Shown: piece by piece, positions 1 through 64,000 of the stretch
How the letters are laid out: the number at the start of each line of letters is the position of its first letter
How positions within the stretch are numbered: the first letter of the stretch is position 1
Source: an uncultured bacterium
GTDB taxonomy: Bacteria; Omnitrophota; Omnitrophia; Omnitrophales; Aquincolibacteriaceae
Direction of reading: 5' to 3'
Length of the DNA stretch: 64,000 nt
Assembly (NCBI GenBank): GCA_964511315.1
Contig: CAZEFF010000002.1
Coordinates: forward strand, 2,230-66,229
The notes under the pieces: model-generated
Told to the model about the DNA's origin: nothing
Databases searched by the model: none
The model's input: only the letters and a program-made list of their open reading frames with translations
Translations under genes and position numbers: made by a program

Positions 1-32
1 CGTCACGGATTTTCAAAAAATCGAACAACTAT

Positions 33-788
33 TTGCAAAGGTATAACATGCTTACAGGAAAAGTTGCCATCATCACAGGAGCAAGCAGGGGAATTGGACA
101 ATCCATCGCTGTTGAATTCGCCAAACGAGGCGCGTCTGTCGTACTTTCTGCCAGTTCCATCGATAATTTAAAGGAAACAGAAGCCCTCATTAACGCCGAA
201 AAAACAGGTTCCTGCATTTTGACGCAAGCCAACGTCAGCGTTGGAGATGAGGTGAATTTAGTCGTCAAAAAAGCCCTTGACACCCATGGAAAGGTAGATA
301 TACTCGTCAACAATGCAGGCATAACTCGTGACAATTTGCTTGCACTCATGCCGGAAAAAGATTGGGATGAGGTTCTTTTGACAAATCTGAAAAGTGTTTT
401 CTTGTTCACTAAAGCCTGCACACGCCCAATGGTAAAGCAGCGCAGCGGTGCCATAATTAACATCACATCAGTGATCGGAATTACCGGCAACGCAGGCCAG
501 GCTAATTACGCCGCTTCCAAAGCTGGAATTATTGGGTTTACCAAATCAGCCGCGAAAGAGTTGGGGAAAAGAAATATACGGGTCAATGCAATTGCCCCGG
601 GGTTTATACAAACCCGAATGACAGAAAATCTGCCCCAAGAGCAAAAAGCAAAATTGCTCGAAAATGTACCGCTGGGGCGGTTAGGTGAACCAAAAGAAAT
701 AGCTGATGCAGCCGCGTTTTTAGCGTCAGAGTACTCCCGGTATATTACCGGCCAAGTGCTTGTAGTCGACGGCGGCCTTATAATTTAA
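33..788 (+). CDS. fabG: 3-oxoacyl-[acyl-carrier-protein] reductase (SDR family)
   Basis: N-terminal TGASRGIG Rossmann motif and SDR catalytic YxxxK; lies upstream of acpP and fabF as in the fab cluster. True start may be the internal Met (MLTGKVAIITG). Confidence 0.85.
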   Translation: MQRYNMLTGKVAIITGASRGIGQSIAVEFAKRGASVVLSASSIDNLKETEALINAEKTGSCILTQANVSVGDEVNLVVKKALDTHGKVDILVNNAGITRDNLLALMPEKDWDEVLLTNLKSVFLFTKACTRPMVKQRSGAIINITSVIGITGNAGQANYAASKAGIIGFTKSAAKELGKRNIRVNAIAPGFIQTRMTENLPQEQKAKLLENVPLGRLGEPKEIADAAAFLASEYSRYITGQVLVVDGGLII

Positions 789-821
789 GCATCATTAGAT
801 TTACAAACCCAGGAGGAATCA

Positions 822-1064
822 ATGGCAGTTCAGGATAAAATTACCGAAATCATCGTAGAGCAACTTGGCGTAAAACCCGAAGAAGTCGTTCCAGAAGCTT
901 CTTTTGTGGATGATCTTGGCGCGGACTCACTCGATACCGTTGAACTTGTAATGGCTCTCGAAGAAGAGTTTGGAATCGAAATCCCAGATGAAGATGCTGA
1001 AAAGATTCAAACTGTCGGCGATGCGATTCGGTATATCGAAGAAAAAGTCGGCTCATCAAAGTAA
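822..1064 (+). CDS. acpP: acyl carrier protein
   Basis: 80 aa with the phosphopantetheine-attachment motif [20 protein letters not shown]; RBS AGGAGG upstream. Confidence 0.9.
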
Positions 1065-1104
1065 CCTTCGATCACTCTAATCTGTTAGCCATTTAATCTA
1101 TCCC

Positions 1105-2349
1105 ATGTCCCGCCGTGTCGTTATAACTGGTGTCGGCATGATTACACCTGTTGCCAATACTGCCGAGGAAACTTGGCAGGGTTTTATTCAAGGCAAAAGT
1201 GGAGTCGGCCGTTTAACCCAGATAGATCCAACACCCTTCAACTCCAAAGTTTCTGCGGAAGTCAAAAACTTTGACCCGTCCGTATTTTTTAAACCCAAAG
1301 AAATAAAGAAGACAGACCGCTTTGTTCAATTCGCGGTTGCCAGCGCGCTAATGGCGGCCAAGGACGCGAACTTCGATGTCTCCAAACTTGATCCGCATCG
1401 CATTGGTGTTCTCGTGGGTTCAGGAATCGGCGGACTTCGCGTCATCGAAGAACAGCATAAGGTTCTTCTTGAAAAGGGCGCCGGACGCGTTTCTCCATTT
1501 CTTATCCCAATGCTCATCGTCAATATGGCTCCCGGACAAATCTCAATCGCTCTTGGAATTAAGGGACCAAATAACTGCGTAGCAACAGCTTGCGCAACAG
1601 GCTCAAATGCCATTGGAGACGCCTTCAAAATCATTCAGCGGGAGGAAGCGGATGTCATGTTTGCAGGCGGAACTGAATCCTGTATCACACCTCTGGGATT
1701 TGGCGGTTTTGATTCAATGAAGGCACTCAGTACCTTAAATGATCCTCCAGAACAGGCTTCGCGTCCATTTGATAAAACGCGCGAAGGTTTTGTCATGGGA
1801 GAAGGCTGTGGAGTTCTTATACTTGAAGAGCTCGAACATGCTAAGCGCCGGGGAGCCAAGATCTATTGCGAAATGTCCGGTTACGGAATGACCTCGGATG
1901 CCAGTCACATCACGGCTCCGGATCCTTCGGGCGAGGGTGCTGCACGCTGCATGATTAACGCGCTTAAAGACGCTAAAATCAAACCTGAAGAAATCGATTA
2001 TATCAATGCACACGGGACATCAACGCCGCTCAATGACAAAGTTGAAACACTTGCGATCAAAAAAGCTCTTGGTGAAGCGATTGCTAGAAAAGTTGCCATC
2101 AGCTCGACTAAATCCATGACGGGGCACTTGCTCGGTGCCGCAGGCGCGATTGAAGGAATTGCCTGTGCGTACGCAATCCGTGACGGAATTATTCCTCCAA
2201 CGATCAATTACCGCACGCCAGATCCAGATTGCGATCTCAACTACACTCCTAATCAAGCGATTCAGCGCAAAGTACGTGTCGCGTTGTCCAACTCGCTCGG
2301 TTTCGGCGGACATAACGCCTGCGTCATCTTCAAAGCTTTTGAAGATTAA
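1105..2349 (+). CDS. fabF: 3-oxoacyl-ACP synthase II (beta-ketoacyl synthase)
   Basis: 414 aa; condensing-enzyme motifs (active-site Cys in ATACATGSNAIG, HGTSTPLND, GHLLGAAG) and a C-terminal SNSLGFGGHNA. Confidence 0.9.
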   Translation: MSRRVVITGVGMITPVANTAEETWQGFIQGKSGVGRLTQIDPTPFNSKVSAEVKNFDPSVFFKPKEIKKTDRFVQFAVASALMAAKDANFDVSKLDPHRIGVLVGSGIGGLRVIEEQHKVLLEKGAGRVSPFLIPMLIVNMAPGQISIALGIKGPNNCVATACATGSNAIGDAFKIIQREEADVMFAGGTESCITPLGFGGFDSMKALSTLNDPPEQASRPFDKTREGFVMGEGCGVLILEELEHAKRRGAKIYCEMSGYGMTSDASHITAPDPSGEGAARCMINALKDAKIKPEEIDYINAHGTSTPLNDKVETLAIKKALGEAIARKVAISSTKSMTGHLLGAAGAIEGIACAYAIRDGIIPPTINYRTPDPDCDLNYTPNQAIQRKVRVALSNSLGFGGHNACVIFKAFED

Positions 2350-2441
2350 TCCGCAAAAAAATCTCTTTTTTTCACTTCATTCATTGCCTACGGCCCCGCA
2401 ATCGGGTAAAATCTCTGCCAACAATTTAGGAAGGTCCTTGC

Positions 2442-5400
2442 ATGCGACTTAAAAAACTCGAATTACTCGGTTTCAAATCTTTCGCCGACCGCACAGAAAT
2501 TATTTTTGATGAAGGCGTTACATGTATCGTCGGGCCGAACGGATGCGGAAAAAGTAATATCTCTGACTCCATCCGCTGGGTTCTTGGTGAACGCAGCGCG
2601 AAATTACTCCGCGGCGCGAAAATGGAAGATGTTATTTTTAATGGAACCGATTTCCGAAAACCCACCGCATTGGCCGAAGTTTCGCTGACGATTGATAATA
2701 CCGACCGCGGTCTTCCCATTGAATATAATGAAGTCACGTTAACGCGCCGCCTCTACCGTTCTGGAGAGAGCGAATACCTTATCAATAAAACAGTCTGCCG
2801 CCTAAAGGACATTCAGGATCTGATTCTTGATACCGGCATCGGTTCAAGCTCTTACTCAATGATTGAACAGGGGAGAATTGACTACATTCTCAACGCGGAC
2901 GCAGATGAACGCCGATTTCTTATTGAAGAAGCCGCGGGCATTTCAAAATATAAAGTCAAAAAAGAAGAAGCGATCCGAAAACTTGAACGAACAGAAGAAA
3001 ACCGTTTACGCCTCAACGACATTATTCATGAAGTTCAAAAAAATATTCAGTATGCCGAACGCCAAGCTCAGCGCGCCGCGAAATATCAGCAGGAACTTGA
3101 AAAGCTTAAAAATCTTGAACTTGCGCGGGCCTTCACAGAACTCGCGCGCCTAACTTCAGAGAAAAATACTTTAAATGAAAGCCGATCCACCATCCATCAG
3201 CGCATTGCTGAACTGACAGAAAAAATCGAAACCTCAAAAACCGATCAGGAAGCCCTGAACAGCAAGCTGCAGGAAATTGCAGGTCATTATCACGAAGAAG
3301 AATCACGCCGGTTTGGCTTTCAATCAAAATGGGATCAAAATCAGCAGCAGCTGGGCTTCAATCAGGAAAAGCGTCTTGAAATGGCAGCTCGCCGCGGGCA
3401 AATTGAGCAGGAAGAACTTCAGCTCAACGAGCGGATTAAAAAATCAGAGGAAGAAGTTGCCTCTAAGCGTCATGAATTAAGCCTCCTTGATATTGAGCAG
3501 GGCAAAGCGGCCGAAGCGTTAAAAACTTCCGAAGACACACTGCAAAAAATTGAGTCGGAGATTCAATCCCTGCGGGCAACAATTGAGAAAGTAAAAGCCG
3601 AGGCTTTTCAGTCCGCTTCAAAAATCGCGCAGGTGCGAAATGAATACCACCGGGTCAACGCATTTTTGGAGTCCAGCCAGGAACAAAAGAAGAAATCTGA
3701 AGCTGGTTCTGAGCGCCTCAAGCAAGAGACGCAGGGATGGGAGAGCAAGAAACTTTCAGCTCAACAGCAGTCGCAGCTTCTTATAGAACGGCTTGCCCAA
3801 CTTGACGAACAAAAAAATACTCTTGAGAATGAAATTGAACAATCTCTGAATCAGCGCAAAGAGGAAGAAAAATCACTTTCGGATCTTGAACGGTCTTTGC
3901 ATGAAAAACAAACCCGTCTATCTTTACTTATTGAAATTGATGAAGCTGCCCGCGCAAGCGAATCCGCTATTCTTACGGATTTAAGTGAAGAAGACCGCAA
4001 CCTCACACATACATTAAGGGAACTTTTAACTGTTCAGCAGGGGTTCGAATGGGCACTGGAATCCGCGCTGGATACCTTTGCCCGCTCATTTGTCGCCGAG
4101 AACTTTGATATCGCGAAAAAACTGACCCAAAAGATGAGCGCTCAAAAATCGATTGCCATGGGACTCCTCATCCAAAGCTCACCGCAGAACCCAACCGCGG
4201 CGGCGTCCCAAAAACCATCGCATCCGCAAATTTCTAAAGCCTTGACGGATGTTGTGCAGATTAAGGCCGGCTATGAGCCGGTTTTTGGATCCTTTCTTCA
4301 AAACGTCTATTTGGCGGATCAGCCGCTTTCTGAGTTCAATATCGAGGAACTTCTCCAGCTTTCGCAGTCATGCAAGATTTTGACTCCGGACGGATTCACT
4401 TTGGGCCATGCCAATCAAATCTTTTTTCATAACAGCGGCTTAACTTCCGAAGACAATTTCTTTAAACGCAATGCCGAAATTACTGCCCTCAATAGGGAAG
4501 TTCAGCAAACCGCCGAACAGCTCATTCTTGCCAAGCAAAGCTTGACCGCGCGCGAAGCTTTTGCCGCGGAGCTTCAAAAGAAAAAAGAGACGGTTGAGTC
4601 TGAGCATTTGGACTCCATGATCAAGAAGGAATCATTTGAATCTCTGTTGAGCGGGATGCAGGAACGGATCGTTTCTTATCAGCGGGAATTGGAGCTTACC
4701 GGCTTTGAGTATGACGAACTTCAAACCCAATACGAAGCAGGGCTTGCTCAGCAAAAAGTTTTGGAAGCTCGCTTACAGGAATGTGAAACCTTTGAAACAC
4801 AAATCCGCGCCCGCCAGGATGAGTTGTCAAAAACACTCGAAACCTCCGAAAGAGGGCGTTCGGATGCTGTGAAGCTGCTCGCAGAAACCCACGCGCGCTT
4901 CGAAACTTACCGCGACCGGACAAATTTCTTAACAGAATCGGTCAATTTGCTTCTTGAGCACGACGGCCGGGACCGCTCCCGTCTTAATTTGCTTGCAGAA
5001 GAACTTGAAAAGCACACCCGAAGACTTGAAGAACTTGATAAAGAAGACCTTGAAGTTCAATCCGAACAGGAAAAAATTCAAAGCCAGCTCCGCGACTGTG
5101 AAGTCGCAGTTGAAATTATCCGTCAAGAAAAAGAAGCTGTTGAAAAGCAGCTGGGGGAAGCCCGGGATCATCATCAAACGTTGCTGGATGAAGAGCGTTC
5201 CTACCAAGGCAAGCTCCATCAATTCGAAATAAAAGAAATGGATCTTAACTTTCAGGAAAAAACAATTTACGAACGGATGGAACAGACCTACCGCATTCAG
5301 CTGAGCACGCTGAAACCCGAAGATTACTCCATGGGTGATCTGGCGCCTGAACAGCTTGAAGAAAAAATTAACCACTTAAAACAGCGGGTGGAAAGCCTCG

Positions 5401-6062
5401 GCACAGTCAACCTTCTCGCGATTGAAGAATATGAAGAACTCAAACAGCGGTATGATTTTTTAATGACCCAGCAGAAAGATCTGGATGATGCCCGGGAACA
5501 GCTCATGGAAACCATCCGCAAAATCAACCGTACGACAAAAGGCTTATTTGAAGAAACATTTGCCAACGTCCAAAAAACTTTTCAGGAATACTATGAAACG
5601 CTTTTCCGCGGCGGCCAAGCAAAACTGGTGCTTGTCGATGAATCCAATCCGCTTGAATCCGGCATCGATATCCATGTCCGTCCTCCCGGGAAAAAGCTGC
5701 AGCACATCAGCCTTCTCTCAGGGGGTGAAAAAGCCCTGACCGCTTCGGCATTATTGTTCGCTTTATTTAAAATCAAACCTTCTCCGTTCTGCGTCCTGGA
5801 CGAAGTTGACGCCCCGCTTGACGAAGCGAACGTCGACCGTTTCATCGCGGTCTTAAAAACATTCCTCGAATCCTCACAGTTTATTATCGTCACTCACAAC
5901 CGCAAAACAATCGCGATGGGTGACGCGCTCTACGGGGTAACGATGCAGGAAGCCGGCGTTTCTAAGCTCGTTTCTGTTAAAGTGAACCCCACGGCCAAAA
6001 CCGCCGAACCCGCGCAAACTGAACCTGAAACAAATTCCGAGCAAGCCCCAGTCAACGCTTGA
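2442..6062 (+). CDS. smc: chromosome segregation protein SMC
   Basis: 1206 aa; N-terminal Walker A (GPNGCGKSNI), long coiled coils, a hinge, a C-terminal signature LSGGEKALTA and Walker B CVLDEVDAPLD. Confidence 0.9.
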   Translation: MRLKKLELLGFKSFADRTEIIFDEGVTCIVGPNGCGKSNISDSIRWVLGERSAKLLRGAKMEDVIFNGTDFRKPTALAEVSLTIDNTDRGLPIEYNEVTLTRRLYRSGESEYLINKTVCRLKDIQDLILDTGIGSSSYSMIEQGRIDYILNADADERRFLIEEAAGISKYKVKKEEAIRKLERTEENRLRLNDIIHEVQKNIQYAERQAQRAAKYQQELEKLKNLELARAFTELARLTSEKNTLNESRSTIHQRIAELTEKIETSKTDQEALNSKLQEIAGHYHEEESRRFGFQSKWDQNQQQLGFNQEKRLEMAARRGQIEQEELQLNERIKKSEEEVASKRHELSLLDIEQGKAAEALKTSEDTLQKIESEIQSLRATIEKVKAEAFQSASKIAQVRNEYHRVNAFLESSQEQKKKSEAGSERLKQETQGWESKKLSAQQQSQLLIERLAQLDEQKNTLENEIEQSLNQRKEEEKSLSDLERSLHEKQTRLSLLIEIDEAARASESAILTDLSEEDRNLTHTLRELLTVQQGFEWALESALDTFARSFVAENFDIAKKLTQKMSAQKSIAMGLLIQSSPQNPTAAASQKPSHPQISKALTDVVQIKAGYEPVFGSFLQNVYLADQPLSEFNIEELLQLSQSCKILTPDGFTLGHANQIFFHNSGLTSEDNFFKRNAEITALNREVQQTAEQLILAKQSLTAREAFAAELQKKKETVESEHLDSMIKKESFESLLSGMQERIVSYQRELELTGFEYDELQTQYEAGLAQQKVLEARLQECETFETQIRARQDELSKTLETSERGRSDAVKLLAETHARFETYRDRTNFLTESVNLLLEHDGRDRSRLNLLAEELEKHTRRLEELDKEDLEVQSEQEKIQSQLRDCEVAVEIIRQEKEAVEKQLGEARDHHQTLLDEERSYQGKLHQFEIKEMDLNFQEKTIYERMEQTYRIQLSTLKPEDYSMGDLAPEQLEEKINHLKQRVESLGTVNLLAIEEYEELKQRYDFLMTQQKDLDDAREQLMETIRKINRTTKGLFEETFANVQKTFQEYYETLFRGGQAKLVLVDESNPLESGIDIHVRPPGKKLQHISLLSGGEKALTASALLFALFKIKPSPFCVLDEVDAPLDEANVDRFIAVLKTFLESSQFIIVTHNRKTIAMGDALYGVTMQEAGVSKLVSVKVNPTAKTAEPAQTEPETNSEQAPVNA

Positions 6063-6601
6063 ATATCGCCAACACCTTAACCCTTTCCCGGATTTTTTTA
6101 GTACCTTTTTTCTTTACGGCGCTTGTATCTTACCGATCGGGACATGAATACCACCGGTGGATTGCGTTTGCTATTTTTTTAACCGCGAGCGTCACCGATG
6201 CCCTCGACGGATATCTAGCCCGAGCCCTTAAGGCCCGTACGCACCTTGGAAAATTTCTTGATCCGTTTGCCGATAAACTTCTTTTGTTAAGCGGTTATTT
6301 AGGGCTCCTCTTTGTCGAGACTTTGCCGTACCGGCCTCCGCTATGGATTACGGTCACGATTCTTTTCAGGGACTTAGTGATTATTACGGGCATGGTCACA
6401 ATTTTTATTTTCACCGGAAATTTACGCCTCGCGCCTAATTTTCTCGGAAAAGCGACAACCGCGCTTCAAATGATCACGCTGATTTCGGTGCTGCTCACAT
6501 TTAAGTTTTCTTTTATTTTCTGGTACGCGACCGCCGGACTCACCATTCTCTCCTGCGTTTTTTACGTTTTCCGCGATTTGAAACTTTTAAAATCCGTATG
6601 A
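6059..6601 (+). CDS. pgsA: CDP-diacylglycerol--glycerol-3-phosphate 3-phosphatidyltransferase (CDP-alcohol phosphatidyltransferase family)
   Basis: 180 aa multi-TM protein with the CDP-OH transferase motif DALDGYLAR...G...DPFADK; 4-nt overlap with smc. Confidence 0.75.
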   Translation: MNIANTLTLSRIFLVPFFFTALVSYRSGHEYHRWIAFAIFLTASVTDALDGYLARALKARTHLGKFLDPFADKLLLLSGYLGLLFVETLPYRPPLWITVTILFRDLVIITGMVTIFIFTGNLRLAPNFLGKATTALQMITLISVLLTFKFSFIFWYATAGLTILSCVFYVFRDLKLLKSV

Positions 6602-7197
6602 TTCTATTTTTCTTATTCCTCTTAGCATACCTTATCGGATCCATCCCATTCGGACTCATCATCAGCCGCATGCGAGGCATCGACATCCGCAAACACGGAA
6701 GCGGAAATATCGGAGCTACCAATGTCTTCCGCGTTGTCGGAAAAAAATGGGGAATTACGGTCTTTATTCTCGATGCTCTCAAGGGGTACATGTCAGTTTT
6801 ACTGCCTGTGATTTTCAAGCAGCAAGCGCCTCTAACGCTTTCTCTGGCATTAGCTCTCGCGGTTATATTAGGACACACATTTCCCATTTGGCTTAAGTTT
6901 AAAGGAGGGAAAGGCGTCGCAACGTCCTTAGGCGCGTTTCTTGCCGCTGCTCCAAAACCGGCCCTCATCACATTCGGAGGGTGGATCATTATTTTTCTCG
7001 CAACACGCATCATTTCTGCGGCATCGCTCAGCGCGGCTGTCTTATTTCCGATTGTGATCTGCCTGATCTACCCGCGTGAAACGCCGGGCTTTACCACGCT
7101 CATCCTTGTCAGTCTTTTTCTAACCGCATTCATTTTTTACACCCACCGCCAAAATATTCAGCGTCTTCTCAAGGGTGAAGAAAAGCGCATTTTCTAG
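6598..7197 (+). CDS. plsY: glycerol-3-phosphate acyltransferase PlsY
   Basis: 199 aa; PlsY hallmark N-terminus LIGSIPFGL...HGSGNIGATNVFR; 4-nt overlap with pgsA. Confidence 0.85.
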   Translation: MILFFLFLLAYLIGSIPFGLIISRMRGIDIRKHGSGNIGATNVFRVVGKKWGITVFILDALKGYMSVLLPVIFKQQAPLTLSLALALAVILGHTFPIWLKFKGGKGVATSLGAFLAAAPKPALITFGGWIIIFLATRIISAASLSAAVLFPIVICLIYPRETPGFTTLILVSLFLTAFIFYTHRQNIQRLLKGEEKRIF

Positions 7198-7381
7198 TAC
7201 CCAGCAGCTCCCCCCTAGAGCATTTTATCAAGTTATTACCTCTTGCTAGTAGATGTTATGACGTGTTAAGGGAAAGTTATCGCGAATTTGTAAATAGCCT
7301 TTTCATGTGTTATTTTTTCTTAATTTTGCAGGATTAAGAAAATAACATTCCATCGAAGGGATATTTTTTTCCATTTCATTT

Positions 7382-10300
7382 ATGAGTTTTAAAAAGAGTC
7401 ATCACCGCGCTTGGCGAAAGCGCCTAGCCCTCTTTATTACCATCATTTTTACCGCGCAAAGCCTAGGCTTAGCGCCTCATAACCTCTGCGCTCGAATGGA
7501 GGCAGAGGATATCCCTTTACCTATTTCTGAACCCTCGGCAATTCAGATTCCCCCGGAATTTGGACGCATCGATGAAGTGTTCTCTGGAAGCAATAAAAAA
7601 TTAATTATTCTTATTCAGGATGCTCACAGTATTCCAGAAGCGCAGCGCAGCATCCAAAAAACCATAAGCCATCTCAGTAAAACATACGCGCTTAGCGGCA
7701 TCGCACTTGAAGGAGCATCCGGCCCTCTTGACCCCGTCATGCTGCGAAATTATCCCGATCGGGAAAAGCTTTCCGATGTACTTGCTGAGCTTACGCGCAA
7801 AGGGGAGCTAAGCGGTTCCGTAGCCGCGCTCATTGAGGACGGAATCAAGACACCCGCCTTTGGCCTTGAAAATTGGGAGACATACCTTGAAGGCTTGAAT
7901 CTCTATCGTGAAGCTCTGACCCGTCAAGAAAGGGCGGCACGCAAAATCCACGTCTTGCAAAAACGTCTCGCCCGGGAAAAATCTGCCGCCTACTCAAAAA
8001 AGCTTCTGGCTGCGGATGATATTCGGAACCGTGTCGAGAGTAATGAGGTTGATTTTCTTCACGCACTGCTCGAAATTTCAAAAATCAGCGCCGTTCCCGA
8101 AAACACGCCGCTAAGTCTCATCTTAAATCAGCTCAACCGGGGCCCGGCGGCATCGCAAACTTCGAGAAATCTTGAAAATCTATTTGGAGAGCTGGCTTCT
8201 TATTTTACTCAGAAAAAAAATTCCGAGGCTTTATCGTCGCTGGCGGAAAAACGTCAGAGCTATCAAAGCAGTGAGCTTGATCTCTACGCATTCGCCTCCT
8301 ATTTGCGTCATCTCGCTGTTTCCGAATCCATCCCGACAATTTCCTTAACACCGGATGTTATCGAGCTTGCTGAAGTTTATGACAAACTGAATCAAATAAA
8401 AGGGTCAGCGGTCTACGCGGAATTTGAAACTCATCTTAACCGCACGATCCACGGCCTTATTCAAACCAGCAAACAAAATGAACTGAACCGTCAATCAGAA
8501 ATACTTCGCTTCGAAAATAAGCTCAACCAGCTCCGGCTAACACGCTCAGAACTCAAGCAGCTTGAGACATCTTCATCGGATATAAATAACCGCGGTGCGT
8601 ATCCATCCTTAAACCTTGAGCTAGCGGCTCATTCAGCATTCTATCGGAATACCCTCAAACGGGATCATGAGCTGTATGAAAACTTTAAAAAAATGGCATC
8701 GGAGAAAAATACGCCATCGGCATGGATTATTGTCGCAGGGGGATTTCACAGCGCTGGACTCCTTGAACAGGCGCGTAAGGACGGATTCTCCTTTGTTAAA
8801 ATCTTGCCGGCAATTCGAAGCCTCCCCGAACATGATTTCTACACGGATCACATGGAAGGAAAAGTCAGCTGGGTAAATCAAGAAAGCTTGGATTCAGGCC
8901 GCGGCCTTTATGAAATCTTCTTAACTTTTGCCATGTCGGCTCTTTTTAAGGATTCATCAGAAAATGAAGCTGCATCAGCCTTGCGCGTCTGGCGTCAAAA
9001 TATTATACGAGACCTATCTGAAATAAAGCGTTTAAACGAATCTTCATCTTACACAAAAATAATTGACGCTGAGTTAACAGCGCGGAAATCCGCGTTCTTA
9101 AAGAGAAACTGGATCTCAAATATTAACCGTTTTACTTCGCAGATGGACGAATTAGAAAAATCGGCCCGCCTAAACAAACAGAATGTTTTGGATATTTTAA
9201 AAACACCCGCGATTCCGGCTCTCTTAACAGGCCCAGGGGTCTTGACTCGAAAGGGAATTCCCGCATCAAGGAGCAGGTCAGAAGCGCGCACCGCGGCTTG
9301 GCGCGAGTCTGATGAGCCGCTCAGCCGTAAAGACGTCATATTCGCTATGGGGGAAGATTTTACCGTTCACCTTCCAACAGGGCAAACCTATAAGCTCCCG
9401 AAAGGCCTCTGGGGAAAATACTTCTCTCGGCAGCCCGCTCAGCAGGAAATACGGGAAGTTTTGCCGCCAAAAAGTTCTGAGCCCATCATTCTTATTGAGA
9501 TCACAGTGCCTAAAGCGGAAAGCGATGAGCTGACTGCCGAACTTAAAATTCTCGGGGATGCTGTCACTGAACTTTTCCCCGGCTATAAATACGCTTTCCT
9601 GCCTCCGGAAACAGCCGGAACATCTCAAACGCAGTTTTTAAAATTTTACAAATTTGATATTCTGACCGGAGACACGGCGGCACCGCCGGTGATTCTCGAA
9701 AATGCTCCGAGTATTATCACTGCATCCGCAGGCAATAGCACCAAACCCGCCGGCCCAAATGAAAATCCAATCCTAAACCGCCGAAATTTCTTAACCTTTA
9801 TCAGTCTAAGCGTGATTGGGTCAATCGCCGCATTCACGTTCTGGCCTCGGACAAAGAAGCCTTTGGCTGTACAGCCTGAAACCGTTTCTAAAATTAACCC
9901 GGCAGGAAAAAAACTCGATGAAATCGATTCAGGTGATAGGGAAGCGGTCAAAATTCACTTATCCGGAATTGGCAATTATTTGAGAGAAGGCGGCATTCAT
10001 CCCGCGACCGGCATTGCCCGTGATCACGTTCAAATTGACCGGCTTTCGGGAAAAATTTCGGGAACACCCGCCAATTATTCTTCCCCGTCAAAACTATCAG
10101 TTTATTTACCCTTTTTACTCAAAATTATTCAAGGCGAAGATGTCTTAGCGCTTACAGGAATTTCAAAACGGGAAGCTGTCGAACTTCTTTCAAAATCACT
10201 TTTTTCACTCCGCCGCTTCCAAGTCGAAGGTTCGGGCAGTCACGAAGTTCAGTCGGGATTATTTCCCTGGTTTGAAATGAAAGACGATGGATCCCTTTCG

Positions 10301-13300
10301 CTTGTCCGATATTCCGGCAAGGCAACAATCCCGATCCTTGATAATGGCCAGCTTTCATTCGCGCTCGCGGCCATCGCGGGCGGACTATGGGATTCAAGAG
10401 ATCCTGAACTCATTGAAATTCAAAAAACCGCCCGGGATATTCTTGATCACCAGCATTATGAGGAAATGGTTAACCCCGCGACCGGATTGCTGTTTGAAGA
10501 ATGGGATCTGGAAGGCATGAGGGGAATTGAAAAACCAGGACACGCGAATCTTTGGACCGAATGGATGCTTGCGGTTTATTGGGCTCATTTAAACGGACAT
10601 ATCACTAACGACGCTTGGCTGCGGTTTAATCATGAAATCTATTTTCAGCAGGCAGAAAATAAAGAAATTCCGATGCCCCAAGGATATATTTTTTCGTTTC
10701 ACGAAACCGGATGGCCGCTCCTGTATATACCGGCGATGAAATCAGACCTCGCGAACCTTTATTACAATTATCTTTGGCTTCACGCGAAGCATGCCCGGCA
10801 AAATGGTCTTCCGGGATTTGTCGGCACGGAATACTCTCCCGCGGGGCAATATGCCCAGGCCGGCATTGATATTACAAAGTACGGCAACGGCGTTGTGCTC
10901 GGGCGGATTGATGATTCGTCCTTAAGCGCCCCGTACGCGACAGCATTCGCGGCGCTTATCTATCCTTCCGTGGGATTCAAATGGTCCAATCGTTTGCTGT
11001 CACAAAAGGGCGTTGTCGACAAATACGGGCCCGTGACCTCTTATAAGGTGGATGAAGGGGCATCGCACATTCATACTGCCGACACGACTTTCGCAACCGC
11101 GCTCGCTTTAAGCGGCGGGGTATCCAGAGAAGTCGAAGTTTATTTCAATCGCGCCCGCGGATTATCCGAAAATGATTTGCTCGCGCCCTTCAATCAGCAA
11201 GCCGCGCAAATTCAAAACACATCAAATATTTCGAAATTTGAAACGGTGTCAGGCATACCCCTGCCTCCAAAAAATCTCGGCGCGGTGAAAAAGCCGAAAA
11301 ATATGAAATTGGAAGGTAAAACGGTATCTCTTTTCTCGAAACTCCAAACGGGTCATTGGCACGGAGAAAACGTGAGCGTTCCGGAGGCTTATTGGGATGA
11401 AAAAATGGACAGCACGCAGTCATGGATTTTTCATAAAGGTGAAATCATCGCGGACTACCAGGTAGGCGCAACCATGAAAGATTATGCCTGGCTCGGCACG
11501 CCCGTAGATCCCGTACCGATTGCCGGAGCAAAATATCTTTCGTTTTGGATTCCCGCCGATTTAAAAGAGTACTGGGAAATTGAGCTCAAGCACATCGATC
11601 AGCAGCTTACGTCTTCAAAAATCATCGTGAACACACAGGATACTGCGGTAACTTATGAAACCTCGAAGGATGGAAAATGGCGCCGCCTGCTTATCCCAAT
11701 TAAGCCGTCACCGCATACCGAGTCTGAAACACTTAATTATCTGGCGGTTTCAATTCCAAGCCCATTAACCTCTCCCTCAAAGCGGGAGGGCGCCATCCGG
11801 ATCAAAAATATACAAATCCATTCTGAAAAACCCACGCATGAAAAAGAGTCATTTTCTAAATCCGTTTCATCCGAGGCCGCCTCAGAAGATGGTTCGGTAG
11901 GAAAAAAACCGACCCATGAAACAAAAATTTCGGAACCTTTCTTTTTACTTCTCCGGAAAGAAAAAAGGAACCTTACCAACGGCGACTTACAAAACATCAT
12001 TTTCCCAAGCGGGGTACTGCGCATCGAGCCGCGCGGTCACTGGGCCGGAGAATCGATAAGACTAAGCCCCAATGTCTCCGATTTACGCTACATCTATATG
12101 CGGGTAAGGGCGCCTAATGGAAAAGCCGTTTTTAAAATTGAAATCCCCAATTTAGTACCTATCAAAAAAGAAATACGGATCAATTCAAAAAATTGGCAAA
12201 CGCTTGAAATCGCGCTGGATCAGCCTTTCGCGGCGAAAGATCTGACTTACTTCGCGGTTTCTGACGCGACCGATGTGATAGAGCTGGCTGATTTCCAATT
12301 ATCCGCGAAGGCTATTCCAGGCGCAGAATTATTCGCCTCAACCGATTACTCACCGTCATATTCAGGAATTTACGCGTATGCTTCGAATACTGCCGGCGCT
12401 CATTCCGCTCAAAAAATCGCCGCCGGAGAACTTAACCGTTTAGCGTCACCGCTACCGCTTTCAAATATCCTCCTCGCGAAAGCAGGCCGGTCCGAACTCC
12501 GCACTTCACCTTATTCCGCGAATGTTCTGGCAATCCGGGATTATTTAGTCACCAAAAACGGCAGTACCCAAACAAATCCGGTCGCGGACGCTCTGAAAAA
12601 CGCGATTCATTTGGGGCTTGGCGCGTTTTCAAAAGAAATCGAAACCCTCGTGACCCAGCTGCATAGAGAAAACCGCGCTCACGGAGCTCTCGCAAAACTC
12701 CTGAGCGACCTGATGTCGGAAGATGAAACGACTCTGCGCCAAATTATCGCCTTTGAGCGGATTCTTGATGATAAGCGCGCTTCTGAGCCTTTATCAAGCG
12801 CGGAAGAATGGTCGTGGAAAATTATTAAAAGCCGGGGGATCGGCGATATTTTTTTCGCGAGTCCGGAAGCAGCACCGTTTCTTTCCATGGCAGGCGGAAT
12901 GGCTCCGGCCGTATGGGGACAAGCCAAACTGCTTGCTGATACCGGCGTCAGCGTCTCAATCGTTTCGTTTCTTTATGATCAGGATCAAAACAAAAAACAT
13001 AAATCCGCCCAAGAGCTCATCACAAGCGGCGTCCGTCACGATGGAAAAAAATACGCCTTAAAGAAACTTGAAATGTCACTGCGAATTCCAATTGGGCCAG
13101 TGGTCGAGGAAGCCTTCGGCCACCGGCAAGTCATCGCGGGGCCTCAATCGATACGCGCGGATGTCTATACTTTTGAAGCGGAGGGCGTCCGCTTTTATCT
13201 GCTGCATGAGCCTGAATTGGGAAACAAACTTTATCCTCCCAGCGACTCCATTGACAGCTTTAAGCGTACAATTTTTCTTTCCCGGGGAACACTTGAAGTC

Positions 13301-16300
13301 ATAAAGAATCTCGATGAATTCCCTGATTTCATTGTCTCTCACGATTGGATGGCTTCGTTAATTCCCGCTTATCTAAAAACAACTCTCGCAGGAGTAAACT
13401 CTCTCAGCCATATTCCCGCCGCAAAAAACTATTCCTCGGATGAACATTTCAAAAGCACCAAACCGCTGATGTTTTTACACAACACCTTAAGAGACTACCA
13501 GGCCGCTTTTTACAACAATATGGAAACCGATAAATTTGACCGCAAACGCCGTATTGAACTTTTCCCGCTGTCAGGCCTAGGCGACGAGCATTTCTTTGGA
13601 TTTCAGGATTCGGGCGATGGATCACGCATCAATCTTGCAAAAGCCGGTGCTTTTCATGCCGCGGGAGTATGGCACCCAAGCCTTAAGCACGGAAATGAAT
13701 TACTCGTCCCCGAAACAGGGGAAACGCTTGAATCACTTATGCGTTCGAAAATGCCTTATAATTTCGGCATCAGCAACGCGGTCAATCTTCCCGATATTTG
13801 GTCGGAAATCGATCATATCGGAAAAGACCTGCTCAAATGGGCCCGCGAAAATTCAATCCCGGCTTCAGCGTTAGGATTTTCTGAAGAAATTGAGAACGCT
13901 GCCACCGCGCCATTTACAAAAGATAATTTTAAAAAAGCCCTTCCTTTTTACCGCGCACTTTCAAAACGCTATTTACAGCGCCAGCAAGGGATGAAAGAAG
14001 ATTCGCATGTCATCCTTTCAGGTTTTGTCGGACGCGTCGCGAAGCAAAAGGGAGTCGCGCTCATCCGGGATGCCTTGGTCAGCTATCTTGATCAAACCGC
14101 GGATCAAAACACTCAGCTTTTTATCGGCGGACCAGTAGCCCAAGGAGACAGAGACGCGGAAACGTTTGAAGCGCTTGTCAAAGAACTCGCGGATAATCCA
14201 AAGTACCGCGGCAGGATCGGAGTCAAAGCAGGCGCCAAAGAATTTTTAGATAAAAGAGAAGTCGTGCTTTCATTCTTGGCCATGGACATTTTTCTTATGC
14301 CCTCCGAAAGAGAACCTGGCGGCATCACACAAATTGAAGCATTGGCCATCGGGGTTGCGTTTATCGTCGCTCATTTTATCGGCGGTATCGCGGACACAGT
14401 TACACAATACAACCCCGCGGAAAAGAAGGGGAACGGCTTTTTCTTTCAGCATTTCAGCCGGGATGAATATTTGCGGGCCTGGATCGAAGCCACCGCGACA
14501 ATACATAACCACCCTGATATTGCTGCCAAAAATATTATCGAAAATGCCTTTGAAGCCGCTTTTGACTGGAGCCGTCAAACACCGCTTTACTTGACCATGC
14601 TCAGGTACGTCGCGGGCGGTTGGGTCGAAGGCGATCCGCAAGCCGAGAATGAGATCAAACTGCTGTCTCGAATTTTGGTGGGTAATCCTAAAATTCGTCC
14701 TATTTTAAAAGGCCCAGGACATTCCCTGCAAATCATTGATTCCGAATTCAAAAACCATCCGATTGTGGCCGACCTTTTTGACGGACGGAAAATTGATATT
14801 CAGCTTTTGCCCAATGACATCCCAAGTGGAAATTTTTCCTATGATTTGGCCAACCGCGTATCCTCCTGGAGCAGCGTTAAAAAATCCGATATCAACTTTT
14901 CCGGACCTCCCATTAATTTTCCGTGGGAATCCTATGAACAAACCCTCAAGAAAGAACCCACTCACATCACATTTTCTTACCACAATCTGTACTTCAATGA
15001 CGGGTTTGTCGCCTTCCGGAATCCAAAAGGACTCTACTTTCGGAGAGATGAACCTTTCCGCCGGCGGACATACAGCATGTTTGTTGTCTGGAATAATGGC
15101 GAAGCCACAGCGGAAAAAATTCGCTTCACAAAAAAAGACGGGCAAACACGCGGCAAAGTCCGAGTCGTACGCGCTCAGGCGATTAATCAAAACGTGGATC
15201 TCGGCCCAAAAATAAAATTTGCCATTTTTGGACAGCAGATCATTTCAGAAGGAAAAGCCGTAAAAATTCAGGACCTCGCGCATCAATTTCCCGATATTTT
15301 TCATCTTTATCAGCTTCCTCAATTTCCGCCGGCAGCCGCCAGTGATAAATACGGTCCCGCTATCGGGATCCGTGAACTTTTGAGCGGCCCCACACACGCG
15401 ATTGAGGCATCTGACCGGCCCGTGCTTTTGGAAACTCTGAAAAACGGCGGCCTATCCGAATTTAATCTGCAGCCTTATTTAGGAATGGGCTATTCAATAC
15501 AGGACATCCGGGAAAAGGCTCTCGCTCCGCGGGGCTACAAAGAAGTCTCGGCAGCCATTCCCGGAAATCAACTTGCCGCGGGGGAGTATTTCATTCAGGA
15601 CCGCACTCTTCACATCCGTCTGAAACCGGCGCTTTATCCGCATAACCTAATCGGCATTACCGAAGATGGAAAAGTTGTATCGCTCGTGCTGACCGGGGAT
15701 AAAACCATTGGCGAGGGCTATGCTGTTTCCGATATCGCGAGTCTGGTGAACGATAAATTGAGCCATTTAAAAATCCGCGATCTTTTCCTCCTTGCCAATA
15801 GCGGTGACGCGTTTCGCCGAAAAAATGGAGCGTTTACCCATACGAGCGGCCCAGCTCCTTATACTGCGGGCACCGCCATGATCAGCTTTGCACTTAGCAC
15901 CCCTCGTTCAGAGATCCGTAAAGCCCCGGCAGACCAATCCAATCTCCGCCGCGCGGTAAAAATTACAGCACTCGCGCTGGCTCCTGATGAAATTTTGGGC
16001 GGACACTTTCAGCGGCCTCAAAAAAATGAAATCCAATTTGCGATCCAAGAAATCACCAAACTCCCGCTGTCATCAACGCCGAAATTGCACGATGCGCTTA
16101 TTCATTACAGCTCGTTCGTTTTAAATCAAGAGACAGGCAGCTGGCTTGAAAAACAGCTGCCCATGGACAGCGTCAATACTCCTTTCATTAGTCCCGCGGC
16201 AAGACGCTTAGCCATGACAAAACTACCCAAGACAATCGCAGGAGAAGGTCTTATCTTAGATGAATCATTCGTACTGAAAGGCGGGCTTGCGTTTATTCCG

Positions 16301-16669
16301 ACATTGTTTTTAGATCAGCCGGTTGTTATTCTTACACAAAATAAAGAAATCGAAGCTGAGGTGCAGCGTTTCAATGAAAGGTATCATTTAGCCGTTCCAA
16401 CCGTAAAGACTGTTCCTGATGCCATTATTGCGGTTTCAAAAACTTCGCTCAATAAAAGCAGTCTTACCGCATCAAAACTTGTTCCGCGCGCCTTACTTGG
16501 ACAGGATTACAATTGGAGTATTCGGTCCGCCCTGATTAAGCAATTAGGGGATCAGCAAGTTTCGATTCTCTCAAGTTCCATGGTTGAGTGGATGGCCCAG
16601 ACAGCCGGTGTTTCAGAACTCTTAAGTCAGCTTGCTGAAACCTACTCCCGTATCGCCAAGTCCGCGTAA
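7382..16669 (+). CDS. giant (3095 aa) multidomain protein: signal peptide, TraB/GumN-like region, internal TM helix, DUF3131-like (alpha/alpha)6 glycoside-hydrolase-like domain, beta-rich region, glycogen/starch-synthase-like GT5 glycosyltransferase domain, uncharacterized C-terminal ~650 aa
   Basis: A single uninterrupted ORF. The N-terminus has a signal peptide (RLALFITIIFTAQSLGLA). TraB/GumN-type motifs are present (LIILIQDAHS ... WIIVAGGFHSAGLL). An internal hydrophobic helix follows an RR motif (NRRNFLTFISLSVIGSIAAFTFW), about nt 9778-9846. The GT5-like domain shows EAAPFLSMAGGMAPAVWG near its start, and later FLMPSEREPGGITQIEALAIGVAFIVAHFIGGIADTV (FLMPSE..PGG matches the glycogen-synthase E-x7-E region). 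Confidence 0.6.
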   Translation: MSFKKSHHRAWRKRLALFITIIFTAQSLGLAPHNLCARMEAEDIPLPISEPSAIQIPPEFGRIDEVFSGSNKKLIILIQDAHSIPEAQRSIQKTISHLSKTYALSGIALEGASGPLDPVMLRNYPDREKLSDVLAELTRKGELSGSVAALIEDGIKTPAFGLENWETYLEGLNLYREALTRQERAARKIHVLQKRLAREKSAAYSKKLLAADDIRNRVESNEVDFLHALLEISKISAVPENTPLSLILNQLNRGPAASQTSRNLENLFGELASYFTQKKNSEALSSLAEKRQSYQSSELDLYAFASYLRHLAVSESIPTISLTPDVIELAEVYDKLNQIKGSAVYAEFETHLNRTIHGLIQTSKQNELNRQSEILRFENKLNQLRLTRSELKQLETSSSDINNRGAYPSLNLELAAHSAFYRNTLKRDHELYENFKKMASEKNTPSAWIIVAGGFHSAGLLEQARKDGFSFVKILPAIRSLPEHDFYTDHMEGKVSWVNQESLDSGRGLYEIFLTFAMSALFKDSSENEAASALRVWRQNIIRDLSEIKRLNESSSYTKIIDAELTARKSAFLKRNWISNINRFTSQMDELEKSARLNKQNVLDILKTPAIPALLTGPGVLTRKGIPASRSRSEARTAAWRESDEPLSRKDVIFAMGEDFTVHLPTGQTYKLPKGLWGKYFSRQPAQQEIREVLPPKSSEPIILIEITVPKAESDELTAELKILGDAVTELFPGYKYAFLPPETAGTSQTQFLKFYKFDILTGDTAAPPVILENAPSIITASAGNSTKPAGPNENPILNRRNFLTFISLSVIGSIAAFTFWPRTKKPLAVQPETVSKINPAGKKLDEIDSGDREAVKIHLSGIGNYLREGGIHPATGIARDHVQIDRLSGKISGTPANYSSPSKLSVYLPFLLKIIQGEDVLALTGISKREAVELLSKSLFSLRRFQVEGSGSHEVQSGLFPWFEMKDDGSLSLVRYSGKATIPILDNGQLSFALAAIAGGLWDSRDPELIEIQKTARDILDHQHYEEMVNPATGLLFEEWDLEGMRGIEKPGHANLWTEWMLAVYWAHLNGHITNDAWLRFNHEIYFQQAENKEIPMPQGYIFSFHETGWPLLYIPAMKSDLANLYYNYLWLHAKHARQNGLPGFVGTEYSPAGQYAQAGIDITKYGNGVVLGRIDDSSLSAPYATAFAALIYPSVGFKWSNRLLSQKGVVDKYGPVTSYKVDEGASHIHTADTTFATALALSGGVSREVEVYFNRARGLSENDLLAPFNQQAAQIQNTSNISKFETVSGIPLPPKNLGAVKKPKNMKLEGKTVSLFSKLQTGHWHGENVSVPEAYWDEKMDSTQSWIFHKGEIIADYQVGATMKDYAWLGTPVDPVPIAGAKYLSFWIPADLKEYWEIELKHIDQQLTSSKIIVNTQDTAVTYETSKDGKWRRLLIPIKPSPHTESETLNYLAVSIPSPLTSPSKREGAIRIKNIQIHSEKPTHEKESFSKSVSSEAASEDGSVGKKPTHETKISEPFFLLLRKEKRNLTNGDLQNIIFPSGVLRIEPRGHWAGESIRLSPNVSDLRYIYMRVRAPNGKAVFKIEIPNLVPIKKEIRINSKNWQTLEIALDQPFAAKDLTYFAVSDATDVIELADFQLSAKAIPGAELFASTDYSPSYSGIYAYASNTAGAHSAQKIAAGELNRLASPLPLSNILLAKAGRSELRTSPYSANVLAIRDYLVTKNGSTQTNPVADALKNAIHLGLGAFSKEIETLVTQLHRENRAHGALAKLLSDLMSEDETTLRQIIAFERILDDKRASEPLSSAEEWSWKIIKSRGIGDIFFASPEAAPFLSMAGGMAPAVWGQAKLLADTGVSVSIVSFLYDQDQNKKHKSAQELITSGVRHDGKKYALKKLEMSLRIPIGPVVEEAFGHRQVIAGPQSIRADVYTFEAEGVRFYLLHEPELGNKLYPPSDSIDSFKRTIFLSRGTLEVIKNLDEFPDFIVSHDWMASLIPAYLKTTLAGVNSLSHIPAAKNYSSDEHFKSTKPLMFLHNTLRDYQAAFYNNMETDKFDRKRRIELFPLSGLGDEHFFGFQDSGDGSRINLAKAGAFHAAGVWHPSLKHGNELLVPETGETLESLMRSKMPYNFGISNAVNLPDIWSEIDHIGKDLLKWARENSIPASALGFSEEIENAATAPFTKDNFKKALPFYRALSKRYLQRQQGMKEDSHVILSGFVGRVAKQKGVALIRDALVSYLDQTADQNTQLFIGGPVAQGDRDAETFEALVKELADNPKYRGRIGVKAGAKEFLDKREVVLSFLAMDIFLMPSEREPGGITQIEALAIGVAFIVAHFIGGIADTVTQYNPAEKKGNGFFFQHFSRDEYLRAWIEATATIHNHPDIAAKNIIENAFEAAFDWSRQTPLYLTMLRYVAGGWVEGDPQAENEIKLLSRILVGNPKIRPILKGPGHSLQIIDSEFKNHPIVADLFDGRKIDIQLLPNDIPSGNFSYDLANRVSSWSSVKKSDINFSGPPINFPWESYEQTLKKEPTHITFSYHNLYFNDGFVAFRNPKGLYFRRDEPFRRRTYSMFVVWNNGEATAEKIRFTKKDGQTRGKVRVVRAQAINQNVDLGPKIKFAIFGQQIISEGKAVKIQDLAHQFPDIFHLYQLPQFPPAAASDKYGPAIGIRELLSGPTHAIEASDRPVLLETLKNGGLSEFNLQPYLGMGYSIQDIREKALAPRGYKEVSAAIPGNQLAAGEYFIQDRTLHIRLKPALYPHNLIGITEDGKVVSLVLTGDKTIGEGYAVSDIASLVNDKLSHLKIRDLFLLANSGDAFRRKNGAFTHTSGPAPYTAGTAMISFALSTPRSEIRKAPADQSNLRRAVKITALALAPDEILGGHFQRPQKNEIQFAIQEITKLPLSSTPKLHDALIHYSSFVLNQETGSWLEKQLPMDSVNTPFISPAARRLAMTKLPKTIAGEGLILDESFVLKGGLAFIPTLFLDQPVVILTQNKEIEAEVQRFNERYHLAVPTVKTVPDAIIAVSKTSLNKSSLTASKLVPRALLGQDYNWSIRSALIKQLGDQQVSILSSSMVEWMAQTAGVSELLSQLAETYSRIAKSA

Positions 16670-16811
16670 CCGCCCATATTCATTAACCTCCATTTCGTCG
16701 GAAACGTGCCTTTTATGATATTTATTTTAATAAATTAATAATTGACTTTAATATAATTATGAGTTACTTTGTTCTCCCCGATACTTCCTCAACTCAATAG
16801 GAGGAAGTGCC

Positions 16812-17066
16812 ATGACTGAAGAACGAATCAAGCAAACCGTATATGCTCTGAACCTTAAAAAAGGGGAAGAGATTCAATTCTCTTTAAGCCAATACAAGGG
16901 ACATGCTTATGTCGATATGCGCATCTGGTTTGAGAGTAAAGCCGCCGACGGAAAGCGTCCAACCAAAAAGGGACTCAACTTCAGCCTCTCAAAGCTGACC
17001 GAGTTCCAGAAGGGTCTTGAATGCCTCAAACAAGCCGGCTCAAAGACCTTTACAGCCTCATCCTAA
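16812..17066 (+). CDS. PC4-like (transcriptional coactivator p15/YdbC family) ssDNA-binding protein
   Basis: 84 aa; matches the PC4 C-terminal domain pattern KG..YVD.R.......DG..PTKKG...SL..L; good RBS (AGGAGG) 8 nt upstream. Confidence 0.65.
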   Translation: MTEERIKQTVYALNLKKGEEIQFSLSQYKGHAYVDMRIWFESKAADGKRPTKKGLNFSLSKLTEFQKGLECLKQAGSKTFTASS

Positions 17067-17111
17067 CCCGCTAAAATGTCACAACTTGCAATCATTTAAG
17101 GAGAAATTTCC

Positions 17112-18224
17112 ATGAACGATAAAAAGAAGGCCGAAAAAGACACAAAAGCCGCAGCAAAAAACGCTTCCAATGCGGTTGAAAAAGCCGAGTCCGCGCTTAA
17201 AAAAATAGCCGGAGAAAAACAAAAAGCCTTAGACGTAGCATTGCTTCAAATCGAAAAACAATTCGGCAAAGGCTCCATCATGAAAATGGGCGAGGGCCGG
17301 CATGAAAATGTTCCTTCGATTCCCACAGGTGCTCTTTCACTTGATCTAGCGACGGGCATTGGCGGCGTTCCCCGCGGCCGTATCATTGAAATCTTTGGAC
17401 CTGAGTCGAGCGGTAAAACGACGCTCACACTCAGCATCGTTGCCCGCGTTCAAGCTCAAGGCGGAGTCGCCGCGTTTATTGATGCGGAGCACGCACTTGA
17501 TCCTTCTTACGCGCAAAAATTAGGGGTGAAACTGAATGACCTTTTAATTTCTCAGCCCGATTCCGGCGAACAGGCGCTGCAGATTGTGGAAATGCTTGTC
17601 CGTTCGAACGCGCTGGATTTAATTGTCGTCGATTCTGTTGCCGCCCTTGTGCCGAAAGCTGAAATTGAAGGCGAAATGGGCGATTCCCACATGGGACTTC
17701 AAGCCCGCTTAATGTCGCAGGCTTTGCGTAAACTGACCGGCATCATCAACCGCTCGAAAACCAGTTTGATTTTCATTAATCAAATTCGTGACAAGATCGG
17801 CGTGATGTTCGGCAATCCCGAAACGACACCGGGCGGAAAGGCTTTAAAATTCTACGCTTCCATGCGTATGGATATCCGCCGTATCGCCACACTCAAAAAA
17901 GGTGATGAAGCGATTGGAAACCGCGTAAAGGTCAAGATGGTTAAAAATAAATGCGCGGCACCGTTCAAAATCGCGGAATTCGATATTCTCTTTGATGAGG
18001 GCATTTCCCGTTCAACCACCATTATTGATCTGGGAACTCAGCATGGCATTATCGATAAATCCGGGTCCTGGCTGATTTACAATAATGACAAGCTTGGACA
18101 GGGACGTGATGCCGCAAGAATGTTCCTTCGGGAAAATCCAAAGCTTCTTGAAGAAATTGAAGCCAAGATCCTCGAGAAAATCGCGAGCGGAAATCTTGCG
18201 GTTGCCGGCACTCCTGACGAATAA
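17112..18224 (+). CDS. recA: recombinase RecA
   Basis: Canonical RecA core ([19 protein letters not shown], Walker [11 protein letters not shown]1/L2 loops); preceded by a ~32-aa Lys/Ala-rich N-terminal extension, so the start is uncertain. Confidence 0.9.
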
Positions 18225-18281
18225 GCTCCCAATATTCTGATTCTGAACCTAAGACAAGGGGTTTTTGTCTCCGGAGAGGTT

Positions 18282-18761
18282 ATGCCAGATTCCCAGAAAA
18301 AACAAGCCTTGATCAGCGCGATGCGTCTTTTGGCCGCGAGCGCGAAAAGCCGTCAGGTGATCTCGGAAAAACTGGAAGGCCGCGGTTTTCCGCCTGAAAT
18401 TGTGAAAGAAGCCCTTGATCAGCTAGAATCACAGGGGCTCTTAAGTGATAAAGCTTTCGGGCAAAGTTTGGTCAGCCGGTTTACGCACTCAAAACCCGCG
18501 GGCAAACGGATGATCGCCTTTGAGCTGAAGCGGAAGGGAATACCGGTAAAGATTCGGGAGGAATTGCTCGACAATGTAACTCCCGAGAACGAACTGGAAA
18601 AAGCCCGTGAAATCGGCGCCCTTCGCTGGGATAAGTTTAAAAATTTGGATAAGAATAAACGCAAAAAACGTTTGTACGATTTTCTCGGACGCCGGGGATT
18701 TGATTTTGATGTGATCCGGCAGGTCGCGGAAGAGTTGGAAAGAGATTCGAATGAAAGTTGA
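18282..18761 (+). CDS. recX: RecA regulator RecX
   Basis: 159 aa helical-repeat protein directly after recA, with typical RecX spacing of Leu/Ala repeats. Confidence 0.7.
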   Translation: MPDSQKKQALISAMRLLAASAKSRQVISEKLEGRGFPPEIVKEALDQLESQGLLSDKAFGQSLVSRFTHSKPAGKRMIAFELKRKGIPVKIREELLDNVTPENELEKAREIGALRWDKFKNLDKNKRKKRLYDFLGRRGFDFDVIRQVAEELERDSNES

Positions 18762-21348
18762 TCAGATCAGACAATCTTATTTGGATTTTTTTGCGAAGAA
18801 AGCTCATCCTATCATCGCGAGCGACTCCCTCGTTCCGCAAAATGATCCGAGCCTTCTCTTTACCGGCGCGGGCATGAATCAATTCAAAGAAAATTTCCTG
18901 GGCGTTAATAAAGAGCTGAAGCGGGCAACAACGTCTCAAAAGTGTCTCCGCACCGGCGACCTTGAAGAAGTGGGGCGCACGCCTTTTCATCATTCCTTTT
19001 TTGAAATGCTCGGCAATTTTTCATTCGGCGATTATTTTAAAGAAGAGGCCATTACCTGGGCCTGGGAATACCTGACGCAGGTTTTAAAAATTCCGGCAGC
19101 ACGTTTGCGCGTCACTGTTCATCAGCGGGATGAAGAAGCCTATAAAATCTGGATTGAGAAAATCAAAATCCGCCCTGACTGGGTTTACAAACTCGGGGAC
19201 AAGGGTAACTTTTGGCCTTCGAACGCTCCGACCGACGGGCCAAATGGACCCTGCGGGCCTTGCTCCGAAATTTATTTTGATCAAAATCCGGAGATGAAGG
19301 ATGAAGATATTAACGGAAGCCGTTTTGCTGAAATCTGGAATCTTGTTTTTACGCAGTATGACCGTCAAGACGGCGGAAAACTGGTTCCGCTCGCGCAAAA
19401 AAATATTGATACCGGCATGGGCCTCGAACGTTTGGCCTGCGTGCTTCAAGGCAAAGAAACCAATTTTGAAATTGATTCCTTTCAGCCGATCAATGAAATG
19501 ATTGAAAAGAAACTCGGCGTCAAAGTCCCAAAAGAAAAACGCCGAGGTCTTTACGCGGTCTCCGATCACTTGCGCGCAGTCACATTCGCGCTTTGTGACG
19601 GCGTCATTCCCTCCAATGAAGGACGGGGCTATGTCATCCGCAAACTCATTCGCCGGGCTCTTTGGCACGCTCGCCAATTAACGCCTTCGCAGCATTTGAA
19701 TGCGGCCTTCCTCTGGGAAGTTGTGCCGACCGTCGGCGAAGTGATGTCAAAGCCCTATCCCGAGATTAAGGAATCTGCCGCGAGTATTCAATCCACTTTA
19801 AAAGGTGAGGAAGAGCGTTTTTTGATGACGCTTGATACCGGCATCCGCATTCTCGAAGACCGCTTAAAGAAGATTACCGCGGCGAAATTAAAAACCGTTC
19901 CGGGCGAAGTGGTCTTTGAACTTTATGATACTTACGGATTCCCCGAAGAACTGACCCGGAATATTGCTGAAAAAGAAGGCTTTGAAATCGATCACAAAGG
20001 TTTTGAGCAGCAGATGGACGCTCAGCGAAAACGCGCGAAAGACGCAACCCAGATTTCGGCCACTATTTTTTCAAGCACCGACCTCGAAAAGAAAATCGCG
20101 GGACTTGAGCCCACAAAATTTCTCGGCTACGACAATCTTTCCGGTAAAGGAAAAATTTTACTTGCTGAGATTGAAGGCAAGAAAGGCGTTATTGTTTTGG
20201 ACCAAACACCTTGCTACGGAGAAAGCGGCGGCCAGGTAGGCGATATGGGTATTATGGAAGGCGCGGCCTTCAAAGCAAAAATCACGGACACTCAGAAAAA
20301 AGATAAATGGTTTATTCACGCCGTTGAAATTGAAAAGGGCAGTGTTAAAGAAGGCGACAACGTTCAAGTCACGGTCGATCAAAACCGCCGCGAACGCACC
20401 ATGCGCAATCACACAGCGACTCATTTGCTTCATGCCGCCCTTCGTGAAATTTTGGGGCCTCAGGTCCGCCAGCTCGGTTCACTTGTGAGTCCGGACAAAC
20501 TGCGCTTTGATTATTCCTATGGGCAGGCGCTGACACCGGAACAGACCCGTCAAATTGAAGACAAGGTCAATTCTGAAATCTTGAAGAATACCGCTCTCAC
20601 AAAAGAAGAAAAGGCGATTGAAGACGCCAAGAAAGACGGCGCGATCGCGTTCTTCGGAGAAAAATACGGCGCAAAAGTCCGAGTCGTCACGGTTCCCGGA
20701 TTCAGCAAAGAATTTTGCGGCGGCACTCACTGTGACCGTACCGGACAAATCGGATTTTTTGTGATTACCAGCGAATCATCCATCGCGAGCGGAACCAGAC
20801 GCATTGAAGCGCTCACGGGTGAAGGAGGATTCGACTATATCCGTTCGCTTCGTTCTCAGGTCAGTCAGCTAGCCTCTGCGCTCAAGACAACTCCCGATCA
20901 ATTGGGGGAACGGGTCGCGAAACTTCAAGACAGCTTAAAGAAGATGGAAAAAGAACAATCCAAGGCTGGGGCATCGCAATCCGCGCTAACCAATGAGAAG
21001 TCAGTCACCGCCGGCGCCTACACCTTTAAGGCCTTTTGCTACAAAGATATAACGGTTGACGCCCTTAGAAAACAGTCCGATGATATACGGTCGAAAAGCA
21101 CGAATACCGTGTATTTTATCGGGACCGAATCAGGTGAAAAACTGACTTTTTTGGTCGCGTCGTCCGGTGATCTGGCAAAAAAAATAGATGTCCGTGAACT
21201 CGCAAAAGAAATCGCGCAGATTCTCGGCGGAAGCGGCGGCGGAAGACCTGATATGGTTCAAGGCGGGGCTCCGAACAATGGACAGCTGAGCACTTCGATC
21301 GATAAGATCACCGCGGCAGCCAAAGATTTTTTAAGTACAAAAGTTTAA
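18751..21348 (+). CDS. alaS: alanine--tRNA ligase
   Basis: 865 aa; class II AlaRS catalytic core, editing domain with the HTATHLLH zinc motif and CGGTHC, and a C-terminal DHHA1-like region ending GGSGGGRPDMVQGG. Confidence 0.9.
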   Translation: MKVDQIRQSYLDFFAKKAHPIIASDSLVPQNDPSLLFTGAGMNQFKENFLGVNKELKRATTSQKCLRTGDLEEVGRTPFHHSFFEMLGNFSFGDYFKEEAITWAWEYLTQVLKIPAARLRVTVHQRDEEAYKIWIEKIKIRPDWVYKLGDKGNFWPSNAPTDGPNGPCGPCSEIYFDQNPEMKDEDINGSRFAEIWNLVFTQYDRQDGGKLVPLAQKNIDTGMGLERLACVLQGKETNFEIDSFQPINEMIEKKLGVKVPKEKRRGLYAVSDHLRAVTFALCDGVIPSNEGRGYVIRKLIRRALWHARQLTPSQHLNAAFLWEVVPTVGEVMSKPYPEIKESAASIQSTLKGEEERFLMTLDTGIRILEDRLKKITAAKLKTVPGEVVFELYDTYGFPEELTRNIAEKEGFEIDHKGFEQQMDAQRKRAKDATQISATIFSSTDLEKKIAGLEPTKFLGYDNLSGKGKILLAEIEGKKGVIVLDQTPCYGESGGQVGDMGIMEGAAFKAKITDTQKKDKWFIHAVEIEKGSVKEGDNVQVTVDQNRRERTMRNHTATHLLHAALREILGPQVRQLGSLVSPDKLRFDYSYGQALTPEQTRQIEDKVNSEILKNTALTKEEKAIEDAKKDGAIAFFGEKYGAKVRVVTVPGFSKEFCGGTHCDRTGQIGFFVITSESSIASGTRRIEALTGEGGFDYIRSLRSQVSQLASALKTTPDQLGERVAKLQDSLKKMEKEQSKAGASQSALTNEKSVTAGAYTFKAFCYKDITVDALRKQSDDIRSKSTNTVYFIGTESGEKLTFLVASSGDLAKKIDVRELAKEIAQILGGSGGGRPDMVQGGAPNNGQLSTSIDKITAAAKDFLSTKV

Positions 21349-21360
21349 AGAAGGAAACAC

Positions 21361-22662
21361 ATGCAAGTATTACCCTGGGATAAAAACACACAAAAAAAAG
21401 TCAGACGCGAATTCGCCACTGTTTTTGACAAAGAAGTCTTTAAAAAAGTCAGCCGCATTATGTCGGAAGTCAAAGACCGGGGCGATCTGGCGCTTCGCCG
21501 TTTCACGCGCGAATTTGACGGCATCGATTTACCCCTTAAACGCCTCCGCGTTTCTCAAGGCGACATCAACCGGGCCTTTGAAAAAATCCAGGTTCAATTC
21601 GTTCCGCTTCTTAAACAAATCACCGAAAACGTCAAAGAGTATTACGAAAAGGAACTCAAACAGTCTTTTGAGATTCAAGGCAAAGACGGCATTCGCCTCG
21701 CTAAGCAATACATGCCGCTTGAACGCGTAGGAATTTACATTCCCGGAGGCACCGCGCCTCTTGTCTCCACCGTTTATATGACCGTCATTCCCGCCAAAGT
21801 CGCGGGTGTTAAAGAAATTATTATCTGCACGCCTCCAAACCGTGACACGGGAGAAATTGATCCGCATATTCTTGCCGTCGCGAACCTTCTTGGCGTTGAG
21901 GAAATTTACCGTGTTGGGGGAGCCCAGGCAATCGCCGCGATGGCTTTCGGAACACGAACCATTAGAAAAGTGGATAAAATTGCCGGACCCGGCAATCAAT
22001 ATGTCACCGAAGCCAAACGTCAGGCCTACGGGTTTGTCGATATCGATATGGTCGCCGGCCCGAGTGAAGTCGCGATCATCGCTGATTCCTCAGCCAATCC
22101 TGATTATGTGACTTGCGATTTGCTGGCTCAAGCCGAACACTTTGGCGGCACCTCTTATCTTGTCACGCCCTCAAAAAAATTAATCGAAGCCGTCCGCAAA
22201 AGAATCGATGAAGGTTTTATCGTACAAACGAAATCCATTCAGGAAGCGGTCGAAGTCGTCAACGAAATTGCTCCGGAACATTTAGAAATACTTACCGAAG
22301 ATCCGCGTTCGATTTTAAAATCCGTTAAACACGCCGGCGCCATTTTCATCGGCCCTTACTCGCCGGCGGTTATCGGGGACTACATCGCCGGTCCAAGTCA
22401 CGTGCTTCCAACCGGGGGAACCGCCCGTTATTTTTCACCTTTGAGCGCGTCCACATTTGTGAAGAGCTCCCAAATTATTGAATACACTAAAGAAGCTTTA
22501 ATGAAAACCCGGGAGCATGTGCAGAAAATTACGGATATGGAAGGACTTGTCCTTCACCGCATATCACTTGAGGCGCGCTTTGTGGAAAATGCCGGCACCA
22601 TCATTCCCGCAAAAGCGCCCGCGAATGAACCCATCGATATCATGAAGGAGAAAGACGCATGA
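21361..22662 (+). CDS. hisD: histidinol dehydrogenase
   Basis: 433 aa; conserved HisD blocks (AGPSEVAIIAD, CDLLAQAEH, GDYIAGPSHVLPTGGTARYFSPLS). Confidence 0.9.
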   Translation: MQVLPWDKNTQKKVRREFATVFDKEVFKKVSRIMSEVKDRGDLALRRFTREFDGIDLPLKRLRVSQGDINRAFEKIQVQFVPLLKQITENVKEYYEKELKQSFEIQGKDGIRLAKQYMPLERVGIYIPGGTAPLVSTVYMTVIPAKVAGVKEIIICTPPNRDTGEIDPHILAVANLLGVEEIYRVGGAQAIAAMAFGTRTIRKVDKIAGPGNQYVTEAKRQAYGFVDIDMVAGPSEVAIIADSSANPDYVTCDLLAQAEHFGGTSYLVTPSKKLIEAVRKRIDEGFIVQTKSIQEAVEVVNEIAPEHLEILTEDPRSILKSVKHAGAIFIGPYSPAVIGDYIAGPSHVLPTGGTARYFSPLSASTFVKSSQIIEYTKEALMKTREHVQKITDMEGLVLHRISLEARFVENAGTIIPAKAPANEPIDIMKEKDA

Positions 22663-23261
22663 AAAAAGCCGTGAGGAAAGCTCAAATTAAACGGACCACC
22701 GCTGAAACCGATATCAAGCTCGCGCTCAATATTGACGGTTCCGGAAAATCGCGCATCCATACCGGCATGCCTTTTCTTGATCATATGCTGACCCTGCTTG
22801 CCAAACACGGCCTCATGGATCTTGACGTCAAAGCCAAAGGCGATTTACATGTCGATATCCACCACACCAATGAAGACGTGGGCATTGTTCTCGGGCAAGC
22901 TTTTCGCAAAGCGCTCGGCTCAAAAGCCGGGATTCGCCGCTACGGCTGCTTTGCCGTACCCATGGATGAAGTGCTCGCGCGGGTAACGCTCGATATTTCG
23001 GGCCGTCCCTCTGTTTTTGTTCACCAGGCCAAAGGCGTCAAACATTCCCGTCTCGAAAATTATTCTTTTCACGACTCCGTCGAATTTCTGCGCTCCTTCT
23101 GCCTTCATGCCGGCATCAATATGCATGTGGAAGTTTTAACGGGCCACGATGCCCACCATATCATTGAGGGCGTATTTAAGGCTGTCGCTAAAGCGCTCGA
23201 TATGGCCACAACCATTGATCCGCGCGTCAAAGGCATTCCTTCAACTAAAGGCAGTTTATAA
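22659..23261 (+). CDS. hisB: imidazoleglycerol-phosphate dehydratase
   Basis: 200 aa monofunctional IGPD with HHxxE metal motifs (IHHTNEDVGI, GHDAHHIIEG). Confidence 0.9.
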   Translation: MKKAVRKAQIKRTTAETDIKLALNIDGSGKSRIHTGMPFLDHMLTLLAKHGLMDLDVKAKGDLHVDIHHTNEDVGIVLGQAFRKALGSKAGIRRYGCFAVPMDEVLARVTLDISGRPSVFVHQAKGVKHSRLENYSFHDSVEFLRSFCLHAGINMHVEVLTGHDAHHIIEGVFKAVAKALDMATTIDPRVKGIPSTKGSL

Positions 23262-23332
23262 GAAGTAAGCGTTAAGCGATAAGTATCTGCTTTTTCACTT
23301 ACTACTTAAAACTTAACGCTTAGCGCTTTTAT

Positions 23333-23944
23333 ATGATCACAATCATTGATTACGGAATGGGAAATTTAAGAAGTGTTTCCAAGGCCCTCGAACATCTTGG
23401 GGCCAAGGTGGCTATCACTTCATCACCCTCCGATATTGAAGCGGCCGAAAAATTAGTGCTTCCCGGCGTCGGCGCATTCGGCGACGCGATGAAAGAGCTC
23501 GACCGCCTGAAACTCTCAGACCCTATCCGTGAACACGTGAAAAAGGGGAAACCTTTTCTTGGAATCTGTCTTGGTCTCCAGCTCATCTTTGAAGAATCCG
23601 AAGAAACACCGGGAGTCCGGGGCCTCGGCATGCTTAAAGGAAAAGTTCAGCGCTTTCGATCAGCGAATGTGAAAGTGCCTCACATGGGCTGGAATGATGT
23701 GACGCTCAAACAAAATCATCCGCTTTTACAAAACGTTAAAGACCGCAGTTTTTTTTATTTTGTTCACACTTTTTACCCTGTCCCTGCAGACTCCGCTGTC
23801 ATTGCCGGAACCTGTACCTACGGCACCGAAACATTCTGCGCCATGGTGGGAGCCAAAAATCTTTTCGCGGCCCAGTTTCATCCCGAAAAAAGTCAGGAAG
23901 CGGGCCTTGAGATATTGAAAAACTATATAGGGTGGAAAGTATGA
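23333..23944 (+). CDS. hisH: imidazole glycerol phosphate synthase, glutamine amidotransferase subunit
   Basis: 203 aa class I GATase (GICLGLQ active-site Cys; HMGWN; FHPEKS). Confidence 0.9.
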   Translation: MITIIDYGMGNLRSVSKALEHLGAKVAITSSPSDIEAAEKLVLPGVGAFGDAMKELDRLKLSDPIREHVKKGKPFLGICLGLQLIFEESEETPGVRGLGMLKGKVQRFRSANVKVPHMGWNDVTLKQNHPLLQNVKDRSFFYFVHTFYPVPADSAVIAGTCTYGTETFCAMVGAKNLFAAQFHPEKSQEAGLEILKNYIGWKV

Positions 23945-24663
23945 TCAATCTCTATCCCGCGATTGATCTCTATGAAGGACAAGTTGTGCGTCTGCAAAAA
24001 GGGGATTATGCCAAGAAAACCGTTTATTCCGATAATCCAGGCGCCATGGCCAAAGATTTTGAAACTCAAGGCGCGAAATGGCTGCACCTTGTGGATCTCG
24101 AAGGCGCGAAGCTCGGGCAAATTAAGAATTGGGCCTCACTAGAAAAAATCCGCTCCGCCGTAACTTCCAAACTCGAATTCGGCGGCGGTATCCGAACACT
24201 GGAAGACTTAAAAAAGCTCGATAGCCTAGGAATCAACCGGATGATCTTAGGGACCAAGGCCCTTGAGAAAACCTTCCTCGAAAAGGCTCTGGCCCAGTTC
24301 GGTTCTAAAATTGCCGTGGGCCTTGATATCCGCGATGGACTCGTGCAAACTCAAGGCTGGCTTGAAGCTGAGGCCCTCACACTTGAAGCCGCCGTCAAAT
24401 TTTTGAATGATCTGCCTGTGGAAACTTTGATTTATACCGATATACAAAAGGACGGGATGCTTCAGGGCCCAAACTTTGAAAAACTGGAAGAACTCTTGAA
24501 ACTCGCGAAGGCGAGGATTATTCTAAGCGGCGGCGTGGCGCGCATAGAAGATATCTCGCAATGCGCCAAAATCAAAAACAGCCGCTTTGACGGCGTCATC
24601 ATCGGCAAAGCGCTGTATGAAAAGCGGTTTACTTTAAAAGACGCGGTCAAAATCGCGGGATAA
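23932..24663 (+). CDS. hisA: phosphoribosylformimino-5-aminoimidazole carboxamide ribotide isomerase
   Basis: 243 aa (beta/alpha)8 HisA (LYPAIDL..G..VRL; VDLEGA; GGGIR; SGGV). Confidence 0.85.
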   Translation: MESMINLYPAIDLYEGQVVRLQKGDYAKKTVYSDNPGAMAKDFETQGAKWLHLVDLEGAKLGQIKNWASLEKIRSAVTSKLEFGGGIRTLEDLKKLDSLGINRMILGTKALEKTFLEKALAQFGSKIAVGLDIRDGLVQTQGWLEAEALTLEAAVKFLNDLPVETLIYTDIQKDGMLQGPNFEKLEELLKLAKARIILSGGVARIEDISQCAKIKNSRFDGVIIGKALYEKRFTLKDAVKIAG

Positions 24664-24666
24664 CTT

Positions 24667-25068
24667 ATGACAGAACCTTTAAAAAATTACATGGATATCG
24701 TCCTTACTCAACGAGACTGGTCTTGGGCCATCATCGGCATTGCTTATTTGATTATCGCGCTCAGCATCCGCAGCTGGTTCATGAGCCCTCTTATCCGCAG
24801 AGTCAAAGACCTTGATAAAAAGCAGAACAAAGAGGTGAAGCGGATTTACCTCGAAAATTCCATCTTTGGATGGTTCTTTTTTATCATTCCTTTTTTTATT
24901 ATCACCTGGCTCTGGTATAACCAGCTGCATATCCCCATGAGTGTTCAAGACGCCCTGATCCTTCTTGGCGCGCTTGTCTCGTATGTGCTTTCGATTATCG
25001 CTCATATCATCGCGTTTGGCTTGGCAGCCATGAGCGTCCTCAAAAAGTATACGGACTCAAACAAATAA
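24667..25068 (+). CDS. small hypothetical integral membrane protein inserted between hisA and hisF
   Basis: 133 aa with 3-4 predicted TM helices and no recognisable family; sits 3 nt after the hisA stop and ends 4 nt before hisF. Confidence 0.5.
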
Positions 25069-25072
25069 ACGA

Positions 25073-25831
25073 ATGCTCACCAAAAGAATCATCCCTTGTC
25101 TCGACGTCAAAGACGGACGCGTGGTTAAAGGCGTTCAGTTTGTCGATCTTCGTGACGCCGGCGATCCGGTGCAATGCGCCATCGCTTACGACAAAGCCAA
25201 AGCGGATGAACTTATTTTTCTCGATATCACTGCCTCTCACGAAAAACGCCAAACCATGATCGAAGTCGCTAACAAAGTCGCTGAATCGGTGTATATTCCT
25301 TTTACTGTGGGCGGGGGAATTAATGAGGTCAGCGATATCCGCGAACTCCTCAAGGCCGGCTGCGACAAAGTTTCTATCAACACAAGCGCGATCAAAAATC
25401 CCGATTTCATCAAACAGGCCAGCACAAAATTTGGAAGTCAATGCATTGTGGTCGCCATTGACGCCCGCAAAAAGTCTGACGGCAAATGGGAAGTGTTTAC
25501 TCACGGCGGACGCAATCCCACAGGGCTTGACGCGGTTGAGTGGGCCAAAAAAGCGGAATCATTCGGCGCCGGAGAAATTCTTCTGACCAGCATGGATAAA
25601 GACGGCACCAAATCCGGCTATGATCTTGAACTCACGCGCCTCATTTCGCGCACCTTGAAAATTCCGGTCATTGCTTCAGGCGGTGTGGGAACCATGGAAC
25701 ATATCTATGAAGGATTCTCAAAAGGGGAAGCCGATGCCTGTCTCGCCGCCTCGATTTTCCATTTTGGAGAATTCACCATCCCTGAAGTAAAGCGCTTCCT
25801 TTCTCAAAAAAATATCCCCGTCCGTTTATAA
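25073..25831 (+). CDS. hisF: imidazole glycerol phosphate synthase cyclase subunit
   Basis: 252 aa HisF ([16 protein letters not shown] ... SGGVG). Confidence 0.9.
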
Positions 25832-26111
25832 ATTTTTTTTCGCGCGGGTCCTGCCGCGAGAATCCCCAGGTCTTCCTCAAATTTTTCCGGGTCCTGTCAG
25901 CAAGGTTTCCGCAGGGACTCCTCAAAATACTTTTCTTATGAAGCAGTCATTCTTCCTTATCTTTTTTCGTCCAGAAAGTTAACTCTCATCCAATTCTCAC
26001 AGCATGCGGCTTTAAGAAAAGTATTTTTCCTCTCCCTTTACGGAACCTCGCTGCCACCCGCAAAACACTCCTAACTAAAAATGTTAGCCCCCTTACTTTC
26101 AAGAGCGAAGC

Positions 26112-26242
26112 ATCATACTTGCCTGAGAGAAGCTCCCGCAATCCTTTGAAGCTTGGTTTCCCATCAGGGAATTCAAAGGATGAGGGGCAGCGGGCAGCCG
26201 CCGCTGGAGCGGCTGAACCGCGATTCTCGGGGCAAGTATGAT
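26112..26242 (+). ncRNA. candidate structured RNA / conserved palindromic element, copy A (upstream of hisI)
   Basis: A 12-bp closing helix (ATCATACTTGCC / GGCAAGTATGAT) encloses conserved blocks CCTG..GAAGCT..CTCCCG.AA.C, TGAGGGGCAG, a hairpin loop CGCTGGA and CC.CGAT. Three internal helices co-vary with copy B at 33998-34153. Strand of any transcript unknown. Confidence 0.5.
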
Positions 26243-26259
26243 CGCGAGTGTGTATCTAG

Positions 26260-26288
26260 TTGACACACTTTAAGAATACAGGCATACT
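26260..26288 (+). promoter_or_regulatory. sigma70-like promoter upstream of hisI-trp cluster (TTGACA-17-CATACT)
   Basis: -35 TTGACA at 26260-26265 and -10 CATACT at 26283-26288, about 35 nt upstream of the hisI ATG. The -35 is embedded in an inverted repeat AGTGTGT..ACACACT (26247-26269). Confidence 0.4.
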
Positions 26289-26323
26289 GTTTTAATTCAC
26301 ATAACTACTGATAGGAGCTACAA

Positions 26324-26704
26324 ATGCACGATTTTAAATACAATGCCGAAGGCTTAATTCCCGCCATTATTCAGGATGCGGACAGCGGTGAAGTCCTCAT
26401 GCTGGCTTATATGGATAAAATCGCTTTAGAACGCACGTTGAGCGAAAAAAAGACCGTCTTTTATTCCCGGTCACGGAACAAATACTGGGTGAAAGGCGAA
26501 ACCTCAGGACATACCCAGGACGTCCAAGGCAAAGCCCTTACTGATTGCGACCGTGACACCATCCTCATCAAAGTCAAACAGCATGGGGGCGCTTGTCACG
26601 AAGGTTACCGCAGCTGTTTCGTTAATGAACTTGATGACAAAGGAAATATTGTCCGTGTCACTCAGGAAAAAGTTTTTGATCCGGACGCGACTTACAAAAA
26701 ATAA
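26324..26704 (+). CDS. hisI: phosphoribosyl-AMP cyclohydrolase
   Basis: 126 aa; HisI motifs (GLIPAIIQD, metal-binding CDRD..C..HGG.CH). Confidence 0.85.
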
Positions 26705-26709
26705 CCGTC

Positions 26710-28161
26710 ATGGACATCAAAACTTTTAGACATCTCGCGCGAAAAGGCAACCTCATCGCGGTTATCAAAACAATTCCCGCTGATCTTGATACGCCCGTAT
26801 CCGCCTTCCTAAAACTCTCCAGAAACACTCAGGATTGTTTTCTGCTTGAATCGGCTGAACAGGAAGAAAAAATTGGGCGCTACTCCATCATGGGCATTCA
26901 TCCCGCCATGGTGCTTTCTTCCCAAAACGGGGAAGTGAGTATTCAAGGAAGCAAGCGCAAGGATGACTGCTGCCACATTACCTCCATCATGGAAGCCGTC
27001 ATGAGCCAGTTTAAACTCGCGAACCCTGAAGCCGTTCCCGGATTTTCAGGCGGTTTTGTCGGTTATCTTTCGTACGAGAATGTGCGCAAATTTGAATCAA
27101 TTAAACTGGAATCGCGCAAAGCCTCTGCTCTTCCTGAAGCGATTTTCTTTCTTATACTTGATTTCGTCGTGTTCGATCATTTCAGAAAAACGATTTTAGT
27201 CGTCAGTCTCGCGAACACTCAAAACACTTCAGCGGATAAAGCCTACAAACAAAGCATCGCCATCATTGATAAAACCATCCGACAGCTTCAAACACCGCTC
27301 AAGCTTGAGAAGTCAAAGGCAGGCGGCAGCCTGAAAATCCAATATAATACGCCCAAAAAAGATTTTCTCCGTAATGTGCAAAAAATTAAATCCTATATCC
27401 GGGCCGGAGACTGCATTCAAGTTGTTCTGTCTCAGCGCTTCACTTTGCCGGCGCCGAAAAATGATTTTCAAATTTACCGCGCCCTCCGATCCATCAATCC
27501 ATCACCCTACATGTTTTATTTTAAGGCGGGAAAGAACCGGCTCGTGGGGTCATCGCCTGAAATGCTCGTCAAAAAAACAGGGCGGACAGCCGAAGTCAGA
27601 CCGATTGCCGGAACACGTCCCCGGGGAAAAAATCAGGAAGAAGATCTCCGTCACGAAGACAACTTGAAGAAATCCATCAAAGAAATGGCTGAACATCTCA
27701 TGCTGGTGGATCTCGGCCGTAATGACCTCGGGCGTGTCTGCGAATTTGATTCGATCAAGGTGAAAAATTACGCTCATACGGAGCGTTACTCGCATGTCAT
27801 GCATCTTGTCAGCGATGTTGAAGGAACGCTTAAAAAAAATAAAAGCGCCTTTGATCTTCTGCGCGCGACCTTTCCAGCCGGAACTGTTTCAGGAGCGCCC
27901 AAAATTCGCGCCATGCAAATCATCAATGAACTTGAGACTGAAGACCGCGGCCCTTATGCCGGCGCTCTCGGGTACTTTGGATTTAATCAGGACATGGATA
28001 TGTGCATCACCATCCGCACGCTTTTTTCGGACGGCAAAAAGCTTTATCTTCAGGCGGGTGCCGGCATTGTCAAGGATTCCAGCCCCGAAAAAGAATATGA
28101 CGAAACGCTGAACAAGGCCAAAGCACTTTTAAAAGCCATCGAACGGCAGGGTGATTTCTAA
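26710..28161 (+). CDS. trpE: anthranilate synthase component I
   Basis: 483 aa chorismate-binding enzyme (LESAEQ; GYLSYE; IAGTRPRG; GAPK; GYFGF..D..ITIRT). Confidence 0.9.
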   Translation: MDIKTFRHLARKGNLIAVIKTIPADLDTPVSAFLKLSRNTQDCFLLESAEQEEKIGRYSIMGIHPAMVLSSQNGEVSIQGSKRKDDCCHITSIMEAVMSQFKLANPEAVPGFSGGFVGYLSYENVRKFESIKLESRKASALPEAIFFLILDFVVFDHFRKTILVVSLANTQNTSADKAYKQSIAIIDKTIRQLQTPLKLEKSKAGGSLKIQYNTPKKDFLRNVQKIKSYIRAGDCIQVVLSQRFTLPAPKNDFQIYRALRSINPSPYMFYFKAGKNRLVGSSPEMLVKKTGRTAEVRPIAGTRPRGKNQEEDLRHEDNLKKSIKEMAEHLMLVDLGRNDLGRVCEFDSIKVKNYAHTERYSHVMHLVSDVEGTLKKNKSAFDLLRATFPAGTVSGAPKIRAMQIINELETEDRGPYAGALGYFGFNQDMDMCITIRTLFSDGKKLYLQAGAGIVKDSSPEKEYDETLNKAKALLKAIERQGDF

Positions 28162-28166
28162 TGATC

Positions 28167-28231
28167 CGTATATCGTCTTTCGAATTTCGTACTTCGAAAA
28201 GTTCTTTCAGGCTTTCGATGTTCGATATACG
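28167..28231. repeat. imperfect 65-nt palindrome in trpE-trpG spacer
   Basis: CGTATATCG ... CGATATACG outer arms around two TTCGAA palindromes. Confidence 0.4.
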
Positions 28232-28255
28232 ATTTACGAATGACCGGGGGCACTT

Positions 28256-28837
28256 ATGCTCCTAGTCATCGATAACTACGATTCATTTACATATAACCTC
28301 GTTCAATATTTGGGCGAACTCAAGGCGCAGCCTGTGGTTTTCCGGAACGATCAAATCACAGTCAAAAAAATTATCCAGATGCGTCCAGACCAAATCGTGA
28401 TTTCACCGGGGCCCTGCACCCCTAAAGAGGCAGGCATTTCCTGCGAAGTCATCCGCACCTTCAGCGGCAAAACACCCATCCTTGGCGTTTGTCTCGGGCA
28501 TCAATGCATCGGCGATGTCTTCGGCGGAAAAATTATCCGGGCGAAACAAATCATGCACGGAAAAACGTCCGAAATTTACCACAAAGGCAAAGAACTGTTT
28601 AAAGGTTTGCCGAACCCCTTTAAGGCCACACGCTATCATTCACTGCTGATCGAAAATAAATCTTTCCCCAAAACTCTCGAAATCACCGCCGTCACCAAAG
28701 ACGATGAAATCATGGGCGTGCGTCACCGCCGTCATCCCACATGGGGCGTGCAGTTTCATCCCGAATCGATTTTGACACAGGGCGGCAAAGATATTCTGCG
28801 TAATTTTCTCGCCCTGGCTAAAAAGGCGAGGCTATGA
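28256..28837 (+). CDS. trpG: anthranilate synthase component II (glutamine amidotransferase)
   Basis: 193 aa class I GATase (GVCLGHQ, HS, FHPES); position within the trp cluster supports trpG over pabA. Confidence 0.85.
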
Positions 28838-29850
28838 GTTTCGAAAAAACCTTTTTAGCGCTTCTTGCCGGTAAGTCTCTTACCGAAACGGAAGCCGGTG
28901 ACGTTTTTGCTGAACTCTTCCGCAACCGCCTGACACCCCATCAAGCCAAGTCGCTCCTTTTACTTCTCGCGAAAAAAGGCGAGACCGCCGAAGAAGTACT
29001 CGGATGTCTGCGGGCACTCAAACCCTATGAACCTCAAGGCAGCATTCATATCCCAGGGCTGATTGATACTTGCGGAACAGGGGGAGACGGCAGTCACTCA
29101 CTGAATATTTCAACCTTGGCTGCCATTGTGGCCGCCGGAGCCGGATGCAAAGTCGCCAAACACGGCAACCGGGCTTTTAGTTCCAAGTGCGGAAGTTCTG
29201 ATCTCATGGAGGCCTTCGGTGTTCAGCTGGAGGCTTCGCCCTCATCCATGATTGAATCCATCCGGAGAAACGGGATTGGTTACTTTCACGCGCCGAATTA
29301 TCATCCCACAATCGGAAAATTTCAGGCCTTACGAAAATCACTCGGCACCAAAACCATTTTCAATTTGCTGGGCCCCTTGATCAATCCGTTCAAACTCAGC
29401 GGTCAGCTTGTGGGTGTCGCTAACGAAAAAACTTTTGATCTCTACACCGCGATCCTGAAAAAACAGGCGGCAAAACGCACTCTTCTTGTTTTCAGCGCTA
29501 AAGACGGTATGGATGAAATTTCAACCACCCACTCAACAAAAGCCGTTTTTATCGACGGCGTCAAAGCCCAAAACCTTACGATTAACCCAATCACCTATAA
29601 ACTTCGCCGAACATCTCCAGGGGACCTGAGAATCTCGAGCATTGAAGACAGCCAAAGAAAGTCGGACGCTATTCTCAAAGGAATTGAAAAAGGGCCGATC
29701 ATTGATGCCGTGCTTGTGAACGCGGGTGCCGCGATTTGGATGGCCGGAAAATCCCTAAACCTTGAAGAAGGCATTCACCAAGCGCGTGTTTCCATTCAAA
29801 GCGGCAATGCCTATAAAGCCTTAAAAGGATTAATTGAGAGTTCTAAATAA
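28834..29850 (+). CDS. trpD: anthranilate phosphoribosyltransferase
   Basis: 338 aa ([23 protein letters not shown]). Confidence 0.9.
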
Positions 29851-30662
29851 TGATCCTAAACGACATTCTCACTCAAAAGCGCAAAGACCTCGAGGAAATC
29901 AAACGCCGTTTTCCTCTCCATCGGCTCAAAGAAACCGCTGAACACAAACAGCGGATAGATCCGCGCTCGTTTCTCAAAGCGGTATCCAACACAAAAAAAA
30001 TTAATCTCGTCTGCGAACTGAAAAAAGCGTCGCCCTCGGAGGGCATTTTGCGGGAAGACTTTCAGCCTCTTAGACTTGCCGCTGCCTATGAACATGGGGG
30101 AGCCGCCGCCATTTCCGTTTTAACCGAACCCCATTTTTTCAAAGGCCGTCCGAGTTATCTGAAAACGGTCCGTCAAGTCACGAGCATCCCTCTTTTAAGA
30201 AAAGATTTCATTCTCGAAAGTTATCAGCTTTATGAAACCGCCGTTCTTGAAGCCGACGCTTTTTTGCTCATCTCGTCCATTCTCACCGATAAGGAACTCA
30301 AAGATTTAATTCTTCTCGGAAAAAAACTCCATATGGACGCGCTTGTAGAGGTCCACACGGATGAAGACCTGAACAAAGCCCTGATTGCCGGCGCTGAAAT
30401 CATCGGCATCAATAACCGGAATTTGCGCACGCTTGAAGTCGACGCGAATAATGCCAAGCGGCTTCTTCCGCATGTCCCTAAACATATTCCGGTCGTGGTG
30501 GAAAGCGGGCTTAAAAAGCATGAAGAACTGCTCGCATATAAGAGCATCGGCGTTCACAGCTTTCTTGTCGGGACCACCCTTATGAAATCCCAGGATATTA
30601 TTGGAGCCATGGATCAGCTTTTAGGCCGTGACAAAAAATGGAAGCAGGAAGAAAAGTCATGA
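29850..30662 (+). CDS. trpC: indole-3-glycerol phosphate synthase
   Basis: 270 aa IGPS TIM barrel (ELKKASPS..; GINNRNL). Confidence 0.85.
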   Translation: MILNDILTQKRKDLEEIKRRFPLHRLKETAEHKQRIDPRSFLKAVSNTKKINLVCELKKASPSEGILREDFQPLRLAAAYEHGGAAAISVLTEPHFFKGRPSYLKTVRQVTSIPLLRKDFILESYQLYETAVLEADAFLLISSILTDKELKDLILLGKKLHMDALVEVHTDEDLNKALIAGAEIIGINNRNLRTLEVDANNAKRLLPHVPKHIPVVVESGLKKHEELLAYKSIGVHSFLVGTTLMKSQDIIGAMDQLLGRDKKWKQEEKS

Positions 30663-31315
30663 CGAAAGTAAAAATTTGCGGCAATACCAATCCCGAAGAC
30701 GCTTTGCTGGCCGCCCAGCTCGGCGCGGATTATCTCGGACTCATTTTTGCCGAAAGCAAACGCAGAGTCGCCAAAGGAAAGGCGAGTGAGATCATTCAGG
30801 CCCTTCCAGGTTTCAAAAATTTTGTGGGCGTTTTCATGAATCAGCCCAAGCCGGAAGTCGAGGCCATGGTCAAAGACCTCGGCATCAAGATCCTGCAGTT
30901 TCACGGAGACGAAACCGCCCTTTACTGCCAATACTTCATGGACAAAGGCTATCAGGTCATCAAAACTTTCCGAATCAAAGACGAAATGACGTTAAAGCGC
31001 CTTGATGATTACGATACCACCGCTTTTCTTTTCGATACTTTTTCGAAAGAAGAAGGGGGCGGTACGGGCAAACCTTTCGACTGGCACCTCATCGAGCAAA
31101 AGCCTTACATTCAGGAAAAACTTTTTCTTGCCGGCGGCCTCAATGTCAAAAATTTAGCGGATGCCATCAAACAAATCAAACCTTACGCGGTCGATGTCGC
31201 CAGCGGAGTTGAAAAAGCACCGGGAATCAAAGACCCAGAACTGCTCAGGCAATTCATTTCAATCGCGAAAGAAGGAATGAGTCACAATGCCAAAACGGAT
31301 ACCATTCGCGCTTAA
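30659..31315 (+). CDS. trpF: phosphoribosylanthranilate isomerase
   Basis: PRAI (MTKVKICGNT ... LAGGL). Start placed at the ATG overlapping the trpC stop (ATGA); the ORF track extends it 7 codons upstream. Confidence 0.8.
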   Translation: MTKVKICGNTNPEDALLAAQLGADYLGLIFAESKRRVAKGKASEIIQALPGFKNFVGVFMNQPKPEVEAMVKDLGIKILQFHGDETALYCQYFMDKGYQVIKTFRIKDEMTLKRLDDYDTTAFLFDTFSKEEGGGTGKPFDWHLIEQKPYIQEKLFLAGGLNVKNLADAIKQIKPYAVDVASGVEKAPGIKDPELLRQFISIAKEGMSHNAKTDTIRA

Positions 31316-32459
31316 GGTTTTAAGCCGTCTCGATAAGATTGACAAGGCCTCGGTCGAATCTTATATCAAAGACCTTGCCTGTGAACAGTCTCTCTATCAG
31401 GAAATTCTCGACGAAATCAACGAGGGGCTTCTCTTAATTGACCGTGACGGCAAAATCACTTACGCCAATCGCCAGGCCTCGCTTTGGCTGGGTTTTCACT
31501 TAAAGCATGATGAACGCAAACCCATTGATCAATTAATCGAAGACGGCACGGCCTCAGGCTATATTGGCACCTGTGTCAAAAATCTCACCGAAAAGAAGGT
31601 GAGCGACCTCACGATTCTTCATCCCCGGGAAACCCATCTCAGAATTTCGTGCCTTCCGCTTTCAAAGTCATCTGAATCCGAAGCCCTGGTCGTGATCGAA
31701 AATTTTTCGCTCGAACGTTCGCATATGCTGACCGAAGATCAGCTGGCCAGAATCGAAGCCCTTGTCAGCTTAGCAGCCGGCATTGCCCATGAAATCGGCA
31801 ACCCTCTCAACTCGATCGCGATTCACTTGGGGCTGCTGAAAAAGGAACTCTCAGGAATTCCTGAACCCAAGCGGGGAAAGCTCGAAAAGACGCTCGCGAT
31901 TTTAAATGCCGAAACTTCAAGGCTTGATAAGATTATTAAAAATTTCCTGAAGGCAACGCGCAAGCCTCCGCTTCGTCTAAAGACAGAAGACCTCAACCAG
32001 ATTTTAGAGGATGCCCTTGGTTTTATGATGCCCGAACTGAATGAGCATCACATCACACTCAAACTTAAAAAGGCGTCAACCCTCGTGCCTTTTTTATTGG
32101 ACCGCGAACGGATCTATCAAGCCGTCATTAATCTCATTAAAAATGCCATGGAAGCAATGCCGGATGGCGGAACCCTTTTAGCCAGTACCGGCCATCAAGG
32201 ACAAATCGCGAGCCTCAGTATTAAAGACACCGGCAAGGGCATCGATGAAGAAGATCTTCCGCATATTTTTGAAGCCTATTACACAACGAAAGAGGAAGGG
32301 TCGGGTCTTGGACTCATGACGGTTTACAATGTGGTGCGTGAGCACGGAGGAAAACTGGAAGTCGCGAGTAAACCCGGTAAAGGCTCAACCTTTACGCTTT
32401 TTTTCCCCATCCGTCAGCCTAAACTTCAGCTCCCTCAAATAAAAACAGGAAAAGGCTAA
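31287..32459 (+). CDS. sensor histidine kinase (PAS + HisKA + HATPase_c; NtrB/AtoS-like)
   Basis: H-box AHEIGNPLNSI; N/G1/G2 boxes (IKNAMEAM, KDTGKGI, GSGLGL); overlaps the trpF end by 29 nt. Confidence 0.8.
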   Translation: MPKRIPFALKVLSRLDKIDKASVESYIKDLACEQSLYQEILDEINEGLLLIDRDGKITYANRQASLWLGFHLKHDERKPIDQLIEDGTASGYIGTCVKNLTEKKVSDLTILHPRETHLRISCLPLSKSSESEALVVIENFSLERSHMLTEDQLARIEALVSLAAGIAHEIGNPLNSIAIHLGLLKKELSGIPEPKRGKLEKTLAILNAETSRLDKIIKNFLKATRKPPLRLKTEDLNQILEDALGFMMPELNEHHITLKLKKASTLVPFLLDRERIYQAVINLIKNAMEAMPDGGTLLASTGHQGQIASLSIKDTGKGIDEEDLPHIFEAYYTTKEEGSGLGLMTVYNVVREHGGKLEVASKPGKGSTFTLFFPIRQPKLQLPQIKTGKG

Positions 32460-32462
32460 ACT

Positions 32463-33836
32463 ATGTCATCGCTTTATTCGAGCATCCTCATTGTTGACGA
32501 TGAAAAAAATACACGGGAAGGTCTGAAAACTTTTCTGGAAGGCCTCGATTATGATGTCATGACAGCCGCCAGCGGTGAAGAAGGACTCAAAACTTACCTC
32601 GCCGAAAAACCGGATTTAGTTCTCACCGATATCCGGATGCCCGGAATGGATGGAACGGTGCTCTTAGAAAAAATTCTTGCCGCGAATCCAAGCGCCACCG
32701 TGGTCATGCTGACGGCTTATGGGTCGGTTGAAGATGCCGTCAAAGCCATGAAAAAAGGCGCGTTTTATTACCTGACGAAACCGGTCAATCTTGAAGAACT
32801 CGAATTTCTCGTCAAAAAAGCTATCGCGAGCAAAAGCATTCAGGATGAAAACAAAGAATTAAAGCAGGCGCTTTTCAAAGCCAAATTTGAAAAGGGCACT
32901 ATTTTGGGCGACTCTCAGCAGATGAAAGAACTTTTGCGTACCGTTGATAAAATCGCCGAGACCAACTCCACGGTTTTAATTGAAGGGGAAAGCGGCACGG
33001 GCAAAGAGCTCATTGCTCACCGCATCCATGAAATCAGCCCCCGCCGTCATCTGCCGTTTGTGGCGGTTCATTGCGCCGCTTTGACGGATACCCTTCTTTC
33101 AAGCGAACTTTTCGGTCATGAACGGGGAGCTTTCACGGGAGCCACCGAAAGAAAAATAGGACGCTTTGAACGCGCCCATACCGGAACCCTTTTTCTTGAT
33201 GAAATCGGAGAAATTTCTCAGGATACCCAGGTCAAACTTCTCCGTGTGCTTCAGGAAGGGGAATTTGAACGTGTGGGAGGCACCAAAACCATCAAGGTCG
33301 ATGTGAGACTTGTTTGCGCCACCAATAAAAATTTAATCGATGAAGTCCGTAAAGGAAAATTCCGCGAAGACCTTTATTACCGCATCAATGTCATTTATTT
33401 GAAAGTTCCGCCTCTACGTGAGCGGAAAGATGACATCCCGACACTGGTCGATTCTTTCATCAAGGCCTACAATCAGTCGAACAATAAGAAAATTACGGGG
33501 ATTGATACCGATGCCTTAGACGCGCTGAAGAATTATCCCTGGCCCGGAAATATCCGTGAACTCAAAAATATTGTGGAACGCATGGTCGTGCTGAGCGCTG
33601 ACCCCAAACTCCATTTAACCAATGTGCCTGAAGATATCCGTAACTACATCCATACCGCCAATGCCCAACAGGTCCTCTCCAATGTTCAGGCCGCGAATGG
33701 TTCGCTTTCCGATATGGAAAAGGAACTCATCAAAAAAACCATTGAAGAAGTGAAGGGAAATAAATCTCTCGCCGCCAAAAAACTCGGCATCTCACGCCGA
33801 ACTCTCTACCGCAAAATCGAAGACTACAACATCTAA
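32463..33836 (+). CDS. sigma54-dependent response regulator (NtrC family: REC + AAA+ sigma54-interaction + Fis-type HTH)
   Basis: REC domain (DDE...D...K); Walker A GESGTGKE; GAFTGA sigma54-contact motif; C-terminal HTH AAKKLGISRRTLYRKI. Confidence 0.9.
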   Translation: MSSLYSSILIVDDEKNTREGLKTFLEGLDYDVMTAASGEEGLKTYLAEKPDLVLTDIRMPGMDGTVLLEKILAANPSATVVMLTAYGSVEDAVKAMKKGAFYYLTKPVNLEELEFLVKKAIASKSIQDENKELKQALFKAKFEKGTILGDSQQMKELLRTVDKIAETNSTVLIEGESGTGKELIAHRIHEISPRRHLPFVAVHCAALTDTLLSSELFGHERGAFTGATERKIGRFERAHTGTLFLDEIGEISQDTQVKLLRVLQEGEFERVGGTKTIKVDVRLVCATNKNLIDEVRKGKFREDLYYRINVIYLKVPPLRERKDDIPTLVDSFIKAYNQSNNKKITGIDTDALDALKNYPWPGNIRELKNIVERMVVLSADPKLHLTNVPEDIRNYIHTANAQQVLSNVQAANGSLSDMEKELIKKTIEEVKGNKSLAAKKLGISRRTLYRKIEDYNI

Positions 33837-33847
33837 TTCTACTAAGC

Positions 33848-33985
33848 CGCGTGCTAAGTATTGCCGCCGGCATCGTTCAGCCCCAAATCAAATCCGGTTT
33901 GAGGGGGCTTCACTCGGCATTCGCTCGACTTCGCCATTCCATTGCGAAGTCGGCTCATGACGTGCCTCTGGCAATACCCAGCACG
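33848..33985. repeat. nested inverted-repeat element C upstream of dnaK
   Basis: 17-bp imperfect outer inverted repeat (GCGTGCTAAGTATTGCC / GGCAATACCCAGCACGC) enclosing a perfect 9-bp inverted repeat (CGACTTCGC..GCGAAGTCG) and AGCCCC..GGGGCT. Confidence 0.4.
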
Positions 33986-33997
33986 CATCTTAAAAAT

Positions 33998-34153
33998 CCG
34001 TAATTGTGAAAACCTGCCTGAAGCTAGCTCCCGGAACTCGTTGAAGATTGGTGCCCGCGTTTTTTGCGGGATTCAACGAGTGAGGGGCAGAGGTTGCTCC
34101 TCGCTGGAAGGAGCAAACCTCGATAGCGGAAGGCAGGTTTCAAAAATTACGGG
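33998..34153 (+). ncRNA. candidate structured RNA / conserved palindromic element, copy B (upstream of dnaK)
   Basis: 21-nt closing helix with an internal loop (CCGTAATTGTGAAAACCTGCC / GGCAGGTTTCAAAAATTACGG); the same conserved blocks and CGCTGGA hairpin loop as copy A, with compensatory changes in helices. Confidence 0.5.
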
Positions 34154-34296
34154 CGGATAAGGCGAGCTAATAGGTTACAGATGGACTGATACATTTCGGC
34201 ACACTCGACAGAGATGTCCCTATCGGGCTAAAAGGGAGGAAATCCGCAACCTATTACCATCTCTTCACTTACAACTATTCACTTTTCACTCATTTA

Positions 34297-34312
34297 TGGC
34301 ATGCCAATTGTA
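34297..34312 (+). promoter_or_regulatory. sigma54-like (-24/-12) promoter candidate upstream of dnaK
   Basis: TGGCAT-N5-TTGTA versus consensus TGGCAC-N5-TTGCA, with correct GG/-12 spacing; about 50 nt upstream of the dnaK ATG; lies next to an NtrC-type activator gene. Confidence 0.4.
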
Positions 34313-34362
34313 CTTATATAGAAGAGAATCGGTATCATAAAATTCACCAAAGGAGAACTAAA

Positions 34363-36282
34363 ATGGCAAAAGTACTTGGAATCGATTTAGGAACCACCAA
34401 TTCGTGCATGGCGATCATGGAAGGCTCAGACCCCAAGGTCATCGCGAATAAAGAAGGAAACCGCACCACACCTTCCGTTGTGGGATTCACCAAAACCAGC
34501 GAACGGATCGTGGGACAAGCGGCAAAAAGACAAGCGGTAACCAATCCGGAAAATACTGTTTTCAGTGCCAAGCGTTTTATCGGCAGACGGTATGAAGAAG
34601 TTACAAGTGAAGCGAAACTTGTTCCATTCAAAGTCAAAGCGGGCAAACATGGAGAAGCGGTGATTCACGTCTCTAATGATACCCGTGACTACACTCCGCC
34701 CGAAATTTCGGCGATGGTTCTGCAAAAAATGAAAGCGGACGCTGAAGCTTATCTTGGCGAAAAAATTACGCAGGCGGTCATCACGGTGCCTGCTTATTTC
34801 AATGACTCTCAGCGTCAAGCCACCAAAGATGCCGGGCAAATTGCCGGCCTCGAAGTCTTACGCATTATCAATGAACCGACAGCGGCAGCACTCGCGTACG
34901 GTCTTGATAAAAAGAAAGATGAAACCATCGCGGTCTATGACCTCGGAGGCGGAACGTTTGACGTTTCGATTCTTGAAATCGGCGAAGGCGTTTTTGAAGT
35001 CAAAGCCACGAATGGTGACACGCATTTGGGCGGTGATGACTTTGACCAAAAGATCATCGAATGGCTTGTCGCTGAATTCAAAAAGACTGACGGCATTGAT
35101 CTTTCGAAAGACAAGATGGCCCTTCAGCGTTTGAAAGAAGCCGCTGAAAAAGCCAAATGCGAACTTTCCACATCGCAAACATCAGAAATCAATCTGCCTT
35201 TCATTACGGCAGACGCTTCGGGTCCCAAACATCTTTTACTCAGCCTCACACGGGCGAAACTCGAACAGCTTGTGTCCGATTTGATTGAAAGAACCTTGGC
35301 TCCTTGCGTCAACGCCATGAAAGACGCCGGCGTAACAGCGGCTGATATCGATGAAGTTGTTTTGGTCGGCGGTCAGACCCGTATGCCGGCTGTGGTTGAA
35401 AAAGTAAAAAAGATTTTCGGCAAAGATCCTCATCAGGGCGTGAACCCCGATGAAGTCGTGGCCATTGGCGCTGCCATCCAAGGCGGAGTCTTGAAAGGCG
35501 ATGTGAAAGACATTCTGCTTCTTGATGTCACACCGCTTTCTCTCGGCATCGAAACTTTGGGCGGGGTGATGACCAAGCTCATTGAACGCAACACGACGAT
35601 CCCGACGAAAAAATCCGAAATCTTCTCAACAGCGGCCGACAATCAAACCGCTGTAACTGTGAAGGTTCTTCAAGGAGAGCGTCAGCTTGCCAACGACAAC
35701 CGGGTGCTCGGAATTTTTAACCTGGAAGGCATTCCAGCGGCTCCCCGAGGAGTTCCGCAAGTCGAGGTCACGTTTGATATCGATGCGAACGGAATTGTGC
35801 ATGTGTCCGCCAAAGATTTGGGTACGGGCAAGGAACAAAAAATCCGTATCGAGTCTTCGTCAGGCCTCAACAAGGATGAAGTCGAGAAGCTTGTGAAAGA
35901 AGCTCAGGCTCATGCGGATGAAGATAAAAAGCGCCACGAATTCATCACGCAAAAGAACCAGCTCGACAACCTGGTCTACCAGACAGAAAAAAGTCTAAAG
36001 GATCTCGGCGAGAAAATCACCGCTGAAGAAAAGACCAAGGTGGAAGAAGCGCTGAAAGAAGCCAAAGACGCGCTTGCCACCGAGGATGTCGAGAAGATCA
36101 AAGCGGCTTCTGAGAAACTCACCACAGCGTCTCATGCCATCGCTCAGAAAATCTATGAGGAAGCCGCCAAGAAACAGCAGGCTGCCGGCGGCGGTGCCAA
36201 GGGCGCTAAGGCTGAAGGCAAAGAAGACATCAAAGAAGCCGACTATGAAGTTGTCGATGAAGATAAGAATGAGAAGAAATAA
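34363..36282 (+). CDS. dnaK: molecular chaperone DnaK (Hsp70)
   Basis: 639 aa; canonical Hsp70 signatures ([27 protein letters not shown]) and an acidic C-terminal EEVD-like tail. Confidence 0.95.
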
Positions 36283-36394
36283 CTTCAGCGACAACGACTC
36301 GGACGAGAGCTTCGGGCTCTCGCCGAGCATCCTTAGGCATTGGCCTAAGGGTGAGGTAATCGACGAAGATACCAAGAAAGATAAGTAAGCCTAG

Positions 36395-36433
36395 GGTGCC
36401 AGGTACCCCAAAAAGTGCCTGGCACCTGTTTTT
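36395..36433 (+). terminator. rho-independent terminator after dnaK
   Basis: GGTGCCAGG..CCTGGCACC stem followed by TGTTTTT. Confidence 0.6.
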
Positions 36434-36534
36434 CCCCCTAAGGAAACAGCCGTTTTTGCCGTCGAATAGTTTCAATGCCCGGACAGTCTAATACCTGTAA
36501 GACAAACCCCAGCAATACAACCAAGGAGCCCAAA

Positions 36535-36894
36535 ATGAAGCAGCAAGTTAAGTTTATGGCGGTTCTTTTCGCCGCTTTGATGGTCCTCAGCTCAACCCCG
36601 GCTTTCGCCAAGAAAGACGGAGATCCATCCGGTTGGGGCAAAGGCGAGAAAAAAGGCTGGCATGATGAAAAAATGCCTCCGGGACTTTCTAAAAAAGATG
36701 GTGAAAAGGCCGAACGCGAAGCCAAAAAAGCAAAGAATGAAACAGAGCGGGAAGCCAAGAAAAAGCAAAAAGAAGCCGAACGTGAAGCCAAGAAAAAACA
36801 AAAAGAAGCTGAACGCGAAGCCAAAAAGAAACAGCATGAAGCCGAAGAAGCCGCTGAAAAAGCGAAAGAACAAGCCGAAAAAGCTAATTCTTAA
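36535..36894 (+). CDS. small secreted Lys/Glu-rich repeat protein
   Basis: Strong RBS AAGGAG; signal peptide (MKQQVKFMAVLFAALMVLSSTPAFA); three tandem KEAEREAKKKQ 11-aa repeats. Start taken at the internal ATG of the ORF 36475..36894. Confidence 0.6.
   Translation: MKQQVKFMAVLFAALMVLSSTPAFAKKDGDPSGWGKGEKKGWHDEKMPPGLSKKDGEKAEREAKKAKNETEREAKKKQKEAEREAKKKQKEAEREAKKKQHEAEEAAEKAKEQAEKANS
36710..36850 (+). repeat. tandem 33-nt coding repeats (KEAEREAKKKQ x3 plus degenerate copies)
   Basis: The direct repeat aaagaagc(c/t)gaacg(t/c)gaagccaa(g/a)aa(a/g)aaaca(a/g) is seen three times. Confidence 0.6.
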
Positions 36895-36923
36895 TCTTGG
36901 TTCACCGTTTCAAAGAATCACCC

Positions 36924-36952
36924 AGGCCGGGGCTAAAACCCCGGCCTTTTTT
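36924..36952 (+). terminator. rho-independent terminator
   Basis: AGGCCGGGG-CTAAAA-CCCCGGCCT stem-loop followed by T6. Confidence 0.7.
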
Positions 36953-36992
36953 ATGCTTTTAGACATCTCCATCTAAGGTTAAAATACACCTC

Positions 36993-37979
36993 ATGAATTC
37001 GGTCCCTAAAGATGCATCAAAAGGCGAAGTTGTTTTTTATAAGAATAAGCTCGAAGTCCGTCTTGAAGAAGATACGGTTTGGCTTAGCCAAAAACAAATG
37101 GCTGAGTTGTTTGATAAGGATACGGACACTATTAGCCTTCATATCAAAAACATCTATAAGGAGGGCGAGCTTTCTCGTAAAGCAACTACCGAGGAATCCT
37201 CGGTAGCTCAAAAAGAAGGGCAAAGAATTATTCACAGAAAGCTAACCTTCTATAACTTGGACATGATCATCTCTGTCGGCTACAGGGTCAACTCCAAGAG
37301 GGGTACGGAATTCCGCATTTGGGCGACCCAGGTTTTGAAGAAGCACTTGGTTGAAGGCTATACGCTCAATCAAAGAAGGCTTCAGCTGGCGACAAAGAAA
37401 TACCAAGAGCTAAAAACCGCTGTTAGCCTTATTGGTAATGTCACTTCACTGAAGGGCTTGCCCCAGGAGGCTGTCGGAATCGCTCAAGTCATCTCCCAAT
37501 ATACCCGTGCCCTTGATCTTCTTGATGATTTCGATCATGAGCGCCTCAAAACGCCGACGGGCAGTAAAAAAGCTTCTTTCACAATGAGTTACGGTGAAGC
37601 TCAAAAAATCATCTTCGCTCTAAAGAAAAAATTTAAATCTTCATCTCTTGTAGGACAAGAAAAAGATAACGGGTTCAAAAGTTCTCTGGGAGCGATCTAT
37701 CAAACCTTTGGCGGAAAAGACCTTTACCCAAGCGTTCAGCAAAAAGCTGCTCATCTTCTTTATTTTGTCACGAAGAACCATAGCTTTGTGGACGGCAATA
37801 AAAGAATCGCGGCGGCTCTGTTCATTTGTTTTCTGGATCGCAACAAACTGCTTTTAAAACGCGATGGTGCGAAGCGCATTGATGAAAGCGCGCTTGTGGC
37901 ACTGACTCTCATGATCGCTGCCAGCAAACCCCAAGAAAAAGATTCCATGATCAAAGTCGTGTTAAACCTTTTAAACTAA
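36993..37979 (+). CDS. RhuM-family protein with C-terminal Doc-type Fic domain (HxFxDGNKR)
   Basis: The N-terminus matches the RhuM/virulence-protein pattern (KLEVRLEEDTVWLSQKQMAELF...IS.HIKNIYKEGEL). The C-terminus carries the Fic core motif HSFVDGNKRIAA, which has the Doc-like NKR variant rather than the GNGR of AMPylating Fic. Confidence 0.65.
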   Translation: MNSVPKDASKGEVVFYKNKLEVRLEEDTVWLSQKQMAELFDKDTDTISLHIKNIYKEGELSRKATTEESSVAQKEGQRIIHRKLTFYNLDMIISVGYRVNSKRGTEFRIWATQVLKKHLVEGYTLNQRRLQLATKKYQELKTAVSLIGNVTSLKGLPQEAVGIAQVISQYTRALDLLDDFDHERLKTPTGSKKASFTMSYGEAQKIIFALKKKFKSSSLVGQEKDNGFKSSLGAIYQTFGGKDLYPSVQQKAAHLLYFVTKNHSFVDGNKRIAAALFICFLDRNKLLLKRDGAKRIDESALVALTLMIAASKPQEKDSMIKVVLNLLN

Positions 37980-37982
37980 ATT

Positions 37983-38933
37983 ATGTCATTAATGATCCAA
38001 AAACTTGCCGGCGCTTCGCAAACGCAACCGCTCGCGTCATACGCCGTCCTTCTCAAACAGGTGAGGCACACAATAGCCCAAGGCAAAGAGCGGGCTCTCG
38101 ACGCTGTTGAACGCGAAAAAGTCAGAACCTGCTGGGAAACCGGAAAACTCATCCACGAGCATATCCTTCTCAATCAAGACCGTGCCGCTTATGGTCAAAA
38201 GGTCATCGATAAACTTTCCAAAGACATCGGTGCTAGCCGGACTGAATTGGGTTATATGGTCCAGTTTGCCAAGACCTACCCAATTTACCGGACGTCCGGT
38301 AAATTGACCTGGAGTCATATTCAACAGTTTCTTTCGGTCAATGAGGCTAAACAAAGAGAAACCCTAATATCCCGGGCCTCAAAAGAAAAATGGACTGTAG
38401 CCAAAACTCGAAAAGAGATTAAAAATCTTAAAGTCCCAAAGTCAGGCATGAAGTACGAAGGCCGAACGTCTCTAGACGAAGTGAAACCCGGAAAGCCGGG
38501 CGTTTACCGCATCGTTGAACGCGGAGGCAAAAAATATTACGATCTTGGCTTCTCAACTTATTGGGCAATAAAAGGCCGGGTCCCCAAAGTCACTGAACCT
38601 CCGGCCTCGGATCTCTACACCTACAATGCTGAGCTGATAAGCGTATATGACGGCGACACGTTCCATGCCCGGATTGAACTGGGCTTCGGCGTCATGCAAG
38701 AAATGAGAGTTCGTTTGCTCAGCATCAATGCCCCCGAGATCATCAGTGCCGATGGTCTCAAAGCAAAAAAAATTCTCGAAAAAGTTTTGGCTCGGGGAAA
38801 CGGCAAAATCCTTATTCATTCCAAAGAACTCGATCAGCACGGCCGCCCTTTGGTGGATGTGTGGGTCAGCGATAAAAATATCAATCAGCCGCTTTTAGAT
38901 TCAGGCTACTTTACCGAAAGGAATGGAGAATGA
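37983..38933 (+). CDS. DUF1016(YhcG)-N-terminal domain fused to SNase-like (thermonuclease) domain
   Basis: The N-terminal region matches the YhcG/DUF1016 N-domain pattern (AYGQKVIDKLSKDIG..ELGYM.QFAKTYP....LTWSHIQQFL). The C-terminus carries a staphylococcal-nuclease-like block (YDGDTFHARIELGFGVMQEMRVRLLSINAPEI ... DQHGRPLVDVWV..DKNINQPLLDSGY). Confidence 0.55.
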   Translation: MSLMIQKLAGASQTQPLASYAVLLKQVRHTIAQGKERALDAVEREKVRTCWETGKLIHEHILLNQDRAAYGQKVIDKLSKDIGASRTELGYMVQFAKTYPIYRTSGKLTWSHIQQFLSVNEAKQRETLISRASKEKWTVAKTRKEIKNLKVPKSGMKYEGRTSLDEVKPGKPGVYRIVERGGKKYYDLGFSTYWAIKGRVPKVTEPPASDLYTYNAELISVYDGDTFHARIELGFGVMQEMRVRLLSINAPEIISADGLKAKKILEKVLARGNGKILIHSKELDQHGRPLVDVWVSDKNINQPLLDSGYFTERNGE

Positions 38934-39077
38934 ATCAATCCGTCCAGTCTCTACTGGGCACCCTACAAAAACGGGAGATATTAAATCACTCGGAGGCGGT
39001 GATCCGCTGTAAAATGGCTTTATTCGTATGATGACTTTTATCATCCAATCGTTTTTCACAAATTTTGAGGAGTCTGT

Positions 39078-39797
39078 ATGAAAAAAATAATTCTCTTTAC
39101 CGCTCTTATTGTTGCGGCCGTGGCTATCACCCTCAATATCTTTGGCGCCGCCATTCTGGGAACCGTTCTTCAAGGGGCCATTGGAGCGCCTGTCACAGTA
39201 GGCCGAATTAACCTGGGCCTTTTGACTTCCAATGTGGGTCTCTATGATGTCAAGATCAAGAACCCCGAAGGGTTTAAAGAAAAGGGGCTCACTGAGATTC
39301 ATGAAATGTCGGTGAAGTATGATTTGCCGGCCATTTTTCACGGCCAAATCCACCTGAAGGAAGTACGGCTTGATTTTGGCGACCTGACGGTTGAAAAAAA
39401 CGGCGGCAAAGTTAATTTGCTTGAAATTGGAGCCGTGAAGGGCGCGAAAAAAGAAAAGCCCGCTGAAACAAAAACAGAAGCGCCGAAAGAAACGAAAACC
39501 GAAGCCCCCAAAGCGCAAAAGGGCCCCGAACTCAAAATCGATGAAGTGTTTGTCAATATCGGCAAGGTGCGTTATGTGGATTCAGGAACCGAAGTCCCCA
39601 CGGTGAAAGAATACGACCTCGGCATTCATGATGAGAAGTTTAAAAACGTGACCGATTCAAGGTCGCTCATCAAAAGTATCGTTTTCCTGATTCTCCGGAA
39701 AATCGGCCTTTCTTCAATTACCGGAAACCTTGACCTTCTGCTTAAGGGTGTCGGAGGCGGCGTTGCTGAAACTTTCCAAAAAATCCTGACAGCCTAA
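39078..39797 (+). CDS. hypothetical membrane-anchored protein with ETKTEAPK repeats
   Basis: 239 aa with an N-terminal TM/signal anchor and no clear family. Confidence 0.45.
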   Translation: MKKIILFTALIVAAVAITLNIFGAAILGTVLQGAIGAPVTVGRINLGLLTSNVGLYDVKIKNPEGFKEKGLTEIHEMSVKYDLPAIFHGQIHLKEVRLDFGDLTVEKNGGKVNLLEIGAVKGAKKEKPAETKTEAPKETKTEAPKAQKGPELKIDEVFVNIGKVRYVDSGTEVPTVKEYDLGIHDEKFKNVTDSRSLIKSIVFLILRKIGLSSITGNLDLLLKGVGGGVAETFQKILTA

Positions 39798-39815
39798 GGT
39801 CTAAGGAGATTTTTT

Positions 39816-40262
39816 ATGGCGAAAACGAATGCGGTCAAACTTCACCGGGTGATTCGGACAACTCCTGAGAAACTCTACCGGGCTTTTCTTGAGCCTGATG
39901 CCTTGGTGAGATGGATCGCGCCCTATGGTTTTACGTGTAAGGTCCATCACATGGACGCCAAGGTTGGGGGAACTTTCAAAATATCTTTCACTAATTTTGG
40001 AACCGGGGCCGGCCATTCGTTTGGAGGAAGCTATCTTGAACTGACGCCTCACACGAGGCTTCGTTACACCGATAAATTTGACGACCCCAATTTGCCCGGA
40101 GAACTGACGGTCACGGTTGAATTAAAAAAGGTGATCTGTGGAACCGAGCTCAACATTGTTCAGGAAGGAATTCCCGAGATGATTCCGGCGGAAATGTGTT
40201 ATCTGGGATGGCAGGAATCACTGCTTCAGCTCGCAAGACTCGTGGAACCCGAAATTCCATAA
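39816..40262 (+). CDS. SRPBCC-superfamily protein (AHSA1 / activator of Hsp90 ATPase homolog-like)
   Basis: 148 aa; AHSA1-type pattern (LYRAFLEPDALVRWIAP.GFT....D.KVGG.F...F....G...SF.G.YLEL.P..RL.YT). Confidence 0.6.
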   Translation: MAKTNAVKLHRVIRTTPEKLYRAFLEPDALVRWIAPYGFTCKVHHMDAKVGGTFKISFTNFGTGAGHSFGGSYLELTPHTRLRYTDKFDDPNLPGELTVTVELKKVICGTELNIVQEGIPEMIPAEMCYLGWQESLLQLARLVEPEIP

Positions 40263-40300
40263 ATGTCTGGGGATTTTAGAAATAAAAGGAAATAAATACT

Positions 40301-40948
40301 TTGGATTCTGAATTTTGGATCAATGCCTGGAAAGAGGGAAGAACGGGTTTTAACCAGGATCGATTTCATGAAAAGCTGACGGAATATTTTCCGAAACTGC
40401 TTCCGGAAAAAGGGCAGAAGGTGCTTGTGCCCTTATGCGGCAAAACAATCGATATGCTCTGGCTGCACGAACTCGACCTTCATGTTCACGGCGTGGAGCT
40501 TTATGACCAGGCCGTAAAAGCTTTTTTCACGGAAAATAAAATCCCTAATCCTCAAATCACACGGGACCAGGATTTTACTCATTACGCTTCGCAAAACTTG
40601 CTGATCAGCTGCGGTGACTTTTTTAAGCTCGGGCATGATCACGCGTATGACTTCATCTATGACCGGGCATCGCTTGTGGCCCTTCCTTCATCCATGAGAA
40701 AAGATTACGCCGAAAAGATCAAGCGTTCGCTCAAACAAGGGGGCAAATACCTTTTAATTGTTTATCACTACGATGAAGCCCAATTAGAAGGTCCGCCTTT
40801 TTCAATTCCGGATGAGGAAGTGCGCGCGCTTTACGGAGATCAGTTTAATATTCAATTAATGGAAAGCAAAAAGCCCAAAAGTGAGGGCGGCAGGCTCACA
40901 GCTGTCGAAAGCCTAAAGCAGAATGTCTATATTCTTGAGAAAATATAA
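40301..40948 (+). CDS. tpm: thiopurine S-methyltransferase family (SAM-dependent methyltransferase)
   Basis: 215 aa; TPMT signature blocks (FW...W.EG.TGF.Q; VLVPLCGK..DM.WL; GVEL...AV..FF). Confidence 0.65.
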   Translation: MDSEFWINAWKEGRTGFNQDRFHEKLTEYFPKLLPEKGQKVLVPLCGKTIDMLWLHELDLHVHGVELYDQAVKAFFTENKIPNPQITRDQDFTHYASQNLLISCGDFFKLGHDHAYDFIYDRASLVALPSSMRKDYAEKIKRSLKQGGKYLLIVYHYDEAQLEGPPFSIPDEEVRALYGDQFNIQLMESKKPKSEGGRLTAVESLKQNVYILEKI

Positions 40949-40971
40949 CCGAGCGTCACCCCAGGAGATTT

Positions 40972-41592
40972 ATGAATTTTGAAACATGGTTTGAAAAAGC
41001 CGCCAATCAGCTACCTCTTGAAATTTTTACGGCCGCCGGGGGATTCATCGAAGAAATTATCGCCCCGATCCCTTCACCGCTTATTATGGGAACGGCTGGG
41101 TCAGCGGCCTTTCACCAAGGCAAAGACTATTTCACTCTTTTCTATCTTGCGGTCCTTGGCTCAGCGGGAAAAACCGCGGCTTCGTGGGCGATTTATCTTT
41201 TCGGCGAAAAAGCGGAGCATCTTGCCGTGGGGAAGTTCGGAAAGTGGTTTGGCGTCACCCAAGAGAGCATGGACCGCCTCAGCAAAATTGTGAACAAGGG
41301 CTGGAAGGATTTTGCCGCGCTTTTGATGATGCGGTCGCTGCCGTTTTTTCCGAGCTCGGTGGTTTCTTTGGCCAGCGGCATTTTGCGCGTAGAAATCTGG
41401 ACCTATATGATTTCTACTTTCATCGGCAATATTATCCGGGGCGGTATTTTTCTCTATATCGGGTATGAGGGCAATTCGGCTTACCGATCGGTCATTGAAA
41501 AAATTGACAGCGCTGAGTCCATCGTCAAAGTTGCCATTGTCGGAATTCTGATCGGAGCGGTTGTCTGGTTCCGGTTTCGAAAGCGCTCATGA
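40972..41592 (+). CDS. DedA/VTT-domain family membrane protein
   Basis: 206 aa multi-TM protein; DedA-like motifs (F.EEI..PIPSPL..G; R.LPFFPS...SL.SG). Confidence 0.55.
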   Translation: MNFETWFEKAANQLPLEIFTAAGGFIEEIIAPIPSPLIMGTAGSAAFHQGKDYFTLFYLAVLGSAGKTAASWAIYLFGEKAEHLAVGKFGKWFGVTQESMDRLSKIVNKGWKDFAALLMMRSLPFFPSSVVSLASGILRVEIWTYMISTFIGNIIRGGIFLYIGYEGNSAYRSVIEKIDSAESIVKVAIVGILIGAVVWFRFRKRS

Positions 41593-42146
41593 TAAAAAAA
41601 CTTTATTCTTTTGCTTATCTGATCACCGCCGGCTTACTTGCGCTGAACTTCTCTGCCTGTGACTCAAAGCCGGTGACTGATTTTTATTATCTTGTCGCTA
41701 CCCAGGTTCAGCAGAATCCGCAAACGAAGCTCACCGTAACTTTTTTGCGCAAATTTGAAAAAGAGAATTGGTGCAAAGACGAGGCCAAGCGTTTTGCCAA
41801 GATGGGGTTTACGGCCAACTGTCCTTATAACGCGAGGATGCATGACTCAACCCTGGCCGGGGAAAAAACGGGGAAGTGGTATTTACTCCACCGGATCGGA
41901 AAATTTCCGCCTTCCGCCATTGTGTTTGAATATGAGCCGCCGATCCCTGATGAGATTGTGCTGGCCCAGCTTAAACGAATCGCGCCTCATGCCGTAAAAC
42001 TCGCCGCTCTCAGTCAAAGTCCTGCCGAAGCCGTTATTTTTTCACCGGCCGGGGATGTCCGCTTTCAAGAAACCATTATGCCGGGCGCCGTTTCTTCGGC
42101 GGCCCAGCTCCCCAAAACACCGCCGTCGGGTCCGGAGAAAAAATGA
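41589..42146 (+). CDS. hypothetical lipoprotein
   Basis: 185 aa; signal peptide with lipobox (LALNFSAC). Confidence 0.45.
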   Translation: MIKKLYSFAYLITAGLLALNFSACDSKPVTDFYYLVATQVQQNPQTKLTVTFLRKFEKENWCKDEAKRFAKMGFTANCPYNARMHDSTLAGEKTGKWYLLHRIGKFPPSAIVFEYEPPIPDEIVLAQLKRIAPHAVKLAALSQSPAEAVIFSPAGDVRFQETIMPGAVSSAAQLPKTPPSGPEKK

Positions 42147-42216
42147 ACGCCATTCGATCAAGTCAAGACGGCTCTCATTTTGAAAATTCCCCTAAACTGG
42201 AGAAATAATTTTCCCG

Positions 42217-42798
42217 ATGACTTGTCCTAATTGCCGCAACCGTCATGTCAGGCACGGAGAAACGCTTACCCTCCATTTTCTCCGGCTGATTTCCGGAAGT
42301 CATAAGTACTACTGCGGGCATTGCAGGCATAAGTGGTGCGCCCGCCCAAGATTTAAGAAGAGCAGGCTGATCTCGCTTGTTGCCATTTTGTTTATTATTT
42401 CTTATTTGGCGAATTATGCCGTGGAATGCTTCATGGATCATTGGCGGGCAAGCCAACTTGGCCGCCAAGCTAACGCGGCGATGGCCGTGCTTTCAGACCC
42501 AAAACTGATGAAAAAAATTGGGGAGGCCGGCGGCAATCCCCGGGAAGCAATGCAGCAATTAAGCGCTTCAGAAAAAGACAAACTTAAAAAGTTTGTGCTG
42601 TCGTCTTCCGATACCGATGCGATCCAGGAAAGATTACGGGGGCTCGGCATCACGGTCGACGCCTCAATACTCGCGCGCATTGCCAAATTTAAGGGGAGCC
42701 CGAGCGCTGCTTATGCCGATCTGACCCCCGAAGAACGAAAACGCGTAAAGAGCGAACTGTCAAAGGCCAGTGTGGATCCCAAAACCATTAAAGTCTAG
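42217..42798 (+). CDS. hypothetical zinc-ribbon membrane protein
   Basis: 193 aa; N-terminal CPNC..(x28)..CGHC zinc ribbon, one TM helix, helical C-terminus. Confidence 0.4.
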   Translation: MTCPNCRNRHVRHGETLTLHFLRLISGSHKYYCGHCRHKWCARPRFKKSRLISLVAILFIISYLANYAVECFMDHWRASQLGRQANAAMAVLSDPKLMKKIGEAGGNPREAMQQLSASEKDKLKKFVLSSSDTDAIQERLRGLGITVDASILARIAKFKGSPSAAYADLTPEERKRVKSELSKASVDPKTIKV

Positions 42799-42906
42799 CC
42801 CGGCAGCTTATCCAAAAACTTTCTATAAAAATAATAGCGGGGAAGTGAAAGATCGGACATAATATCCAACCGTTATTTTATTACCCATTTCAAACCGAGG
42901 ATTTCT

Positions 42907-43515
42907 ATGAAAAAATCAGCTAAAAAAACAAAACCCGCGAAACGCAAATCTTCAAAAAACGAAACCCCGGACACACAATTGCCTGATCTTGTTTCGGTGA
43001 TGTTTAAACTGACAGAACGTCTTGAGGTGGTGGAACGCAAATTGGATTTAGTCTTAAGCCACACATCAAACCGTCAGCACCAGCCTTCGCGTCCATCCTT
43101 TCAGCAAAATCAACCGCCCCGTCAGGAGCCGAGACCCCCTCAGCCTCAAAATTTTAACCGGCATGCGCAAAATCCTCAGTACCCGCATCCGAATCAAAAC
43201 CAGAACCGGGGGCAAAATAACCGCCCCATGTTTCAAACCACGTGCGCCGAATGCGGAAAAGGCTGCGAAGTTCCGTTTAAACCCACGGGCGAACGGCCCA
43301 TTTACTGCAAAGAATGTTTCGCGCTCAGAAAGGGCGGCAGCCAGTCTCACAAACCTCATCACTCTTCGAACCCCGTCTCTCTGGAAAAAAGAGAACTGAA
43401 AGTGGTCAAGAACGGTGTAGGCAGAACAGTTATTTCTGAAATGGTGGCCGTCAATGAACGTCAAAAGGCGTCCGGCAAGAAACCCTCCAAGCCCGCCAAA
43501 AAATCTAGACGGTAA
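42907..43515 (+). CDS. Q/N/P-rich protein with C-terminal CxxC-x17-CxxC zinc-ribbon domain
   Basis: 202 aa; basic N-terminus, low-complexity PQ/N-rich middle, C-terminal CAECGKGCEVPFKPTGERPIYCKECF. Confidence 0.5.
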   Translation: MKKSAKKTKPAKRKSSKNETPDTQLPDLVSVMFKLTERLEVVERKLDLVLSHTSNRQHQPSRPSFQQNQPPRQEPRPPQPQNFNRHAQNPQYPHPNQNQNRGQNNRPMFQTTCAECGKGCEVPFKPTGERPIYCKECFALRKGGSQSHKPHHSSNPVSLEKRELKVVKNGVGRTVISEMVAVNERQKASGKKPSKPAKKSRR

Positions 43516-43542
43516 GCCGGGCAAAATCTCTGGGAAAAGCAC

Positions 43543-44043
43543 ATGGGCGGATTTAGATTTTTTTTTCCTTTCTTAAAAACTTTCCTCAAGCTGGGTATGC
43601 AAACCGCTGCCTCGATTTATTTTGGGGCGGTCGGCCTTGCTTTTGGAGCCGGGGCAGGGAACTGGGTGCCTGATATTTCATACTCGTGGCAAATGTGCGC
43701 TGTAAGCGGCGGTTTGGCCGGAGCCGTTTTAGGGTCACTCCTCGGTCAGGCTTTTTTCAAACCTCTCGGAGCGAAATCCGACACAATGGTGTGGATTAAA
43801 AGCATCAGCTCTTCCATCACGCTCGCGTTTTTCAGTTTGCCGGCGGCAGGTTTTGCCGCTGTGTTTTTAACCCTGGTCCGCTCCAATCATTCGATTCCTT
43901 CCGCGCTCGTTCAAGGCTTCAAACTAGCCATGAAAAATTTTCATCTTCTCGAAACACCCAGCGGCTTAGTTTTGGCGGCAGCTGTATTTCTTTCCGGTCT
44001 CGGGTTCCGCGCTCTTCTCGACACTTTCGACGGCCAGGATTGA
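43543..44043 (+). CDS. hypothetical integral membrane protein
   Basis: 166 aa, Gly/Ala-rich TM helices, no recognisable family. Confidence 0.4.
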   Translation: MGGFRFFFPFLKTFLKLGMQTAASIYFGAVGLAFGAGAGNWVPDISYSWQMCAVSGGLAGAVLGSLLGQAFFKPLGAKSDTMVWIKSISSSITLAFFSLPAAGFAAVFLTLVRSNHSIPSALVQGFKLAMKNFHLLETPSGLVLAAAVFLSGLGFRALLDTFDGQD

Positions 44044-44096
44044 CAGACATGTTTCAATAGATCGCAAGACAATCTAAAATTCTTTTAGGAGATTAT

Positions 44097-45182
44097 ATGC
44101 TGAAGCTCTTATCAAAATATTCATTAGGTCCGTACAATTTAAAAAACCGCATGGTGATGGCGCCTCTTACTCGGTGCCGTGCTGATATGAACACACGGGT
44201 GCCGACACCCATGATGATTGAGTATTACCGTCAGCGGGCTGGAGCCGGCCTCATCATTACCGAAGCCACCGTTGTCACCGCGAAAGGCGTCGGTTATCCG
44301 GCAACACCTGGAATTTATAGTGACGGTCAAGTTGCGGCCTGGAAAAAAATCACGAAAGCCGTGCACGATGAGGGCGGAATCATTTATCTTCAGCTCTGGC
44401 ATTGCGGCAGATCCTCGCACTCGTCTTTTCTTGGCGGCGAATTACCCGTTTCGTCATCGCCCATCGCCATCCCAGGACAAATTTATACGCCGCTGGGTAT
44501 GAAGCCCTACGAAACCCCGAGAGCCTTGACGATTGATGAAATCAAGCAAGTGCCGGCTCTTTATGCTGAAGGAGCGAAAAAAGCGATGGAGGCGGGGTTT
44601 GACGGCGTTGAAATTCACGGGGCCAACGGATATCTCATCGATCAGTTCCTTCGTGACGGCGTTAATCAGCGGACCGATGAATACGGGGGAAATATTGCAA
44701 ACCGCACGCGGCTTCTTCTTGAAATCGCGGAAGCCGTCTGCAAAGTCTGGGGCAAAGACCGTGTGGGTCTTCGTTTATCACCAGGCGGAGCCTTTAACGG
44801 AATGAGTGATTCAGACCCCGCCGGTCATTTTAGCTATATCACCGAAAAAGTTTCGGATCTTGGCATTAGTTATCTTCATATCGTCGAAGCGGACAAAGAT
44901 GATTTGCGGCATGGAGGAACCCGGGTCGACAGCCTTCCTTTGAGAAAAAAATTTAAGGGAAGCTTTCTTATTTGCGGCGGCTACACAAAAGAATCGGCCG
45001 AAACAGCCCTCAGTGAAAACCGGGCGGATCTCATCGTTTTCGGAAAATTATTTCTCGCGAATCCTGATTTGCCAAAACGCTTTGAGAATGATGAGCCCCT
45101 GAATGCCTGGGATGAGCCCACTTTTTATGCCGGCGGGGAAAAAGGCTACATCGATTACGCCTTTTCAAAATCGAGGCGATAA
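44097..45182 (+). CDS. NADH:flavin oxidoreductase, Old Yellow Enzyme family (alkene reductase / NemA-like)
   Basis: 361 aa; OYE motifs (MAPLTRCRA; GLIITEAT; LWHCGR; HGANGYLIDQFL). Confidence 0.85.
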   Translation: MLKLLSKYSLGPYNLKNRMVMAPLTRCRADMNTRVPTPMMIEYYRQRAGAGLIITEATVVTAKGVGYPATPGIYSDGQVAAWKKITKAVHDEGGIIYLQLWHCGRSSHSSFLGGELPVSSSPIAIPGQIYTPLGMKPYETPRALTIDEIKQVPALYAEGAKKAMEAGFDGVEIHGANGYLIDQFLRDGVNQRTDEYGGNIANRTRLLLEIAEAVCKVWGKDRVGLRLSPGGAFNGMSDSDPAGHFSYITEKVSDLGISYLHIVEADKDDLRHGGTRVDSLPLRKKFKGSFLICGGYTKESAETALSENRADLIVFGKLFLANPDLPKRFENDEPLNAWDEPTFYAGGEKGYIDYAFSKSRR

Positions 45183-45187
45183 ACACT

Positions 45188-45760
45188 ATGCATAAAACAC
45201 GGTGCGGATGGGCAACGAATGATCCTATTTACATTAAGTACCATGACACAGAATGGGGTGTTCCTGTTTATGATGACCGCACGCTCTTTGAGTTTTTACT
45301 TCTCGAAGGAGCTCAGGCAGGTCTCAGCTGGATCACTATCTTAAAAAGGCGGGAAGGATACCGCAAAGCCTTCGCTCATTTTGATGTCAAAAAAGTCGCG
45401 CGCTTTACACCGGCCAAAATTAAATCACTGCTAAAAGATCCTGGAATTATCCGCAACCGTCTCAAAGTCCGCTCAGCCGTCACAAATGCCCAGGCTTTTT
45501 TAAAAATCCAGAAAGAGTTTGGGAGTTTTAATCAGTATCAGTGGCAGTTTGTCGGCGGAAAACCGCTTCAAAATAAACGCGCCTCTTTAAAAGAGCTGCC
45601 GGCCGCTAGCCCCGAGTCAGACGCGTTCAGCCGCGATTTAAAAAAACGCGGGTTCCGGTTTGTAGGCTCCACCATCATGTACGCCCATATGCAGGCAGTC
45701 GGAATGGTCAATGACCATGTCACCTCGTGTTTCCGCCACCGGGAAGTTCAAAAACTCTAA
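45188..45760 (+). CDS. tag: DNA-3-methyladenine glycosylase I
   Basis: 190 aa; Tag zinc and HhH motifs (RCGWA..DP.Y..YHD.EWGVP; LFE.L.LEG.QAGLSW; VNDH...C). Confidence 0.85.
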   Translation: MHKTRCGWATNDPIYIKYHDTEWGVPVYDDRTLFEFLLLEGAQAGLSWITILKRREGYRKAFAHFDVKKVARFTPAKIKSLLKDPGIIRNRLKVRSAVTNAQAFLKIQKEFGSFNQYQWQFVGGKPLQNKRASLKELPAASPESDAFSRDLKKRGFRFVGSTIMYAHMQAVGMVNDHVTSCFRHREVQKL

Positions 45761-45827
45761 TCCCGTAATCTTTTTTTCTGTTTTGCCGATAACACCTTCA
45801 CGGCGTTAACTCAAAAAAAGGAGTGTT

Positions 45828-46199
45828 ATGAAAAAATTCATATTGATTATGGCAGTGGCAATCCTATTCTCAGGATCATTAGCATTCGCTGAAGACCAAG
45901 GTATGATGGGAAATTCTGGCGGAGAGGATCAAGGAATGATGATGGGCGGCCCTCAAGGTCAGGGAGAAGGGCGGGGCAAAATGAATCCCATGATGATGAA
46001 GGGAATGATGCAGAAGGATTCTCTTGTCGCGACTTCTGACGGCGGCGTTGTCGTTCTCTCGGGACCTAGACTTTTAAAGTATGACGCGAATCTCACGCTC
46101 GTGAAGGAAGTGGAACTCCCCAAAGGCAAGCCGCCCGCACGCCCCGAAGGACAAAATGGACAAGACGCTCAAGCTGGCGATAGCGAACATTCTCATTAA
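45828..46199 (+). CDS. secreted Met-rich low-complexity protein
   Basis: 123 aa; signal peptide then repeated DQGMMG/MMMKGMM motifs and a C-terminal HSH. Confidence 0.45.
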   Translation: MKKFILIMAVAILFSGSLAFAEDQGMMGNSGGEDQGMMMGGPQGQGEGRGKMNPMMMKGMMQKDSLVATSDGGVVVLSGPRLLKYDANLTLVKEVELPKGKPPARPEGQNGQDAQAGDSEHSH

Positions 46200-46214
46200 A
46201 AGAACGATCCGTGA

Positions 46215-47053
46215 ATGAATTCTGATAAAAATCCATCCATCATTTACGGTACAGCATGGAAAATCGAAGCCACGGCCGAGCTGACAAAGCTCGCCGTGAC
46301 TTCAGGCTTCCGGGCCATTGATACAGCGAATCAAAAAAAACATTACCGCGAAGATTATGTGGGAGATGCTCTACTCGCGCTGAAAAGTCAGGGGATTAAG
46401 CGGGAAGATTTATTTCTTCAAAGCAAGTATACCTATCAGCGGGGGCAGGATCACCGCTTGCCTTATGATCCAAAAGCGGATTTTGGCACCCAGGTCCGGT
46501 CATCTTTCGCTTCCACGCTTGAAAATATGCATACGGATTATATCGACTCTTATTTGCTGCATGGTCCAAGCGATTATGAAGGCATGAAAGACGCCGACTG
46601 GGAAGTCTGGGGCGCTATGGAAACGCTGCACCAATCCGGACAGACACGGATGATTGGGATCAGTAATACGGGCATCCAACATTTAAAAGAACTTTGTGAA
46701 AATCCAAAGGTAAAAGTCAAACCCCAGGTGGTTCAGAACCGGTGTTTTGCCGCCAGGGGCTGGGACAAGGAAGTGCGCGAATTTTGTTTGGCTAACAAAA
46801 TTATTTATCAGGGATTTCTTTGCTGACAGCCAATCAGCAGGTTTGGTTCCATCCAAGCGTCGCCGAAATTGCTGTCCGTAACGGACTCACGCCTGAACAG
46901 GTGCTTTTCCGTTTTGCCATTCAAATCGGAATTTTGCCGATCACAGGAACCACAGATCCCGAACACATGAAACAGGATCTTGAAACCGTAAAACCGGGGG
47001 CTGTTCAATTATCCGCCTCCGACCTCGATCGGATTCACTCAATTTCCGAGTAA
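46215..47053 (+). pseudogene. aldo-keto reductase (2,5-diketo-D-gluconate reductase-like) interrupted by a -1 frameshift near 46815-46818
   Basis: Two adjacent ORFs (46215..46826 and 46820..47053) in different frames together encode a complete AKR (IIYQGF | SLLTANQQVW...). The junction is at a T3 run in cagggatttctttgctg; one extra T would restore QGFSLLT. Confidence 0.65.
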
Positions 47054-47179
47054 ACCCAAGTCCTTCTCAATACCCGCCAGATCAATGCGTCTATGTGATC
47101 ACGGTCACTAACGGGGAATAAATGCCGTCTATACTATGGATAGAGCCGCGCCTGGCTGCAAAGACGTAAAGGAGATTTT

Positions 47180-47887
47180 ATGAGTATGATTCAGCCTTCA
47201 GATTATAAAGAAAGCGGGCTTTATCTCATTTTTCCTGACGGAAAAACTCTCACTCTCACACACAGCATGATCGAAGAGCGGAGCGCCGCGATTCTGGCGA
47301 ATCCCGAATTGATTCCGCCTCAGGTGAAAGAGGCCGAAGAGTTTCAGCTTTGCACGATTTGCCCTAAGCACGGTACACCTGGCGAAACTTGTCACGCCAT
47401 CCGGCCCATTTTGGCCTTCTGGGAAAATCTTGATGAGCATCTTTCCTATGACCAGGTCACCGCCGTTTTTCGGGGAAATTCTCCAAGTGAAATCATGATT
47501 GCCGAAACCACCATGCAAAGAGCTCTCCAGTATCTTTCTATCATGAGTCTGATGTATTACTGTGAAACAGGAAAAAAATACTGGAAATACTTTTACGGGG
47601 TTCATCCCTTGATGGGAACCGAGGATGTCGTGATCCGCGTTTACATGAATATGTTCTGGATGTGTGAAGGCAATCTTGAAAAAACACGGGCGCTCATCAC
47701 AAAATTTCATGACGAGATCACCACTACCACGCGCTGTCAGCTCGGACGAATCCGTTTATTCTGCAAACATGACTCCTTTCTAAACGCGCTGGTGATTACT
47801 CAGCTCGCATCCGAATTTCTCGCGATGAACGCGGAAGATGTCATCCGGCGTCACGTTTCAACCTTTGACCAATCCTTTTCTTTATAG
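47180..47887 (+). CDS. hypothetical protein
   Basis: 235 aa with no recognisable family; Cys/His cluster (CTICPKHGTPGETCH). Confidence 0.4.
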   Translation: MSMIQPSDYKESGLYLIFPDGKTLTLTHSMIEERSAAILANPELIPPQVKEAEEFQLCTICPKHGTPGETCHAIRPILAFWENLDEHLSYDQVTAVFRGNSPSEIMIAETTMQRALQYLSIMSLMYYCETGKKYWKYFYGVHPLMGTEDVVIRVYMNMFWMCEGNLEKTRALITKFHDEITTTTRCQLGRIRLFCKHDSFLNALVITQLASEFLAMNAEDVIRRHVSTFDQSFSL

Positions 47888-47994
47888 CGTCAGCCCAAAA
47901 AAACCCCCAAAAAAGTAAACTCCTATGAACGGCTATAAACGATTATAATAGCCGCCTGTTATCATCCTCTAAATTCGACCACAAAGGAGCAACT

Positions 47995-48555
47995 ATGGGA
48001 GCCTTAGAAGCATCAGAAATTCGCGTCGGAACCGTCCTTAAAATCGGAAACAGCTACTGCACCGTCCTCACGCAGGAAATTCGAGGCACGGGAAAGATGA
48101 GTAAGAAGGTTCAGCTGGGTCTTCGAAATCTTGAAGACGGCAATTTCAGCGAAAAAAGTTTTAACGCCGGAGAAAAAGTTGAGGACGTGGATGTCATGCA
48201 CGTCAAACTTCAGTATCTTTACAAAGACGGCGAACAGTTTGTCTTCATGAATCAGGAAACCTATGAACAGTTTCCGCTTTCAAGCAAGGCCATCGGCAAA
48301 CAGGCTGTTCTTTTAAAAGAAAACATGGAAATTAACTCGCTTTATATTGGCGATAAACCCGTCAGCCTTGAGTTTCCGAGGACGGTCGACATGAAAGTTA
48401 TCACAACCCCGCAAGGAAGCGGCAGCGACGGCAATTATAAAGAAGCCGAGCTGGAGAATGGAATCCTGGTGAGGGTACCTCAATTTATCAAGCAGGATGA
48501 AATGATCCGCATTAATACCGCCGATTTCACTTATGCCGAGCGTGTCGCAAAGTAA
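47995..48555 (+). CDS. efp: elongation factor P family protein
   Basis: 186 aa; three-domain EF-P pattern (RVGTVLKIGN...; YLYKDGEQFVFMNQETYEQ; VRVPQFIKQDEMIRINT). The loop region RGTGKMS differs from the canonical KPGKGQA. Confidence 0.75.
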   Translation: MGALEASEIRVGTVLKIGNSYCTVLTQEIRGTGKMSKKVQLGLRNLEDGNFSEKSFNAGEKVEDVDVMHVKLQYLYKDGEQFVFMNQETYEQFPLSSKAIGKQAVLLKENMEINSLYIGDKPVSLEFPRTVDMKVITTPQGSGSDGNYKEAELENGILVRVPQFIKQDEMIRINTADFTYAERVAK

Positions 48556-48580
48556 GTAAAATTCAAAAAGGAATTCAATC

Positions 48581-49300
48581 ATGAAGCCAAAACTCTATCA
48601 ATATGCCGCTTGTCCCTTCTGCAACAAAGTCCGAACGATCCTTAAATATAAAGGCGTGGATTTTGAAACGGTAGAAGTGCATCCGATGAACAAGAAAGAA
48701 ATCGCGTTCTCAGCCAATTACCGGGCGGTGCCTATTTATATTGATTCCAACGGCATACAGGTCAATGACTCGACCCCGATCATGAAGTGGATTGATACCG
48801 AATTTCCCGCGCGGAAAGTTTTTGCCGTGGATGCGTCTGAGAAAACACGTGAAGATTATTGGCTCGAGTGGTCAGATAAGTTTGTGAAGGGTGTGCCCGC
48901 CGCGATTTATGATACATTCCCAAACGCTCTGACTTCGTTTAACTACATCACAAAGATTGCCAAGTTTAACTGGTTCGAAAAACAATTCCTCAAAGTGTTC
49001 GGGGCGTTTGTCATGTCTTTAGTCGCGAAGAAAATCAAGAAACGCGAGCAAATCGATGATCCCGCCGAATTCTTGAAAACCAAAGCCGGGGAGTGGATTC
49101 GGGGTCTTGAAGGCCGTTCGTTTATGGGAGGAGCTCAGCCCAATGGCGCTGACTTGGCTGTTTACGGAATCTTTCAGTCGATCACGGATCTCAAGGCGGG
49201 GGATTTAATGCGTCAGAATGCTGAGTTCGCTGCCTGGCTTGACCGTGTCCGTGAATCGATTGACGCCGCCGCTGATATCGCGCAGGCCTCCGCTGGGTAG
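48581..49300 (+). CDS. glutaredoxin 2-like / GST-fold protein
   Basis: 239 aa; N-terminal thioredoxin-fold with CPFC active site, C-terminal helical GST-like domain. Confidence 0.6.
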   Translation: MKPKLYQYAACPFCNKVRTILKYKGVDFETVEVHPMNKKEIAFSANYRAVPIYIDSNGIQVNDSTPIMKWIDTEFPARKVFAVDASEKTREDYWLEWSDKFVKGVPAAIYDTFPNALTSFNYITKIAKFNWFEKQFLKVFGAFVMSLVAKKIKKREQIDDPAEFLKTKAGEWIRGLEGRSFMGGAQPNGADLAVYGIFQSITDLKAGDLMRQNAEFAAWLDRVRESIDAAADIAQASAG

Positions 49301-49397
49301 TCTCTTTATTCCGCTTTTCCTCAGTCTTTTTTCATTCTGGGAAAATGATCATTATTGATATACATTTTTCTCTGAAAAAGGGCGATATACTTCTTGT

Positions 49398-49763
49398 ATG
49401 GACAAGACCGTGTTAATTATTGATGATGAGCCCGATTTAGTCGAAATCGTCAAAAGCCATGTGGAAGATGCGGGTTATTTGGTTCAGGCAGCACGCGACG
49501 GCAAGGAAGGGCTTAAAATCGCGAGAGCCATTAATCCTGATCTCATTATTCTGGATATCGGAATGCCCGGAATGACGGGACTGGAAATGCTCGAGAGACT
49601 TCGGCAAACTCCAGGCCTCCAATCCACGCCGGTTCTTATGCTGAGCGCGCAAGGGCAAAGCACAAATATTTTTGAAGCTGACCGGCTTCGGGCCGCTGAT
49701 TTTCTCATTAAACCTTTTACGCGAGAGGAATTAATTCTTGCTGTTCAGCAAAACATACGGTAA
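49398..49763 (+). CDS. single-domain response regulator (CheY-like receiver)
   Basis: 121 aa; conserved DD...D (ILD)...K receiver residues; no output domain and no adjacent kinase. Confidence 0.8.
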   Translation: MDKTVLIIDDEPDLVEIVKSHVEDAGYLVQAARDGKEGLKIARAINPDLIILDIGMPGMTGLEMLERLRQTPGLQSTPVLMLSAQGQSTNIFEADRLRAADFLIKPFTREELILAVQQNIR

Positions 49764-49787
49764 TCACCCAAAGTCATTGGAGGGGAT

Positions 49788-50000
49788 ATGAAAAAAAACG
49801 CGGCTCTGCTTGCGTTAATGCTCCTCGGAATTTTAGCGTTGGCGGGCTCATCCAACGCGTACGCGGATGAAGACGCTCCCTGCGTGATTGACGGGGATAC
49901 CTGCGTGATGGGAGGCGCTCCATGCTGCAGCGCTCTATCAAAATGTAAGGGATTTTTTCCAGCCACCACATGCCAGGCGGACTTTGATAAAAATCAGTAG
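49788..50000 (+). CDS. small secreted cysteine-rich peptide
   Basis: 70 aa; signal peptide (LLALMLLGILALAGSSNAYA) then a 6-Cys mature region with C-x6-C-x7-CC-x5-C-x8-C spacing; RBS GGAGGG upstream. Confidence 0.5.
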   Translation: MKKNAALLALMLLGILALAGSSNAYADEDAPCVIDGDTCVMGGAPCCSALSKCKGFFPATTCQADFDKNQ

Positions 50001-50006
50001 AAAGTT

Positions 50007-53000
50007 TTACGCGGCTTTAGGCTGGGCGGCGTGAGATGGAATATCGAGTAAGCATTGGCCTGCCGCTTGTTCAGAAATCTGTTTTGCTTCCGCGGAACCA
50101 TCCTGCAAAAGTTTTTCAGCAGCAGCCTTCATTTTTGGATCCTGCGTAAATGTTTCTCTTACCACACCGTCAAAAAGAAAATTAGCGAGCGCGAGAAAGC
50201 TCATCCCTTGACTCGGCATTAAATAGTGGGGCGAAGTCTTTCCGGTTTTCCAATCGATCGAATCAATAAACCCGTAGGTCAAAGGCTTCGGAGCCGGCGC
50301 CGTTTCTTCAGTCATCTTCACTTCTGATTCCTGATTGGCGGTATCCGCCGCTTCGCCTTTAGTTGAAGAGGCTTCACCGGGAATAGGAACAACCGTCTGC
50401 AAATTTGAATCCGCGGCAGTTCCTGGGAACCAAAGGGCTTTTCCGTCTGACAAATAAGAAATGGACGATGTAAGACCGCCCGTAAACTGAATTTGACCGG
50501 GGACGTAAATTCCAGCTTTCGCGCCAAGCCCCAGCAGTTCGCCGAGCCGAGCGGGATTCGCCAGCTTCACCGCTAAGTCCGGCTTAACCGAGGTTCCATA
50601 ACTTAATGTTTTTACCCAATCTTTCAGGGCGGAGGAATCGGTCACCGCAAAACCCATGGCCTGGATGAGGCTGCTTAGCGCCGGCTGATCATAATTCGCA
50701 ACCGCGGCGCCATGTCCGCTTTCTAAGAAAGAAGAAAGTTTTTCAATCTCACCGTGCTGATTTAAAAAGAAAACTTCAGTACCGGAACTGACAGCCCAAA
50801 GTTTCGAGGCGCCTCCCGGAACGGGCTCCAGCAGACAGGAAAAAGACTTTCCGTCTTTTAAAAGCAGCCGGCAGGGTGTGTAGACAAGCGATTCGGCACC
50901 CAGACCCAGCAATTCTCCGGCGAGAGAAGGTTCGGGCAAGGATTCCGTTAAACCTGATTTTAAAACCGAGCCGGGACGGATGGAATTAATCAAAGATTGA
51001 AAAGAGTTTCCCCCAGAAGGGGAATATCCTAAAACCGGCGCGAGTTTTTCAAAAGCCGACGTGTCATATTTCACCGAAGTATCAGGAAGCGCGGCCGCGT
51101 CAACATAGTCGCTCAGTTTGGATAATTTTCCTTCGCGGTTCAAAAAGAAAACTTCAAGCGCGTCCAGAACAGCCCACGGTTTAACTGCTTTGATATTATC
51201 GCCGGCCGGCAAAACCGGCGCGGAAACAGGGGAAGAACCGGAAACCGCGGAAATTGCCGCTGGGGCAGCCGTGTCGGTTTTCGATTCCGCGACAAATGCC
51301 GCGGGAACCGTAACGCCGCTTTTAAACGAAGGGGTGTATTCCACTTTTCCAGGAACGTAAAGGCCGGTCTGCGAAGCAAGCGCGGTCAAGTCTCCCAAAT
51401 CTGAGAATGGGCTCAGCGACTGAATCAGTTCTTCCTTGAGCACTGTTCCGCGCGTGAGACTCGCGATAGAATCTGTTGGCGACGAACCATTGAGTTCAGG
51501 GGTGGACGCGGTGATTAAGGTTTCCAGCGGTGATTTTTCGTATTGAGAGATTTTTTCGTTTTCTTTTGCGCGATCAATAAAGGAAGAAAATTTTTGAACA
51601 TTGCCTTCTTTATCCAGAAAATAAACTTCGCGGTTCCAAATAAGCGCCCAAGGTTTAGGAGCTCCTTCTCCCGAATGAGAAAGGATGACCGGCGCGGTCC
51701 TGCCATTGGTAAAATAAATTTTGCCCGCAGAGTAAAGTTCGAGCCTTGAGGCCAGCGCGAATAAATCGCCGGCGAGGGAAGGTTTGGAAAGGGTTTCCGC
51801 CAGTCCCTGCTTGATCTGAGTTCCCGCAGTGATTCCTGAAGTGATTTTCTTAATGGTTTCTCCGGGCGCGAGAGAATACCCAATCGCTTCTGCCAATTTA
51901 AGAAAAGCTGTTTCATCAAAAGAGGGGACTGAAATTTCTTTTTGCGCGGGCACAACCCAATCACTGAATTTCTGGATTTTTCCGTCACGGTCTAAAAAGT
52001 AAACATTCGTCGAGTCAATCAGCGCCCATGGCGAAACAGATTTCATGGTGTCGTATCCCGCCGCAACGGAATCAGATGCTGTTTGCGACACGGCCGGTTC
52101 GGCCGGCGGCGCTTCTGGAATCGAGGGACGCGCCCCCATTTTTTCAAGCGTCTTTAAATTCGCAATGACTTGATTAGGAAAATGTTCAATCGCAAGAATC
52201 GAAGCATAAGGCGCCACAATTTCATCACGAAGGAGACCGTAACCCACATAGTTGCCGCGGGTATCGAGCGATGCCGACCAGCCCCAAACAGGCGCGCCAA
52301 TATTTGCCGCGTGCGTCATTTGAGATTGGGTATAATTTTGCTGTGAGAAACCCATCATGGTTTCACGCTCATCAATAAAAAGGCCCGCGAGATAAGGCAT
52401 ATAAGCGCCGCCATCTTCATAGCCAGGCACAAAAAACCATACGCCGTCTTTCTGCTGAATAGGACGAATCATCGCGTCCCAGTGCTTCTCGGGCGCGAAC
52501 CCCCGCGCAATCATATAGAAGCTAATAAGTCTCGCTTCCGACGCGAAAAATTTGTTGTACCAATTTCCCCATGGCTGAGACACCGCGAAATTTTTTGCCG
52601 CGGCATCGTATCCGCCTTTCAGCCATCCGCTTTTAGGGTCATATAAATTTTTAAACCGCATCCCGCGCAAAAGACCGCCGATCGGCTGACGCATCTCATC
52701 CGGAAAAACTGAAAGCGCTAATTGAAGACCGCCGACTAAATTGGTGACGTGTTTGCTGTAAGAAAATTGATTGATTCCGCTGATAGGTTTTAATGAGCGC
52801 GCGGCAAGCCAAACACGCGGAAAACCTTCCCATTTTTCCATTTTGGCAAGACTGTCAAGCACCGGATTAATTCTCGCGAGCGCTTCTTCTTTTGTAATTA
52901 AATTTGTTTTATAGGCAATCACCGTCGCGGCTAAATAAAGCCCGACATTTGAAATGGAAGTGGCGGGCTGACGCGCGTCAGAATCATACGGCAGTCCTGT

Positions 53001-53234
53001 TGAAGGCTCCACAAAAGTGGAAATATAGCGCCAGGTATCTTTATACACATCCATTAAATAATCACGGTCCGCGGGAGAGAGTGTAAATTCAGGCGCATTC
53101 GCGGAGGTAGTAATGACAGGCTGACGGGCTGCCGCGAAAACGGGCGAGGTACCCGTCGGAGCCGACATTAAACAAAGCAAAAATAACGTGAATGGAGTGA
53201 GGGCCCGAGAGCGCAGAGTTTTTATAATGGACAT
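50007..53234 (-). CDS. secreted DUF3131-like (alpha/alpha)6 glycoside-hydrolase-like protein with four C-terminal ~150-aa repeats
   Basis: Start set at the internal Met that begins a signal peptide (MSIIKTLRSRALTPFTLFLLCLMSAPTGTSPVFAAA); the ORF track extends to 53405. The N-domain is homologous to the DUF3131-like domain of the giant ORF (VEPSTGLPYD; SQPWGNWYNKFF; FVPGYEDGGAYMPYLAGLF). Four repeats begin PWALI/PWAVL...VYFLD..G..QKFS. Confidence 0.6.
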   Translation of the reverse strand: MSIIKTLRSRALTPFTLFLLCLMSAPTGTSPVFAAARQPVITTSANAPEFTLSPADRDYLMDVYKDTWRYISTFVEPSTGLPYDSDARQPATSISNVGLYLAATVIAYKTNLITKEEALARINPVLDSLAKMEKWEGFPRVWLAARSLKPISGINQFSYSKHVTNLVGGLQLALSVFPDEMRQPIGGLLRGMRFKNLYDPKSGWLKGGYDAAAKNFAVSQPWGNWYNKFFASEARLISFYMIARGFAPEKHWDAMIRPIQQKDGVWFFVPGYEDGGAYMPYLAGLFIDERETMMGFSQQNYTQSQMTHAANIGAPVWGWSASLDTRGNYVGYGLLRDEIVAPYASILAIEHFPNQVIANLKTLEKMGARPSIPEAPPAEPAVSQTASDSVAAGYDTMKSVSPWALIDSTNVYFLDRDGKIQKFSDWVVPAQKEISVPSFDETAFLKLAEAIGYSLAPGETIKKITSGITAGTQIKQGLAETLSKPSLAGDLFALASRLELYSAGKIYFTNGRTAPVILSHSGEGAPKPWALIWNREVYFLDKEGNVQKFSSFIDRAKENEKISQYEKSPLETLITASTPELNGSSPTDSIASLTRGTVLKEELIQSLSPFSDLGDLTALASQTGLYVPGKVEYTPSFKSGVTVPAAFVAESKTDTAAPAAISAVSGSSPVSAPVLPAGDNIKAVKPWAVLDALEVFFLNREGKLSKLSDYVDAAALPDTSVKYDTSAFEKLAPVLGYSPSGGNSFQSLINSIRPGSVLKSGLTESLPEPSLAGELLGLGAESLVYTPCRLLLKDGKSFSCLLEPVPGGASKLWAVSSGTEVFFLNQHGEIEKLSSFLESGHGAAVANYDQPALSSLIQAMGFAVTDSSALKDWVKTLSYGTSVKPDLAVKLANPARLGELLGLGAKAGIYVPGQIQFTGGLTSSISYLSDGKALWFPGTAADSNLQTVVPIPGEASSTKGEAADTANQESEVKMTEETAPAPKPLTYGFIDSIDWKTGKTSPHYLMPSQGMSFLALANFLFDGVVRETFTQDPKMKAAAEKLLQDGSAEAKQISEQAAGQCLLDIPSHAAQPKAA

Positions 53235-53429
53235 GATTTGCCTTTCAATTTTTTTGGGAATGGAAACAATAATATAGAGTAAAATTCGCCTCTTGTCTAA
53301 CGCAGAGAAAAAGCTAATTCGGACTTTTTCTATATGATAAGTCCTGCAATATCTTTTTAGTCGATGCGCAATTCTCAGCCATAAGTTCGCTGGACAAAGC
53401 CGCATAAATCTTGGATTATACCCCCCTTC

Positions 53430-54686
53430 ATGAAAACAGCTGAATTTGATGTCTGTATTGTAGGAGGGGGACCCGCGGGAATGCTTGCCGCCCTCCTCTT
53501 AGCCAAAGGCGGTAAACGGGTTCTCGTGATTGAACAGCATCATGATTTCGCGAGAGAATACCGCGGCGAAGTATTGATGCCGCGGTTCACACAAATCATG
53601 CGGCATGTCGGCCTATTTGATCATCTCGAAAAATATCCTCACCGGAAACTGCCAGGCCTTGAAGGTTTTTATCACGCGAAGCGGTTCATACGTATCGGCA
53701 TCGATAAAATTGCGCCCGAAGTTCCTTTCGCGGTATGGATGCCTCAGCCGGTCATGCTCGCGGCTTTTCAGGATAAAGCCAAAGAACTTTCAACTTTTAA
53801 TTTATGGTTCAACACCGGCGTCAAAGAACTCATTTTCGAAAACGGAATTTGCAAAGGCATCATCGCTGAAAAAGATCATGAAGCGGTTGAGATCCGCGCG
53901 AAAGTGATTGTCGGCGCCGACGGCAGATTTTCAATGATCCGAAAACTCGGTCATTTTGAACTTGATCAGGAAAGCCATAAATTTGATCTTGTCTGGTTTA
54001 CCGTTCCCGAACCGGAAAACTACGATCATCAAGTTCAATTTTATCTTTCAAAAAGCCGCAACTATCTGATTCTTCCGAAATATCCGAAGTCACTGCAAAT
54101 CGGTGTGGTCGTACCCGCCGGAGAATTTACCCATTACCGGCGGGAAGGCATTGAATCCTTCAAAAAAATTCTTTTAGAAACCGGCCAGCCGATCATTCAA
54201 AAATTCGCGCGGGAAGTCACTGACTTCCATTCATTCTTTCTTCTTCAGGCAAAAATCGAACACGTCAAAGAATGGGCCAAAGACAGCTTGCTCTTAATAG
54301 GGGATGCCGCTCACACCTGCTCACCTGCGGGGGCTATCGGGGTTTCTGTGGCAGCTCAAACCGCGGCAACCGCAGCCGATGTCATTTTTTCCTGCTTTGA
54401 GAAAAACGATTTTTCAAAAAGCGCTTTGTCAAAGGTTCAGCAAACGAGGGATGCCGACGTTCTTGGCATCCTTAAAATGCAGGAGACCGTTTCGGGTCTA
54501 TTGTTTCCCAAGTCGCGATTCTTTCAGAGCTGGATCGTTCCCGCCGTTCTTTTTTTGATCGCGAAGCTTGGAATATTTAAGATGTTTCAACGGAGGCTGA
54601 TGGTGTTACAATCGGAGCTTACCATTTCGGAAGAATTAATTTTTACAGAACCGTGCCCGGCGGAGTCCGGCGCACCGAATCATTAA
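53430..54686 (+). CDS. FAD-dependent monooxygenase/hydroxylase (UbiH/geranylgeranyl-reductase-like family)
   Basis: 418 aa; FAD fingerprint DVCIVGGGPAG; GADG motif; LIGDAAH..SPAGAIG. Confidence 0.75.
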   Translation: MKTAEFDVCIVGGGPAGMLAALLLAKGGKRVLVIEQHHDFAREYRGEVLMPRFTQIMRHVGLFDHLEKYPHRKLPGLEGFYHAKRFIRIGIDKIAPEVPFAVWMPQPVMLAAFQDKAKELSTFNLWFNTGVKELIFENGICKGIIAEKDHEAVEIRAKVIVGADGRFSMIRKLGHFELDQESHKFDLVWFTVPEPENYDHQVQFYLSKSRNYLILPKYPKSLQIGVVVPAGEFTHYRREGIESFKKILLETGQPIIQKFAREVTDFHSFFLLQAKIEHVKEWAKDSLLLIGDAAHTCSPAGAIGVSVAAQTAATAADVIFSCFEKNDFSKSALSKVQQTRDADVLGILKMQETVSGLLFPKSRFFQSWIVPAVLFLIAKLGIFKMFQRRLMVLQSELTISEELIFTEPCPAESGAPNH

Positions 54687-54695
54687 GGAGATTTT

Positions 54696-55166
54696 ATGAG
54701 CAAGCGGGTATTATCTTTTCATTACACATTAACGGGAACCGACGGCAAGCAAATTGACAGCTCCCGCGGCGGCCAGCCTTTTCCTGTCATGGAAGGCTCC
54801 ATGCAAATTATTCCGGGCCTCGAGGAAGTTCTTTTTAAAATGACTAAGGGCGAAAAAAAAATCGTCCAGGTTCCCGCGGAAAAAGCTTATGGAAAATTTA
54901 ATGATAAATTAAAACTCAAAGTTCCAAAATCAAAACTGCCCGCATCTGATCTGCAGGTGGGCATGCAGTTTCGCGGCGGAAATGAAGAACACGCGCCCAT
55001 TTTTACCATCATCCAAATTGAAGGCGATACTGTTCATTTAGACGGCAATCATCCGCTGGCGGGCCAAGACCTGACTTTTGATGTTGAAGTCGTGGAAATC
55101 CGCGAAGCCACTGCCCAGGAAATGCAGCATGGACACGCGCACGGCGCTCATGGACATGATCACTAA
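54696..55166 (+). CDS. slyD: FKBP-type peptidyl-prolyl cis-trans isomerase SlyD-like
   Basis: 156 aa; FKBP domain with an insert-in-flap and a His-rich C-terminal tail (HGHAHGAHGHDH). Confidence 0.75.
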   Translation: MSKRVLSFHYTLTGTDGKQIDSSRGGQPFPVMEGSMQIIPGLEEVLFKMTKGEKKIVQVPAEKAYGKFNDKLKLKVPKSKLPASDLQVGMQFRGGNEEHAPIFTIIQIEGDTVHLDGNHPLAGQDLTFDVEVVEIREATAQEMQHGHAHGAHGHDH

Positions 55167-55473
55167 GAAAAAACTTTTTGCCCTTTCGGCACTGATATTT
55201 TTTTTACCTTCTTTTTTTTGCTTGGCGGAAACGCCGGCAAAACAGAATGAGACAAAGAAGGAACCTTTCAAAGCCTCAACGCTGTGGGGAATCCGCAGAG
55301 GGCCGAACGCGCCTAAAGAAAAAGAGACAGAAAAGCCGAAATCCGATGAACGCGCGGACGCAATCAATGAATATTACAGAAAGCGGGCAACGGGCGAATT
55401 AGGAAGCCCGCAGTCCAGTTCCGCGAAAAGCACTTCGAGCTCTTCACAATGTCAGCAAGGATCATCAAAATGA
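55150..55473 (+). CDS. small secreted Ser/Lys-rich hypothetical protein
   Basis: Signal peptide (KKLFALSALIFFLPSFFCLA); start chosen at the internal ATG; overlaps the slyD end. Confidence 0.3.
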   Translation: MDMITKKKLFALSALIFFLPSFFCLAETPAKQNETKKEPFKASTLWGIRRGPNAPKEKETEKPKSDERADAINEYYRKRATGELGSPQSSSAKSTSSSSQCQQGSSK

Positions 55474-55973
55474 AAACATCAAAAATGATTCTACCGATTT
55501 TAGCTTACGCGGTGAGTGTTTATGTCTCCTGGAAATTCTGCGCGGGTTATTGGGTGGTGGGCCCGGTTTTCGCGGCCGCTCTGATTATCGCGAACCTTGA
55601 CACCGTGAGAAAAAAATTCTCGCTCAAACCTTACGGCCTCGTGATTCTTTCAACCTTGATTTACGCGCTGGTTTTCTGGATCAGTGAAAAGGGCTGGCGC
55701 CTTCAGCCGGAGTGGCTCGATATGCTGGCGGGATCACTTTCCGCGGGTGTTATTCTCGGAAGCGTTCTGATGCCGGCACTTCACGCCTCCCTTTACGGCT
55801 TCGAAGTAAAAAATGCGCAGATCACTTCGGCCGCTCTTATTGTTTCATGGTACGTGTGTATTTCGCTCTCACTCATGAAGGAATATATGGGGCTAAGGCT
55901 GCCTATCAGCGAAGGACTTCTCGCGATTGCGTTATGGCAGGGGATTTATCTTAACCGGATGAAACTTAAATAA
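55449..55973 (+). CDS. hypothetical integral membrane protein
   Basis: 174 aa with 4-5 predicted TM helices. Confidence 0.4.
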   Translation: MSARIIKMKTSKMILPILAYAVSVYVSWKFCAGYWVVGPVFAAALIIANLDTVRKKFSLKPYGLVILSTLIYALVFWISEKGWRLQPEWLDMLAGSLSAGVILGSVLMPALHASLYGFEVKNAQITSAALIVSWYVCISLSLMKEYMGLRLPISEGLLAIALWQGIYLNRMKLK

Positions 55974-57204
55974 GTTTTTCGGTACGAGTTTTTGTCTCAA
56001 GAAGAATCTTGGGATTAAACTTTGCGAGTTCCGGCGCAAGCTGATTCAACAGTTCTTCGGCGGCTCTTCGATGGTCCGTCAACTTCACTCCAAGAACATG
56101 AACCGCACCTAATTCATCCTTCACAAATTCATGCTCACGCGAAATTTGATTTGCCGACACATCCCGTTTAGGCTTTACCAGCGGACGAATCCCGGCATCC
56201 GAGCACAAAATATCAGAATCCTTAAAGTTCTTGCCGGGAAAAAACTTATTTAGCGAACCAAGTAAATATTTAATTTCTTTTTCAGTCGCCGAAACTTGAT
56301 CCGGCGTCTCGCAGATTCTTTCCGTCGTACCTATCCGTGCGCGCTCACCCCGGTTGATCATAAAAAAAAGACGGCCGTCTTCCGCTTCCAAAATCGCGGA
56401 ATAATTCGAGAATTTTTTTATTTCAATATGGGCGCCCGCGATCGGCATAAGCATTTGATCACTTTGAGGGGCGGCCGATCTCCGCACTTGATCCGCCCAC
56501 GGACCGGACGCGTTGATGATTTTCCGGCACCGAAACAACTGCCGCTCTCCATTTATCTCAGCCGCAATCTCATAAGTCATGCCGTCAGTTTTTTTTATGT
56601 AGGTTTGCACTTCGGCATGTTCAAACGCGGCGGCTCCTGATTTTACCGCGGAATTTATAATCGCTTTCACCAAGGCTTGATCATCAGTTGTGTGATCCCA
56701 GACAATCACTCCGCCCAAAAGCCCTTCGGGATTTAATTCCGGCAGAAGCTTCAAAACAGATTCTTTAGAATTTAAAATTTTAGACAGGTGAGGATTTCCA
56801 TTGATCCGCGCGAGTATACCGTACAGGTATGTTCCAAAATAAACGGACAGAGGCCGCCGCTTTCCATTTTTATAGATCGGCACAATGAGGGGAATCGGGC
56901 GGATCAATTTGGGCGCTAAAACCTGAAGCCGATGGGTTTCGCGCAGCGCTAAAAAAACAAACCGCAAATTTTCCCAAAACCCTTCGACCCTTCCCGCGCA
57001 AAGTTCTTTCCACGCGATTTCAAGATACCGGAGACCGCCATGAATCAGCTTCGAACTTTTGGAGCTTGTTCCGGAACCAAAGGAATTTTTTTCAAGCAAA
57101 ACCACGCTCGCGCCGCGAAGAGCGGCATCACGGGCAATGCCCGCGCCGGCAATGCCTCCGCCGATAATACCCAGATCATAAATCTTGGATGAATTTAAAG
57201 TCAT
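55966..57204 (-). CDS. FAD-dependent glycerol-3-phosphate dehydrogenase-like oxidoreductase (GlpD/GlpA family)
   Basis: N-terminus YDLGIIGGGIAGAGIARDAALRGASVVLLEKNSFGSGTSSKSSKLIHGGLRYLE matches the GlpD FAD-binding region; at 412 aa it is shorter than typical GlpD. Confidence 0.7.
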   Translation of the reverse strand: MTLNSSKIYDLGIIGGGIAGAGIARDAALRGASVVLLEKNSFGSGTSSKSSKLIHGGLRYLEIAWKELCAGRVEGFWENLRFVFLALRETHRLQVLAPKLIRPIPLIVPIYKNGKRRPLSVYFGTYLYGILARINGNPHLSKILNSKESVLKLLPELNPEGLLGGVIVWDHTTDDQALVKAIINSAVKSGAAAFEHAEVQTYIKKTDGMTYEIAAEINGERQLFRCRKIINASGPWADQVRRSAAPQSDQMLMPIAGAHIEIKKFSNYSAILEAEDGRLFFMINRGERARIGTTERICETPDQVSATEKEIKYLLGSLNKFFPGKNFKDSDILCSDAGIRPLVKPKRDVSANQISREHEFVKDELGAVHVLGVKLTDHRRAAEELLNQLAPELAKFNPKILLETKTRTEKLI

Positions 57205-57296
57205 AAGTAGATGAGTATATTATCGGGCTTCTTAATAAGCACTGAAGCTCCTTTAGTTATTGATTGCGGGAGACCGTACGGCTAGAATACGTCCTT

Positions 57297-58163
57297 ATGC
57301 TTCGAGCCCTCATTTTATTTCTTTTTCTAGCGTCTTTCGCCCCGGCCAAACTCATGGCTGAGCCCAAAATTGAAGTCTCCCTTTCGGGAAAACAAGTCAC
57401 TGCGGACCAATCCACAATTCTTCAAATTCAGGCGGAATGGCCCAAAAGCGAAGGCGCTTACTCCTTCGCGCTGCCCGACTTAAAACTCCAGAATCTTATT
57501 TATATCCAGCAAGGGCAATCCCAGGAAAACTATAATCAGGGGGATACACTTTGGACACGCAAAATTTTCACGATTGAACTGAAAGCCGAACCCAAGAAAA
57601 AAGAAGGCATCATTGGGGCGTTTAGCCTTCCTTATCTGGACCCCGAAACCCAAAAAGGCGGTACCCTTGAAGTCGGAGAACAAAGGGTCCGTATCCATAC
57701 GCCTTTGCCCTCATGGTTATGGCCCTCTATGGGAGGAATCCTGGCTCTTGCCAGCGGGGTAGGGGGATGGCTCGCTCTACGGGCCAATAAACGCAAAAAA
57801 GAGGCCTCTATAGCGCCCTTGCAAGATGCCCCAGAGCTCGGCAAGGTTAAAGCTCTGATCGAAAGACGCGGAGACAAACAGGCGAAAGATCTGCTGCTGG
57901 ATTTGGATGCCACTTTACGGCAATTCCTGACGTCTTATTATCAACTTGGTCTTGAGCGGAGCGCGGGAGAGAATCAGATTTTGCGGGGTCTTAAAGCGAA
58001 ACAGATCCCGCAGGAAGAAATCGCTCCGGTCGAAAAACTTTTCAATGAAATGGGGCAGGCTAAATTCGCGGCCAACGCGGTCAGCGAATCTGAACTTAGA
58101 GATTTTCAGCGTGAAATCATCCGTTATCTCGAAACTAAAAAAGTTGCAGGAACAGTTTCATAA
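57297..58163 (+). CDS. hypothetical Bat-operon-associated membrane protein (signal peptide - ectodomain - TM - cytoplasmic helical domain)
   Basis: Start set at the ATG giving signal peptide MLRALILFLFLASFAPAKLMA; internal TM WPSMGGILALASGVGGWLAL; same architecture as the protein at 60158..61102. Confidence 0.45.
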   Translation: MLRALILFLFLASFAPAKLMAEPKIEVSLSGKQVTADQSTILQIQAEWPKSEGAYSFALPDLKLQNLIYIQQGQSQENYNQGDTLWTRKIFTIELKAEPKKKEGIIGAFSLPYLDPETQKGGTLEVGEQRVRIHTPLPSWLWPSMGGILALASGVGGWLALRANKRKKEASIAPLQDAPELGKVKALIERRGDKQAKDLLLDLDATLRQFLTSYYQLGLERSAGENQILRGLKAKQIPQEEIAPVEKLFNEMGQAKFAANAVSESELRDFQREIIRYLETKKVAGTVS

Positions 58164-58181
58164 TCAACAGGAGGAAGTGGT

Positions 58182-59171
58182 ATGGATAGTGCGATTCAGG
58201 AAATTAACCGGAAAGTCCGCGACGCGAACACAATTCTTAAAGATCTCTTGCGCGAAATCGGCAAAGTCATCGTCGGTCAACAGTATTTGATCGAACGGCT
58301 CTTGATCGCGCTTTTGGCCGACGGCCACATCCTTATTGAAGGGGTGCCGGGTCTTGCTAAAACGCTGTCGGTAAAAACCCTGGCGCGCGCGGTCAACACA
58401 AAGTTCCAGCGTATTCAGTTCACACCGGATCTTTTGCCCGCGGATTTGATCGGCACGCTGGTTTACAATCCGAAAGACCATACCTTCACCACAAAAAAAG
58501 GGCCGATCTTCTCCAATATTATTCTCGCGGACGAAATCAACCGCGCGCCTTCCAAAGTTCAGAGCGCCCTGCTTGAAGCCATGCAGGAACATCAAGTCAC
58601 GATCGGAGAAACCACTTTTCCTCTCGCGGCGCCTTTTATCGTGCTCGCGACTCAAAACCCGATTGAACAGGAAGGCACTTATCCGCTGCCCGAAGCCCAG
58701 GTCGACCGTTTCATCATGAAGCTTGTTGTCACTTATCCGACAAAAAAGGAAGAAAAAGAAATTATGGAACGCATGTCGATGGGTAAAGACATCGATGTTC
58801 ATCCCGTTATGGAACCCGAAAAAATTCTTGAGCTGCGCAAACTCATGAATGAAATTTATGTGGATGAAAAAGTCAAAGATTACATTCTTGATCTTGTGTT
58901 CGCGACTCGCGACCCGGATGCCTATAAACTATCCGCTCTGAAACCGCTCATATCGTACGGCGCTTCACCGCGCGCGAGCATTATGCTGACACGGGCGGCA
59001 AAAGCTAACGCCTTTATGCAGGGCCGCGGCTATGTCACTCCGGATGATGTTAAGCAAATCGGCATGGACGTTCTTCGCCACCGCGTCCTTCTGACATACG
59101 AAGCCGAAGCCGAAGATATGACTTCTGAAAAAATTGTTCAGAAAATTTTTGATCAGATTGAAGTGCCGTAA
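58182..59171 (+). CDS. MoxR-family AAA+ ATPase
   Basis: 329 aa; Walker A GVPGLAKT; Walker B ILADEINRA; MoxR-specific C-terminal region. Confidence 0.9.
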   Translation: MDSAIQEINRKVRDANTILKDLLREIGKVIVGQQYLIERLLIALLADGHILIEGVPGLAKTLSVKTLARAVNTKFQRIQFTPDLLPADLIGTLVYNPKDHTFTTKKGPIFSNIILADEINRAPSKVQSALLEAMQEHQVTIGETTFPLAAPFIVLATQNPIEQEGTYPLPEAQVDRFIMKLVVTYPTKKEEKEIMERMSMGKDIDVHPVMEPEKILELRKLMNEIYVDEKVKDYILDLVFATRDPDAYKLSALKPLISYGASPRASIMLTRAAKANAFMQGRGYVTPDDVKQIGMDVLRHRVLLTYEAEAEDMTSEKIVQKIFDQIEVP

Positions 59172-59189
59172 GCAAATGTTATTTTTTAT

Positions 59190-59272
59190 GTCATTGCGAG
59201 GAGCGGATTTTGCGACGAAGCAATCTGGTTTTCAAACAGATTGCCACGCTCCCTTCGGTCGCTCGCAATGAC
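59190..59272. repeat. 83-nt imperfect palindrome between moxR and DUF58 gene
   Basis: Perfect 11-bp outer inverted repeat GTCATTGCGAG / CTCGCAATGAC, with an inner CAATCTG..CAGATTG hairpin. Confidence 0.45.
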
Positions 59273-59285
59273 GGCAGGCAAATAA

Positions 59286-60161
59286 ATGATCCCAAAGGAA
59301 ATTCTGCGCAAAGTCCGGCGCATTGAAATCCGGACAACGCGTTTGGTCAACGACCTTTTCGGCGGAGAGTATGAATCCGTCTTTAAAGGCCAGGGCATCG
59401 AATTCGCGGACGTCCGCGAATATGTGCCTGGGGATGATATCCGCACCATTGACTGGAACGTCACGGCCCGCTCCCAAAAACCCTTTATCAAAAAATTCGT
59501 CGAAGAACGCGAGATGACGGTTCTTTTCATCGTCGATATGTCCGGCTCGCAATATTTCGGAACGGGGGAGAGATTAAAATCAGAAGTCGCCGCCGAAATT
59601 ACCGCGCTGTTAGCTTTCGCGGCGGTGAAAAATAAAGACAAAACAGGCCTTCTCATCTGCACCGACGAAGTAGAAAAATACGTTCCGATGAAAAAAGGCA
59701 AAATGCACGTCCTCCGCGTCATTCGTGAAATTCTTTTTTACAAACCCAAAGGCAAAAAAACACGGCTCGCGGCCGCAATTGAGTACCTCAATCAAATCCT
59801 GACCCGCACCGCCGTCGTTTTTATCATCTCGGACTTTCTTGATACCGGATACGAAAAACCAATTAAGGTCCTTAGCCGAAAACATGACGTCATCGCCATT
59901 CATCTCAAAGACCGCCGGGAAAAAGAATTTGTCGACGCGGGCCTCGTTGAGCTCGAAGACCGCGAGACTGGACAAACGATCATGATTGATTCTTCTCAAA
60001 AGAAACTGCGCGAAAGTTTAAAAAAATACAGCGCCTCTTTAGATGAGAAACTGGATAAGTTTTTTAAACAAATGGGCATTGATAAGGTCGCGATCGCGGC
60101 CGAGGGCTCCTATGTGGAACCCCTGATGAAATTTTTTAGAGTCCGCGAAAAGAGATTATGA
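59286..60161 (+). CDS. DUF58 family protein (vWA-like, MoxR partner)
   Basis: 291 aa; DUF58 signature (RIEIRTTRLVNDLFGGEYESVFKGQGIEFADVREYVPGDDIRTIDWNVTAR). Confidence 0.85.
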   Translation: MIPKEILRKVRRIEIRTTRLVNDLFGGEYESVFKGQGIEFADVREYVPGDDIRTIDWNVTARSQKPFIKKFVEEREMTVLFIVDMSGSQYFGTGERLKSEVAAEITALLAFAAVKNKDKTGLLICTDEVEKYVPMKKGKMHVLRVIREILFYKPKGKKTRLAAAIEYLNQILTRTAVVFIISDFLDTGYEKPIKVLSRKHDVIAIHLKDRREKEFVDAGLVELEDRETGQTIMIDSSQKKLRESLKKYSASLDEKLDKFFKQMGIDKVAIAAEGSYVEPLMKFFRVREKRL

Positions 60162-61102
60162 AAAAACTTTTTATATTATTTTTTCTTATTTTATTGGGAT
60201 CTGCCGCGGGCACGCTTCAAGCGGCGCCGAAAGAGCCCGAAATATCCGTTAAAGCAGAGGTTAACCGGGCATTTCTCACAATCGGTGATCCGGTGGAATA
60301 TACAGTTACGATCCGCCACGATCCCGGCATTCAAGTCCTCACGACCGTTCCGCCTCCCGACAGCGATGTTTTAAAAATTAAACGGGTCGAGGACATCAAG
60401 CAGAAGGACGGCAAAAAGATTATTGAAGGCCGTAAATTTATCCTGACGACATTTCAGCTTGGTGAGTTTGTGCTGAATCCCGTAAAAATCGAGTACCGCT
60501 CCAGCACCGGCGCGGCCCAATCGATCAGCACCGATTCTATTTATATGACCGTCAAAAGTGTCGCCGAAGGTGAAAATAAAACGGATATCCGGGGCGCGAA
60601 ATCGGTGACGACGATCAAGTTCAACAAAAAACCTTTCATCATTGCGGTCGCTATGATTTCACTGCTTCTGCTCGCGTTTATCATTTACCGCATCCTTAAA
60701 AAATCGCCCGAACTTTTAAAACCCTCAGAACCGCCCATGACCCCGGAGGAAGAGGCTTTATCTCATCTTAATCAGCTTTTTGATTCCGATTTAATCCGCA
60801 GGGGAAAAATCAAAGAGTATTATTTACGGTTTTCAGAAATTTTGCGCGTTTATCTTGAAAAGCGCACAGGCATTCTGGCCGGCGAATCGACAACTTATGA
60901 AATCAACCGTTTGCTGCGGAATAAAGACGCCGATCCCACGCTGCGTGAAAAAGTAATCGAAGTTTTAGAAGCCGCTGACCTGGCAAAATTCGCTAAATGG
61001 AAGCCGGAGCCGCCTGAAATTATTCTGCTTAATCAGAAAGCCAAAGCCGTGATTGAAATCGGAAGCCCGAAAGAAGCTAAAGGAGCCGGCGATGGAGTTT
61101 AG
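60158..61102 (+). CDS. hypothetical Bat-operon membrane protein (signal peptide - ectodomain - TM - cytoplasmic domain)
   Basis: 314 aa; signal peptide, central TM (FIIAVAMISLLLLAFIIYRIL); sits in the position of the unnamed ORF between the DUF58 gene and batA in Bacteroides-type aerotolerance operons. Confidence 0.5.
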   Translation: MKKLFILFFLILLGSAAGTLQAAPKEPEISVKAEVNRAFLTIGDPVEYTVTIRHDPGIQVLTTVPPPDSDVLKIKRVEDIKQKDGKKIIEGRKFILTTFQLGEFVLNPVKIEYRSSTGAAQSISTDSIYMTVKSVAEGENKTDIRGAKSVTTIKFNKKPFIIAVAMISLLLLAFIIYRILKKSPELLKPSEPPMTPEEEALSHLNQLFDSDLIRRGKIKEYYLRFSEILRVYLEKRTGILAGESTTYEINRLLRNKDADPTLREKVIEVLEAADLAKFAKWKPEPPEIILLNQKAKAVIEIGSPKEAKGAGDGV

Positions 61103-62072
61103 AGATCCCGCTTATTTCTTACTTTTGCTTCTGCTTCCAGTCATCTTTTATTTTTCAAAGAAAAGGATGAGTTCTCAAATCGCTTTTTCGAGCCTCAGTT
61201 TTTTTCATGACCGTCCGGTTTCTTGGCGTGTGATGGGCTACCGGCTGCTTCCAATCGCGCGGCTTCTTGTCTTCGCTTTATTTATTACCGCGCTCGCTCG
61301 ACCGCAAAAAGTGACCGCCGAAAAAGATTACAAGACAAATGGTCTCGACATCGTGATCGCTCTTGATATTTCAGGATCCATGCTGGCGGAGGATTTCAAA
61401 CCTGAAAACCGTTTAGTGGTCGCGAAACAAGAGGCCGCTAAATTCATTATGGGCCGTGAAAATGACCGCATTGGTCTTGTGGTCTTCGCGCGAAAAGCTT
61501 ACACACAATGCCCGCTGACTTTGGATTATCAGGTACTCATAAAACTTCTCGATGACATCAAAATCGGCATGATCGCGGACGGTACCGCCATCGGTATGGG
61601 TTTGGCCACGTCCGTGAACCGCTTGCGTGACAGTAATGCCAAAAGCAAAGTCATCATTTTGGTCACAGATGGTTCCAATAATGCCGGCAATATTGACCCC
61701 GTAACCGCCGCCGAGCTGGCCAAGGCTTTCGGCATTAAAGTCTATACGATCTGCATAGGCAGGGGAGGGATGGTGCCCTTCCCGGTCAATGATCCTCTCT
61801 TCGGCAAGCGCTATGTGCAGGCCAATGTAGAAATTGACGAGTTGACCCTTAAACGGATTGCCGATATCACGGGCGGTTTGTTTTTCCGTTCCCGGGACCC
61901 GCAATCCTTGACCCAAATTTATGAACGCATTAACCAGCTGGAAAAAACCGAAATTAAGGTCCGGGAATACCGCAGTTTTGAAGAGCTTTTTTATTGGTTT
62001 CTTTGGCCGGGTTTGATTCTTTTACTTCTTGAAGTCTTGGCTAGCCGCACTGTTTTTATGAAGGTGCCCTGA
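61092..62072 (+). CDS. batA: BatA-like von Willebrand factor A domain membrane protein
   Basis: N-terminal TM helices then a vWA domain with MIDAS (DISGSM ... TDG). Start placed at the ATG giving MEFRDPAYFLLLLLLP; the ORF track starts 13 codons earlier. Confidence 0.8.
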   Translation: MEFRDPAYFLLLLLLPVIFYFSKKRMSSQIAFSSLSFFHDRPVSWRVMGYRLLPIARLLVFALFITALARPQKVTAEKDYKTNGLDIVIALDISGSMLAEDFKPENRLVVAKQEAAKFIMGRENDRIGLVVFARKAYTQCPLTLDYQVLIKLLDDIKIGMIADGTAIGMGLATSVNRLRDSNAKSKVIILVTDGSNNAGNIDPVTAAELAKAFGIKVYTICIGRGGMVPFPVNDPLFGKRYVQANVEIDELTLKRIADITGGLFFRSRDPQSLTQIYERINQLEKTEIKVREYRSFEELFYWFLWPGLILLLLEVLASRTVFMKVP

Positions 62073-64000
62073 TGCAATTTTACAGCCCATCCGCCCTCAT
62101 TTTTTTATGGCTCATCCCGGTTGTGCTCGGCATTTTTTGGTTTTCCCAAAAACTTTGGCTGAAACGCCTCGCGAAAATCGGACAAATCCAAACCCTCCAG
62201 ACCAAACTGATGCCGGCCTACCGCGCCTCCGAATGGTCGATACGGGCGTTTTATCTTGGCCTCGCTTTTTTATTCGCCATCCTGGCCTTATCACAGCCTC
62301 AATGGGGTGAAGAAAAAAAGAAAGTTCAGCGCAAAGGAGTCGACATTGTTTTTCTTTTAGATACGTCGCTCAGCATGCTGTCGGAAGACATCAAACCGAA
62401 CCGTTTGGATAAATCACGGATGGAAATCAAATCTTTCGTGCAGGAACTCAAGGGCGACCGCGTGGGCATGGTGGCTTTTGCCGGATCAAGCTTTCTCCAA
62501 ACACCGCTGACGCTCGATTACTCGGCTTTCATGCTTTTTCTTGACGCGGTAAAGCCCGGATATATCCCTGATCCCGGAACATCCATTGAACGGGCTGTTT
62601 ATATGGCCGCTCAATCCTTTCCGAAAGAAAATACCAAACACAAAGCTATCATTCTTTTCAGCGATGGGGAAGACCATGAAGGCGGCGTGGAAGCCGCGAT
62701 TGAAGCCGCGAAAAAAGCCGGCATACGTATTTATTCGATTGGAACCGGCACTCCCAACGGTGATCCCATTCCTTTAAAGGATGAGAACGGCCGCAAAAGC
62801 GGCTTCAAGAAAGATTCCGCCGGCCAAGTCGTGATCACTAAATTGAATCAGCCGCTTATGGAAAAAATCGCCAAAGAAACCGGCGGCATTTATCTGCCGT
62901 CAACGCCGGCAGAAGATGAAATCAGAATTATTCTTAAACACATGGAATCGCTCGGCCAAAAACAATTTAAAGAGCAAATGGTCGCTGAGAAAGAAGATCA
63001 TTTTCAGTTTTTTGTCTTTTGGTCGCTGGTTTGCCTCATTGCTGAAATGCTTGTCAGCCGCAGGAAGAAAATTAAATTGGAGCCGGCCTTAGCTATCCTG
63101 CTCGCGTTTTTCATGTTTACCGGATTTTTAGATACCACCAGCGGTCTCAACAAAAAAGCTAATGACCAGTTCGCGCAGAAGAAATACCAATCCGCTGAGG
63201 AGCTGTACCAGAAAGCCCTTGTAAAAAATCCGGACGATCCGAGTTTACGCTATAACTTAGGAACGACCAAATACCAAACCCAAAATTATCAAGACGCTGA
63301 CAAAAATCTCCAGAAAGCACTGGCTACAATCAAGGATCCAGAACTAAAAGCCAAAGCCCTTTATAACTATGGAAACACACAGTACCGTCTTGGAAACTTT
63401 GAAAAAGCGATTGATTCGTACAAAAAGGCCCTTGAAATCAACCCGAAGGATCAGGACGCCAAGTACAATCTGGAATTTCTTCAGAATAAAAAAGGTTCGA
63501 TGGATAAAAAGAACCAAGATAAACAAAATCAGAAACAAAATAAAAATCAAAACCAGCAAAACCAAAATCAGAATCAGCAGCAAAATCAACAGCAGAACCA
63601 GCAGCAGAATAACCAGCAAAATCAAAACAATCAGCAGCAGCAGCAAAATCAGCAACAGAACCAACAGCAGAATCAGCAAAACCAACAGCAGAACCAGCAA
63701 CAGCAGCAAGATCAACAACAGAATCAGCAGGATCAACAGCAGAATCAGGACCAACAGCAGCAAGATCAGCAGCAAAATCAAGACCAGCAAAAACAGGATC
63801 AGCAGAATCAAGATCAGCAAAACCAGGGCCAGGATCAGCAAGACCAGCAAAAAGATCAGGGCCAAGAAGATAAGCAGGATCAAAAAGAAGGTTCTCAGGG
63901 CGAGAAAAACAAAGAACAAAAGGAACAAGACAAGCAGGATCAAGAGAGTCAGCAGCAAAAAGAACAGGAACAAAAAGAAAAAGAGCAAGAACAGCAGGAT
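62072..64000 (+). CDS. BatB-like vWA protein fused to TPR (BatC-like) region and Q/N-rich low-complexity tail (3' partial, runs off window)
   Basis: ATGA overlap with the batA stop. vWA MIDAS (DTSLSM ... SDGED) is followed by TM segments, TPR-like repeats (AEELYQKALVKNPDD, ALYNYGNTQYRLGNFEKAIDSYKKALEINPKD), then more than 150 aa of Q/N/D-rich repeats. No stop codon before the window end. Confidence 0.7.
   Translation, partial: MQFYSPSALIFLWLIPVVLGIFWFSQKLWLKRLAKIGQIQTLQTKLMPAYRASEWSIRAFYLGLAFLFAILALSQPQWGEEKKKVQRKGVDIVFLLDTSLSMLSEDIKPNRLDKSRMEIKSFVQELKGDRVGMVAFAGSSFLQTPLTLDYSAFMLFLDAVKPGYIPDPGTSIERAVYMAAQSFPKENTKHKAIILFSDGEDHEGGVEAAIEAAKKAGIRIYSIGTGTPNGDPIPLKDENGRKSGFKKDSAGQVVITKLNQPLMEKIAKETGGIYLPSTPAEDEIRIILKHMESLGQKQFKEQMVAEKEDHFQFFVFWSLVCLIAEMLVSRRKKIKLEPALAILLAFFMFTGFLDTTSGLNKKANDQFAQKKYQSAEELYQKALVKNPDDPSLRYNLGTTKYQTQNYQDADKNLQKALATIKDPELKAKALYNYGNTQYRLGNFEKAIDSYKKALEINPKDQDAKYNLEFLQNKKGSMDKKNQDKQNQKQNKNQNQQNQNQNQQQNQQQNQQQNNQQNQNNQQQQQNQQQNQQQNQQNQQQNQQQQQDQQQNQQDQQQNQDQQQQDQQQNQDQQKQDQQNQDQQNQGQDQQDQQKDQGQEDKQDQKEGSQGEKNKEQKEQDKQDQESQQQKEQEQKEKEQEQQD
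63480..64000 (+). repeat. imperfect CAG/CAA/AAC trinucleotide-type repeat tract (encodes poly-Q/N)
   Basis: More than 500 nt dominated by cagcag/aatcag/caaaac units; produces a spurious poly-Leu ORF on the opposite strand. Confidence 0.8.

What the first reader, a model, noticed from the sequence alone, without database searches (positions are those of the whole stretch)
7382..16669. 3095-aa single-ORF megaprotein combining TraB/GumN-like, DUF3131-like glycoside-hydrolase-like and glycogen-synthase-like (GT5) modules
One uninterrupted 9.3-kb ORF encodes the following in order. A signal peptide comes first. An ~470-aa region carries TraB/GumN-type motifs (LIILIQDAHS ... WIIVAGGFHSAGLL). Coiled-coil-like linkers follow. 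A single internal TM helix with an RR motif is near aa 800. Next is an (alpha/alpha)6-type DUF3131-like domain paralogous to the separate secreted protein at 50007-53234. Then come beta-rich modules. The retaining glycosyltransferase domain has glycogen-synthase hallmarks (AAPFLSMAGGMAPAVWG; E-x7-E region FLMPSEREPGG; GGIADTV). Finally there is a ~650-aa uncharacterized C-terminal region. Fusing a glucan-synthase-like and a glucan-hydrolase-like module with a TraB-like domain across a membrane helix suggests a dedicated polysaccharide synthesis and remodelling machine. No characterized counterpart is known to me.
Basis: partly seen in the sequence, partly recalled or inferred. Interest (0 to 1): 0.7.

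Follow-up and report, generated by a model that had tools for sequence, protein, structure and literature searches.

The report
Cysteine-free modular exported enzyme chain
The 3,095-residue protein is real and belongs to a very large, barely described family of long Omnitrophota proteins: a shared hydrolase-like head, swappable enzyme modules (here sugar-polymer enzymes) separated by a short Arg-Ser-Glu-x-Arg tag, almost no cysteine, and a tail ending in alanine.

Summary
The ORF 7382-16669(+) is real: 3,095 aa with composition and codon usage like its neighbours. It sits alone between plsY and recA in a housekeeping region of an Omnitrophota-like genome.

- **Shared head.** Residues 1-640 are the only part shared with relatives. 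This head matches 9,157 cluster representatives, and in the 150 best listed it sits at the N-terminus of 0.6-8 kaa proteins. The first 111 homologues carry unrelated cargo.
- **Other family marks.** RSExR pentapeptides are 71-fold enriched and lie at the edges of shuffled homology blocks; this protein has three. Cysteine is nearly absent (1 in 3,095 aa, in the leader). 77% of relatives end in [A/S]-A-COOH; this protein ends in KSA.

The head is therefore generic and not a dedicated partner of the glycan enzymes. Best reading: an exported cap-and-cargo chain with glycan-themed cargo, with RSExR as processing or recognition sites (inferred). A new variant of the known Omnitrophota long multi-enzyme proteins.

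The parts
7382..16669 (+). Whole ORF: 3,095 codons plus stop, encoding the megaprotein
   Evidence: ORF list and translation. GC, GC3 and codon usage are uniform along it and resemble the neighbouring genes.
7382..7492 (+). Leader, aa 1-37: basic n-region (net +6), hydrophobic core LALFITIIFTAQSLGLA, and the only cysteine (C36)
   Evidence: Homologues carry the same kind of leader, often with an AxA-type ending. Cleavage was not predicted with a dedicated tool.
7493..9274 (+). Family-wide N-terminal cap, aa 38-631. An alpha/beta core of TIKI/ChaN/Ere/TraB type (about aa 60-165 and 445-480) carries invariant D80-x-H82, E110 and H456, with a large conserved helical insert (aa 165-445).
   Evidence: - It is the only region shared with the 111 homologues.
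- The profile finds 9,157 representatives; in the 150 best listed it is at the N-terminus.
- Invariant columns.
- AF2 model with pLDDT 78.
- Foldseek found nothing significant.
9275..9289 (+). RSEAR delimiter 1 (aa 632-636), in a linker modelled as disordered
   Evidence: pLDDT is about 30 for aa 608-640. Homology to relatives ends here.
9290..9784 (+). Module B, aa 637-801: unassigned, no homologue found
   Evidence: No Pfam hit and no hit among 243 family proteins.
9776..9847 (+). Tat-like NRRNFL motif followed by a hydrophobic helix (aa 799-822). Either a stop-transfer anchor or the relic signal of a captured glucanase.
   Evidence: Kyte-Doolittle 19-mer mean 1.84, the only such segment outside the GT core. 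Flanking charges are +2 before and +3 after.
10004..11134 (+). SGL-clan (beta-1,2-glucanase-like) domain, about aa 875-1251. Candidate key residues are D987, E1060, H1107, Y1185 and D1234.
   Evidence: phmmer gives 6imu (TfSGL, GH162) at 1.4e-5 in two collinear stretches, and 8xuj (EeSGL1, GH192) at 0.009-0.019. Identity and roles of the residues come from PMC12102758. E1060 is placed by spacing only.
11372..12487 (+). Beta-rich region, aa 1331-1702. Its second half (aa 1483-1642) recurs in another family protein.
   Evidence: phmmer to P0169 residues 1790-1944 at 5.5e-16, followed there by RSEWR at residue 1965. No Pfam hit. No internal repeat detected.
12488..12502 (+). RSELR delimiter 2 (aa 1703-1707)
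12656..14704 (+). GT5-type GT-B glucan-synthase-like module, aa 1759-2441. The N-domain is aa 1823-2121 and the C-domain about aa 2204-2408.
   Evidence: - PF08323 at 1e-24 and PF00534 at 1e-13.
- TIGR02095 scores 160 bits, below its 328-bit cutoff.
- Alignment to GlgA structures conserves HDW, R/K (GRVAKQKG), E (EREPGG) and GGIADTV.
- The KTGGL lysine is replaced (SMAGGM).
- The whole module is homologous to P0001 residues 3445-4156.
14750..15904 (+). Module F, aa 2457-2841: a recurring module of unknown fold with a weak NAGPA (phosphodiester glycosidase) signal
   Evidence: - P0112 at 1e-75 and P0237 at 7e-35; both copies end in PRSEVR or RRELR.
- PF09992 at 4e-4, below cutoff, in only 1 of the 3 copies.
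- AF2 failed with pLDDT 37.
15905..15919 (+). RSEIR delimiter 3 (aa 2842-2846), directly after the last conserved strand of module F
15920..16666 (+). Module G, aa 2847-3095: unassigned, ending in the family-typical tail …SRIAKSA-COOH
   Evidence: No homologue. 187 of 243 family proteins end in AA or SA. The last six residues match the family consensus, but a tail HMM is not significant at E=1.5.

Best explanation
The gene encodes one member of a very large, so far unnamed family of long 'cap-and-cargo' proteins of Omnitrophota and neighbouring lineages.

**Anatomy**
- A Sec-type leader.
- A ~600-aa cap: a TIKI/ChaN/Ere/TraB-type hydrolase core with an intact 2-His/2-acid motif, plus a large helical insert.
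- A string of independently shuffled modules, each closed by an RSExR pentapeptide in a flexible linker.
- A tail ending in [A/S]-Ala-COOH.
- A polypeptide essentially free of cysteine.

**Cargo in this member**
- An SGL-clan (GH162-like) beta-1,2-glucanase-like domain behind a hydrophobic helix.
- A beta-rich region.
- A GT5 glycogen/starch-synthase-like GT-B.
- A module with a faint phosphodiester-glycosidase signal.
- A tail module.

**Proposed working**
The chain is made as one precursor and targeted out of the cytoplasm by its leader. The absence of cysteine fits passage or residence outside. The RSExR tags are read by a factor common to the family. My preferred guess is endoproteolytic processing, by the cap itself or by an unlinked protease. 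That would turn the chain into separate glycan enzymes acting on glucan outside the producer's cytoplasm, or anchored at its membrane.

**Shown**
- The ORF exists.
- Family membership.
- Motif enrichment and its position at module edges.
- Cysteine depletion.
- The tail.
- GT5 and SGL-clan homology.

**Inferred**
- Export of the cargo.
- Cleavage at RSExR.
- Which enzyme does the cleaving.
- All substrates.
For: **Family and cap**
- Homology to 111 giant proteins is confined to aa 1-640 and always lies at their N-terminus.
- The cap profile finds 9,157 representatives, 5,366 of them at E<=1e-30; in the 150 best listed the match starts within about 50 residues of the N-terminus.
- D80-x-H82, E110 and H456 are invariant. 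The His-to-Glu spacing is 28 aa, the same as Bcr135 H85/E113 and RRSP H3902/E3930.

**RSExR**
- 382 occurrences against about 10 expected.
- It is the top enriched gapped pentamer at 71-fold. The median first site is at residue 668 and the median spacing is 339 aa.
- Flanks are not conserved and are linker-like. Codons differ between the three sites in this gene.
- Motifs cluster at the edges of homology blocks, with decile counts 320…243 at the ends against about 20 in the middle. 40% of block ends have a motif within 10 aa, against 5% at random.
- Modules D and F recur elsewhere, each followed by the motif.
- The motif is absent from all other ORFs of the window and of three related loci.

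**Cysteine and tail**
- 1 Cys in 3,095 aa, against 0.73% in neighbouring ORFs and 0.10% across the family.
- 187 of 243 family proteins end in AA or SA; this one ends in KSA.

**Cargo**
- GT5.
- SGL clan.

**Literature**
- GT5 is a common domain in long Omnitrophota proteins, and most of those carry a signal peptide or TM helices.
Against: - No experiment bears on export or cleavage.
- If helix 802-822 is a stop-transfer anchor, the cap is outside and two of the three RSExR sites are inside. The cap then could not cut them.
- A GT5 enzyme needs a nucleotide sugar, which argues for a cytoplasmic location or action inside another cell.
- Many family proteins carry the motif 5-15 aa from their C-terminus. 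That fits a recognition tag better than a cleavage site.
- P0112 carries three motifs but has no cap and no leader.
- The module F assignment is weak.
Confidence: 0.55

Rival explanations
1. [quoted passage not shown] The leader and helix 802-822 place the cap in the periplasm and aa 823-3095 in the cytoplasm. The uncut chain holds a GT5 synthase and an SGL-clan hydrolase or transglycosylase together, so that a glucan is made and trimmed or cyclised at the membrane. RSExR would be only a linker feature.
For: - One strong hydrophobic helix, with flanking charges compatible with an out-to-in orientation.
- GT5 needs ADP- or UDP-glucose.
- The cargo is consistently glycan-related.
- Cgs is a precedent for a cytoplasmic SGL-related domain fused to a glycosyltransferase in a giant membrane protein (PMC10834661, listed).
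- Nielsen & Lui read sugar-metabolism modules as compatible with a cytoplasmic-face location.
Against: - The cap, RSExR and tail are generic and occur with unrelated cargo, so they say nothing specific about polysaccharide.
- The cargo has no cysteine, even where GlgA has EPCG (here EPGG), which is unexpected for cytoplasmic enzymes.
- GT5 makes alpha-linkages while SGL-clan enzymes act on beta-1,2-glucan, so the two activities are not an obvious pair.
- There is no GT84 or GH94 domain and only one TM helix.
- No polysaccharide export or synthesis genes are nearby.
- Only about 25% of family members have a TM-like segment after the cap, close to the 19% background.
Confidence: 0.25
2. A host- or prey-directed effector chain, analogous to MARTX toxins. 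The conserved head and tail serve secretion or translocation. The enzyme modules are released at RSExR inside a partner cell, where nucleotide sugars and ATP are available. There, the GT5 and glucanase-like modules divert or remodel the partner's glucans.
For: - The architecture of conserved ends plus shuffled enzyme modules with linker sites matches the MARTX logic described in PMC6254334.
- The cargo repertoire of relatives looks effector-like: Fic, protein kinases, GNAT, patatin, phosphatases.
- The chains are cysteine-free.
- TIKI-fold proteins include the site-specific endopeptidase RRSP and the effector HopBA1.
- Omnitrophota are described as host-dependent or predatory nanobacteria.
Against: - No RTX repeats and no cysteine protease domain.
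- No secretion-system genes in the window.
- Relatives also carry cargo with no obvious effector role, such as SecA and sigma-70.
- There is no evidence of any host interaction for this organism.
- The tail HMM is not significant for this protein.
Confidence: 0.15
3. An artefact: an assembly chimera or read-through that joins unrelated genes into one ORF.
For: The combination of modules has no full-length relative among 5.8 billion proteins. Modules B, C and G are orphans at close range. Read coverage could not be examined.
Against: - 3,095 sense codons in a row.
- GC, GC3 and codon usage are uniform and match neighbouring genes.
- Every junction shows the family's own delimiter (RSExR) and both ends show the family's own caps.
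- The same architecture recurs in thousands of independent assemblies.
Confidence: 0.03

Closest known systems
Long 'multi-enzyme metabolic cluster' proteins of Omnitrophota (Nielsen & Lui 2026, bioRxiv 10.64898/2026.06.07.730766; West-Roberts et al. 2023, bioRxiv 10.1101/2023.11.21.568195)
   Same: Same phylum-level source. Many unrelated enzyme domains sit on one chain. GT5 'starch synthase' and GT1 are among the commonest domains. Most proteins have a signal peptide and/or TM helices. Whether they are cleaved is an open question.
   Different: Those surveys covered proteins of >=10 kaa or >30 kaa; this one is 3.1 kaa. In text searches of both papers I found none of the TIKI-like cap, the RSExR delimiter, the Ala-terminal tail or the cysteine depletion.
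MARTX toxins (multifunctional autoprocessing repeats-in-toxin)
   Same: Conserved ends, exchangeable enzyme modules in the middle, and processing sites in flexible linkers between modules. One MARTX effector (RRSP) has the TIKI fold and is a site-specific endopeptidase.
   Different: No RTX repeats and no cysteine protease domain. The protein has an N-terminal Sec-type leader instead of a purely C-terminal signal. Processing here is unproven, and the cargo is metabolic-type enzymes.
TIKI / TraB-PrgY-GumN / ChaN / erythromycin-esterase superfamily
   Different: No Pfam TraB, ChaN or Ere hit for this protein. A ~280-aa helical insert splits the core. An extra ~150-aa helical C-terminal extension follows. 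The first acid is Asp and not Glu.
Bacterial glycogen synthase GlgA (GT5)
   Same: GT-B fold signature. HDW, the Arg/Lys pair, the catalytic Glu of the E-x7-E region and GGxADTV are all conserved.
   Different: It is embedded in a 3-kaa chain. It scores far below the GlgA equivalog cutoffs (160 against 328 bits). The KTGGL lysine is lost (SMAGGM). There are long insertions and no cysteine.
[quoted passage not shown]
   Same: Collinear sequence match to TfSGL (GH162) and EeSGL1 (GH192). The DNG Asp, the His at TfSGL H316, the PY Tyr and the Asp at TfSGL D446 are aligned.
   Different: No Pfam hit. The general-acid Glu is placed only by spacing. The His/Asp pattern resembles GH162, described as the only family mostly from eukaryotes. 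The domain is fused behind a hydrophobic helix inside a giant chain. The fold was not modelled.

Membership tests
GT5 glycogen/starch synthase family | Pfam PF08323 (GT5 N-domain) and PF00534 (GT-B C-domain) above gathering score | tested here: met
   88 bits against a 22.7 cutoff, and 51.2 against 26.4.
GT5 glycogen/starch synthase family | Catalytic and sugar-nucleotide residues of E. coli GlgA: Asp of HDW, the Arg/Lys pair, Glu of the E-x7-E region, and GGLADTV (residue roles from my own knowledge of E. coli GlgA) | tested here: met
   The alignment to 3d1j/2qzs shows SHDW, GRVAKQKG, EREPGG and GGIADTV.
GT5 glycogen/starch synthase family | N-terminal K-[TV]-G-G-L motif with its lysine | tested here: not met
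   The sequence reads SMAGGM. The relative P0001 reads ARAGGM.
GlgA orthologue (NCBIfam equivalogs / TIGR02095) | Score above the curated whole-protein cutoff | tested here: not met
   Best score 160 bits against a 328-bit cutoff. All equivalogs are far below their cutoffs.
TraB/PrgY/GumN (Pfam PF01963) | Match to the family profile | tested here: not met
   No hit at E<=1 on the whole protein or at E<=10 on aa 1-640. None in 12 family members.
TIKI/ChaN/Ere/TraB superfamily | Alpha/beta core fold with a parallel sheet | tested here: inconclusive
TIKI/ChaN/Ere/TraB superfamily | 2His/2Glu catalytic motif (acid-x-His, Glu about 28 aa later, and a distal His) | tested here: met
   D80-x-H82, E110 and H456 are invariant in 12 diverse members. 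The pattern and spacing follow PMC6254334. The residues were not superposed in 3D.
SGL clan (beta-1,2-glucanases) / Pfam DUF3131-Glycoamylase | Pfam PF11329 or PF10091 match | tested here: not met
   No hit at E<=10 on aa 825-1330.
SGL clan (beta-1,2-glucanases) / Pfam DUF3131-Glycoamylase | Significant sequence similarity to characterised members | tested here: met
   6imu (GH162) at E=1.4e-5 over two collinear stretches. 8xuj (GH192) at E=0.009-0.019.
SGL clan (beta-1,2-glucanases) / Pfam DUF3131-Glycoamylase | The three clan-defining residues: the general-acid Glu, the Phe (His in GH162) and the Tyr | tested here: inconclusive
   H1107 aligns with TfSGL H316. Y1185 lies at clan-like spacing. 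E1060 fits by spacing only and is not aligned.
SGL clan (beta-1,2-glucanases) / Pfam DUF3131-Glycoamylase | (alpha/alpha)6 barrel fold | not tested
Paralogue of the window protein 50007-53405(-) | Detectable pairwise similarity | tested here: not met
   BLASTP best E=1.7. That protein itself does hit DUF3131 and Glycoamylase.
NAGPA / phosphodiester glycosidase (PF09992) | Profile match above gathering score | tested here: inconclusive
   21.1 bits against a 25 cutoff, covering 60 of 169 positions, in 1 of 3 homologous modules. No PDB hit. The model failed.
Cap-and-cargo family (defined here) | N-terminal cap, RSExR at module borders, [A/S]-A-COOH end, and cysteine depletion | tested here: met
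   - Cap: BLAST 6e-85 to P0003.
- Three RSExR at borders.
- Ends in KSA.
- 1 Cys in 3,095 aa.
MARTX / RTX type-1-secreted toxins | RTX glycine-rich repeats and a cysteine protease domain | tested here: not met
   No GG.G.D motif and no such Pfam domain.
[quoted passage not shown] | GT84 domain, GH94 phosphorylase domain and multiple TM helices | tested here: not met
   Pfam finds only GT5/GT1. There is one internal hydrophobic helix.

The most novel reading that the evidence does not exclude
RSExR-delimited chains are a general bacterial 'polyprotein' strategy. Thousands of Omnitrophota-type enzymes would be made as cysteine-free, exported precursors headed by a TIKI-fold endopeptidase. That peptidase, or a partner protease, would cut at RSExR and release working enzymes outside the cell or inside a partner cell. 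This megaprotein would then be a small, tractable example that delivers a glucan synthase and a glucanase.
Probability: 0.25. Interest if true: 0.9.

Novelty: new variant of a known kind. Interest (0 to 1): 0.68.

Why it matters
Long and giant multi-enzyme proteins of Omnitrophota have been catalogued, but nobody knows how they are handled. West-Roberts et al. state that the absence of information on cleavage points blocked their analysis.

This 3-kaa protein shows the family's grammar in a small example:
- a conserved hydrolase-like head with an intact catalytic motif;
- a five-residue delimiter that statistically marks the borders of shuffled modules;
- a conserved alanine tail;
- near-total avoidance of cysteine.

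That grammar gives three practical gains. It supplies concrete predicted cut or recognition sites to look for in proteomes. It gives a rule for splitting giant proteins into units for structure prediction. It provides a protein small enough to express and test.

If processing is real, it would be a bacterial counterpart of viral polyproteins on a very large scale. If it is not, RSExR is still an unexplained and very widespread linear motif.

Tried and rejected
- **Pfam and NCBIfam.** Searches on the whole protein and on seven segments found only GT5/GT1 and a weak NAGPA signal. TraB and DUF3131 were not found.
- **Close-homologue searches.** aa 825-1705 returned nothing. aa 2440-3095 returned one protein. 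An exact-sequence look-up of the megaprotein found no record.
- **Paralogy with the 50-53 kb protein.** Rejected.
- **Internal repeat in the beta-rich region.** Rejected.
- **DNA-level role for the motif.** Rejected, because codons differ at the three sites.
- **A general 'cap outside, TM, cargo inside' architecture for the family.** Rejected. TM-like segments after the cap are barely above background, 25% against 19%.
- **Structure of module F.** The third gave pLDDT 37, which is unusable, so no fold search was run on it.
- **Fold searches.** Foldseek against the PDB for the cap gave nothing significant. The AlphaFold database library was not available.
- **PDB profile search with the cap alignment.** Nothing meaningful.
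- **Tail HMM.** Too weak to place this protein's tail statistically, E=1.5.
- **Synteny around recA in another Omnitrophota contig.** No giant gene there.
- **RNA genes.** No tRNA or Rfam family in the window.
- **Promoter and terminator scans around the gene.** Nothing useful upstream. Downstream there is a promoter-like site at 17049-17077, ahead of recA.
Full report

The window holds one uninterrupted ORF at 7382-16669 on the plus strand, 3,095 codons, starting at ATG. GC content is 0.46-0.49 along it. GC3 and codon usage of its seven segments correlate with neighbouring genes at r = 0.73-0.89, while those genes correlate with each other at 0.79-0.93. There is therefore no compositional sign of a chimera. 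Read coverage could not be checked.

The gene sits alone in a housekeeping stretch. Upstream are fabF, smc, pgsA and plsY. Downstream are recA, recX, alaS, the his and trp operons and dnaK. No polysaccharide or secretion genes lie nearby. The best recA match (71%) and the named relatives of the megaprotein are Omnitrophota/Omnitrophica MAGs, with some Elusimicrobiota.

**2.

*GT5.* This call is solid.
- PF08323 scores 1e-24 (aa 1823-2121) and PF00534 scores 1e-13.
- Solved GlgA structures match at 8e-18. The alignment conserves HDW, the Arg/Lys pair (GRVAKQKG), the Glu of EREPGG and GGIADTV.
- It is not an orthodox GlgA. It scores 160 bits against a 328-bit cutoff. The KTGGL lysine is replaced, reading SMAGGM.

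*The (alpha/alpha)6 hydrolase call.*
- No DUF3131 or Glycoamylase Pfam hit appears even at E<=10.
- BLASTP against the window's own DUF3131/Glycoamylase protein (50007-53405, minus strand) gives E=1.7. The claimed paralogy is not supported.
- phmmer against PDB sequences does hit two characterised beta-1,2-glucanases of the 'SGL clan'. TfSGL (6imu, GH162) scores 1.4e-5 in two collinear stretches. EeSGL1 (8xuj, GH192) scores 0.009-0.019 (enzyme identities from PMC12102758).
- Four residues align with functional positions: the DNG Asp (D987), the His at TfSGL H316 (H1107), a PY Tyr (Y1185) and the Asp at the TfSGL general base D446 (D1234). E1060 sits where the general acid is expected, but I placed it by spacing only.
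- The fold itself was not modelled.

*The TraB/GumN call.*
- There is no Pfam hit.
- An AlphaFold model of aa 1-640, built on 12 relatives, reached pLDDT 78.
- Foldseek found nothing significant.
This reproduces the acid-x-His … Glu … His catalytic pattern and the 28-residue His-to-Glu spacing of Bcr135 and the endopeptidase RRSP.
- The call is therefore right at superfamily level, with moderate support.
- The 'coiled-coil linkers' are in fact a conserved helical insert of this module.

*Other regions.*
- The beta-rich region has no family assignment and no detectable internal repeat.
- The C-terminal 650 aa split into two parts. One is a ~390-aa module with a sub-threshold NAGPA signal: 4e-4, in only one of three homologous copies, with no PDB hit, and a failed model at pLDDT 37. 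The other is an orphan 250-aa tail module.

**3. What the relatives show**

*The cap.*
- A search of 5.8 billion proteins returned 111 hits, all 1.7-5.4 kaa.
- Local BLAST shows that the shared part is only aa 1-640, and it is always at the hit's N-terminus.
- Their other domains are unrelated: SecA, PEP synthase, kinases, Fic, sigma-70, phosphoglucomutase, isocitrate lyase and more.
- A profile of this cap finds 9,157 cluster representatives, 5,366 of them at E<=1e-30. In the 150 best listed the match starts within about 50 residues of the N-terminus, in proteins of 0.6-8 kaa.
- The window has one such protein.

*The RSExR motif.*
- The megaprotein has RSEAR, RSELR and RSEIR at aa 632, 1703 and 2842, between its modules.
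- In the 111 relatives RSE.R occurs 382 times against about 10 expected.
- In 131 further relatives it is the top enriched gapped pentamer at 71-fold. RAE.R is next at 10-fold. The median first site is at residue 668 and the median spacing is 339 aa.
- Flanks are unconserved and rich in Ala, Ser, Gly, Pro and Glu. The first site lies in a stretch modelled as disordered.
- The three sites in this gene use different codons, so selection acts on the peptide.
- In an all-against-all comparison of cargo regions, motifs inside homology blocks pile up in the first and last deciles (320 and 243, against 11-58 in between). 40% of block ends have a motif within 10 aa, against 5% for random positions.
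- Modules of this protein recur elsewhere with the motif at their end. aa 1483-1642 recurs in P0169, followed by RSEWR. Module F recurs in P0112 (PRSEVR) and P0237 (RRELR).
- The motif is absent from every other ORF of the window and of three related loci.

*Cysteine.*
- The megaprotein has one cysteine, C36 in the leader. Neighbouring ORFs have 0.73% cysteine, which would predict about 22 in a chain this long.
- The 243 family proteins average 0.10%.

*The tail.*
- 187 of the 243 proteins end in AA or SA. In this window only 2 of 55 ORFs do, one of them the megaprotein.
- 25 of 173 end in R[SA]ExR-x(1-4)-[AS]A.
- The megaprotein ends in …SRIAKSA, which matches the consensus of the last six positions. 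A tail HMM is too weak to be significant, at E=1.5.

**4. Interpretation**

The protein is a member of a large cap-and-cargo family. The TIKI-like head cannot be a dedicated partner of the glycan enzymes, because the same head precedes unrelated cargo in the relatives examined. What is specific to this member is its cargo, which is coherently glycan-related.

I consider export of the chain the more likely reading. Three points support it:
- a Sec-type leader that is conserved in relatives, often with an AxA-like ending;
- near-complete cysteine avoidance, which from my own knowledge is typical of proteins that cross membranes unfolded or live outside the cytoplasm;
- the report that 94% of long Omnitrophota proteins carry a signal peptide or TM helices.

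I read RSExR as a tag recognised by a family-wide factor, and my preferred mechanism is proteolytic processing. Three points favour this:
- the tag sits in flexible linkers at module borders;
- the constant head has an intact hydrolase motif;
- the TIKI fold includes site-specific endopeptidases such as Tiki and RRSP.

These steps are inferences. Four observations count against them:
- Helix 802-822 may be a stop-transfer anchor. The cap would then be outside while two motifs are inside.
- GT5 needs a nucleotide sugar.
- The motif often lies a few residues from the C-terminus.
- P0112 carries three motifs with no cap and no leader. It is a separate ORF just downstream of a cap protein.

[quoted passage not shown] The protein lacks that enzyme's GT84 and GH94 domains. 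A MARTX-like effector reading is the most adventurous option that the data allow.

**5. Relation to the literature**

- West-Roberts et al. 2023 and Nielsen & Lui 2026 already describe long Omnitrophota proteins with many enzyme domains. GT5 is the second most common domain in 'Archaeovorins' and the commonest Pfam family (153 proteins) among proteins of >=10 kaa.
- They raise cleavage as an open question and note that cleavage points are unknown.
- Text searches of both papers for motif, cleavage, cysteine, TraB, Tiki and esterase found no mention of the cap, the delimiter, the tail or the cysteine depletion.
- A full-text search for RSELR, RSEVR and RSEMR found nothing relevant.
- The held library is incomplete, so novelty is stated with that caveat.

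**6. Verdict**

The protein is a new variant within a known but mechanistically unexplained kind of protein. Its main value is that it exposes the family's grammar in a protein small enough to test. Interest: 0.68.

Noticed in passing
window 50007-53405 (minus strand): A 1,132-aa protein with DUF3131 (4.7e-8) and Glycoamylase/GH144-type (3.2e-8) Pfam hits. It is a second, free-standing SGL-clan-type candidate in the same genome. It is not detectably similar to the megaprotein's domain.
   Followed up: partly
L081 1633-11101 (Logan SRR32919026 contig, 29 kb): A cap-bearing 2,033-aa protein (P0026) is followed, after a 226-nt AT-rich gap with stops in all frames, by a separate 1,046-aa ORF (P0112). 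P0112 has three RSExR motifs and the closest copy of module F, but no cap or leader. An alpha-amylase-like gene (weak Pfam hit) lies just downstream.
   Followed up: partly
family proteins P0001-P0243 (C-termini): 77% end in AA or SA. Many end in a near-fixed …AR[AS]E[VI]RK[AS]A-COOH after an amphipathic helix. This looks like a dedicated C-terminal signal, such as a secretion signal or a protease or unfoldase tag. I could not assign it.
   Followed up: partly
58 motif-poor family proteins (those in P0001-P0243 with at most one R[SA]ExR): Cap-bearing proteins that lack RSExR show a weak enrichment of GAR.A / G.RLA (about 7-fold). They keep low cysteine (0.13%) and often the AA/SA end. This may be an alternative delimiter.
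   Followed up: no
window 7874-8716 (aa 165-445 of the cap): The large conserved helical insert of the cap gave only non-significant Foldseek matches (E>0.3), many of them to 14-3-3 and other helical peptide-binding proteins. This is a lead for a peptide-binding role and nothing more.
   Followed up: no
window 36993-38933: A RhuM/Fic-domain protein lies next to a DUF1016-N/SNase-domain protein, downstream of dnaK. This may be a small mobile or defence-type islet in an otherwise housekeeping region.
   Followed up: no
window 58182-62072: A MoxR-type AAA ATPase (58182-59171) and a BatA/VWA protein (61053-62072) bracket two ORFs, one not scanned (59286-60161) and one with no Pfam hit (60158-61102). 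This resembles a Bat/MoxR-type cluster.
   Followed up: no
window 21361-31315: His-biosynthesis genes (hisD and hisB, then GATase and two His_biosynth-family genes, presumably hisH/A/F) are followed, after unscanned stretches at about 24.7-25.1 kb and 25.8-26.7 kb, by trp genes (anthranilate synthase I and GATase, Glycos_transf_3, IGPS, PRAI; presumably trpE/G/D/C/F), all on the plus strand. So this Omnitrophota-like genome keeps these pathways, at least in part.
   Followed up: no
window 9776-9847 (aa 799-822): The internal hydrophobic helix is preceded by a textbook twin-arginine-like RRNFL. This suggests that the glucanase-like module was captured together with its own export signal.
   Followed up: partly

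Follow-up and report, generated by a model that had tools for sequence, protein, structure and literature searches.

The window, a stretch of 64,000 nucleotides, comes from a MAG that its DnaK homologues assign to Candidatus Omnitrophota, an uncultured phylum; the best non-self homologue was about 85% identical. The window carries hisH, hisA, an unknown ORF, hisF, hisI, trpE, trpG, trpD, trpC, trpF, the genes for a histidine kinase and a sigma-54 response regulator, and dnaK, in an order that was kept in five relatives (L228, L229, L230, L231, and L285). Two diverged copies of a previously undescribed element family lie within this array, both on the plus strand: copy A (26112..26242) upstream of hisI and copy B (33998..34152) upstream of dnaK. 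Each copy was supported by its sequence, its MFE fold, the consensus fold, and its score with a covariance model built from A and B (model R1; 147 bits for A and 162 bits for B). A previous sequence-only reading of the window had put both copies in the right places, except that copy B ends at 34152 and not at 34153.

The spacer between hisF and hisI, which holds copy A, was 492 nt long in the window and 78 to 182 nt long in the five syntenic relatives. The spacer between the response regulator gene and dnaK, which holds copy B, was 526 nt long in the window and 179 to 259 nt long in the same relatives. These had been described as the only two long spacers (about 500 bp) of the region; they are indeed the two longest, but others of 442, 353, and 316 nt occur in the window. 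The element was absent from both spacers of the five syntenic relatives. Because the same spacers are short and element-free in these genomes, copies A and B lie in lineage-specific insertions, which amount to an insertion polymorphism between genomes. The insertions start at, or no more than about 12 nt from, the upstream stop codons and end just before native promoter blocks. The rest of the hisF-hisI insertion is made up of another palindromic sequence, module X (25832..26111, no strand assigned). The same insertion was found unchanged in two other samples that contain this organism: one of them (L121) spans copy A with one indel, and the coverage of the other (L232) ends 96 nt past hisF, still inside module X. 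The organism occurs in SRR20074300 and SRR16481187. Since the insertion was unchanged in both, there was no sign of recent movement.

The promoters downstream of the two insertions are conserved and native to their genes. A sigma-70-like hisI promoter, TTGACA-17-CATACT, is found at 26260..26288 on the plus strand, 18 nt downstream of copy A, and TTGACACA...CATACT was also present upstream of hisI in at least four relatives without the element. For dnaK, a sigma-54-type -24/-12 promoter of the form TGGCATGCCAATTGTA is found at 34297..34312 on the plus strand, about 145 nt downstream of copy B; this call is a consensus match read from the sequence, as the promoter scan held no sigma-54 model. 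The -24/-12 element reads TGGCATGCCAATTGT in the window, and TGGCA(C/T)-N5 followed by TTG or CTG was found upstream of dnaK in six of the six relatives examined. Each copy had been said to sit just upstream of a promoter-like sequence; the distance is 18 nt for copy A and about 145 nt for copy B. The scan found no sigma-70-like promoter or intrinsic terminator belonging to the elements around A or B and no terminator-like site on the plus strand of either spacer. The same scan found a canonical terminator after dnaK, showing that the genome does use them and that the scan can detect them there. Since A and B each precede the conserved promoter of the next gene (hisI or dnaK) and hence lie outside its 5' UTR, they are not leaders of these genes, and the long spacers are explained by insertion and not by a regulatory leader.

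The relationship between the two copies was clear from sequence comparison. The pattern TGAGGGGCAG-N-GG-N8-CGCTGGA occurred exactly twice in the window and in 0 of 100 shuffles, and the local alignment of A with B scored 64, compared with a null maximum of 27. On reading the alignment, blocks of about 92% identity appear to alternate with saturated stems, and the differences between the copies were significantly clustered along the alignment (runs test, P = 0.005); transitions and transversions numbered 25 and 27. It had been proposed that unpaired blocks are conserved while stems change. Overall, however, identical columns made up 68% of the unpaired and 60% of the paired positions, a difference that was not significant (Fisher P = 0.41), so that only the clustering of differences holds. 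Two of the supposedly unpaired blocks, AGCTCCC and GAGGGGC, in fact pair with each other as a conserved helix (Px, below) with one bulged U. A coding origin of the elements was considered and rejected, as the ORFs across them were short, their frames were unconserved, and the stem changes were non-synonymous. A protein search with a spurious 72-aa ORF across the element gave no match, and ARAGORN reported 0 tRNA and 0 tmRNA genes.

Copy A folded alone into a multi-branched structure (z = -6.1), and copy B folded alone into the same multi-branch structure (z = -7.7); in both cases, 0 of 200 shuffles were as stable by MFE. RNAalifold analysis of the two copies together gave 36 consensus pairs, of which 14 were kept by two-sided changes and none was broken. 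In this consensus, 100% of the cells pair, compared with 35 to 49% when the partners were slid, and the slid controls contained 0 to 3 double changes; 0 of 500 shuffles reached the observed values. The shared fold with compensatory helix changes that had been predicted was thus confirmed, all 36 pairs forming in both copies, and every helix listed in that prediction was correct.

The fold consists of a long closing helix (P1), an internal loop (J1/J6), and a short helix (P1b), beyond which lies a three-way junction. One arm of the junction is Px, in which GC-U-CCC pairs with GGGGC and leaves one bulged U, followed by a G(N)A/GA internal loop and then by hairpin P2; the other arm, P3, is a hairpin with bulges. 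The segment coordinates of A and B, all on the plus strand, were checked by script. In copy A, P1 (26112-26123/26231-26242) and P1b (26127-26131/26224-26228) are separated by J1 (TGA, 26124-26126) and J6 (GG, 26229-26230). Px pairs 26132-26137 with 26184-26188 and has its bulged U at 26134; J2 (GCA, 26138-26140) and J3 (GA, 26182-26183) lead to P2 (26141-26150/26172-26181), which ends in a distal bulge and P2b (26151-26171). J4 (A, 26189), P3 (26190-26221, with the loop CGCTGGA at 26202-26208), and J5 (GA, 26222-26223) complete the junction. In copy B, P1 (33998-34018/34132-34152) has 21 positions with small internal loops and is followed by J1 (TGAA), J6 (GGAA), and P1b (GCTA, 34023-34026, with TAGC, 34124-34127). 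Px (34027-34032/34084-34088) has its bulged U at 34029, J2 (GGA) and J3 (GA) lead to P2 (34036-34045/34072-34081), and J4 (A, 34089), P3 (34090-34121, loop CGCTGGA at 34102-34108), and J5 (GA) follow as in copy A. Complementarity between the P3 loop and Px, looked for by eye, was inconsistent between the copies and was not retained.

The covariance model whose construction had been suggested by the sequence-only reading found a third member in a related MAG. Member C lies at 12330-12444 on the plus strand of relative L228 (GCA_964385615.1) and scored 30.1 bits (E of about 3e-7) with model R1 when the filters were off. Covariance searches of the relatives at default filters had all come out negative and thus missed it, which illustrates that default cmsearch filters can hide real, diverged members. 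The MFE fold of member C by itself gave the same architecture (z = -4.5). In L228, a lineage-specific insertion of about 520 nt follows the dnaK terminator and is made up of member C and a 95-aa ORF; the equivalent spacer, which ends at the next gene, was 87 to 109 nt long in L230, L231, and L285. C is at a site other than those of A and B, downstream of dnaK and before an unrelated gene. When A, B, and C were aligned, 98% of the cells paired and 23 of the 36 pairs had double changes, compared with 0 to 4 in slid controls, although this alignment was fitted to the model and is thus biased towards structure.

A probable fourth member, B0, is found at 33849..33986 on the minus strand, head-to-head with copy B at a distance of 11 nt. 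B0 was the best non-self match of a model built from A, B, and C (model R2) in 95 kb (33980-33852, 15.1 bits, E of 0.05, minus strand only). The region folds with a z of -6.8, and the minus-strand MFE fold reproduced the architecture and was 8.4 kcal/mol more stable than that of the complement. Manual segmentation of B0 gave a P1 of 17 pairs, two of them G.U, a P1b of GGCA/TGCC, a Px of CG-U-CAU/AUG-c-CG with the bulged U at 33960, and J4 at 33914; the P2 and P3 sequences are unrelated. On the plus strand, B0 had a similar general layout but none of the junction nucleotides, all of which fit on the minus strand, and the plus-strand assignment was rejected. MAFFT gave no alignment of B0 with A and B. 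We consider the membership of B0 in the family, and with it the presence of a member in the opposite orientation, to be probable.

Comparison of the four members revealed a small invariant core. J1 is TGA in A, TGAA in B, GGA in C, and AGA in B0, and J2 is GCA, GGA, GCA, and GA, respectively. J3 is GA and J4 is A in all four. J5 is GA in A, B, and B0 and GG in C, and J6 is GG in A and B0, GGAA in B, and GCA in C. Common to all four members are thus an NGA loop strand, the bulged U, the G(N)A/GA loop, and the A and GA/GG junction strands. The stems P1b, Px, P2, and P3, on the other hand, were almost wholly replaced among the four members with pairing kept. The 5' strand of P1b reads GAGAA in A, GCTA in B, and GGCA in C and B0, that of Px reads GC-U-CCC in A and B, AC-U-CUC in C, and CG-U-CAU in B0, and each variant is fully compensated on the partner strand. 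The number of positions in P1 is 12 in A, 21 in B, 9 in C, and 17 in B0; A and B share only its inner 6 bp (CYTGCC/GGCARG), and their outer arms are unrelated. Only A and B have the P3 loop CGCTGGA in common, and the same holds for the P2 bulge with P2b. The three-way junction and its roughly one dozen invariant nucleotides provide a searchable model that can be used on Omnitrophota genomes and metatranscriptomes.

A descriptor of the junction signature matched A, B, C, and B0 and two coding sequences in 366 kb of Omnitrophota DNA (both strands counted), and it gave 17 matches in 4.6 Mb of unrelated loci; B0 had helped to shape the descriptor, which is therefore no independent test of B0. Covariance searches with filters off found no further members in L229, L230, L231, L284, L285, and L286. 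The family, with members of about 110 to 155 nt, has so far been seen in only one clade of Candidatus Omnitrophota.

We also searched more widely. None of the 4,227 models of Rfam 15 matched any part of the window at gathering scores, and nothing was found over A, B, B0, or C at an E of 10 or below, in agreement with the previous statement that the element fits no known riboswitch or ribozyme class. An assignment to an Rfam family, or the finding of only exact palindromic copies, had been named as evidence against a structured RNA; no such family was found, and the further members were diverged and co-varying, with no exact palindromic copies among them. A loose pattern, TGAGGGGCAG-N{8,22}-CGCTGGA, gave at least 120 matches from unrelated phyla on genome contigs, and model R1 confirmed none among the matches listed. 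A metagenome scan with a 25-base exact pattern gave only one match, a false positive in high-GC coding sequence. Three viral-contig scans, with covariance searches at default filters, yielded no true member, a covariance search at default filters gave one candidate match of E 0.05 in L224, and blastn of copy B against plasmids and phages returned none. These negative results from unrelated loci hold at default-filter sensitivity, and exact patterns such as that of the metagenome scan would miss the diverged member C. Full-text searches of one collection of papers for Omnitrophota and Omnitrophica found no described non-coding RNAs, ribozymes, repeats, or hairpins. The family is absent from Rfam 15 and would be a structured intergenic element of the dispersed kind or, alternatively, an orphan RNA motif.

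The copies were clustered with other palindromic modules. Module X (fold z of -4.5) is outside the A/B family, with no significant similarity to A, B, or B0. It did match the regulator-dnaK spacer of L286, which is expanded to 635 nt, by blastn (73% over 82 nt, E of 5e-5, and 68% over 98 nt in the inverted direction, E of 4e-4), and both sequences contain GGGTCCTG / CAGGACCC-type segments. Since module X is homologous to parts of that spacer, it represents a second family at non-orthologous sites. In L284, a closer relative whose regulator is 92% identical, an unrelated long palindrome directly follows the same stop codon. In the window, dnaK is followed by a multi-hairpin module that is syntenic with L286. 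Evidently, this clade accumulates several families of structured insertions in its spacers.

It was proposed in the sequence-only reading that conserved single strands and co-varying stems mark a functional RNA rather than a simple DNA repeat. Pairing was indeed kept across the homologues by compensatory substitutions, but mobile elements that fold as single-stranded DNA (ssDNA) show the same. REPINs, which are mobile DNA, have conserved blocks together with compensatory hairpin changes (PMC3116915), and template switching during replication can make or repair perfect stems at the DNA level (PMC8794818). Conserved blocks and co-varying stems alone are thus no proof of a functional RNA. Other results also stand against that conclusion, namely, the absence of the insertions from five syntenic relatives, the member at another site, the probable inverted member, the neighboring palindromic modules, the failure of the scans to find a promoter or terminator belonging to the element, the equal folding as ssDNA, and the restriction of the conserved P3 loop and P2 bulge to A and B.

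The folding analysis itself did not separate RNA from ssDNA. The folds of A and B were equally significant on both strands and with DNA parameters, and G.U pairs were nearly absent from the roughly 100 bp of their helices (one in the consensus table and one per MFE fold, at helix ends). A few G.U pairs do occur in C and B0 on the strand of the element itself, and the own strand of all four members was 4 to 8 kcal/mol more stable than its complement. The folds thus show that selection acts on the folding of one defined strand, be it as RNA or as ssDNA.

Of the explanations considered, we favor, at about an even chance, a new family of dispersed, probably mobile, structured non-coding elements that would be REPIN/BIME-like in behavior, with a fold recognized by a factor encoded elsewhere. 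The small invariant core holds P1 and the three-way junction (P1b; Px-P2; P3) of one strand together, and the stem sequences are free to change provided that pairing stays. The insertions lie behind the stop codon of one gene and leave the native promoter of the next gene untouched. The most likely mechanism is that of a small non-autonomous mobile or duplicative element in which the folded single strand, and not the stem sequence, would be recognized by a factor encoded elsewhere in the genome; mobility, a single-stranded intermediate, and an enzyme acting in trans would all be part of it. Co-transcription is probable because the copies lie in same-direction gene arrays, and an RNA side effect, such as 3'-end protection or processing, may follow from it.

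A REP unit is a short, imperfect palindrome whose head carries a conserved GTAG, and a genome with a RAYT gene next to such units usually has tens to hundreds of nearly identical ones. Like the REPIN/REP-BIME systems (RAYT, TnpA-REP), the family described here is non-coding and intergenic, occupies non-orthologous sites as single or adjacent inverted units, can fold into hairpins as ssDNA or within mRNA, and combines conserved blocks with compensatory changes (PMC3116915). It differs in that its members are 110 to 155 nt long, are branched at a three-way junction, and are very diverged, in that no GTAG is conserved in the aligned members, and in that no RAYT was found among the 39 window ORFs scanned. 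The inverted adjacent pair of B0 and B exists, but the defining sequence features of REPINs are otherwise missing.

A resemblance to MITE-like repeats (ERIC, Correia/NEMIS, RUP, and BOX) was also apparent, as these are intergenic, about 100 to 150 nt long, and terminally paired over a long stretch, and co-transcription is plausible for them as well. MITEs have conserved terminal inverted repeats, target-site duplications, and randomly decaying copies. In the family described here, by contrast, the outer P1 arms are wholly different in sequence and length, and the internal helices are kept by compensatory change. Reading of the flanks of A, B, and C revealed no direct repeat indicative of a target-site duplication, with the exact ends not fixed by an empty site.

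Several observations weigh against a mobile element. A Pfam scan of 39 window ORFs revealed no transposase, RAYT, integrase, or reverse transcriptase. No target-site duplications and no conserved termini were seen, the outer part of P1 differing in both sequence and length. Divergence between the copies within one genome far exceeds that of typical MITE or REP copies, and recent movement was not apparent from the two other samples. Of the four members, three are oriented as their flanking genes are, and the better folding of the own strand points to strand-specific selection, which would apply to RNA and ssDNA alike. Finally, branched junctions whose unpaired bases are invariant and rich in purines are more often a mark of functional RNAs than of the substrates known for transposition.

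This last point leads to the alternative that the elements belong to a new functional class of structured RNA, such as a protein-binding scaffold, a trans-acting sRNA, or a small self-cleaving ribozyme, whose copies were duplicated and dispersed. We regard this as possible but less probable than the mobile element. The invariant junction and bulge bases would then be the active or binding core and the stems its scaffold. The existence of four members with an invariant purine-rich unpaired core and co-variation in every helix would agree with such a role, as would the free variation of the P2 tip and the P3 loop, which is seen in small ribozymes and riboswitch-like cores. In every member the element's own strand is the more stable of the two, and it is on this strand that the diverged members C and B0 have their G.U pairs; an RNA without a match in Rfam would be new. 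However, no sigma-70-like promoter or intrinsic terminator was found at either copy, G.U pairs are nearly absent in A and B, and DNA parameters or the opposite strand give an equally good fold. The element is also absent from most of the related genomes in the regions sampled, and its neighbors are other, unrelated palindromic insertions. Orphan structured RNA motifs (Rfam "Gene; sRNA" and "Cis-reg" candidates) are likewise intergenic, co-varying, multi-stem, confined to one lineage, and without an assigned function, but the elements are none of the 4,227 Rfam 15 models and, unlike most such motifs, have no conserved gene association and look like insertions.

A narrower form of the same alternative would be a new class of small RNA with catalytic or other activity, such as a self-cleaving ribozyme with the three-way junction, the bulged U, and the GA-rich loops, that spreads in Omnitrophota as a selfish or domesticated unit; we consider this improbable. 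The small self-cleaving ribozymes (hammerhead, twister, twister-sister, pistol, and hatchet) also have an invariant unpaired set at a multi-helix junction, co-varying stems, variable distal parts, and a patchy, multicopy, non-syntenic spread in either orientation. The likeness is one of pattern only; no Rfam ribozyme model matched at an E of 10 or below. The hammerhead core CUGANGA/GAAA was absent by reading, and the junction strands here are 0 nt, A, and GA/GG. Inspection of the segmentation by eye gave no conserved core motif of a K-turn, a hammerhead, or an attC site.

Another alternative, which we consider unlikely as the main explanation, is that the elements serve the hisF operon and the kinase-regulator operon, whose transcripts come from upstream, as 3'-end modules; their very stable structure would block 3' exonucleases or read-through and insulate the hisI and dnaK promoters, which are regulated separately. 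REP and ERIC elements play such 3'-end roles in enterobacterial mRNAs. The position of the insertions, from at or within about 12 nt of the stop codons to just before the native promoters, would fit this role, and neither spacer has a canonical terminator. In addition, dnaK itself is followed by the multi-hairpin module, and in the closer relative L284 this stop codon is directly followed by another long palindrome, unlike the elements. On the other hand, stability or a roadblock needs neither invariant junction bases nor a three-way junction, B0 is inverted, the five relatives have short spacers at the same sites, and no U-tract follows P1 in A or B. Protection or insulation of 3' ends is plausible as a side effect and leaves the invariant core unexplained.

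There is a slight chance that the elements are recombination sites that act as folded ssDNA (attC-like or dif-like) or other sites at the DNA level, such as a protein-binding array or an enhancer for a sigma-54 activator. Integron attC sites have a stem, an internal loop, a second stem, an extrahelical base, and a variable distal structure. The stem, internal loop, and stem of the elements, with an extrahelical base and a variable distal part, loosely recall this design, and the elements fold well as ssDNA with nearly pure Watson-Crick pairing. As in attC, structure is kept far beyond sequence, in a long imperfect stem with internal loops, a strand-marking extrahelical base, and a variable terminal structure. 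However, the R''/R' core sites are absent from the P1 arms of A, B, C, and B0, with no RYYYAAC/GTTRRRY at the base of P1 by reading, no integrase or cassette array was found in the window, and the elements are flanked by core housekeeping genes whose synteny is conserved. A double-stranded binding site needs no four co-varying nested helices, and copy A is not near a sigma-54 promoter.

It is very unlikely that the elements are cis-regulatory leaders (riboswitch, attenuator, or RNA thermometer) of hisI and dnaK, for although both copies are upstream of a gene in the same orientation, they precede the conserved promoters and lie outside the 5' UTRs, the two genes are functionally unrelated, five relatives have the same genes and promoters without the element there, member C is downstream of dnaK and before an unrelated gene, and B0 is inverted. 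For annotation, the spacers before hisI and dnaK are to be read as insertions and not as leaders.

A sigma-54-type -24/-12 promoter, matching the consensus motif TGGCA(C/T)-N5 followed by TTG, lies upstream of dnaK in the window, at 34297-34312. We found the same type of promoter upstream of dnaK in all six related Omnitrophota loci compared (L228, at about 9943-9958, L229, L230, L231, L285 and L286), with CTG in place of TTG in L231. A histidine kinase gene and the gene for an NtrC-type sigma-54 activator lie directly upstream of this promoter, and inspection by eye revealed no CIRCE-like element at dnaK. The sigma-54-type promoter, the adjoining kinase and activator genes and the lack of a visible CIRCE-like element together suggest that dnaK in this Omnitrophota clade is under enhancer-dependent control.

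A conserved inverted repeat, GTGTGT...TTGACACAC, encloses the hisI promoter in the window (26245-26268) and in L228 (2343-2368), and this repeat may be an operator. Copy A, the folded element upstream of hisI, has one additional A in the 3' strand of its P2 hairpin arm in L121, a Logan contig of the window's own organism (AAAA at 589-592 versus AAA at 26175-26177 of the window), which is either a strain variant adding a bulge or a homopolymer error.

The remaining part of the hisF-hisI insertion is occupied by module X (25832-26111), a member of a second structured or palindromic repeat family, GGGTCCTG...CAGGACCC. In L286, this family is found in another spacer, the 635-nt interval between the sigma-54 response regulator gene and dnaK (5523-5598 and 5735-5828). 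Three near-perfect hairpins also lie within 190 nt 3' of dnaK in the window (36283-36474; z = -7.7). The first part of this region is homologous to the post-dnaK region of L286 (7992-8098), and the third and last hairpin (36394-36427), together with a T-tract, forms a canonical terminator.

In L284 (GCA_020049755.1), a different long palindrome, GACACAAGGACACA...TGTGTCCTTG, in which the contig terminates, lies directly 3' of the stop codon of the same regulator (1377-1452). L284 is the closest relative found, with a regulator 92% identical to that of the window. The different palindrome at the same stop codon suggests that hairpin modules at this site turn over fast.

In L228, member C, the third member of the copy A and copy B family (12330-12444, plus strand), is directly preceded by a 95-aa ORF (12020-12307) within the same lineage-specific insertion, for which no Pfam match was recorded. 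The called 56-aa gene overlapping member C (12336-12506) is probably spurious.

The MoxR-DUF58-BatA operon begins no more than about 1-2.5 kb downstream of dnaK in L228, L230, L231 and L285. In the window the operon starts at 58182, and about 21 kb of extra genes (about 36.9-57.2 kb) lie between it and dnaK, including RhuM/Fic, DUF1016, TPMT, OYE, Tag glycosylase, EF-P and GST genes and a 1132-aa minus-strand ORF without a Pfam match. Elsewhere, a giant ORF of 3095 aa (7382-16669) matches Pfam only in its central part, through two glycosyltransferase domains (Glyco_transf_5 and Glycos_transf_1). A long low-complexity Q/N/D/K-rich stretch (63503-63990), apparently coding, consists of CAG/CAA/AAC-type trinucleotide repeats with a 9-15-nt periodicity and extends towards the window end.

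Follow-up and report, generated by a model that had tools for sequence, protein, structure and literature searches.

Candidate structured elements acquired by insertion in the NtrC-dnaK and hisF-hisI spacers of an uncultured Omnitrophota bacterium

In the genome of an uncultured Omnitrophota bacterium, the spacer between the gene for an NtrC-type regulator and dnaK is filled, from 33843 to 34152, by two adjacent nested palindromes, C and then B. What are these palindromes, and do they control dnaK? A preliminary description of the window (the whole 64,000-nt stretch of DNA analysed here) had reported nested inverted repeats between a sigma-54 activator gene and a sigma-54-like dnaK promoter, and had proposed that they are enhancer (UAS) sites, a 5' leader or a small RNA. 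The inverted repeats are all present where it placed them, domain matches bear out both flanking genes, and the sigma-54-like promoter was confirmed (Table 1).

Table 1 Genes, elements and signals discussed in the text, in window coordinates.
Feature	Positions	Strand	Remarks
Region D	25881-26058	-	Long imperfect hairpin upstream of A; not a family member
Region D, 15-nt perfect inverted repeat	25924-25938 / 26013-26027		Inside arms of about 50 nt
Element A	26107-26246	+	Paralogue of B; between hisF (stop 25831) and the hisI promoter
hisI promoter	26260-26265; 26283-26288		TTGACA; CATACT
NtrC-type regulator gene	32463-33836		Sigma-54 activator; Response_reg, Sigma54_activat and HTH_8 domains
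Element C	33843-33992	- (tentative)	Nested palindrome: outer stem and two inner hairpins
C, outer inverted repeat	33849-33865 / 33970-33986		GCGTGCTAAGTATTGCC / GGCAATACCCAGCACGC
C, extended outer arms	33843-33872 / 33963-33992		30 nt each
C, inner hairpin	33879-33909		AGCCCC 33879-33884, GGGGCT 33904-33909
C, inner perfect repeat	33926-33934 / 33944-33952		CGACTTCGC / GCGAAGTCG
Spacer between C and B	33993-33997		AAAAT, 5 nt
Element B	33998-34152	+	Full family member
B, outer arms	33998-34026 / 34124-34152		29 nt each
B, helix P1	33998-34019 / 34131-34152
B, helix P2	34023-34026 / 34124-34127
B, helix P3	34027-34032 / 34084-34088		Bulged U
B, helix P4	34036-34045 / 34072-34081		Hairpin P4b, 34054-34070
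B, hairpin P5	34090-34102 / 34107-34121		Loop CGCUGGA
dnaK control region	34153-34362	+	Outside C and B; TAATAGGTTACAGAT / ATCCGCAACCTATTA repeat, TTACA motif, sigma-54 promoter, ribosome-binding site
Inverted repeat of control region	34168-34182 / 34242-34256		TAATAGGTTACAGAT / ATCCGCAACCTATTA
Proximal TTACA motif	34266-34275
Sigma-54 promoter of dnaK, predicted	34297-34310		TGGCATGCCAATTG; start site from sequence
dnaK	34363-36282		Product HSP70
Canonical intrinsic terminator	36907-36964

The outer stem of C is a 17-nt inverted repeat with a chance expectation of 0.06 matches per window. It was found as described, with two mismatches rather than three, and can be extended to arms that are 77% complementary. 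The perfect repeat inside it has 9 bp and closes a 9-nt loop. In B, the outer arms are 79% complementary and the inner perfect repeats comprise 10 bp and 8 bp. Compared with dinucleotide shuffles, the predicted minimum free energies (MFE) gave z scores of -7.1 (plus strand) and -7.9 (minus strand) for C, -8.7 and -10.2 for B, and -8.8 and -10.5 for C and B together. With so few G.U pairs and such similar z scores on the two strands, folding does not fix the strand of the elements. A 72-codon ORF spanning C and B (33942-34160) was rejected as a gene, having no Pfam match and an underlying sequence without counterpart in relatives; no tRNA or tmRNA genes were found.

Relatives were compared across this locus. 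No recorded protein equals the NtrC-type protein exactly; its best matches are Omnitrophota MAG proteins, one of them 92% identical (L002, on a short contig) and the rest at most 73%. The best DnaK match (P0121) was rejected as the locus of the closest strain, since this DnaK has an internal duplication and lies on an unrelated contig. L003, L004/L005, L011 and L012/L013 retain the order his-trp-HK-NtrC-dnaK, and L014 too has NtrC next to dnaK. The spacer measures 526 nt in the window, as against 198-208 nt in L004, L011 and L012; it is 313 nt long in L003 and 356 nt in L014. Neither C nor B occurs in the orthologous spacers of L003, L004, L011, L012 and L014, or in the 76 nt after the NtrC stop to which the L002 sequence extends. 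An unrelated hairpin directly follows that stop in L002, and other, unrelated palindromes occupy the position of C and B in L003 and L014.

Six genomes have in common a sigma-54 promoter (TGGCATG-N4-TTG, 55-76 nt before the dnaK ATG), a TTACA/TTGCA motif 26-42 nt upstream of it and a distal GT[TCG]ACAG-type motif. The conserved TTACA and GT[TCG]ACAG motifs span -26 to about -135 of the promoter, downstream of B in the window, and the dnaK control region as a whole has the length of the entire spacer of the compact relatives L004, L011 and L012 (about 200 nt). C and B thus represent approximately 310 nt of extra DNA, the start of which lies no more than about a dozen bases past the NtrC stop.

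This arrangement argues against enhancer sites and against a leader: C and B are missing from every relative's spacer, and the promoter and TTACA motifs are conserved downstream of B. The comparison of spacers, which the preliminary description had named as a check, shows that C and B are not conserved and counts against its regulatory reading. C starts about 455 nt and B about 300 nt upstream of the conserved predicted promoter, so that neither can be a dnaK leader, a riboswitch or an RNA thermometer. Enhancer sites for sigma-54 and two-component control of dnaK are likely to lie in the 150 nt downstream of B and not in the palindromes, which removes a tempting reading of dnaK control. CIRCE, the HrcA operator, is an inverted repeat (TTAGCACTC-N9-GAGTGCTAA) found upstream of heat-shock genes. 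A GTGCTAA half-site in C had been noted as reminiscent of CIRCE and dismissed, correctly: a search of the whole window allowing up to 3 mismatches gave no CIRCE, and GTGCTAA belongs to the 17-bp stem, the arms of which are about 104 nt apart.

The proposal that survives is that of a small or structured RNA, supported by the predicted fold and apparent constraint of a paralogue, A, found by a low-stringency search of the window with B. The two copies share the identical blocks UGCCUGA, AGCUCCCG, UUGAAG, UUGGU, UGAGGGGCAG, CGCUGGA, AACC and CGAU; the stretches between these blocks differ in sequence yet remain complementary. In a hand-checked structure, 33/33 pairs are standard in each copy; in 13 of the 33 both partners have changed, and in none has just one partner changed. 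As a control, the 3' partners were shifted by 1-3 columns, which reduced pairing to 32-49%, with 0-3 double changes. RNAalifold applied to A and B returned 36 pairs, 14 of them compensatory. Judged by this pattern of pairing, A and B share one three-way-junction fold.

The predicted fold begins with a closing stem, P1 (15 bp in A, 20 bp in B and 15-21 bp in the family), which is unrelated in sequence between A and B except at its innermost end, always UGCC...GGCA. A small purine-rich internal loop (NGA / G-rich) and P2 (4-5 bp) lead into the three-way junction. The first branch consists of P3 (GC-U-CCC / GGGGC, with a bulged U), a G(N)A/GA loop and the long hairpin P4, which carries the UUGGU internal loop and a tip hairpin. 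The second branch is the hairpin P5 with its CGCUGGA loop, from which the strand returns to P2 via (C)GA. Members are approximately 120-155 nt long. R1, a covariance model made from A and B, gave scores of 149 bits for B and 137 bits for A. Two local resemblances were rejected: the bases of A that recall a TPP riboswitch (CUGAGA, CCUUUGAA) are missing in B and gave no Rfam TPP match, and a kink-turn reading of the G(N)A/GA loop failed by eye, the bulged strand having no GA after the 3-nt bulge as required. Region D, upstream of A, has an MFE of -77.0 on the minus strand and -54.4 on the plus strand.

After B and A, R1 matches the window best at C, on the minus strand (33859-33975; 13 bits, E=0.15); a chance match of the model in a coding region of L011 reached 14.5 bits, above the score of C. 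A plain sequence relationship of C to A or B was rejected: the primary-sequence z is about 0, global alignment scores equal those of shuffles, and the architecture alone matches. Read on the minus strand, C has the UUGCC-NGA start, a 4-bp P2 and a P3 (2+3 bp) in which the same U is bulged, then G..A before a long P4, GA after it and a second hairpin, and on the return GAA-CGA, the P2 partner and G-rich bases preceding GGCAA. A structural descriptor, composed after C had been seen, was run on both strands of 450 kb from the window and relatives; it matched nothing but A, its L015 orthologue, B and, on the minus strand, C, with 0 matches in 20 shuffles. In a model-fitted alignment of these four sequences, 125/125 lettered cells pair and 23 of the 33 pairs are doubly changed. 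Two A.C mismatches in the outer stem of C on the plus strand become G.U on the minus strand, and the MFE is -76.8 on the minus strand versus -67.0 on the plus strand. C lacks P4b, the basal part of P5 and the loops specific to A and B, and misses several bases that are invariant in A and B.

C is therefore likely an inverted, simplified third member of the family on the strength of its modelled architecture, with a link weaker than that between A and B. If it belongs, the NtrC-dnaK spacer likely holds two head-to-head members, C on the minus strand and B on the plus strand, 5 nt apart. The preliminary description had treated C and B as two different elements; both palindromes are real, but they are probably of the same kind, since C on the minus strand fits the fold of B. 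The family as defined here is based on three paralogues and one orthologue (A in L015).

Searches beyond the locus returned no further members. Rfam 15 gave no match at gathering score over the window and none at E up to 10 over 33700-34400; over 25800-26400 it gave only two weak matches (E 3.3 and 6.2), far below gathering score and outside A. A pattern of the bases conserved in A and B matched a genome collection once, by chance, in a histidine-kinase gene of an Erythrobacteraceae MAG, and either of two such patterns gave 0 matches in a metagenome collection. Five pattern matches in a viral collection were rejected, all being G+C-rich phage sequence with noise-level model scores; plasmids and phages gave no match to the elements. 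R1 and a wider model, R2, found no member in at least 88 kb of syntenic DNA of relatives, where the best matches were coding-region noise, and no copies besides A, B and C were found in the window (three in 64 kb). BLAST of C, B, D and E against all relatives' loci obtained gave nothing besides the L015 orthologue. No paper on structured repeats of Omnitrophota or on sigma-54 control of dnaK was found in a literature search.

The history of the elements was traced at the site of A. The hisF-hisI spacer is 492 nt long in the window. In L015, which comes from a strain whose HisI is 98% identical (SRR21621037), it is 503 nt long and carries A at the same site. In L016, L018, L003 and L004 it is 89-178 nt long; A is absent from the same site in L016 (HisI 92% identical), L018 (87%), L003 and L004, and the hisI promoter (TTGACACAC-N17-CATACT) is kept in all four. 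L021 starts only 118 nt upstream of hisI, and the sequence there is unrelated. Since A is present in L015 and not in L016, it was gained after the split from the lineage with 92% identical HisI. The flanks of A read GAGCG and GAGTG, possibly a 5-bp duplication, and L016 has one GAGCG at its empty site; nothing comparable was seen in the flanks of B and C. Judged from these spacers, the insertions took place in the lineage that comprises this genome and the nearest relative known.

The L015 orthologue also allowed constraint on A to be estimated; the orthologue comparison covers A only. The window and L015 are 89% identical in coding DNA, with differences at 91 of 214 four-fold degenerate sites (42.5%) and at 12 of 511 residues of the neighbouring proteins. 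In element A, 3 of 140 bases differ (98% identity), all of them unpaired (P4 internal loop, P4b loop and P1 bulge); the probability of three or fewer differences in A at the coding rate is 8e-5. Differences amount to 13% in the promoter and leader beside it and to 24% in the 48 nt upstream, and region D has been replaced by unrelated sequence (60% of columns differ). By this measure A is conserved to about the same degree as the neighbouring proteins are in amino-acid sequence and is under strong purifying selection, with nearly every base retained. Its near-identity in the two strains could instead reflect gene conversion from other genomic copies. Two general marks of structured RNA were thus found, compensated helices (A and B) and constraint above the neutral rate (A and its L015 copy).

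We interpret A, B and C as an undescribed family of structured elements that were acquired by insertion and selectively maintained, probably as folded RNA made by read-through, and that are neither regulator sites nor a dnaK leader. We put the probability of this reading at roughly one half, most of which is given to the part that they are a selected structured element and not a regulator site.

The insertions follow stop codons by a few bases and precede the promoter that belongs to the next gene. No sigma-70-like promoter and, on both strands, no intrinsic terminator (a G+C-rich stem-loop with a U run) was found in 33600-34500; a canonical terminator nearby (Table 1) indicates that the organism does use intrinsic terminators. 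Since A and B have no expression signals of their own, are co-directional with the flanking genes and lie between a stop codon and the next promoter, the simplest origin for them would be transcription that reads on from ntrC into B and from hisF into A, and they could act as folded RNA. The long P1 stem would mark the transcript boundary, blocking 3' exonucleases and/or providing a double-strand processing site that frees the junction core, and the invariant junction bases may be the surface that a protein recognises or, possibly, a catalytic core. A boundary or processing function by itself we suggest only tentatively; simple hairpins suffice for such a role, which leaves the conserved junction unexplained. 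More doubtful is the proposal that the elements represent a new compact three-way-junction RNA class that spreads by insertion into intergenic DNA and is kept because it is active, either as a self-cleaving or processing-directed RNA cutting read-through transcripts where operons meet, or as a module that binds a specific protein or ligand and is freed when the long closing stem is cleaved.

If it acts on the minus strand, C runs antisense to all of the neighbouring genes and cannot be a product of read-through from an upstream one. This misfit keeps two other explanations alive. The stronger of these, although unlikely on balance, is that the elements are selfish miniature mobile DNA, MITE- or REP-like, with inverted termini and hairpins that serve a transposase or a single-strand DNA intermediate, no host function, and RNA folding as a by-product. 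Presence/absence polymorphism with clean empty sites in relatives would follow naturally, as would copies side by side in both orientations and in unrelated intergenic sites just past stop codons, and the possible 5-bp duplication around A; other lineages (L003, L014, L002 and L016/L018) have different palindromes at these spots. The terminal repeats, however, are wholly different between copies except for UGCC/GGCA, and no convincing target-site duplication was seen at B or C. Copies only about 60-77% identical, with every stem change compensated, and an A that is 98% conserved where 42.5% of four-fold sites differ are not what neutral decay predicts. The region is core chromosome, and of its window proteins scanned (fabF, recA, his, trp, dnaK and others, in a domain scan extended to ten further window proteins, four of them checked on the minus strand) none is a transposase, integrase or reverse transcriptase; the elements matched no plasmid or phage.

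The second explanation, that the elements are independent genes for trans-acting or protein-binding sRNAs, each with its own stems, like families of tRNA-like or decoy RNAs, we consider quite unlikely. It agrees with paralogues that have diverged while the orthologue is nearly identical, with the conserved loops and junctions and with the tolerance of either orientation, but each such gene would need signals of a kind that were not seen in 33600-34500, and the head-to-head arrangement of C and B, 5 nt apart, would place the promoter of each inside the other. The family is also missing from the 88 kb of syntenic relatives' DNA and from the pattern-scanned public collections.

A new self-cleaving ribozyme class that cuts read-through transcripts between operons appears improbable. 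Several bacterial ribozyme classes are intergenic, multi-copy and found in either orientation, as these copies are, and a junction of several stems that covary freely, with some 20 unpaired bases that are invariant and rich in purines, would suit a catalytic RNA; against this, Rfam ribozyme models gave no match even at E up to 10, and C is without several of the bases invariant in A and B. That C and B are UAS sites for the adjacent NtrC-type activator, a dnaK leader or an HrcA-type operator, as their many inverted repeats and their position between a sigma-54 activator gene and a sigma-54 promoter invite one to think, is very improbable given their absence from all orthologous spacers, their distance upstream of the promoter, the lack of CIRCE and a paralogue, A, that sits in the his operon beside a sigma-70-type promoter.

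If A, B and C are a selectively maintained functional RNA family, they would form a new structured RNA class from a phylum for which we know of no cultured model organism, in a motif known from two strains only. They would also join the arrival by insertion that is typical of a mobile repeat with tight conservation of a fixed copy, properties that are usually separate, and so offer a tractable case of intergenic repeats becoming host functions.

Several known systems resemble these elements in part. The Correia elements of Neisseria, enterobacterial ERIC, bcr1 of Bacillus cereus and the pneumococcal RUP and BOX elements are 100-160 nt long, bounded by inverted repeats and co-transcribed. They are intergenic, occur in either orientation, often after genes, and vary between close relatives; when read through they fold as RNA, and their long stems are possible substrates of double-strand RNases. 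C, B and A are similar to such structured MITEs in size, inverted-repeat bounds, intergenic insertion and presence or absence, with empty sites for A in L016, L018, L003 and L004 and for C and B in L003, L004, L011, L012 and L014. MITE copies, however, stay near one consensus, with conserved termini and target duplications, whereas the copies within the 64-kb window are highly diverged and their termini differ from copy to copy, sharing only the innermost UGCC/GGCA. High but fully compensated divergence, a conserved unpaired junction and a fixed copy, A, that appears to be under purifying selection further set the present elements apart.

REP, BIME and REPIN sequences, mobilised by RAYT, are extragenic palindromes found after stop codons, often as inverted pairs, and proposed roles of REP and BIME include protecting mRNA 3' ends and separating transcription units. 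Their inverted pairing resembles that of C and B, but REPs are 20-40 nt long, highly repeated and have a conserved head, whereas the elements here are three-way junctions of 120-155 nt, three in 64 kb, and no RAYT gene was found among the window proteins scanned. Integron attC sites, 60-140 nt long, likewise conserve structure while sequence varies and are of comparable length. The ends of the elements here (CCGTAATT...AATTACGG in B, GCATCATAC...GTATGATCGC in A and GCGTGCTAAG...CCCAGCACGC in C) are without RYYYAAC / GTTRRRY core sites, there is no cassette array or integrase nearby, and conserved internal junction bases are a feature of these elements and not of attC.

With Rfam-type motifs, riboswitches and small ribozymes the elements have in common a multi-helix junction, invariant junction and loop bases, compensated helices and a conserved orthologue, but they lie upstream of promoters rather than in 5' UTRs, one is inverted relative to its neighbours, and they come from two strains of one uncultured lineage. 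The features that define CIRCE, UAS sites, a leader, attC, an intrinsic terminator, REP and, in its shared termini, a MITE were each looked for and are absent. Taken together, these comparisons describe elements that appear in genomes like structured MITEs or REP-type repeats and vary like curated RNA motifs.

By sequence comparison, the genome of the window has gained hairpin insertions within its his and trp operons. A long hairpin at 23257-23331 fills the 72-nt spacer after the gene ending at 23261, and another, at 28167-28231, fills the 95-nt spacer after trpE; in the relatives, the genes neighbouring these two sites lie only 0-9 nt apart.

The hisF-hisI spacer holds, upstream of the structured element A, a hairpin-forming stretch of ~180 nt (25881-26058), which folds much better as the minus strand (-77.0 kcal/mol) than as the plus strand (-54.4 kcal/mol). 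Largely unrelated sequence occupies its place in the closest strain (L015, 1276-1450), with both flanks conserved. The sigma-70-type promoter in front of hisI (TTGACA, 17 nt, CATACT) is conserved in the window, in L015 and in the relatives L016, L018, L003 and L004, so that hisI-trp may form a transcription unit of its own, apart from the his genes that lie upstream.

The relative L003 has two copies of a perfect palindrome, TTAATTGGTGACTGTCACCAATTAA (3871-3895 and 11480-11504), one lying in its hisF-hisI spacer and one in its NtrC-dnaK spacer. These are the spacers that in the window hold element A and the nested palindromes C and B, which indicates that the same spacer sites are occupied by different repeat families in different lineages. 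Another nested hairpin, of ~90 nt, is conserved between L016 (4859-4959) and L018 (1449-1554), with an outer stem GTCATTGCGAG / CTCGCAATGAC and an inner stem CGAAGCAATCTG / CAGATTGCTTCG. It is positioned in the spacer from the glutamine-amidotransferase gene to the next His_biosynth gene; in the window these two genes overlap.

Elsewhere in the window, 7382-16669 is a single ORF of 3095 codons, and a plus-strand reading frame at 63500-64000, running past the window end, codes for a very long tail of low complexity, rich in Gln, Asn and Asp, with irregular repeats in 9-15-nt steps. On a separate contig (L020, 2825-3995), the DnaK fragment P0121, labelled Vicinamibacterales, carries an internal duplication of ~120 residues, which inflated its score as a DnaK match and is probably an assembly artefact.

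Promoters and candidate regulatory motifs in the window
Feature	Position	Location
Sigma-70-type promoter	26260-26288	in front of hisI
Inverted pair TAATAGGTTACAGAT / ATCCGCAACCTATTA	34168-34182 / 34242-34256	
Proximal motif CACTTACAAC	34266-34275	
Sigma-54-type dnaK promoter	34297-34310	

Upstream of dnaK, the inverted pair and the proximal motif are the likelier candidates for the enhancer sites of the NtrC-type regulator; relatives carry similar motifs, such as AATAGTTTACAATAT in L011 and AATAAGTTACAATAT in L014, whose distances from the promoter match those in the window. A sigma-54-type promoter, TGGCATG-N4-TTG, precedes dnaK by 55-76 nt (to the ATG) in all six Omnitrophota genomes (the window, L003, L004, L011, L012 and L014), and genes for a histidine kinase and an NtrC-type activator adjoin dnaK on its upstream side in each of the six. 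Searching the literature turned up no account of dnaK control of this kind. Together, the promoter and the adjoining regulatory genes suggest that dnaK is under two-component/sigma-54 control, rather than that of sigma-32 or HrcA.

Follow-up and report, generated by a model that had tools for sequence, protein, structure and literature searches.

The window, meaning the whole 64-kb stretch of DNA that was analysed, carries on its + strand, in this order, hisD-B-H-A, an ORF of 133 aa, hisF, a 490-nt spacer, hisI-trpEGDCF, a histidine kinase gene, a response regulator gene, a 526-nt spacer and dnaK. The coordinates of the main features are presented in Table 1. From hisI to the regulator gene, the genes are tightly packed on one strand, and the kinase and regulator genes appear to be co-transcribed with hisI-trpEGDCF as the last two genes of the unit. 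The original prediction had read this stretch in the same way, with a PAS kinase gene overlapping the end of trpF and a complete sigma-54 enhancer-binding protein encoded upstream of dnaK, and our analysis confirmed both of these points. A sigma-70-like match (TTGACA-17-CATACT, 26260-26288, + strand) is located approximately 35 nt before hisI and probably corresponds to the start of the hisI-trpEGDCF-kinase-regulator transcript. The his and trp genes form a supra-operon layout (21361-31315), in which the 133-aa ORF between hisA and hisF is membrane-like; neither trpB nor trpA was found in the 64-kb window. Elsewhere in the window, a very large ORF of 3095 aa (7382-16669, + strand) was observed between plsY and recA.

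Table 1. Features of the dnaK locus and their positions in the window.
Feature	Position	Strand	Description
hisI-trpE-trpG-trpD-trpC-trpF	26324..31315	+	hisI 26324-26704, trpF 30638-31315; Pfam/NCBIfam
Soluble PAS-HisKA-HATPase histidine kinase, 390 aa	31287..32459	+	overlaps trpF by 29 nt; stop 3 nt before the regulator start
Sigma-54 enhancer-binding response regulator, 457 aa	32463..33836	+	REC (Asp56), AAA+ (GESGTGKE, GAFTGA, DEIGE), HTH_8
Lineage-specific structured insert, ~310 nt	33843..34158	+	between the regulator stop and the candidate enhancer; absent from 12 related loci
Candidate enhancer (UAS) for the adjacent regulator	34188..34220	+	GATACATTTCGGCACA...GAGATGT; left half-site well conserved, right half degenerate
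Sigma-54-type promoter of dnaK (predicted)	34297..34312	+	TGGCAT (-24), 5-nt spacer, TTGTA (-12)
Predicted transcription start, ~34323	34321..34325	+	from the usual sigma-54 promoter geometry
dnaK Shine-Dalgarno	34350..34355	+	AAGGAG, read from the sequence
dnaK, Hsp70 chaperone, 639 aa	34363..36282	+	Pfam HSP70 E 5e-272; NCBIfam DnaK equivalog 1036 bits vs cutoff 648
dnaK intrinsic terminator	36394..36437	+	13-bp stem then GTTTTT

The translation of the regulator contains all the catalytic and sigma-54-contact motifs, namely Asp56, the Walker A motif GESGTGKE, GAFTGA, the Walker B motif and the arginine-finger region, distributed over the Pfam domains Response_reg, Sigma54_activat, AAA_lid_14 and HTH_8. 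It thus possesses the features of an NtrC-family enhancer-binding protein (receiver Asp, Walker A/B with GAFTGA, and a Fis-type HTH), and its closest solved chain, 4L4U (E 1e-102), is deposited as 'Transcriptional regulator (NtrC family)'. The kinase exhibits an H-box and N/G boxes, and its N-terminus is hydrophilic and without membrane segment. Among the NCBIfam models, both proteins score best against AtoC/AtoS, NtrC and ZraR/ZraS. The scores of the regulator (AtoC 511 bits for an equivalog cutoff of 714, NtrC 454 for 559, ZraR 417 for 760) and of the kinase (AtoS 211 for 646, ZraS 176 for 479, NR(II) 97 for 240) are below every equivalog cutoff; the two proteins are family members and not orthologues of any named system.

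On the other side of the locus, dnaK is followed by a strong terminator, which indicates that the gene is monocistronic here. The first gene after dnaK in nine related loci, at most a few hundred bases away, encodes a protein of ~290 aa without Pfam match, and MoxR (AAA_3) and DUF58/VWA/BatA-like genes come next. The counterpart of this MoxR/DUF58 block in the window is found at 57264-62072, where a 299-aa protein is 28% identical to that of locus L164 (E 2e-29), leaving ~21 kb of other genes between dnaK and the block (36283-57263). This interval, in which we observed no compositional anomaly, includes genes for a RhuM/Fic protein (36993-37979) and a DUF1016/nuclease protein (37983-38933). 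Just after dnaK, a small predicted secreted protein (36537-36894, + strand) combines a signal peptide with Lys/Glu-rich repeats (EREAKKKQKEA, three times); it matches no known family, lies between terminators and causes a strong local AT skew (0.36).

The sigma-54-type motif upstream of dnaK

On the + strand, the bases of the predicted dnaK promoter read TGGCATGCCAATTGTA, with GG at 34298-34299 and TTG at 34308-34310, which is the canonical -24/-12 spacing. The motif faces dnaK and leaves a short leader, since it starts 66 nt and ends 51 nt before the ATG. The earlier claim that TGGCAT-N5-TTGTA fits the RpoN consensus with correct spacing, about 50 nt upstream of the dnaK start, is therefore upheld by direct reading of the sequence. 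When both strands of the 64-kb window were scanned with TGGCAYN5TTGYW, this motif was the sole match, for a chance expectation of 0.23 per window and at least one match in 18 of 100 shuffles. With at least 10 of 12 positions of TGGCACGN4TTGCW required, it was the only match in the window to be both intergenic and upstream of a gene. These figures suggest that the single match, taken alone, is at most mildly unlikely by chance, and the weight of the case comes from the conservation of the motif across loci rather than from the lone match in the window.

We compared the window with 12 distinct Omnitrophota loci, giving a set of 13: L001, obtained from a genome scan, and L161 to L171, which are the contigs of eleven regulator orthologues taken via the protein database (L172 duplicates L171). 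The regulators of the 12 related contigs are 67-73% identical to that of the window. Over both strands of 11 sequences (the window and 10 loci; 175.6 kb in all), TGGCAYG-N4-TTG has a single occurrence per sequence, each time in the regulator-dnaK spacer and on the dnaK strand. At the equivalent place, L170 carries TGGCACGTTAATTGAT and L171 carries TGGCACAGGAATTGAA, of the TGGCAC-N5-TTGA type, and TGGCAY-N5-TTG is found upstream of dnaK in all 12 related loci, within spacers that are otherwise unalignable. In a MAFFT alignment of 11 loci, from -40 to +20 nt around the motif, TGGCA.G and TTG were the only invariant columns. Since the rest of the spacers can no longer be aligned, these bases must be under selection. 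Over the 13 loci, the -24 element always reads TGGCA[CT], including the invariant GG, the TTG of the -12 element never varies and the distance from GG to G(C) is exactly 10 nt. The motif starts 55-93 nt ahead of the ATG in all but one of the first 11 sequences. The exception is L169, where an insertion is present and the distance is 137 nt; in L170 it is 65 nt. At the position equivalent to the Shine-Dalgarno of the window, AAGGAG or AGGAG was present in all the loci read.

Among the 13 loci, L001 alone has the consensus C at -12 (TTGC). The other 12 lack it, the window having a T there and most relatives an A. The pspA gene of E. coli is sigma-54/PspF-dependent, and we checked its promoter region directly: it reads TGGCACGCAAATTGTA and starts 67 nt before the ATG, compared to 66 nt for the motif of the window, with which it shares 14 of 16 bases and the same TTGTA. 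As a sigma-54-dependent promoter carries this TTGTA, a base other than C at -12 is compatible with function, the C being preferred and not obligatory.

The gene order around the motif is conserved as well. All 12 related loci present a kinase gene overlapping trpF, the regulator gene, a spacer of ~170-310 nt and dnaK, and the kinase-regulator-dnaK adjacency is thus kept in 13 of 13 loci. Examples of Omnitrophota assemblies with this locus are GCA_016196545.1, GCA_964434115.1, GCA_035403665.1, GCA_964349955.1 and GCA_964422635.1. The genes from trpE through trpF are seen in L161 to L169, L170 and L171 begin in trpG, and L001 shows trp genes to the edge of the sequence. In the protein database, more than 120 clusters of regulator orthologues were found at 66-92% identity; the named ones belong to Omnitrophica/Omnitrophota, with the exception of one Verrucomicrobiae and one 'bacterium', and the best genome match is Candidatus Omnitrophica UBA1443 (70% identity). 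Regulator-guided scans of genome and metagenome collections gave one close syntenic locus, L001, and the other matches of those scans were at most 51% identical, none of them adjoining dnaK. Relatives of the pair at 46-51% identity, from Kiritimatiellae, Lentisphaerae and the metagenome contig L081, are followed by unrelated genes and not by dnaK, so that they are uninformative on an ancestral link with the chaperone. Within this sample, the arrangement is an Omnitrophota trait.

Candidate enhancer and other control elements

Upstream of the motif, we observed dyads that may serve as an enhancer for the adjacent regulator. In six loci (L001 and L164 to L168), they are of the GGCACA-N6-8-TGTGCC type, with the left half 128-137 nt upstream of the -24 motif, and dyads are also visible in L170 and L171. 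The form GGCACA-N8-TGTGCC, flanked by GCCAAA and AAAA, is found in L164, L165 and L170, the dyad of L171 is GGCACA-N9-TGTGCC, and close variants are present in L166, L167, L001 and L168. The left half-site of the window, GATACATTTCGGCACA at 34188-34203, is positioned at -109 from the -24 motif. In four loci (L161, L162, L163 and L169), the dyads are divergent or ambiguous. In most loci, the dyad comes directly 3' of the regulator stop codon and its distance to the promoter is constant. The half-site weight matrix was trained on the same sites that it recovers; its scores are therefore not independent evidence, and only the constant spacing is. An NtrC-type enhancer would be expected to have this location and symmetry, and the dyad is a candidate for this function. 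Approximately 20-30 nt upstream of the -24 element, most loci also carry a semi-conserved box of the ACTTACAA, AGTTGCA or ATTTACAG type (alignment columns ~10-20, corresponding to ~34268-34280 in the window), in which one column is 90% T. This box could be a site for a bending protein or a second activator site.

Other known routes of dnaK control were also looked for. The original prediction had seen no CIRCE element at dnaK, and TTAGCACTC-N9-GAGTGCTAA was absent from the whole window even with up to 3 mismatches allowed. Neither form of the sigma-32 boxes (CTTGAAA at -35 with CCCCATNT at -10, or CTTGAA...CCCCAT) was seen on reading 34160-34362. A conserved sigma-70-like promoter before dnaK was not found either, 8 of 11 spacers being without any and three having weak ones at differing places. 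In none of the 11 loci tested does an intrinsic terminator (hairpin and T-run) intervene between the regulator gene and dnaK; consequently, read-through from the trp-kinase-regulator transcript could supply basal dnaK. Searches with Pfam and NCBIfam revealed no rpoN gene in the window, and none was present in the sequences of the related loci. The conservation of a regulator whose GAFTGA loop is intact speaks indirectly for a sigma-54 encoded elsewhere in the genome.

The predicted leader of dnaK in the window is ~40 nt long, A-rich and no better folded than shuffles (z +1.6). In most relatives z is ~0, and a value of -2.4 was obtained only in L169, which carries the insertion. Overall, the predicted leaders (~30-65 nt) are no better folded than shuffles and the Shine-Dalgarno is not consistently paired; unstructured leaders with an accessible Shine-Dalgarno argue against an RNA thermometer.

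Proposed activation of dnaK and comparison with known systems

We consider it likely that dnaK is driven by a sigma-54 promoter at the conserved motif and is switched on by the adjacent kinase/regulator pair, as originally proposed; the synteny, the invariant columns and the dyad together support this reading. The RNA polymerase carrying sigma-54 would bind TGGCAT/TTGTA as a closed complex, and the promoter would open only once the NtrC-type regulator has been phosphorylated on Asp56 by the soluble PAS kinase. The activated regulator would assemble on the dyad, ~110-135 nt upstream, and remodel the complex by ATP hydrolysis via its GAFTGA loop, with dnaK transcription beginning near 34323. The genes of the kinase and the regulator would themselves be expressed from the 3' end of the hisI-trpEGDCF transcript, and read-through from the regulator gene may add a basal level of dnaK. 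As for the signal perceived by the PAS kinase, the simplest guess would be a cue from the cytoplasm, proteotoxic or metabolic, possibly with feedback from DnaK. A promoter that depends strictly on an activator can serve an essential housekeeping chaperone only if activation is constant or if transcription also comes from another source. The apparent co-transcription of the pair with the trp genes is conserved.

The sigma-54 promoter could be real and yet be served by a different enhancer-binding protein, the adjacent pair controlling other targets and merely being conserved in its order. Enhancer-binding proteins often act from afar and on more than one operon, the window has a weak dyad and four loci an ambiguous one, and in Kiritimatiellae and Lentisphaerae the more distant relatives of the pair have no dnaK beside them. 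However, the pair and dnaK stay together in all 13 loci even though the genes 3' of dnaK vary (the usual block being ~21 kb away in the window), and in most loci the dyad occurs right after the regulator stop at a constant distance from the promoter. We regard this alternative as unlikely. The same scepticism applies, with somewhat more force, to the idea that a housekeeping promoter, or read-through of the trp-kinase-regulator unit, accounts for most dnaK transcription, with TGGCAYG-N4-TTG acting as an operator for another protein. This proposal would account for the spacers without terminator (11 of 11 loci tested) and for the -12 C missing in 12 of 13 loci, and the motif of the window does contain a 10-bp palindrome, TGGCATGCCA. 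The palindrome is nevertheless not conserved, since motif positions 8-10 vary freely, and we rejected a palindromic operator because its second half changes from locus to locus. The bases that are conserved are exactly those contacted by sigma-54, at the exact sigma-54 spacing, the pspA promoter region of E. coli has the same TTGTA, a conserved sigma-70-like promoter is lacking and a gene for a sigma-54 activator is always adjacent. A functionless chance match would agree with the single match in the window and with the expectation and shuffles reported above, but 12 other loci carry the motif at the equivalent position, in spacers that cannot otherwise be aligned, which effectively refutes this explanation and leaves it a negligible probability.

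Beyond the control of dnaK by the adjacent pair, a broader role can be imagined, in which the pair would be the master proteostasis regulator of Omnitrophota, replacing sigma-32 and HrcA and tying Hsp70 to the amino-acid biosynthetic state, with a kinase directly sensing unfolded protein or free DnaK. We find this extension doubtful. If true, it would be the first time that a sensor is identified for heat-shock wiring of the sigma-54 type, which is also seen in Bacteroidota and Planctomycetota.

Control of Hsp70 by sigma-54 and an enhancer-binding protein had been called unusual in the original prediction, which was overstated, as precedents exist in Flavobacterium, Planctomycetota, Chlamydia and Myxococcus. 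In Flavobacterium psychrophilum, sigma-54 -24/-12 promoters with mapped transcription starts are found at groESL, lon, dnaK, grpE-dnaJ, htpG and clpB (motif SM4; PMC9723704). A PSSM survey of 2025 reported that DnaK, DnaJ, GrpE, GroEL/ES and IbpA are enriched among the predicted sigma-54 targets of Planctomycetota and Bacteroidota (PMC12316311). In Chlamydia trachomatis, hrcA and grpE belong to the CtcC/sigma-54 regulon, with a promoter in tandem to sigma-66 and CIRCE elements (PMC7482065, PMC8762339), and in Myxococcus xanthus the NtrC-type pair HsfB/HsfA is listed as 'Heat shock' (PMC3892784). We found no paper linking Omnitrophota with sigma-54.

The Flavobacterium system shares with the present locus a -24/-12-type promoter directly upstream of dnaK, a gene of protein quality control, and in both cases sigma-32 is not the route described for the phylum. 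There, the starts are mapped, the regulon is known and the activator is unnamed among three candidates, whereas here the analysis covers dnaK alone, the start is predicted and the pair is nominated by its adjacency and the dyad. The CtcB/CtcC pair of Chlamydia (AtoS/AtoC) likewise associates an NtrC-type pair and sigma-54 with an Hsp70 operon, and AtoS/AtoC models are those against which the pair of the window scores best. In contrast to the chlamydial operon, where the sigma-54 promoter is in tandem with sigma-66 and CIRCE/HrcA control and the pair is not adjacent, the locus described here has a lone dnaK next to the pair, and neither CIRCE nor a conserved second promoter was detected. In the HsfB/HsfA pair of Myxococcus, a kinase is likewise combined with a sigma-54 activator of the NtrC family, and the pair is dedicated to a heat-shock gene; HsfA reportedly activates lonD, a protease gene, whereas the target here would be dnaK.

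The PspF/pspA and ZraS/ZraR-zraP systems likewise respond to stress through sigma-54, and the protein that they control is protective or chaperone-like. In E. coli, the pspA promoter is near-identical to that of the window, at a nearly equal distance from the ATG, but PspF is without receiver domain and is controlled by the binding of PspA, whereas the regulator of the window has a receiver. ZraS and ZraR rank near the top of the solved or named relatives of the pair, with scores that remain below the equivalog cutoffs. ZraS sits in the membrane and senses through a periplasmic domain; the kinase of the window, on the contrary, is soluble with one PAS domain, and its target would be a cytoplasmic Hsp70. 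The textbook control of dnaK by sigma-32/RpoH, HrcA/CIRCE or HspR/HAIR concerns the same gene, which would here be activated by an AAA+ enhancer-binding protein rather than by sigma replacement or de-repression.

The new points are the phylum, a monocistronic dnaK for which no second control element was detected, a clearly nominated candidate sensor/activator pair and the conserved trp co-transcription. Omnitrophota is a candidate phylum known mostly from metagenome assemblies, and the kinase-activator-enhancer-promoter-dnaK cassette names specific candidates that are testable in a heterologous host without cultivation. The finding overturns nothing and such wiring already has precedents; sigma-54 chaperone control is emerging as a heat-shock logic of several non-proteobacterial phyla. 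The trp co-transcription is a small and testable oddity on the coupling of stress and biosynthetic regulation.

Structured inserts in the spacers

The regulator-dnaK spacer of the window is ~310 nt longer than in any relative. The structured insert found there (Table 1) is outside the conserved promoter system and folds very stably, with a z of -8.3 on the + strand and -9.6 on the - strand. Its 3' domain (33994-34158, copy A) has a paralogue in the hisF-hisI spacer, also on the + strand (26093-26253, copy B). The two copies, of ~165 nt and folding as a three-way junction, are 76% identical; of the 42 base pairs predicted, 15 show compensatory double changes between the copies and 0 are broken. 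The conserved junction and loop boxes are GCUCCCG, UUGAAG.UUGGU, UGAGGGGCAG and CGCUGGA in RNA form (GCTCCCG, TTGAAG.TTGGT, TGAGGGGCAG and CGCTGGA in DNA form), and three G-U pairs are present on the + strand of the element. Immediately 5' of copy A, the region 33843-33992 forms a very stable long-hairpin domain, with 30-nt arms and internal hairpins; the sequence ahead of copy B showed no counterpart of this domain.

The window gave no Rfam match at gathering thresholds, and at E up to 5 there was nothing meaningful for either long spacer and no match for either copy. A covariance model of the element (R1), built from the two copies, detected no further copy in the related loci, and a pattern scan of viral contigs gave no copies. 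Each copy follows the last gene of one transcription unit (hisF for copy B, the regulator gene for copy A) and is positioned just upstream of the next promoter, that is the TTGACA-17-CATACT match after copy B, and the dnaK candidate enhancer and promoter after copy A. One possibility is that this ~165-nt element represents an RNA family not yet described; another is that it is a structured mobile repeat.

Two related spacers carry lineage-specific palindromic inserts of their own. In L169, a REP-like pair of GC-rich hairpins (6520-6600) lies inside the predicted dnaK leader, for which the z of -2.4 was obtained, and in L161 a duplicated palindrome of the ATTAAT-GGTGACTGTCAC type (6440-6510) is located upstream of the dyad.
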